Shown here in pieces: positions 1 to 28,715 of a stretch of DNA of 28,715 nt. Each line of letters begins with the position of its first letter. The stretch's first letter is position 1. The DNA is from Chiloscyllium plagiosum. Lineage: Eukaryota. Below the pieces are notes generated by a model. That model had not been told where the DNA came from, searched no databases, and worked only from the letters and a program-made list of their open reading frames with translations. A program made the translations under genes and the position numbers. The stretch is from assembly GCF_004010195.1 (NCBI RefSeq), contig NC_057755.1:7151653-7180367 (forward strand). The letters run 5' to 3'.

Positions 1-874
1 TGTCACCAGGTATTTTACTGCTTTGCTGATCTTTGCTCTGAACCTAGATAATGTTGCTGCATAAATAAATGTATTTGTGCAACAACTTAGCTTCCGCAGC
101 ATATAACCAACTTTATTGAAAATAAAAACAAACGATGAGTCATTGGCAGGATTGATTTTGGGAATGACATAATATAAAAATTCGGCAACAACGATTGACC
201 ACAGGACGATAAAGCTTCCAGATATGGTGAACAGCAAAATCACAGATTTCCTTCTGCTCACTATCTCTGGGTCTCTGCGATTCTCTCCTTTGCTGTCACC
301 CTTCAGCCTCTTCCGGACTCGGTTGGTCACTAAAATGTATCTAACTGTCAGAGCATTGAGCAACAGAATTAAAACGAATGGCAGTAAAGGAGTCAAAACT
401 GTATCAAGCCAATCTAATACCACCCACCCAGTCTCAGTAAAATAGCTTGACTTTGTTTTACAGTAAAATGATGCATTGTTCGTTATTACCCAAGGTTCAT
501 ATTGAAAATAGAAGGGGATATTTTTCAAACAGAACAGGGTGCAAGTTGTGGCGAGAACCAAAGTCGCAGTTTTCTCCGTGCAATATTTCGTTCTCAGCTT
601 CTGGCAACAAATGGTCACAAATCGGTCAAAGGAGAAAGTGACTGTGAACCAGACAGACCAGTCAGTGGCTGCACGTATTAGGACCCAGTAATGCTACACA
701 CAGGAGTGATATCAAGGAAAGACCGCGGGTAATAATAAAAGTGAAAACTCTTCAGTATAACATCAGTGATAATGACCATCAGATCAGCAGCTGCCATCAC
801 TACCAGGTATCGAGTAGTGCAAGGGGAAATACCACACTTTCCACGAGAGAGAATAACAATCGCCAGACAATTAA
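1..874 (-). pseudogene. GPCR-A coding exon 2, GPR139-like 7TM receptor, frameshifted near 684-686; runs off the window at position 1
   Basis: Acceptor ttgttttccacAG|TTAAT. Translation VNCLAIVILSRGKCG...ADLMV...ITPVCSITG reaches TAA at 680-678. Shifting one base continues as VLIRAATDWSVWFTVTFSFDRFVTICCQKL...TPLLP...NALTVR...RRKSVILLF...SCCTNTFIYAAT...VKYLVT with no further stop, colinear with GPCR-B. Confidence 0.9.
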
Positions 875-1221
875 CTGTGGAAAACAAATAGGAAAAGATG
901 CGGTGAATTACTGATCCGAAATTCCCCTTGTCTATTTCAGACAGATTTTACCAACAAAAACCAATGCATTGTTTGAGTGTAAGTGGCTGGAGTTCAGTGA
1001 GTTTGAACTTTAAGATTGTCCTCCAGCCCAATCGCCACAGAGATTATGCTCAGATGACACCCTAGTCTTGTAAATTCAAGAGAAAATTGGAGAGGCCTCA
1101 TTTGGAAAACAAAACGATCAGCACCATTGCAGCATTAGTGGCATCATCTATGGGAGAGAAAGAAAAAACGTTTTGGGATCATTGATTATTTGAGTAGAGA
1201 ATGTGAATAAGAGTGAGGTTG

Positions 1222-1306
1222 TAGTTGCATCAGCCTCCACCACTTCCTCTGGCAGCTCATTCCATATAGGCACCATCCTCTGTCCCTTTTAAAACTTGCA
1301 CCTCTC
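1222..1306 (-). mobile_element. Small CR1 LINE 3' fragment in the GPCR-A intron
   Basis: ccaccacttcctctggcagctcattccata closely matches 23111-23140 (minus-strand WNELPEEVVE motif). Confidence 0.7.
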
Positions 1307-1308
1307 AC

Positions 1309-1344
1309 ATTCACATTTCGAGTCCAGTGACCCTTCGTCAGAAC
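1309..1344 (-). ncRNA. Degenerate Penelope-type minimal hammerhead ribozyme remnant
   Basis: Minus strand gttCTGACGAa-gggtc-actg-gactc-GAAA-tgtgaa. The CUGANGA and GAAA boxes and stem II are intact, but the stem III/cleavage triplet is mutated (tgtg instead of cgtH). Confidence 0.55.
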
Positions 1345-1613
1345 TAGCTTGCATGATTGCTCTTCATATCCTGAAACCCCGTGAAACTGAAACAGGTGAC
1401 AGAATACTGAGATCAGAAAAAGCTACTGTAGCAGGGAGTCTCGGTCATTGGACAATTTTACCAGGAATGTTGCTCAGTGAATTGCTATCACTGTTTCAGT
1501 GTCTGGAGAAAGCTAATCAGTCCGCGAGCTGGAGATGTTGTTGTTCGAAAGATAAAACTAGGCAGCAGATTAGCAGCTGATGAAAACAAAGTTCTAACGT
1601 CATAATGCCATAC

Positions 1614-1680
1614 CAGGGACTCCAATAAGAGCAAGGATGGTGTAGAACACTTTCATCACGTGTTGAATTGGGTGATGCAT
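1614..1680 (-). pseudogene. GPCR-A coding exon 1 (GPR139-like class A orphan GPCR)
   Basis: Minus strand reads ATG CAT CAC ... GGA GTC CCT G|gtatgg = MHHPIQHVMKVFYTILALIGVP followed by a phase-1 GT donor at 1613-1612. Joined to the phase-1 acceptor at 876-875, it gives the TM1 motif 'LIGVP-V-NCLAIVIL'. Not captured by the ORF track. Confidence 0.88.
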
Positions 1681-1763
1681 TTTTCCATGCAAGACGATCT
1701 GTCCCTTCAGGCAGCTGACAATCTCCTTGTTTTAAACTCTGATGCATTTCCAGAGACACTGCC

Positions 1764-1768
1764 TTATA
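1764..1768 (-). promoter_or_regulatory. Candidate TATA box of GPCR-A
   Basis: TATAA on the minus strand about 85 bp upstream of the ATG at 1680. Positional evidence only. Confidence 0.3.
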
Positions 1769-1902
1769 CTGTGTCGAATCTCCATGGGGATATCAAGGTT
1801 GAAATATTGCTCAACTTTGTTGCTGTTTTTCAAAATTCTGCAAATGACGAAACTAATTACAATTACGAGTTCAATCCCATTCAGGATATTTGTTATTCAG
1901 CA

Positions 1903-2365
1903 TGTCATAATAAAATAACAAAAAGATAATGTGGAATATTCAAGCAATAACGCTCTCCTCTCAAACACCACGACCCATTGCAGAGATCACAAATTATTTC
2001 AACTGAAGCTGCTCTATTCCAGTTGTGAAAATATATTTCAGAGCTGTTCTTCTGTACTCTAGGGTGCAAGTTGCCTGCTTCATGCAAGAACACTTCTCTC
2101 AGATTGAAATATGATTCTTTTCATTTTCTGAGTGTCATAATAAAATAACAAAAAGATAATGTGGAATATTCAAGCAATAACGCTCTCCTCTCAAACACCA
2201 CGACCCCTTGCAGAGATCACAAATTATTTCAACTGAAGTTGCTCTATTCCAGTTGTGAAAATATATTTCAGAGCTGTTCTTCTGTACTCTAGGGTGCAAG
2301 TTGCTTGCTTCATGCAAGAACACTTCTCTCAGATTGAAATATGATTCTTTTCATTTTCTGAGTGT
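1903..2365. repeat. Near-perfect 230-bp tandem duplication (1903-2132, 2133-2362)
   Basis: Two copies in which I count 3 substitutions, with TGT microhomology at 1903, 2133 and 2363. The duplicated ORFs 1905-2093 and 2135-2323 in the track confirm the 230-bp offset. Confidence 0.97.
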
Positions 2366-2494
2366 GTGCATTTTTGCCGAGGTCAGGATTCGTCCTCAGT
2401 CCCTATTTCCCCAGTTTCTGGAGATAAATGAAGGACCACGTAGGGGAATTTATTGCCCTTCCTGAGGAAAGCAGACTCAGGGTGGACTTCCAAC

Positions 2495-2790
2495 AGAGGA
2501 TACATCACAGACCTCTCTTTGAATGTGACTGTCCATCCAGATACATCACTGACCTTCCTCCTCTTGTCACTTTCACTCCAGATGCATCACTGACCTCTCT
2601 GACATTGTCACAGTCGATCCGGATGCCTCGCTGACCCTCACTCTTATACTCACCACCCATTCAGATATATCAATGACCTCAGTCTTATTGACATTCTCGA
2701 TCCAGATATATCAATGAACTCGATCGTATTGTCACTCACCATCTGGATACATCACAGACATTACGCCTATTCTCGCTTTCAATCTCGATA
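2495..2790. repeat. Degenerate 41-bp tandem array, about 7 copies
   Basis: GAT(A/G)(C/T)ATCA(C/A)TGACCT-like core starts at 2499, 2540, 2581, 2622, 2664, 2705 and 2746, with a partial copy at 2787. Confidence 0.88.
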
Positions 2791-2792
2791 GA

Positions 2793-2915
2793 TGTTAACT
2801 CTGTTAACAATATTAACTCCGTTTCTTCTCTGCACAGATGCTACCAGACCTCCTGCGTTTCTGCAACACTTTATCCTTTTGCTTCAGACCTTCAGCATTC
2901 GGTATACTTTACTGA
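2793..2915 (+). mobile_element. Penelope-like element 3' terminal remnant
   Basis: gttaactc...tctctgcacagatgctaccagacctcctg...ttcagacc...cagcat is similar to the reverse complement of 3755-3840. Confidence 0.6.
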
Positions 2916-2989
2916 GTTTGGCCTTCGTCAGACCTGCTCCTCTGCTTGCGGGACTGTCCTATGAATAGAGATTTGGAAATTTAGACTTT

Positions 2990-3420
2990 TATTGTACAGA
3001 ATTTTAAACAATGAGAGATGATCTCATTGAAACGTGCTAAACACTTTAATGGACAGACAGCATGGATATAATTCGTACATTTCCTCTGTTTGGAGATTTG
3101 AGAATCGGGGTGGGGCAATTAATTAAATTGTGGGGAATCCCACTTGAACCTCAGATAGGGACAATTTTCTTCATTATAATCAGAAGTTTGTGAACGATTG
3201 GAATTCACAAGTACAGCGTGTTGTGGAAGCTCAGTATTTGAGTATGCTTCAGAAAGAGATGCATTGACTTCTGATTCCGAGTGGGATGCAGAGTTGTCGA
3301 AAATGTTTCCGTAAAAAGGTATTGTTGTTATCCATCAGGCATGGCCCTATTAAATGGCGCAACTGACTGGAAGGTCTGAATTCTCATTCAATTTATGATA
3401 TTCATTTCTTGATCCTATAT
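2990..3420 (+). mobile_element. Old degenerate CR1 3' end
   Basis: atgagagatgatctcattgaaacg (RGDLIE-like) and ttttcttc...gtttgtgaacgattggaattc (FF.QRVV..WN-like), with many stops. Confidence 0.7.
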
Positions 3421-3744
3421 AATGCACTTCTAATTCTGAGACCATACTATCTTATCCTGGACTCACCAGCCAAAGGAATCACCTGACCCACATCCCCCTT
3501 CGAAACATTTTGTAAAATTCAATGAGATTGCCACTCATTCTTTCAAATCCTGGAGTGTATAGGTTCTGTTTCCTCAAACTGCACGTAGTCTCCATATTAG
3601 CTTCCTAGTCAATTTCTCATGACTTTTGTTTCTTTTTGATGGAACTGTTATATCATTATTTCGCGCACCTTTACGGCGTTTTAATGATTTTAATTTACAA
3701 CAAATGAATGATTTGTAATCTAAATTGAAGAATGAACCAGAGTA

Positions 3745-4365
3745 ACACAGAAACAACTGTAATGCTGGAAATCCGAAACAGAAACAGAAACTTCGGGAAA
3801 AACCCAGCAGGTCTGGAAGAATCTGTGGAGAGAAAGCAGTTAGTTTTCTTCAGTACTGATTTTAGCCAATAAAGGCGGCATTTAAGCTGTTAGGAGGGGA
3901 GGGTGTGGGAGGGCAGATGAATGAAAAATTGCTGCAGATGGAGACCACGGAGGGAGTAAAAATTAGTCAGGCAAACGGATAGATGGTGGTGAACCGGGCA
4001 GAAAGTAAGAATGATAACGCAGGCCTTTAGTGGGTGGAAGTTGTTTGATTGTGATAAAGCAGCCCGTGTGGTGACAAGCTCTGGGGTATGGGATGTGAGC
4101 AGAAAACATCAAAAAGGTGCTCAGGCCCTAAATATATTGCCTTTGGCCCTGAGTCATGAAGTCTGAAGGTTTCCCAAGCAGAAAGCGGGATGCTGTTCTT
4201 CCATTTTGCACCGGAACATTGCAGCAAGCCCAAGGCGGAGATACTGGCGAAAGAGCAAGTGATATATGGAAATAGTAGGCAACTGGAAGGAAAAAGTCAT
4301 TTCTGTGGACAGAACTGAGGTGTTCCGCAAAACCAGAGCTCAGTCTGTCTTTTGTTTCCCTCAAT
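3745..4365 (-). mobile_element. Degenerate Penelope-like retroelement 3' part (GIY-YIG endonuclease remnant plus terminal region)
   Basis: ORF 4128-4364 RETKDRLSSGFAEHLSSVHRND..PVA matches the PLE GIY-YIG pattern GET.R.L..RF.EH. 'MGLLQC...' follows, and the terminal region resembles 18793-18930. Confidence 0.8.
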
Positions 4366-4444
4366 AACGAGCGATATGTGCAGCAAATAAAGTGGACTCG
4401 ATTAAATGGAAGTTCAGGAAAAGAACGAACTACTTACTGACTGA

Positions 4445-4605
4445 GCAGTGGACTGGGTGGGCTCAGTTAGTCAGCCCAAAATTCAGGGTGACACCAACAA
4501 CATGGGTTCAATTTTGGCCCCAGCTGAAGTTCCCATGTAAGAATCTCCCCTTGTCTGAGGCATGCTGGCCCTCAGATCAAGTCACGATCAGGTGCCCTCT
4601 CTTAT
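4445..4605 (+). mobile_element. Degenerate tRNA-derived SINE fragment
   Basis: A-box-like gggctcagttag and B-box-like gggttcaatt. A related head occurs near 11500-11570. Confidence 0.45.
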
Positions 4606-4614
4606 GACGACAGG

Positions 4615-5186
4615 AATTTGGCAGTTTTTAATGAACAAACTCGCCAATTCCTTCAGTGAATGTTTCTGAGCTTGGTCCCAAGCAGCTCCGTCGCATAGAA
4701 CTCTGTTCTCTCCGGTTTGTTCCACAGGACGCACACTGTGACACACATCGACTGTGTCTGGACAACCAATTGGTGAAAGACGTTCTTCAGTCCGCTCAAA
4801 ACTTGTCAGTTTTGCAGAGCAAGGAGTTGGCCTCGATAGAGTGTTGTAGGCTGACACCTTCCAACGTTCAGGAATACGTGCTGCCGGATGAACTAAAACT
4901 TGGGGCAGCTGCTGCCAAGGTCCCGTGGGGAAAGGTCACTGTCTAAATGATTTCTTCCAAAATATTCTGAGGACCTGTTATATTTGGACATTTCCTCATG
5001 GCTTCAATGACAGTGTATATGTATTCGTGTCCTGTGCAATAAAGATTCTGTTTTAATAAGTGATTAGCATCGAAAATGAGGAATGACATAATAGTAGTGT
5101 ACTCTGTACAATAGCTTAAGCAAGCTACTTTGTATTGTAGCTGAGATGATTTGTGAATAAAGTATACCTTTGCACTAAAAATAAAA
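4615..5186 (+). mobile_element. Tx1/L1-clade LINE 3' end (ORF2 C-terminus, 3' UTR, poly(A) signal)
   Basis: VKDVLQSAQNLSVLQSKELASIECCRL...VQEYVL..LKLGAAAAKVPWGKVTV* resembles the C-terminus of fish/shark Tx1-type ORF2. AATAAA near 5156 is followed by an A-rich tail at 5177-5186. Confidence 0.7.
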
Positions 5187-5711
5187 TTTTGACATATTCT
5201 GAACTCAGTTGATTAATTTCCATTACACTTCTCAGACTAATGTTATTTCATTTCAGTTTTTTTAAGGTTTCAATGGGTATTCCATCAGGGTGATTTTTTT
5301 TAGGAGTTTGGTGTCCTTTTCAATTTTTTTCTTCTCTGGGGATTACTGTCAAACTGACCAATTGTAATTTTAACGTCACGTTGCCTTGTACTGGACGTTC
5401 CTGCAGAAGGTATGCCTCATGTCATTTGACCCTGGGACCTCAAAATGACTTGAAGGGCCTGGCTCCCAGCATTGGCAACAGAACAGAGAAAGTCTAAAGC
5501 TTCAAATGTCTCAGTTGTGAGAATAGATGGGGCAGTGTGGGATCATAGATTTTGAAGCAATATATAAATTGCATGTAAGTTGCAGTCAGTAACTTCATGT
5601 TACAATGTTACAATATTCAATCAGTAAACTGCCCTCACACAGGGGAGCAATGTCACTGGGTGAATGTGTAGATTGGCCAGGAATAGGGATTTGAGTACCT
5701 TCATAAAAAAC

Positions 5712-5930
5712 AAACAACAAAGAACAAAGAACCTTCCAGCACAGGAACAGGCCCTTTGGCCCTCCAAGGCTATGCTGATCGAGATCCTCTATCTAAACCT
5801 TCTGCCTATTTTGTAAGGATCTGTATTCCTTTGGTCTCTACCCATTCATGTATCTGATAGATACATCTTAAAGAACGCTATCTTTCCCGCCCCTACCACT
5901 TCCGCTGGCAATGCATTCCAGGCACTCACC
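5712..5930 (-). mobile_element. CR1 3' end fragment
   Basis: aacaaagaacaaagaac tail, cacaggaacaggcccttt 3' UTR motif, and minus-strand WNALP (gcaatgcattcca). Confidence 0.8.
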
Positions 5931-6205
5931 TGGAGGCGAGACAGGAAATAGCTGGGGCCCTGACAGATATCTTTGTTGCATCAGGAATTAATGCTGGGGT
6001 CACTGCTGTTTGTGATATACTTAAATGACCTGGAAGAGAACATTGTTGGTCTGATCAGTAAGTTTGCAGATAACACGAAGATTGGTTGAATAGCGGAAAG
6101 CATAGGGGACTGTTAAAGAATACAGGACAATATAGATAGACTGGAGAGTTGGGCGCAGACGTGGCAGATGAAGCTCAATCCACGCAAATTTGAGGTGATG
6201 CATTG
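5931..6205 (+). mobile_element. Internally deleted CR1 RT fragment
   Basis: LLFVIYLNDL..SKFADNTKIG*..WA..WQMKLN..K, with stops. Confidence 0.85.
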
Positions 6206-6235
6206 GTCAATGTAGGGAAAATCAAAATCTCTGAA

Positions 6236-6945
6236 AGACCTTGAAGTGCAGGTTCATAGCTCCTTGAAAGTGGAGTCACAGGTAGATAGGATAGTGAAGA
6301 AGGCGTTTGGTATGCTTTCCTTTATTGGTCAGAGTATTGAGTACAGGAGTTGGGAGGTCATGTTGTGGTTGTACAGGACACTGGTTAGGCCACTGTTGGA
6401 ATATTGCATGCAATTCTGGTTTCCTTCCTATCGGAAAGATGTTGTGAAACTTGAAAGAGTTCAGAAAAGATTTACAAGGATGTTGTCAGAGTTGGAAGAT
6501 TTGAGCTATATGGAGAGGCTGAACAGGCTGGGGCTGTTTTCCCTGAAGTGTCGAAGGTTGAGGGGTGACCTTATAGAGGTTTACAAAATTATGAGGGGCA
6601 TGGATAGGATAAATAGGCAAAGTGTTTTCCCTGGGGTTGGGGAGTCCAGAACTGGAGGGCATAGGTTGAGGGTGAGAGGGGAAAGATATAAAAGAGACCT
6701 CAGGGGCAACGTTTTCACGCAGAGCGTGGTACATGTATGGAATGAGCTGCCAGACAATGTGGTGGAGGCTGGTACAATTACAACATTTAAGAGGCATTTG
6801 GATGGGTATATGAATAGAAAGCGTTTGGAGGGATATGGGCCGGGTGCTGGCAGGTGGGACTAGATTGGGTTGGGATATCTGGTCGGCGTGGACAGGTTGG
6901 ACCGAAGGATCTGTTTCTATGCTGTACATCTCTATGATTCTATGA
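6236..6945 (+). mobile_element. 5'-truncated CR1 LINE (ORF2 C-terminus and 3' tail)
   Basis: ORF 6246-6863 LYRTLVRPLLEYC..LERVQKRFTRM..RLRGDLIEVYK..WNELP. Tail tctatgattctatga. Confidence 0.95.
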
Positions 6946-7660
6946 CCACCACCCTGTTGCTGTGATATCTTTCTATGATCTCACTACATATTTGAACATC
7001 TATCTCACGCTCGCTGTTGAGAGGCCTGTAGTGCAATCGCAACATTGTTTCTGAGTTCTGCCCATATTTCCCCACTGCACGAGTCTTCTATCGTGCCCTC
7101 CTTTGACACATTTGTTATATCTTCTTTGACCAGTATTCCAACTCCTGTAGCCATTTTATCTCCCTCTCTGTCGTGCTGAAGCATCGATACCCTGGGGTAT
7201 TTAATTGCCAATCATGCCCTTCCCTCAACGAAGTCTCAGTAATAGCAATAACAGTAGGCGGCACGGTGGCACAGTGGTTAGCACTGTTGCCTCACAGCGC
7301 CAGACACCCGGGTTCAATTCCCGCCTCAGGCGACTGACTGTGTGGAGTTTGCACGTTCTCCCCGTGTCTGCGTGGGTTTCCTCCGGGTGCTCCGGTTTCC
7401 TCCCATAGGTCAGGTGAATTGGCCATGCTAAATTGCCCGTAGTGTTAGGTAAGGGTAAATGTAGGGGTATGGGTGGGTTGCGCTTCGGCGGGTCAGTGTG
7501 GACTTGTTGGGCTGAAGGGCCTGTTTCCACACTGTAATGTAATCTTATCTAATCTAATCATACTCCCCGGCACTAATAACATCATACTCCCAGGCACTAA
7601 TCCAAGCCTTAAGTTCATCTGCCTTACCTACTATACTTCTTGAATTAAAATAAATGCACC
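6946..7660 (-). mobile_element. Degenerate CR1 endonuclease fragment, interrupted by a SINE
   Basis: Minus strand KADELKAWISAWEYD-VIAITET spans the SINE insertion, followed by GVGILVKE..EIWAELRN. Confidence 0.8.
7257..7557 (+). mobile_element. HE1-type V-SINE (elasmobranch tRNA-derived SINE)
   Basis: A box TGGCACAGTGG, B box GGTTCAATTCC, V-domain ctgtgtggagtttgcacgttctccccgtgtctgcgtgggttt, CR1-like 3' end gaagggcctgtttcc, and an (AATCT)n tail. Confidence 0.93.
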
Positions 7661-8038
7661 TCAGACCACCAGTCTTTTCACACTCATCCTTTGGTTCCTG
7701 CCTACTCTTCCCCTTCCTCACGCTGACTTCATTATCTAGTTACTTACAGGTTTTAGTTATTACCTACTTCCTGTCCACCAACCTCCTCATTTGATTCCCT
7801 ATCCAACTGCCACATTAGTTTAAACAGAGTTAGCAATATCACATCTCAACGTATTTCAATTTTACTGTCCAGTGAGTTTATTTCACCAGAGAGCACATAA
7901 CACACCTCTAAAGTTTGCTACATTACTTTTTCTTGTGTATTATATGATATAAAAGAAAAAAGAGCAGAGGTCATTAAATGAACACCTGTTTGATCACACT
8001 CTGTTACGCTGTCCAATCTGAAACAAACATAAACCATC

Positions 8039-10142
8039 ATGGGACACTTTAACTTCCCCAACATTGACTGGAAATGCTATAACTCTAGTAGGTCGGATGG
8101 ATCAGTTTTTCTCCAATGTGTGCAGGAGCGTTTTCTGGCCCAGTAGGTCGAAGGGCCAACAAGAAGGGAGACCACACTGGATCTGGTACTTGGTAATGAT
8201 GGTATTTGATTTAGAGGTAGATGAGCACTTTGGAGAAAGTGACCATAATTCAGTTACGTTTAGTTTAGCGATGGAAAGGGTTTGGTACATGCCACAGGGC
8301 AAGAGATATCGATGGGACAAGGGCAATTATAATGTGATTGGGCAAGACTTAGGATGCATAGAATGGGGTAGCAAAATGCAGGGGATGGGACAATAGAAAT
8401 TTGGAGCTGGTTTAATGAACAGATATTGCATGTCCTTAATAGGTATGTCCCTGTCAGGCAGGGAGGAAGTGATAAGGGAACCGTGGTATATGACAGAAAT
8501 TGCATCGCTCATTAAGCAGAAGGAGATTTATGTGACGATGAGACGAGATGGTTCAGGTGAGGCAATGGATTGTTCCGGAAGAGCTAGGAAGGATTTAAAG
8601 AGAGAACTAAGAAGAGCAAAGGGATGACATGAACAGTCTTTAGCAAATAGAATAAAGGAGAACCCTAAAGCTTTCTATAGGTGTGTGAGGAATAAAAGGA
8701 TGAATAGGGTAGGAATAGGGCCAGACAAAGACAGAAGTGGGAAGTTGAGTGTGGACCCTGTGGAGATCGGAGAGGTGCTAAACGAATATTCCTCATCGGT
8801 TTTCACTCAGGAAAAGGAGAATATTGTAGAGGAGAAGAATGAGGTACGAGATATTAGACGAGAAAGCATCGAGGTCAATAAGGAAGAGGTGTTATCAATT
8901 CTTGAAGGAGTGAAAGTAGACAAGTCCCCTGGGCAGGATGGGATTTATCTGAGGATGCTATGGGAAGCGAGTGAGGAGGAGTTGGAGCTTTTGGCTTTGA
9001 TCTTTGAGTCACCATTGTCCAATGGTTTAGTGCCAGAGGACTGGAGCATTGCAAATGTTATGCCCTTGATCAAGAGGGGCAGCAGAGATGACCCAGGCAA
9101 TTGTAGACCAGTGAGCCTTAATTCTGCTGTAGGAAAAGTTTTGGGAAGGATGATAAGGGATTGGATTTATACTTATCTAGCAAGCAACAATTTGATTGCA
9201 GATAGTCAACATGGATTCTCAAGGACAGGTCATGTCTCACAAACATGACATTAAAGTCGGTGGAGTAGTGGACAGTGTGGAAAGATATTGCAGGTTACAG
9301 GGTTACTTGGATAAACTGCAGAATTGGGCTGAGAGGTGGCAAATGGAGTTCAATGCAGGTAAATGTGAGATGCTTCACATTGGGAAGAATAACGGGGAGG
9401 CAAAATACTGGCACAATGGAAAGATTCTTGATAATGTGGATGTGCAGAGGGATCTTGGGGTCCATGTATATAGATCCCAGAAAGTTGCCACCCACGTTTA
9501 TCGTGCTGTTAAGAAGGCGTATGGTGTGTTAGGTTTAATCGTTAAATGGATTGAGTTCCGGAGCCGCAATGTCATGCTACAACTGTACAAAACACTAGTG
9601 CGGCCACACTTGGAATATCTTGTACAATTCTGGTCGTCCCAATACAGGAAGGATGTGGAAGCATTGGAAAAGGTGCAGAGGAGATTTACCAGGATGTTGC
9701 CTGGTCTGGAGGGAAGGTTTTATGAGGAAAGACTGAGAGATTTGGGTCTGTTCTTATTGCAAAGAAGAAGGCTAAGAGAAGATTTGATAGAGACATACAA
9801 GATGATCAGAGGATTAGATCGGTAGACAGTGAAATCCTTTTTCCTAGGATGATGATGTCAGCTTGTACGAAAGGGCATAACTACAAATTGAGGGGTGATA
9901 GATTTCAGACAGATGTCAGAGACAGGTTCTTTACTCAGAGAGTGGTAAGGGCGAGGAATGCCCTACCTGCCAATGTAGTTAACTCAGCTACATTACTGAG
10001 ATTTAAATAATCCTTGGATAAGCACATGGATGATGATGGGATAATGTAAGGGAACGGGTTTAGGTTAGTTCACAGGTCGGAACAACATCGTGGGCCGAAG
10101 GGCTTGTTCTGCGTTGTATTGTTCTATATTTTATGTTCTATT
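8039..10142 (+). mobile_element. CR1 LINE, 5'-truncated and mutated, with an internal deletion of the RT core near 9244
   Basis: MGHFNFPNIDW, DKSPGQDG, RPVSLNS, SQHGF, then a direct jump to D.KVGG, LYKTLVRPHLEY, and a (TGTTCTA)-type tail. Confidence 0.95.
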
Positions 10143-10829
10143 TTCCTGTATTCTGTACATGAACCAATGTCCTACATGTTCTGCCTACGCCCCTTTCATC
10201 TAAAGAGCATTTTTTTTTTGCCAGAATGTTCAGTTTTGAGACTTTATCGGTTCCAGTAAAGGAATTGGACCAGGAATCTCTATTTATTCAATATTCCAAT
10301 CCAGGACCAAAGGGGCACAGGTTGAATAGATCAGAGACAAAAGGTGTTTTTGCAGAAAGGTGAATACTCTAAAACAGAAATTCTAAATTGGATAAAGACT
10401 TGTTTGAATGAATAACCTGCGATGGAGAAATGGCAGATATTTAAGAAACAGATTTAAAAAAATGTTTTCAGTGACCAGTAATGACCGTTTGTGCCGAACA
10501 TGTGAGACACAGAGAAGGCCAATCATTGCTGAAAGAATGGCCAATGGAATATAACGGAAGTGGCGGCCAAGGACACAGAACGGGACAGTGCTACTCACTT
10601 CATCAGTCCTTGGAATTGAGTGACTAGACTCACTACGCCTGCTGAGATCTCACTGAACGTGTAAAGTTGGTCTTTGTAAAGGTTTGGTGATCCTGTTCCG
10701 AGTGCATTCGAATTGTGGACCAAATACGAATCTCATGTGGGTCTTTATAATCAGCACATCTCCTCCACCAGCGATGTTCAGCATGGCTCCTTAAACAGCA
10801 CGTTTCAAACACACCATCATTTCAATTTA

Positions 10830-11075
10830 GTAGGACAAAGACAGCAGATGAATGGAAACCACTTCCCCACCCCCCTCTCACCATCCTGACTTGGAAATAA
10901 ATCACCTTGTGGAATTTCCCTCAATAACAACATTGTGAATTCAATTGCAACAAATAGACTGCAGCCGTTCAAGTAGGCAGCTCACCACCACCTTGTCAAA
11001 GGCATTTAGGGACAGGCAATAAATACTTGACCAGCCAGTCATGCCGATGTCCCATGACTGAATTGTAAAAGAAAA
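10830..11075 (+). mobile_element. Old LINE (CR1/L2 group) 3' tail
   Basis: catcctgacttggaaat...gactgcagccgttcaag...ctcacca...caataaat is shared with 24445-24690. Confidence 0.6.
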
Positions 11076-11649
11076 AAGTTTCACACACTCAAATTTCGGG
11101 CCTGAGAGGGAGCTGCAGTACTTGAAATATAGAGTGAGTGTCTTCTCTGAGAATGTCAACACTTAGGGAAAGTTGAATTGGCAGAGGGTCAGTGCTGAGG
11201 GAGCACCACATGGTGAGATGGTCAACACTTGGGGAAAGCTGTATATTGTTCATCTTGAAACAAAAGTTCCTTTCCCCTTCAATGCTTAAATCGATCCTGC
11301 TCATCCAAAGTTTCAGGCCATGCATTTCAGATCTCAGCTGTTCACTGTGTGAACAAAATTATATTTCTGTTTTCATTTTAATGGACTAAAATGATATCCT
11401 CCATGACAGCATAGAGGCTGCACTTTGGAATGATAGAGATAGGTTGCATAGGCTTAGACCGTCACATGACCAATTACAAACCCAAGTGGACTTTGCATGG
11501 GGAGCTAGCTCAGTGCACTCGACATCTGGTTGATCAGAGTGTGGTAGAATGGCGGACAAAGATCAAGCTCCAACTTGAGAGCAGATGCCTTTGGTTACAT
11601 ATTGCAGCAGGCAAGGATTGAAATCAGCTGCGAATTGTTTGAAGAATTC

Positions 11650-11990
11650 GCTCCTTCTCAGTTTCTATTTCCATCTCTTCACTTCTTTATCTTTGATCCT
11701 GTTGGAGATGTGTGTGTGTGTGTGTGTATTTCCCGCGCTCTGTGTCTTGATCTTATTATCCCTTTCATTTCGCTCTTATGCTTTACCAGTCAATTTTTGT
11801 TTCCATCTATATCTCATTCTTTATGTTTGTCTCCCTTTCACTCTCAATCTCGATCTTTCTCTTTCTATCTCACTCCTCCAAACCTTTCTATTTTTATCCC
11901 CCTCTTATTGACTCCATGTCACTTGCCCGCTCTATGACTCACTCTCTCATTGTCTCTATTTCTCTATCATGCTCCAACACCTCCCCAATC
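11650..11990. repeat. CT-rich low-complexity tract with a (TG)n microsatellite at about 11709-11727
   Basis: Direct inspection. Confidence 0.85.
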
Positions 11991-13131
11991 CACCCCGGTC
12001 TCTATACTTGAAATGATGTCATCGCATTTTGATTGCATTGCTGCTAAACCTGTTTGGCAAATTGTTCTTTTTTTGTTTTTCTGTATTCGATTACTGATCA
12101 CACAGAAATCTTGAATAAAATATGGATAATCGGAGGACGACCTAAATGAGCAGAATGTTGTTTTCTGGTATTGATGATTTAAATAGGGATATGGAGCAGA
12201 GTATTTCCTGTTTGCCCATCAGTAACATATCTAATTCCTTGTAATTTCAGTTAGTGGTGGCAGGTATTGTTACTTTGTCGAATGGCTTTTATTTAAAATG
12301 GCCCAGGTGTTTCACTCTGAAATTGAGGTGTGATAAGCAGAGTGACCCTGACCCACAGTTAACTCCCTCCAACTTTCCTTGCTGTCTATCCTCAATGATC
12401 AGAAAGATGGCGTTGATGATACTCATTTCCACATGGTTTGCAGCATTGCAGCAACAAGTCCTCCCACTGCACACTTCTATCCAACAATCCCATCTGATTG
12501 AGGCAACATTGCTTTCTACAAATTCCATATCATTCTGTTCAGCAAATTCAGACTCAATTACAACGCCAAGACTATAAAGATAAACTAAGTGGTTCTCACC
12601 AGTGAGTCTGCACAATCATAGCAATACGATTTAAGTTATCTCTGTGAATTCCCCTCTGATACAGGCCAACGTACCGTTTGACCACCTCACTGACTGTTCC
12701 GCCAGCACACTAGCTTAAAAAACTGACTCCTGCTCATATGCTTGAAAATCGAGAAATGGAAGCCCAGTTTGCCCATTCTTTACTCAAAAAGAAATCTTCC
12801 TCCACAGCGATCCTCCTCGCGATTCCCTGCTGCACTCCTTCAATAACTAGTCTATTCTTCCTCAGGCATGAAGACCAAAACTGGTCTCTCGATATAATTG
12901 TAACATGCCCCATTCCCTCCTGTCCTCAAGATGAAGTCTTGATTGCCAAAGTACCATTCGCTTTCCTAATAGCATGCTGCACTGACATGCTAGCTTCCAG
13001 TGACTCGGGAACAAGACAGTGACATCCCTTTGGCAATCAAAACTTCTCAACCCCTCTATCTGCATCAAACATTCTTTTGGTTTGTGTTTCCTTTAACGAA
13101 GAAAATCGATAACAATACTGTTGCCCCTGCG

Positions 13132-13276
13132 GTATTGTCAAGATTCCTGAACGTTTTTCATTACGTGTGCATTGCATTTTGTTTATTATTATGCCGTTAT
13201 AATATGCAAATTGAAGTTTCAGTTCCTTTCTACAACTGTGACTCCTGCTTGTTACTTTCTCCTGTGTGTTTCTGAA
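13132..13276 (+). repeat. Left arm of a ~145-bp inverted repeat
   Basis: Reverse complement of 14487-14631 with few mismatches. The track shows the shared FRNTQEKVT.RSHSCRKELKL.FAYYNGIIINKMQCT peptide on opposite strands. Confidence 0.95.
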
Positions 13277-13294
13277 TCTCTGAAGAACAGCCCA

Positions 13295-13472
13295 ACCAGA
13301 CTCACTCCCCAACCTATCCATCTAACCTGCACGCTTTTGTACTGGAGAGGAAACCTGCACAGGTGCCCAGAGATCGGATAAAATTCACATCCGCAGTCAA
13401 CCAAGGCTGGAATTGAACCAAGGCTCCAAGCATTGTGAGTTGGCACTGGTTACCACTGAGCTGCTGCACGAT
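13295..13472 (-). mobile_element. Degenerate HE1-type SINE
   Basis: Minus-strand B box GGTTCAATTCC, ctcagtggtaacc A-box region, and gtgcaggttagatggat body. Confidence 0.75.
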
Positions 13473-14486
13473 CCCACATTTGGTTATGTTACATATGCCA
13501 CTTTATTGTTCAGGCATAGAGATTGTCCAGTCCCGTTTCAGCATGTTTTCTATGTCTTTCACAAGACACATTCCAAAAGAACTTGCTCTCATCAGTAAAT
13601 TTGAAAATATAATGCTCAAGGCTTCACTGAAACTGTCCAGTTGTTTGAATAAATTGAATTGTGCTGGGAACAACAACACAATGCGATGTTGAAAAGTTAT
13701 GCTTTATTTTGCTTGTTTTATGATTACAAACTGAAAATGTCTCTTAAAAGTAATATTCATCAATGACCCTCCAGTAGTGGAATTTTCAAACAATCTCTTG
13801 TATTACCAAAACAAAGGGACAACATGAAACTCTGGACATTGTTAAGCATTGTAAGTTTGTATGTTGTAACATTTACTGAAAATTTGAGAAGAAAAAAGAG
13901 GAAAATATCGTGGAATACAGCGCGCATAAAATGTAATTGAAATTCATGTTACTTGAAATTGGTAACAAACCTGAGAATACTCTGGAATAGAGAGACCAAC
14001 TTCTTCCTCATATCGTATCCCACCGTGGCTGAAGATCTCTCTGCAGACTGTGGCATCCGATCATCAATGAGAACGGAGAAGGGGAATAGAGATTTGGTGA
14101 TGATGAAGTGGGGTAGAGATGATGCACAATGTTTGTGGGGTAAAGTCTTGATAATGTTAACATGTTGCCAGTTATAAAGGTCCAGATCATTCCTTCAACT
14201 GTTGCAGGTCAATCTCGAAAACCTATCTGGAGGTAGTAGTGCCAAACTGTATAAGATGTAAACGATGGTGAACATGCTCCAGTGCTGCCCAGTAAAGAGA
14301 TCTGTACTGTACGAGCTCAAAACTGAGCTATTCTACTGAACAGAGAAACTGTACAATATTTAGATGGTGATGCGGGTGCTGTTTGTTTATTTTTCTGAGC
14401 AGAGATCAATGGATGTAAATGGTTCAAATGAGATGCTCAGATATGTTGAGATAAGTGATCATCCATTGTGCGTTGTACTTAATGTG

Positions 14487-14631
14487 TTCAGAAACACACA
14501 GGAGAAAGTTACAAACAGGAGTCACAGTTGTAGAAAGGAACTGAAACTTCATTTTGCATATTATAACGGCATAATAATAAACAAAATGCAATGCACAGGT
14601 AATGAAAAACGTTCAGAAATATTGACAATAC
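14487..14631 (-). repeat. Right arm of the ~145-bp inverted repeat
   Basis: See 13132-13276. Confidence 0.95.
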
Positions 14632-14677
14632 GGTAGATTAAAAAATGGATGCCGGAAGATGGTATACAACAATGTAG

Positions 14678-15309
14678 TGTCACAAAACTGGTCGTTTTTT
14701 TTTCCCAACGCTCAAGGTTACTCTGTCCTTGATTTTTCTCAGAGGAGTAATAAACCAGGCCGCGCTGCGATCAGACTGGTTTGGTACAGAGATGAGAAGG
14801 ATTTTGAGAGGACTTTTGCTTACGTGTAAATAGATGTGACTTCAGGCCAAAGTGGTCATGTTTTAAAAGTGACCTGTGGAGTGAAGGGGGAATGGCCAGC
14901 TCTCCAGCTGAGCAATTGAGTTCAGTCCAGAACTGGTTGGGAGTTCGACAGTGAGCTGTGTGGAAAATCTTTCTTCTCTCCCTTCTACCTTCAACCTGAA
15001 AACATCTGATTTTTTTTTGTACTGCATTTTAAAGGGTGGTATGCTTTTAGGGACTGTTGTGGATATTCAGACAGCATACTTAAATCTAGTTTGGATAGAT
15101 TGAGTTCTGTACGGGGTTTTTATTCTGTTCTTCGTGTTTCATTGTGTAATTTTGTGAATAATTTTTTTTTATCTGTTTTAAACCTGGTAGTCAAAGTCGT
15201 TAACTTAATCCGAGTAATTTTCACTGCACACTTACCGAAACAAATTGCTAAGGTACTGTCTGGGCTGCCTTCTTCCGAATGTTTTGAGTAGCCTGGTCAA
15301 TCCAGAACA
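14678..15309. mobile_element. Probable solo LTR (632 bp)
   Basis: Ends TGT...ACA, flanked by gtag / gtcg (4-bp TSD with one mismatch), no coding potential. Resembles shark Gypsy-type LTRs as I recall them. Confidence 0.6.
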
Positions 15310-15581
15310 GTCGACTAACGAACAATTTGCTTTTAGGAAGTAATGCCAGAGAGTGAAAGTGATCGTGGAAATCATTTCTGAATATTGAATGCTATTGGCG
15401 CAACTGCTGATAATACTAATCAAATCAGGTCCCAGAGTAACAGCCGTTTTGGATGATGTTCAGGTTAATCTTTCCATTTGTTTGACGTGGTAGTCGTCAC
15501 TGAAGACATTCCCACGAGACTGCCACTGTGTTTTCAGCACAAGAACATGAACTTATTTACAAGAAAATGCAACATTGTAGA

Positions 15582-15587
15582 TTTATT
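15582..15587 (-). promoter_or_regulatory. Candidate poly(A) signal of GPCR-B
   Basis: AATAAA on the minus strand about 280 bp past the stop codon. Confidence 0.35.
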
Positions 15588-15866
15588 AGAAATCGGAAAA
15601 GTCTTAAAAACGAAACACAAAACCAAATTCTCATTAACATCCTTTACAGATATTAAATCTCAGTGAAGTATCATTCTAATTTCAATTTGTCAAATTTTTG
15701 CAGAACTGATTATTTCCAATTCTAGTCGCTGACATGTTCTTTTCCAATTTTGAGGAGATGGGCTGCTTTTCAAATGATGTAGCCAAGGAAATTCCACAAA
15801 CTCCTAACCTGGACATCCTGTTGTATGGCGGCAAATACGTCTTCAATGAAGGTCAGACCGCTATGC

Positions 15867-16771
15867 CTACTTGCATAATTTATAATTTCGAGTAAATGGA
15901 TATTTTACTCCGTTGATTAACTCCTCTCTGAATTTAGTTTGCGTTAGAGCGTATATGCAGGTATTAGTGCATGAATTCAGAAGCCGAAGCATGAATCCAA
16001 TTTCTTGAAAGACAAATACTGGATCATTTAAAGTTTTGTCTTCATAATTATAGTTTTTTCCTTGCCACGTTACAGAGCACACAACATATGCGATCCACAA
16101 CAGTATAAAGTTAGCAGACAATGCAAAGAGCAAGATGATGGATTTTCTCCGATTTGCCACCTCTGGATCAACATTATTCTGAGCATTTCCGTGGATCTGG
16201 AGACGACCACGAATGCGATTAGCTGTTATAATATTCCTGACCGTTAGAGCATTGAATATCAAAATCAATATAATTGGAAGCAAAGGTGTGATTATACTGT
16301 CAATCCATTCATACACTTTCCAAAATAATGATGTATAAAAGTCTGATATGATGATGCAAAACCATGGTACATTGTCAATAACAAATGCAGGAGTAAGGAC
16401 AAAATACCAAGAAATTGAGCGTAAGCAACTGACTGCACTGACAATTACTAAAACCACAAGTGCAGTTCTCTTATTGCAATATCTTGCTCTTAGCTTCTGA
16501 CAGCAAATTGCTACAAATCGATCAAATGTGAAAGCAACTGTGAACCAAACTGAACAATCCAGGGCTGCAAGAAACATAGCGACTCTCACGGCACATACAG
16601 GAGTGATGGACAAGAACGTAACTGGGAAATAAAGATTTATAATTCGGTGCAGTATGACATTGAGAATGACAAGAAGTAGATCTGCTGTAGTCATTGCCAA
16701 CAAATAGCGAGTGATGCATTCTGAGAGCCCACACTTGCCTCGATTCAAGATTGCAATTGCCACAAAATTAA
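15867..16771 (-). CDS. GPCR-B main coding exon, GPR139-like class A orphan GPCR (intact; exon 1 not found in the window)
   Basis: Strong acceptor tttttttatttttcttgcAG|TTAAT at 16773-16772, the same position and phase as in GPCR-A. Uninterrupted 7TM ORF with TM2 ADL, the TM3 Cys, FDRFVAIC, the ECL2 Cys, TM5 PLLP, TM6 FILLW, TM7 NSCTNTCIY and helix-8 KFR. The track's first ~15 residues are intronic. Confidence 0.93.
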
Positions 16772-18888
16772 CTGCAAGAAAAATAAAAAAAGTAAATGTC
16801 TGCACGACCAGAGTCACAGCAAAAATGACATCAGCTTAAAATGTCTGCTAAACAATACCAATTTCCTCAGCTTCATATATTATAACAATTAGACGATACA
16901 TGGTGAAAAGATTCAATGCAATTGTTGACTCCAGCAAACCAGAATGAAATAAAGACATGTTGTGAACTAGGCAAACAGAATATGAAATATCTGTAAATAA
17001 ATGAGGACCAAAAACTACAATGAATGAAATATTTTAATGCAAGTCTGTCATATTGATAGAGTCACAGACAGGTTTAATAGACTTTTCATGTTTTTCAAAC
17101 TGGCAATGGAAAAAAAAATCAACATGAAATTAAGGACATGGTATTTTACATCAATGCACACCATCAGGAACATAGTACATGAGCAGCCACGATAATACAT
17201 ATTTTATTAAAGCGAACTGAGATGGTTCAGTGTGAGGTTAAGATGTTTAGATGGGCAGTGTCATAAACTAGTTTGGAAATGAGTGGGAACCAGAACTACA
17301 TATTTGAGAGGGGAGGTAGTTGTAGATGGGGCAGTGACAGGATGTAGTGAATCTATCGGCAAAATTTCTCACATGATGAAACAAGGAGATTGGTTAATGT
17401 TTGTCTGCTTTAACGCAAGGTGTGTCAGAAATAAAAGTGATGAGCTTAGAGTATGGATCATTACTTGGGACTATGATGTTGTGGCCATAACGTAGACGTG
17501 GGTTTCACAGGGGCAGGAATGGTTCCTAGATGTTCCTGGGTTTAGAACGTTTAAAAGTAATAGGGAGGGTGGAAAAAGAGGAGGGAGTGTAGCATTTGCT
17601 GGTCAGATAATGCATCACAGCTCCAGAAATGAATGTTGTCGAGGAAGGTTTGTCTACTGAGTCAGTATGGGTGGAAGTTAGGAACAAAAAGGGAGCAGCC
17701 ACGTTATTGGGGGTTTTCTAAAGACCCCCAACTAGCAGTAGGGAGATTGAAGAACACATAGGCCTGTAGATTCTGGTTAAAAAGCAGATGTTGCAGTCTT
17801 GTTGTTATGGGTGATTTCAACTTTCCCAATATTGACTGCAACCTCCTTAGTGCAGATGGTTTGGGGGGAGTTGTGTTTGTCAGGTGTGTTCAGGAGGGTT
17901 TCCTTACTCAGTATGTAGACAGGCCGACGAGGAGAGAGGCCATTTTGGACTTGGTGCTCGGCACTGAGCCAGGACAGGTGTCAGATCTCATGATGGGAGA
18001 ACATTTTGGTGACAGTAACCACAACTGCTTCACATTTACTGCAGCCTTGGAGAAGGAAAGGAATAGTTACCAAGGGTAGATATTTAAATTAGGAAAAGGA
18101 AATTATGACGCTATCAGACAGGAGTTGGGAAGTACAGATTGGGAGCAATTGTTCCACCGAAAGGGTACAGCAGACATGTGGAGACTGTTTAAGGAACAGT
18201 TGTTGCGAATGATGAATAAATTTTGTTCCTCTGAGATGGATAAGAAGGGGCAAGATTAAGGAGCCTTGGATGATGAGAACAGAGGGGTTTCTCGTCTGAA
18301 GAAAGAGGGCAGCTTGCAAGGTGGAGAAAACAAGGATGAAGCACAGCTTCTGAGGTTTACAAGTTGGCTAGAAAGGAGCTCAGAAATGGACTGAGGAGAG
18401 ACAGGAGGGGGCACGAAAAAGGCTTGGCAGGAAGGATTAAGGAGAACCCAAAGACATTTTACTCATATGCGAGGAATAAGAGAATAATCAGGGAGAAGGT
18501 AGGGCCAGTCAGGGATAGCAGAGGGAACTTGTGCATGAAGTCTGAGCAGATCGGTGAAGCCCTCAATGAGTTTGTTGCTTTGGCTTTCACTGAGGAAAGG
18601 GGCAGTGTTATGAATGAGAACTTTGAGGAGCTGGGAAACAGGCTTGAATGGGTCAAGATCGATGAAGCTGATGTGTTGGAACATTTAGCAAACATTAAGA
18701 TTGATAAGCCCCCAGGGCCAGATGACATTTATCTGAGGATGCTCTGAGAAGCGAGAAAGGAGGTTTCTAAGCCGTTGGTGAAGATCTGTGCTGGAGGAGA
18801 AAGTGAGGTCTGCAGATGCTGGAGATCAAAGTTGAAACTTTATTGCTGGAACAGCACAGCAGGTCAGGCAGCATCCAGGGAACAGGAG

Positions 18889-18924
18889 ATTCGACGTTTC
18901 GGGCACATGCCCTTCTTCAGGAAT
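18889..18924 (-). ncRNA. Minimal type I hammerhead ribozyme (Penelope-associated)
   Basis: Minus strand AUUC-CUGAAGA-A-GGGC-AUGU-GCCC-GAAA-CG-UC^-GAAU: stem I AUUC/GAAU, perfect stem II, palindromic ACGU in place of stem III, and a GUC cleavage triplet ending at 18893. Confidence 0.82.
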
Positions 18925-19041
18925 GAGCAGAGAGTGTTCAGCAGGAGAAGATAAAAGGTAGGGAGGAGGGACTTGGAGGAGGGGCGTTGGAAATGTGATA
19001 GGTGGAAAGAGGTCAAGGTGAGGGTGATAGGTCGGAGGAGA

Positions 19042-19211
19042 CTAACTATCCGTGATCCCAGTCTGGTTCACTGTGATCCTGACCTAATTAAATGTGATCC
19101 CAGTCTGCTTCACCGTGATCCTGACCTAACTATCCGTGATCCCAGTCTGGTTCACTGTGATCCTGACCTAATTAAATGTGATCCCAGTCTGCTTCACCGT
19201 GATCCTGACCT
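19042..19211. repeat. Hierarchical minisatellite (21-bp monomers, 42-bp dimer, exact 84-bp repeat)
   Basis: GTGATCC recurs every 21 bp. Monomers: gtgatcccagtctggttcact / gtgatcctgacctaattaaat / gtgatcccagtctgcttcacc / gtgatcctgacctaactatcc. Confidence 0.95.
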
Positions 19212-19576
19212 NNNNNNNNNNNNNNNNNNNNNNNNNNNNNNNNNNNNNNNNNNNNNNNNNNNNNNNNNNNNNNNNNNNNNNNNNNNNNNNNNNNNNNNNN
19301 NNNNNNNNNNNNNNNNNNNNNNNNNNNNNNNNNNNNNNNNNNNNNNNNNNNNNNNNNNNNNNNNNNNNNNNNNNNNNNNNNNNNNNNNNNNNNNNNNNNN
19401 NNNNNNNNNNNNNNNNNNNNNNNNNNNNNNNNNNNNNNNNNNNNNNNNNNNNNNNNNNNNNNNNNNNNNNNNNNNNNNNNNNNNNNNNNNNNNNNNNNNN
19501 NNNNNNNNNNNNNNNNNNNNNNNNNNNNNNNNNNNNNNNNNNNNNNNNNNNNNNNNNNNNNNNNNNNNNNNNNNNN
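19212..19576. other. Assembly gap (365 N)
   Basis: Run of N. Confidence 1.
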
Positions 19577-21145
19577 GAGATGCGGTGGGGGGCATCGTCG
19601 ACCACGTCGGGGGGGAAATTGCGGTCCTTGAAGAGGGTGGCCATCTGTGTTGTACGTATTTTGAACTGGTCCTCCTGGGAGCAGATGCGGCGGAGACGAA
19701 GGAATTGGGAGAATGGGATGGCGTTTTTACAGGGGGCAGGATGGGAGGAGGTGTAGTCCAGGTAGCTGTGGGAGTCGGTTGGTTTGTAGTAGATGTCCGT
19801 GTTGATTCGGTCGCCTGAGATAGAAACAGAAAGGTCTAGGAATGGGAGGGAGGAGTCCGAGACTGTCCAGGTGAATTTGAGGTTGGGGTGGAAGGTGTTA
19901 GTGTAGTGGATGAACTGTTCAACCTCCTCGTGGGAGCACGAGGTAGTGCCGATACAGTCATCAATGTAGCGGAGGAAAAGATGGGGGGTGGGGCCAGTGT
20001 AGTTGTGGAAGATGGATTGTTCCACATACCCTACGAAGAGGCAGGCATAGCTGGGGCCCATGCGGGTGCCCATGGCTACTCCTTTTGTTTGGAGAAAGTG
20101 GGAGGATTGGAAAGAAAAGTTGTTCAGGGTGAGGACCAGTTCGGTCAGTCGAAGGAGGGTGTCGGTGGAAGGGTACTGGGTGGTACGGCGGGAAAGGAAG
20201 AAGCGGAGTGCTTTGAGTCCTTCGTGATGGGGGATGGAGGTGTACAGGGACTGGATGTCCATGGTGAAGATGAGGCGTTGGGGACCGGGGAAGCGGAAAT
20301 CCTGGAGGAGGTGGAGGACGTGGGTGGTGTCACGAACGTAGGTGGGGAGTTCTTGGATCTGTGCTTCCTCACAATCCAGGGGAGTCATACCAGAGGATTG
20401 GAGGGAGGCGAATGGTGTTCCACTTTTTAAGAAGGGTAATCAGGAAAACCCTGGCAATTACAGACCAGTCACTCTTACATCTGTGGTCAGCAAGGTTTTG
20501 GAAAGAATTCTGAGGGATAGGATTTATAAGTATTTGGTGAAACATAACATGATTAAAGACAGTCAGCATGGTTTTGTGAGGGGCAGGTCATGCCTCACAA
20601 ATCTTATTTGAGTTTTTTTGAGGAGGTGATGAGACAGGTAGAGTGGTGGGTGTGGCGTATATCGACTTCAGCATGGCAGTTGATAAGATTCCCCATGGTA
20701 GACTCATTCATAAAGCCAGGAGGTATGGGACATAGAGAGATTTGGCTGTCTGGATTCAGATTGGTTGGTTGACAGAAGGCAGAGGGTGGTTGTAGGTGGA
20801 AAGTATTCTGCCTGGAGTGTGGCGAGTGGTGTCTGCAGGGCTCTGTTCTTGGGCTTCTGCTCTTTGTAATATTTTATAAATAACTTGGATGAGGAGGCTG
20901 CGGGATGTGTTGGTAAACTTGCAGATGATAAAAAGGTTGGAGGTGCCGTTGATAGTACTGAGGGCTATTGCAGGCTGCAGCGTGACATAGACAGGATGCA
21001 GAGCTGGGCTGAGAAATGGCAGATGGAGTTCAACCTGGTTAAATGTGAAGTGATGCATTTTGGAAGGTCGAAGATGAATGCTGAATGTAGGACTAAAGAC
21101 AGGATTCTTGACAGTGTGGAGAAACGGAGGGACCTTGGTGTTCAA

Positions 21146-22466
21146 AGTAGGCAAAGTAATGGAAAGGGTACCGAGGGATAGGATTTATGAGTATCTGGAA
21201 ATACTCTGCTTGATTAGGGACAGCCAGCACGGATTTGTGAGGGGTAGGTCTTGCCTTACAAGTCTTATTGAATTCTTTGAGGAGGTGACCAAGCATGTGG
21301 ATGAGAGTAGAGCAGTGAAAGTAGTATGCATGGATTTTAGTAAGGCATTTGATAAGGTTCCCCATGGTAGGCTTATGCGGAAAGTCAGGAGGCATGGATA
21401 GAGGGAAATTTGGCCAATTGGATAGAAAACTGGCTAACCGGTCGAAGGCAGAGAGTGGTGGTAGATGGTAAATACTCAGCCTGGAGCCCAGTTACATGTG
21501 GAGTTCCGCAGGGATCAGTTCTGGGTCCTCTGCTGTTTGTAATTTTTATTAATGACTTAGATGAGGGAGTCGAAGGGTGGGTCAGTAAATTTGCAGATGA
21601 TACGAAGATAGGTTGAGTTGTGGACAGTGAGGAGGGCTGTTGTCTGCTGCAGAGGGACTTAGATATGATGCAGAGCTGGGCTGAGGAGTGGCAGATGGAG
21701 TTCAACCCTGCCAAGTGTGAGGTTGTCCATTTTGGAAGAACAAATAAGAATGCGGAATACAGGGTTAATGGTAGGGTTCTTAGTCAGGTGGAGGAACAGA
21801 GGGATCTTGGGGTCTATGTACATAGATCTTTGAAGGTTGCCACTCAGGTGGATAGAGTTTGTAAGAAGGCCTATGGAGTATTATCGTTCATTAGCAGAGG
21901 GATTGAATTCAAGAGTTGTGAAGTGATGTTGCAACTGTACAGGACTTTGTTTAGGCCACATTTGGAGTACTGTGTGCATTTCTGGTCGCCTCACTTTAGG
22001 AAAGATGTGGGAGCTTTGGAGAGGGTGCAGAGAAGATTTACCAGGATGTTGCCTGGAATGGAGAATAGGTCGTACGAGGATAGGTTGAGAGTGCTAGGCC
22101 TTTTCTCATTGGAACGGAGAAGGATGAGGGGTGACTTGATAGAGGTTTATAAGATGATCAGGGGAATGGATAGAGTAGACAGTCAGAGACTTTTTCCCCG
22201 GGTACAACAGGGTGTTACAAGAGGACATAAATTTAAGGTGAATGGTGGAAGGTATAGGGGGGATGTCAGGAGTAGGTTCTTTATCCAGAGAGTGGTGGGG
22301 GCATGGAATGTGTCTGTGGGAGTGGCAGAGTCAGAATCATTGGTGACCTTTAAGCGTCAATTGGATAGGTACATGGATGGGTGCTTAAGCTAGGACAAAT
22401 GTTCGGCACAACATCGTCGGCCGAAGGGCTTGTTCTGTGCTGTATTGTTCTATGTTCTATGTTCTA
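21146..22466 (+). mobile_element. Younger 5'-truncated CR1 nested in the host CR1 (TSD TGTTCAA)
   Basis: [38 protein letters not shown]. (TGTTCTA)n tail. TGTTCAA at 21139-21145 and 22467-22473. Confidence 0.95.
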
Positions 22467-22926
22467 TGTTCAAGTACATAGATGCCTCAAAGTTCCCACC
22501 CAAGTGGATCGGTTTGTTGAGAAAGCATATGGTGTTTTGGCTTTCATTAACAGTGGAATCAAATTTAAGAGCTGTGCAGTTTTGCTGCAGCTCTACAAGA
22601 CCTTAGTGAGACCACACTTGGAATATTGTGTCCAGATCTGGTCGCCCTACTACAGGATAGATGCGGAGGCTTTGGAAAGGATGCTGCCTGGACTGGAGGG
22701 CTTGTCTTATGAAGGAAGGTTGAATAAACACGGACTTTTCTCTCTGTAGAGAAGGAGGAAGAGAGGTGACTTGATCAAGGTATACAAGGTAATAAGATGC
22801 ATGGATAGAGTCAATAGCTAGAGACATTTCCCCAGGACAGACTTGACTGGCAAGAGGGGTCATAATTTTAAAATATTAGGAGGAGGGTACAGAGGGGACG
22901 TCAGAGGTAGGTTCTTTATGTAGAGT

Positions 22927-23906
22927 CATATGGCCATAGAGTCATAGACTGTACAACACAGAAACAGACCCTTCGGTTCAACCCATCCATGCCCTCCAGA
23001 TATCCCAACCCAATCTAGTCCCACCTGCTAGCACCTGGCCCATATCCTCCGAACCTTCCTATTCATATACCCATTCAAATGCCTCTTAAATGTTGCAATT
23101 GTATCAGTTTCCACTACTTCCTCTGGCAGCTCATTCCATACACGTACCACCCTCAGTGTGAACAAGTTGCCCCTTAGGTCTCTTTCAAATCTTTCCCCTC
23201 TCACCCTAAACCTATGCCCTCTAGGTCTCGATCCCCCGATCCCAGGGAGACGACTTTGTCTATTTATCCTATCCATGCCCCTCATAATTTTGTAAACCTC
23301 TATAAGTTCACCCGTCAGCCTCCGACGCTCCGGGGAAAACAGTCCCTGCCTGTTCAGCTTCTCCTTATAGCTCAAATCATCCAACCCTGACAATATCCTT
23401 GTAAATCTTTTCTGAACCCTTTCAAGTTTTGCAACAGCTTTCCGATAGGAAAGAGACCAGAATTGCACGCAATATTCCAACAGTGGTCTAACCAATGTCC
23501 TGTACAGCCGCAACATGACCTCCCAACTCCTGTACTCAATACTCTGACCAATAAAGGAAAACATACCAAACGACTTCTTCACTATCCTATCTACCAGCGA
23601 CTCCACTTTCATGAAGCTATGAACCTGCACTCCAAGGTCTCTTTGTTCAGCAACACTCCCTAGGACCTTACCATTAAGTGTATAAGTCCTGCTTAGATTT
23701 GCTTTCCCAAAATGCAGCACCTCGCATTTATCTGAATTAAACTCCATCTGCCACTTCTCAGCCCATTGACCCATCTGGTCCAGATCCTGTTGTAATCTGA
23801 GGGTAACCCTCTTCGTTGTCGACTATACCTCCAATTTTGGTATCATCTGCAAACGTACTAACTCTACCGCTCACATCCAAATAATTTATATAAATGACAA
23901 AAAGTC
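22927..23906 (-). mobile_element. Antisense 5'-truncated CR1 nested in the host CR1; same subfamily as 6236-6945
   Basis: ORF 23028-23774 is highly similar to ORF 6246-6863. catagagt-type tail, with possible TSD AGAGT (22922-22926 / 23908-23912). Confidence 0.94.
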
Positions 23907-24384
23907 GAGAGTTGTGAATGCATGGAATGCTTTGCCAGCGGTGATGGTGGAAGCAGAGTAATTAGGGATATTTAAGCGACTGCTCGAAATGCACATGGAT
24001 ATCAGTGTATTGAGGGGTGTGTCGGTTAAGTAATTTTATTTTAGATTTGGAATAATGCTCGGCACAACTTCGTTGGCGAAAGGGCCTGTTCTGTGCTGTA
24101 CCTTTCTACCTTCTATGTTCTAAGATGTTCCCCACTTTCTCATTTATACTCAAATGTCGATTGTCACAAATGTGCAGGGATTGCCGGTAAGGAAAAATCG
24201 AGTCAGGAGATGAGGACATAAGAACCGTTTTGGAACTCAATAAATATGGTGCTTTGTCGGAAGAGTGGTGTGACAATCGAAAGGTGTGATTACAGCTGGC
24301 TTGATTGCCAGCATATCCAGGAAATGTGCGTATCTCCTCCAATACTAATTCGCAGTGACAACAGTTTATGCTATCCACAGGATG

Positions 24385-24690
24385 CACTGCAGAAATTTAC
24401 TAAAGATCCCTAGACAGCATCTTTCAAACTCAGACTCCAATTAAAAGGACAAAGACACTCAATACATGGGGAAGCCTCTCCTCTCAAGTTCCCCTCCAAG
24501 GTACTCAACATCCTGACTTGGAAATTCACCACTGTATCTTTACCGTCACTGGATCAAAATCTTGGTAATCACTTCTGCATGTCTTTGTGGGTCAACCAAG
24601 AGTACATGGACTGCCGCCATTCATGTAAGAAACTCACCAATAAATGTTGCTCAGCAAGTATCACTCTCATCACATGCATGAATGAACGAA
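24385..24690 (+). mobile_element. Old LINE (CR1/L2 group) 3' tail
   Basis: Same family as 10830-11075. Confidence 0.6.
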
Positions 24691-24776
24691 AAGAAGGAGT
24701 GGCCGGAATTCAAACTTCAGTTTGGATACATATATTACTGTTAAGATAACTTGAGTACAGAAGGTTAAATTTTGTG

Positions 24777-25498
24777 AAATACAGGGTTAACGGTAGGGTT
24801 CTTAGTGAGGTAGAGGAACAGAGGGATCTTGGGGTCTATGTTCATAGGTCTTTGAAAGTTGCCACTCAGGTGGATAGAGCTTGTAAGTAGTTCTATGGTG
24901 TATTAGCGTTCATTAGCAGAGGGATTGAATTCAAGAGTCATGAAGTGATGTTGCAACTGTACAGGACTTTGGTTAGGCCACATTTGGAGTACTGTGTGCA
25001 GTTCTGGTCGCCTCACTTTAGGAAAGATGTGGAAGCTTTGGAGAGGGTGCAGAGAAGATTTACCAGGATGTTGCCTGGAATGGAGAATAGGTCGTACGAG
25101 GATAGGTTGAGAGTGCTCGGCCTTTTCTCATTGGAACGGCGAAGGATGAGGGGTGACTTGATAGAGGTTTATAAGATGATCAGAGGAATAGATAGAGTAG
25201 ACAGTCAGAGACTTTTTCCCCGGGTACAACAGAGTGTTACAAGAGGACATAAATTTAAGGTGAATGGTGGAAGGTTTAGGGGAGATGTCAGGGGTGGGTT
25301 CTTTACCCAGAGAGTGGTGGGGGCATGGAATGCGCTGCCTGTGGGAGTGGTAGAGTCAGAATCTTTGGTGACCTTTAAGCGACAATTGGATAGGTACATG
25401 GATGGGTGCTTAAGCTCGGACAAATGTTCGGCACAACATCGTCGGCCGAAGGGCCTGTTCTGTGCTGTATTGTTCTATGTTCTAAGTTCTATGTTCTA
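24777..25498 (+). mobile_element. 5'-truncated CR1, close relative of 21756-22466
   Basis: Long stretches of identity, ORF 24945-25499 matches ORF 21620-22393, and a (TGTTCTA)n tail. Confidence 0.95.
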
Positions 25499-26370
25499 AA
25501 GTACAGTGGGTGTTGGAGGGAAATAATTCAATAAAGCACGGGAACGTCCACAGTCATGGAACATAGAACTTTCAACCACAATACAGGCCCTTCGGCCCTT
25601 GATGTTGCATTGACCTGTGAAACCAATCTGAAACCCATTTACCCTACACTTCCAGCATCAAAGTGTTTATTGATGTTCCACTGGTGGGAATAAACCTCTG
25701 TGGATTCAGGAACCATTTCCCTTAACAAAGGAAAGACGCAATTATTTTATAAATTTAGTCATTCCCAACATCAGCAGTTACAGACCAATCATATTGTTAA
25801 TTCCCTACATGCACACTGAATCAAATTAATCAGTGACTGTATGGTCAATGATGGACAACTTCATAGATGGCCTTCTCTGGTCTGATGTTTCCCAGGCGAC
25901 CTCATCGCTAACCTTGCGGCTGTCACAATGTGTGTTGCATTTAACAACATTCCAACACTGCTGATTATGCACCTGTATTTCAGTCATTCCTGCCAGCAGA
26001 GTGGGACTTCTACTTTACTCTCGGGATGATTTTCAATGGAATTTCTTCCAAGCTTATTAAGTTTTATATTTGCACACATATGCATGTGTGTTAAGTGTGT
26101 ATATATATTTCGATACATATATCCAAACTCGATAACCAATCCCAAATCAACAACTTGGAGCATTCAGAAATCTTAACCAAAATAAATCTATTTCTGATCA
26201 GTCTAAGACTTTTAAACAGGCAGGTATGGGAGTCTTCTATTGGCATACTGAAGAGTCTCTTTATCCAACTGTCTCTGCATCAATAACTGCAGCTGCGAGA
26301 TTGCAACAGGACTCTTTATGTACTATTTTAATCTATTTCTTTGGACATATTCTGTCTACAAATCTACTAT

Positions 26371-26566
26371 TGTCATAACTTATGGTTAATTGAAATACTG
26401 CAGCAAACAAGCTATTTCTAAGTTAACTGCAAATTACTTTTCGCCATCTCTCGAATGATTGGAACAGTACCAGACAGGTGGACATCACACAATGTGAGCT
26501 TCTTGTTTGTGCTTGTTAACCTGGTCCGGTCAGGGAGCGCTGGTTGAAAGATGTAAAGTGGAGTGT
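26371..26566 (+). mobile_element. Probable 5' part of an LTR, disrupted at a GGAGTGT motif
   Basis: Starts TGTCAT. ctggtccggtcagggagcgctggttgaaagatgtaaagtggagtgt appears to continue as gtgtcaga...gagagctggctctgaggg at 27256-27311. Family assignment is from memory of shark LTRs. Confidence 0.45.
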
Positions 26567-26590
26567 TTTGCTTAATAAAATAAATAAAAA

Positions 26591-27250
26591 GGAGTGTCCC
26601 CCTCCAACTCTATTCTGATTTGATCCCTGCCCTCCCCTTCACTGTTTGATCACGCAGCACTGCCCTTTGATGTGAGGGGGACTTCTTGTTTCTCGCTACT
26701 TGGGTGTTTCTTTACTTCCTGGTGGTGGAAATTTGAATAAAGATTCGTGCACCTTGTGTCTCTCACTGTGTCTCACACCTGCACACACACACCATGGGCG
26801 CAGGGGGAAAATAAGAAAAAAAACAAAAGAGAGAGAAAAAAGAAAAAAAAATTAACACAGAGTGCCAGACATCCTGACACTCTGAGAGGTGGCTCCTGAG
26901 GGGAAAAAAATAAGGGGAGTGTCGCATTCCAATTGTATTTTGCTTTAATCCCTGCCCGCCCCTCACTGTTTGATCACGCAGCATTTCCCTTTGATGTGAA
27001 GGACACTGCTTGTTACTGGTCACTTGGGTGATTCTTTTCTTCCTGGTGGTGGAAATTGAATAAAGGTTCGTGCACCTTGTGTCTTTCACTGTGTCTCACA
27101 CCTGCACGAACACAAACATGGGTGTGGGGAAAAAAAAAATCACTACCGCAGTTAGGTGTAGTGTGGGTGTAAAGAAAAAATAAAAACGAATAAAAAGAGC
27201 AGGACTTTCAGAAATCCTGTTTATTTTGAGAACAAAAAATAAAATAAAAA
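26591..27250 (+). mobile_element. Two tandem diverged copies of a ~210-bp poly(A)-tailed retroelement 3' end (26591-26851, 26916-27250)
   Basis: Shared cactgtttgatcacgcagca...cttcctggtggtggaaatt..AATAAA..gtgcaccttgtgtct..cacacctgcac, each followed by A-rich tails. Confidence 0.8.
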
Positions 27251-27375
27251 CAGTGGTGTCAGAAGTTCCGTTCATTATGAGAGCTGGCTCTGAGGGAACT
27301 GGATCAGTGTCAAAAAAAAGGGAGTGTCCCTGTTCAATTCTATTTTCATCAAACTGCTCCCTGACGTGAAACACC

Positions 27376-27719
27376 GAGGGTTAGATAGGGTGGACAGGGA
27401 GAGCCTTTTTTCAACTAGAGTGACGGCGAGCACGAGGGGGCATAGCTTTAAATTGAGGGGTGATACATATAGGACGGATTCAGAGGTAGTTTCTTTACTC
27501 AGAGAGTAGTAAGGGTATGGAATGCTTTGCCTGCAATGGTAGTAGATTCGCCAACTTTAAGTACATTTAAGTCGTTATTGGACAAGCATATGGACGTACA
27601 TGGAATAGTGTAGGTTAGATGGGGTTCAGATTGGTGTGACAGGTCGGCGCAACATCGAGGGCCGAAGGGCCTGTGCTGCGCTGTAATGTTCTATGTTCGA
27701 TGTTATATATTCTATGTTC
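27376..27719 (+). mobile_element. CR1 3' end
   Basis: RGLDRVDRESLF..TRGHSFKL..WNALP, gccgaagggcctg, and a tgttcta tail. Confidence 0.9.
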
Positions 27720-27739
27720 AGTTTTTTTGTTGCTTTCCA

Positions 27740-28222
27740 ATCATAGCGTCACGCAGCATGGAAACTGAACCTTCAATCCAACTCGTCTGTGCCGACCAAG
27801 TTTCCAAAATAAATTAGTTTCATTTGCCTGCATTTAGCCCATATTCCTCTGAACCTTTCCTCTTTATATACCTGTCCAAATGTCTTTTAAATTCTCTAAT
27901 TATATCTGCATCTAACATTTCCCCGGCAGTTCATTCCATATAAAAGCCCCTCTTCGTTAAAATGATGTCCCTCAGGTCCGTTTTAAATCTTTCTCCTTTC
28001 ACCTTAAAATGATGGTCTACCGACCCGAAGGAAAATACCTTTGACATTCACGTTATCTATTTTCCTCATGATTTTATAAATCGTTGCAAGGCCACCCCCT
28101 CAGGTTCAGATGTTTCAGGGAAATTGCCCCAGCCTATTCAGCTTTTCCTCTAGTCCCGACAACATATGATACATATCAATTCAATTCTCTCGAATCTAAT
28201 GATATAATTTAGAGTGCAGGCA
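27740..28222 (-). mobile_element. Old degenerate CR1 3' end
   Basis: ggcagttcattccata and ctcatgattttataaa motifs, as in 22927-23400. Confidence 0.8.
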
Positions 28223-28223
28223 A

Positions 28224-28540
28224 TTAGAACATAGAACATAGAACATAGAACATAGAAGAATACAGCGCAGTACAGGCCCTTTGGCCCTCGATGTTGCGCC
28301 GATCCAAGCCCACCTAACCTATACTAACCCACTATCCTCCATATACCTATCCAATGCCCGCTTAAATGCCCATAAAGAGGGAGAGTCCACCACTGCTACT
28401 GGCAGGGCATTCCATGAACTGACGACTCGCTGAGTGAAGAACCTACCCCAACTTCAGTCCTATATCTACCCCCCCCACCTTAATTTATAGCTATGCCCTC
28501 TTGTAATACCCGACTCCATACGCGGGAAAAGGTTCACACT
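28224..28540 (-). mobile_element. CR1 3' end with an (ATAGAAC)n tail, inserted into the older CR1
   Basis: tagaacatagaacatagaacatagaaca, caggccctttggccc, and gcagggcattcca (WNALP). Confidence 0.9.
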
Positions 28541-28715
28541 AGTTTGAAGCCTGGAGACATAAAATAAATTCGAATTCGGCCAATCTGTTTAAATTATACC
28601 CTGAAAACATACCAATTTTCAATCAAGTTTGAATTGAGTATATAGACAATCAAAAAAGCCAATGACACAATCTGATGCTCTAGGGGTACGAGACTGGGGG
28701 GGGGGGGGGGGGGAT

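Follow-up and report, generated by a model that had tools for sequence, protein, structure and literature searches.

The two receptor genes in the window (the whole 28,715-nucleotide stretch of Chiloscyllium plagiosum DNA analyzed here) belong to a large family of cartilaginous-fish receptors that is very probably a specificity-diversifying repertoire. As first noted, both are class A GPCR genes on the minus strand, with splice acceptors at equal position and phase. The acceptors of the left gene (LEFT) and the right gene (RIGHT, Table 1) both read AG/TT AAT, are of phase 1, fall in TM1 and lie 15.9 kb apart. The LEFT and RIGHT proteins matched Pfam 7tm_1 with E 1.8e-13 and 1.6e-17, respectively.

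Table 1. Features of the two receptor loci in the window
Feature	Position	Strand	Remarks
LEFT exon 2	1..874	minus	inner TM1 to helix 8, cut by window edge
LEFT frameshift site	684..686	minus	G run one base short
LEFT intron	875..1613	minus	739 nt
LEFT exon 1	1614..1680	minus	22 codons + 1 base, phase-1 GT donor
TATA-like hexamer, candidate promoter of LEFT	1763..1768	minus	~85 nt upstream of LEFT start codon
RIGHT exon 2	15867..16771	minus	intact frame, inner TM1 to stop codon
RIGHT intron/upstream region	16772..28715	minus	mostly LINE fragments

LEFT exon 1 encodes outer TM1 and the very short N-terminus that had been noted for this gene under the name GPCR-A. It scored 81 of 111 in an ungapped comparison with the first 22 residues of a whale-shark sister, and E 4e-5 with an exon-1 HMM. 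The intron contains a small CR1-type fragment (1218-1283), and exon 2 runs into the window edge at base 1, leaving it some 8 codons shorter than in 322-aa sister proteins. The claim of a disrupted copy held in part: the assembly does carry a frameshift, with the frame broken in outer TM3 by the short G run where most sister proteins have Gly, but this may be an assembly slip rather than a biological disruption. LEFT otherwise lacked decay, with a single conservative change across the 52 near-invariant columns of the family and a tree branch of 0.14 vs 0.14-0.23 in its sisters; RIGHT had 0 deviations at the same columns. When contigs of three DNA runs were compared with 1-1880 at 90% likeness, no indel row was found at 684-686, and among the matches listed no near-identical contig crossed these bases, a stretch swamped by paralogue contigs. 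Over the TM3 motif (568-693), contig depth summed to 115,000-212,000 vs 10-25 on unique flanks, which is not a copy number and hints at many similar copies. Depth was also raised at 1702-1764, a hint that paralogues share this sequence. In a sample of about 2 in 100 reads of one single-cell polyA run, 289 reads matched LEFT. Almost all of them fell on a LINE fragment, about 5 resembled paralogues and covered the TM3 motif in either orientation, and none was a spliced LEFT read.

The RIGHT AlphaFold model has seven TM helices and a mean pLDDT of 89.2. A search of sequencing runs with RIGHT exon 2 listed no RNA run containing it, which is no evidence either way. The first exon of RIGHT was not found in 16772-28715 by donor scan, HMM, ungapped scan with the N-termini of six relatives or DNA alignment; the region searched includes an N gap of 365 bases (19212-19576). 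The best candidate, near 17804, scored 28 of about 112, lay inside a LINE and was rejected. The family HMM found no third receptor fragment in the window (next match E 0.9), and Rfam matches numbered 0.

LEFT and RIGHT were identical at 139 of 290 positions overall, and a recount of the first 180 aligned residues returned exactly the 90 identities first reported. Identity was concentrated on the cytoplasmic side (inner TM halves 62/96, ICLs 21/43), and the outer side had diverged (pocket 8/28, ECL2 5/24, ECL3 1/11, with an indel in ECL3), both as described from the sequence at the outset. A recent tandem duplication of the pair was not borne out, because synonymous sites are saturated (pS 0.75) and each gene groups with ray genes in a tree of 53 of 94 selected rows. 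By this placement, LEFT and RIGHT are members of two subfamilies predating the shark/ray split. The shared TM1 acceptor is ancestral to the whole clade and no sign of recent duplication. Both window genes have their best matches on a single 13.97-Mb contig of zebra shark, which holds 7 of the 239 proteins listed below.

Searches with RIGHT and LEFT returned 2407 proteins at E≤0.001 among 4473 candidates and 1138 among 1427 candidates, respectively. The best 120 matches per query gave 239 distinct proteins, 237 of them from 20 named shark and ray species. Conservation, pocket and sister-pair analyses used 188 of these (290-345 aa), a sample skewed to relatives of the two queries and to horn shark (96/239); further trees used 94 selected rows, then 53 of those 94. 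Rather than a handful of members, horn shark has at least 101 distinct ones (90%-clusters), and 95 of the 101 clusters have both core motifs and at least 290 aa. Of the first 96 horn-shark proteins, 26 and 17 lie on two contigs, with 33 contigs in all. Same-species pairs made up 39 of 62 scored terminal sister pairs. These counts bear out the proposed large, clustered family with birth-and-death turnover. The proposed elasmobranch distribution proved too narrow: sharks and rays carry the family, and so does a chimaera. Across the family, 52 columns are at least 95% invariant, and the tree shows subfamilies retained since before the shark/ray split. A family-like first exon was present in only 98 of 188 database models; these 98 exons encode a short N-terminus with 0 N-glycosylation sequons. 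Databases auto-label the family 'probable GPR139'. Logan proteins P0075, P0087 and P0432 were rejected as transcript evidence, their N-termini being intron-like.

Pocket variation was scored at 29 positions, which we take to be the class A consensus, placed by motif anchors and not measured on coordinates. Among the 188 shark and ray proteins, weighted entropy was 2.15 bits at these sites vs 1.45 bits at other outer-TM sites (P 0.0016) and 0.82 bits in the inner TM. In 22 amphibian orthologues, the corresponding values were 0.11, 0.53, and 0.51 bits. Shark paralogues 75-85% alike had a pocket identity of 0.52 and an inner TM identity of 0.88, an excess of extracellular divergence, whereas pocket identity in matched amphibian orthologues was 0.98. 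The predicted combination of a conserved cytoplasmic face and a variable pocket thus stands against a matched control. Among disjoint pairs at 65-85% identity, the pocket was less conserved than the protein as a whole in 65 of 73 shark pairs and 0 of 10 amphibian pairs. In sister pairs with support of at least 0.9, same-species pairs had a pocket identity of 0.79 vs 0.88 for the rest of the protein (lower in 14/19, P 0.001), and cross-species pairs 0.88 vs 0.84 (lower in 2/11). Charge classes were swapped at 2.61, 3.28, 3.32, and 3.33. The LEFT subfamily kept 10-17 of 28 pocket sites among carpet-shark relatives 74-79% identical elsewhere, and the RIGHT subfamily kept 20-24 of 29 across sharks in 5 of 6 relatives.

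Human GPR139/GPR142 (PDB 7VUG-7VUJ, 9M42) was the top sequence match among solved structures for RIGHT, for the family profile and for two outgroup proteins. The family profile scored 71.4 bits against GPR139 and 56.9 against the next receptor, and the outgroup proteins 53 vs 40 and 70 vs 44 bits. On these scores, GPR139 is the nearest characterized receptor. After it, the profile matched chemokine and peptide receptors at low scores. In the structure comparison, 50 listed rows were tied at Z 23.2-24.5 with peptide receptors on top and GPR139 not among them; this comparison does not separate class A families. RIGHT scored just 22 bits against GPR139 (E 9e-4); by comparison, the zebrafish and human versions of GPR139 share 70% identity (PMC7318219). 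GPR139 activation by L-Trp/L-Phe is reported to need R6.51, F3.33, H5.43, and N7.38/7.39 (PMC5430874, PMC8807744), with R6.51 anchoring the amino-acid carboxylate (PMC8807744). Position 6.51 is Tyr in RIGHT and Val in LEFT, and R/K occurs there in 1 of 188 shark and ray proteins vs 22 of 22 amphibian and 8 of 9 other outgroup proteins. At 3.33, 5.43, 6.48, and 7.38/7.39, RIGHT has L, S, W, and F and LEFT has R, T, W, and Y; of these ligand residues only W6.48 is kept (185/188). With the low score, the lost 6.51 anchor and the copy number in horn shark, the shark genes are not GPR139 orthologues, one-to-one or otherwise, as had been suspected.

The trees, which took in no GPR139 or GPR142 protein, placed the shark family, an amphibian gene and a coelacanth group in one clade (99.9/100 for the coelacanth group). 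The nearest non-shark profile matches were an amphibian/sturgeon gene (P0334-P0420), coelacanth/teleost P0344 and P0350, and anchovy/bichir P0373 and P0398; the nearest outside relative has one copy per amphibian species. The window genes have their intron just before N1.50, and alternative gene models of salamander, coelacanth and bichir diverge at the same point. These bony-vertebrate orphans share with the shark family this intron position, as judged from the alternative models, and the disulfide, and differ in low copy number, a near-invariant pocket and a retained R/K6.51. They probably correspond to the clades for which Rinne et al. 2019 (PMC6504862) proposed the tentative names GPR210A/B, a label we treat as a lead; no shark genome was found in the searched text and supplement of that paper.

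A tandem-grown sensory repertoire with changing pockets would account for these data, and as a whole we hold this explanation about evenly balanced between right and wrong. A single ancestral gene of jawed vertebrates, from a GPR139/GPR142-related orphan clade, would have given rise to the repertoire through tandem duplication. Since each new copy would retain the G-protein-facing half and alter residues lining the orthosteric pocket, many different small ligands would be fed into one shared signaling pathway, and a specificity once fixed would tend to persist in orthologues. We infer from the pocket sequences that ligands diversified among copies and, by analogy with GPR139, that Gq/Gi-o coupling was carried over. 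Chemosensation is our best guess at the role, by analogy and with even chances: sensory cells of the nose, taste/solitary chemosensory cells or afferents in the skin would most likely use the receptors to sense chemicals in the water or on surfaces. Complete olfactory receptor genes average 43.8 in cartilaginous fishes despite large olfactory organs (PMC10869828), and their olfactory neurons are described as Go/TRPC2-positive (PMC10116579). Against the sensory reading, the known V2R repertoire already provides an account of the shark nose (PMC10116579), fast pocket change could reflect relaxed constraint, though it is faster than at neighboring non-pocket sites, and immune and nociceptor families show the same pattern. 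In catshark, the list of the 50 genes most specific to 'brain & olfactory epithelium' (PMC11979771) includes no GPCR; this is weak counter-evidence because the list lacks known olfactory receptors as well.

A rather unlikely alternative, though the foremost one, is an immune or tissue-surveillance repertoire that works like FPRs or MRGPRs: the receptors would sit on barrier epithelium, nociceptors, granulocytes or mast-like cells and read peptides and metabolites that come from microbes, parasites or damage. The very fast pocket change of the LEFT subfamily among close carpet-shark relatives is what an arms race predicts, the low-scoring chemokine and peptide receptor matches point the same way, and a niche may have been left open by MAS1 and its relatives, reported absent from cartilaginous fishes (PMC8455134). 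However, well-supported cross-species sister pairs retain the pocket, so that stable ligands fit better than continual escape. One short supplement of a nurse-shark spleen single-cell paper makes no mention of the family, which is almost no evidence. It is improbable that the copies are receptors for endogenous peptides or amino acids (neuroendocrine, gut, reproductive) that multiplied and still read host ligands, like GPR139/GPR142 and their relatives in protostomes. The kinship with GPR139 (71 vs 57 bits), a clade thought to descend from a receptor for peptides with an aromatic C-terminal residue (PMC8557429), would suit this reading, as would the pocket retention of some subfamilies, RIGHT's included. 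The near-complete loss of R/K6.51 speaks against it, and at least a hundred charge-swapped pockets would demand a matching host ligand repertoire. We know of no evidence for such a repertoire. Largely neutral bloat, in which a duplication-prone two-exon cassette multiplied in a repeat-rich genome and most copies are weakly constrained or silent, also has little probability in our estimate. LEFT is frameshifted, RIGHT has no visible first exon, the locus is rich in LINE pieces, and the shortage of family-like first exons in database models hints at thin transcript support. Because change is focused on the pocket while the inner TM and the invariant columns hold, neutral decay is a poor fit, and the old subfamilies also argue against it.

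Under the sensory explanation, cartilaginous fishes may possess an unrecognized set of chemical sensors. More tentatively, and with chances somewhat short of even, the family would be a fifth vertebrate chemoreceptor family in sharks, rays and chimaeras, derived from a GPR139-related orphan that stayed single-copy in amphibians. Each genome would then hold between a hundred and perhaps a thousand members, outnumbering all of its known olfactory families combined, and the 'tiny shark olfactory repertoire' would be an artifact of searches confined to known families. The small number of olfactory receptor genes relative to shark olfactory anatomy is a standing puzzle, and at least 101 members of one family in one horn-shark genome were hidden behind an automatic label. 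A sensory role would change the account of vertebrate chemoreceptor evolution; an immune role would add a new set of innate receptors to the oldest lineage that has adaptive immunity. In either case, the one-copy amphibian sister gene (Xenopus, axolotl) offers a tractable handle on the ancestral ligand. No description of a shark GPR139-like expansion was found in the literature searched, a scope that left most subscription papers outside. Cartilaginous fishes have been described as GPCR-poor (PMC8455134); the searched supplement text of that paper yielded no GPR139 and one GPR142 orthogroup (70 proteins in 35 taxa), and those of PMC13188829 yielded no GPR139 term.

Compared with GPR139 itself, the shark family shares W6.48, N5.58 instead of Tyr, the absence of Pro at 7.50 and a two-exon gene (PMC7318219). 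It differs in having many copies rather than one and a C3.25-C45.50 pair (188/188 and 186/188), where GPR139 has Asp at 3.25 in the alignment. All 72 members tested matched 7tm_1, with 8 weak Srx and 1 GPR_Gpa2_C matches in addition, and none matched the olfactory, V1R or TAS2R Pfam models. The TM1 intron position is presumably the same in GPR139. Like the OR, TAAR, V1R/ORA and T2R families, the shark family is a large clustered repertoire with lineage-specific turnover and a short N-terminus, and its pocket varies among paralogues and is kept among orthologues. Unlike OR, TAAR, V1R and T2R genes, whose coding regions are generally intronless, it has another ancestry and a coding region split by a phase-1 TM1 intron. 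MRGPRs and formyl-peptide receptors are lineage-specific class A expansions at the sensory/immune border, and since they form an unrelated class A branch, their likeness to the shark family is by analogy only. In feature space, PF10324 Srw was found in 17-74% of the members of RIGHT's neighbors, although none of the 72 family members matched Srw at E≤0.001. Nematode Srw chemoreceptors probably derive from a FMRFamide/myosuppressin-type peptide-receptor clade; relative to these and other invertebrate expansions, the shark family represents an independent expansion, here in a vertebrate.

The window carries two rhodopsin-class receptor genes on the minus strand, LEFT and RIGHT (table below). Pfam 7tm_1 matches and exon mapping established that these co-oriented 7TM genes are real and had been correctly observed in the original prediction. 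The two splice acceptors share codon position and phase, as had been noticed from the sequence. Alignment reproduced the earlier manual count, with 90 of the first 180 columns identical, and gave 139/290 identities overall. Identity was highest in the inner TM halves (62/96) and lowest in the pocket (8/28), ECL2 (5/24), and ECL3 (1/11), in agreement with the claimed concentration on the cytoplasmic side. AlphaFold modelled RIGHT with confidence as a 7TM bundle in which ECL2 forms a hairpin (mean pLDDT 89.2). LEFT has a one-base frameshift in the assembly at a G run (686-684). No further decay was seen beyond it, so the lesion would be an assembly slip or else a null allele of very recent origin; both were compatible with the contigs of three DNA runs. 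Several scans detected no first exon of RIGHT in the 11.9 kb upstream within the window, which consists chiefly of LINE fragments plus a 365-base gap. This exon may lie outside the window or inside the gap, or may have been lost. The likeness between the two repeat arrays upstream of the genes was marginal, its score being reached in 25 of 500 shuffles. A scan for one type of 26-nt array detected none.

Features of the window and its two receptor genes
Feature	Position	Strand	Remarks
LEFT first exon	1680-1614	-	67 nt
LEFT intron	between exon ends 1614 and 874	-	739 nt
LEFT second exon	from 874	-	exits window at base 1
RIGHT second exon	16771-15867	-	frame intact
Intronic depth peak	1324-1386		contig depth raised (three DNA runs); may be a repeat
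Depth peak	1702-1764		contig depth raised (three DNA runs); looks like a LEFT 5' leader common to paralogues
Tandem duplication	1903-2365		230 nt, 98% identical; immediately upstream of LEFT promoter region; either recent event or assembly artefact
Array of 41-nt units	2499-2759		upstream of LEFT
Inverted pair	13127-13294, 14469-14636		168 nt, 90% complementary, spacing 1174 nt; may be a short repeat present twice, or a non-autonomous DNA transposon
21/42-nt array	19042-19211		upstream of RIGHT exon 2, adjoining N gap
Reverse-transcriptase frame	19634-20439	-	PF00078, E 2.9e-8; cut off by N gap; taken by us to be Penelope-like
LINE fragments, many	6185-6930, 8020-10150, 17760-18790, 20490-25500, 27400-27720, 28230-28300	both	presumably CR1 type, judging by their translations

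As judged from sequence, both genes are part of a chondrichthyan receptor repertoire that is far larger than the window and has evolved in a chemoreceptor-like manner. Searches matched 2407 of 4473 candidate proteins with RIGHT and 1138 of 1427 with LEFT. The best 120 from each set yielded a family sample of 239 distinct proteins; 237 came from 20 named shark and ray species, nearly all labelled "probable GPR139", and two were unnamed. Among the matches listed, the closest were carpet shark proteins (82% and 78%), which makes this order the probable source of the window. Horn shark alone contained at least 101 distinct clusters of the family, a floor in which a few could be unplaced haplotypes, and 95 of these were at least 290 residues long and contained both core motifs. 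Two horn shark contigs held 26 and 17 members among the matches listed. The nearest relatives of LEFT and RIGHT, again among the matches listed, sat on a single zebra-shark contig carrying seven of the 239 proteins, which backs the suggestion that the window is a slice of a cluster. Annotation of these clusters is unreliable. Gene models of the database proteins P0012, P0018, P0021, P0025, P0305, and P0323 fuse pieces of neighboring family members or attach them to unrelated genes, and certain members are labelled "vasopressin V2 receptor-like" or "capa receptor-like".

A conserved inner face with a variable outer face is widespread among GPCR paralogues, and a matched control was therefore used. 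Twenty-nine orthosteric pocket positions, a class A consensus, were placed by motif anchors and model helices. Across 188 shark and ray proteins, entropy was 2.15 bits in the pocket, 1.45 at other outer-TM positions, and 0.82 in the inner TM, and the corresponding values for 22 amphibian orthologues were 0.11, 0.53, and 0.51. At 75-85% overall identity, pocket identity was 0.52 in 869 same-species shark pairs versus 0.98 in 118 amphibian pairs; a 15-site set from the GPR139 structure paper left the picture unchanged (0.46 versus 0.97). The pocket fell below global identity in 65 of 73 disjoint shark pairs versus 0 of 10 amphibian pairs. Among sister pairs with support of at least 0.9, pocket identity was lost in 14/19 same-species (P 0.001) and 2/11 cross-species cases, and among all terminal sister pairs in 31/39 and 10/23, respectively, although P values of the pair tests are indicative only because pairs share descent. 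The proposed combination of a conserved G-protein face and a variable pocket was thus borne out against the amphibian control. The two genes differed in pocket retention: close relatives within the LEFT subfamily kept 10-17 of 28 pocket sites, and relatives within the RIGHT subfamily 13-24 of 29. Protein data cannot prove that the pocket changed under positive selection.

Skate and sevengill-shark genes grouped with each window gene, one set with LEFT (100/100) and a different set with RIGHT (99.4/100), which places the separation of the two subfamilies before the shark/ray split. Synonymous sites between the two genes were saturated. A chimaera protein nested among shark proteins (94.2/95), placing the onset of expansion before the holocephalan split; the predicted elasmobranch repertoire thus stands as a large shark and ray family, but not as one limited to elasmobranchs. 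Against 1.84 billion representatives, the family profile gave 142 matches at E ≤ 1e-30. All 19 family-like representatives looked up were chondrichthyan, and the first other matches were a salamander gene, followed by coelacanth, teleost, bichir, and unnamed proteins. The salamander gene as query retrieved 25 proteins, namely 20 amphibian clusters with 20 different species names from all three orders, one sturgeon protein, and four from sharks or skates, in a word-limited search that permits no inference on absence from amniotes or teleosts. In trees built without GPR139 and GPR142 themselves, the chondrichthyan family formed a single clade (90.8/75; 97.3/93 after removing five long-branched rows), the amphibian/sturgeon gene was its sister at low support (45.3/89), and together they joined a coelacanth/teleost group (99.9/100). 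Alternative gene models from salamander, coelacanth, and bichir part ways at the TM1 point of the window's intron, which argues that this intron is ancestral.

The conserved amphibian/sturgeon orphan GPCR (proteins P0334, P0386, and P0401-P0420) was seen once per species in the 20 amphibian clusters and sturgeon. It is tagged "probable GPR139" yet distinct from GPR139; its pocket is near-invariant, it has K6.51, and position 2.50 is Asn. The gene offers a tractable route to the ancestral ligand. Bony-fish orphans beside GPR139/142 were tentatively termed "GPR210A/B" by Rinne et al. 2019, whose text, in the part available, does not mention sharks (PMC6504862). We tentatively equate these with the bony-vertebrate relatives found here.

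The family genes are already in RefSeq under a misleading label. Their expansion was undescribed in the open literature searched; subscription papers and an unread catshark supplement (PMC11979771) could mention it. In the portions available, a vertebrate-wide chemoreceptor survey does not mention GPR139 (PMC10869828), and a whale-shark paper describes cartilaginous fishes as relatively poor in GPCRs (PMC8455134).

Many copies, tandem clusters, turnover, and a fixed cytoplasmic half characterize the family, in line with the tandem clustering with gain and loss originally envisaged, and its pocket was rewritten after duplication and then frequently held. Each receptor would recognize a distinct small ligand, and all would signal through one common G protein. 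By analogy, we give use in chemosensation an even chance. GPR139 structures were solved with Gq-type and Gi partners (PMC8807744), a coupling that would suit the catshark nose, which is described as full of Go/TRPC2 microvillous neurons (PMC10116579). The same pattern may instead reflect immune or tissue surveillance, a possible if doubtful role; endogenous signalling seems quite improbable, and neutral bloat, with copies accumulating, is likewise improbable. Single-cell RNA, sampled at about 2 in 100 of the run, gave about five paralogue-like reads on one motif of LEFT and no spliced read.

GPR139 was the nearest solved receptor to the family profile (71 bits versus 57 for the next). RIGHT itself scored only 22 bits against it, while human and zebrafish GPR139 orthologues are reported to be 70% identical (PMC7318219). 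The action of L-Trp and L-Phe on GPR139 requires F3.33, H5.43, W6.48, and N7.38 (PMC5430874) as well as R6.51 (PMC8807744), according to the sections available; the family retains W6.48 alone. Of the 188 shark and ray proteins, one had R/K6.51, compared with 22/22 amphibian and 8/9 other outgroup proteins. By these comparisons the family is not GPR139, and the earlier view that its members are not true GPR139 orthologues holds. The ancestor of the clade is thought to have recognized peptides ending in aromatic residues (PMC8557429, as far as available), and loss of the 6.51 anchor implies that the shark receptors have left this ligand class.
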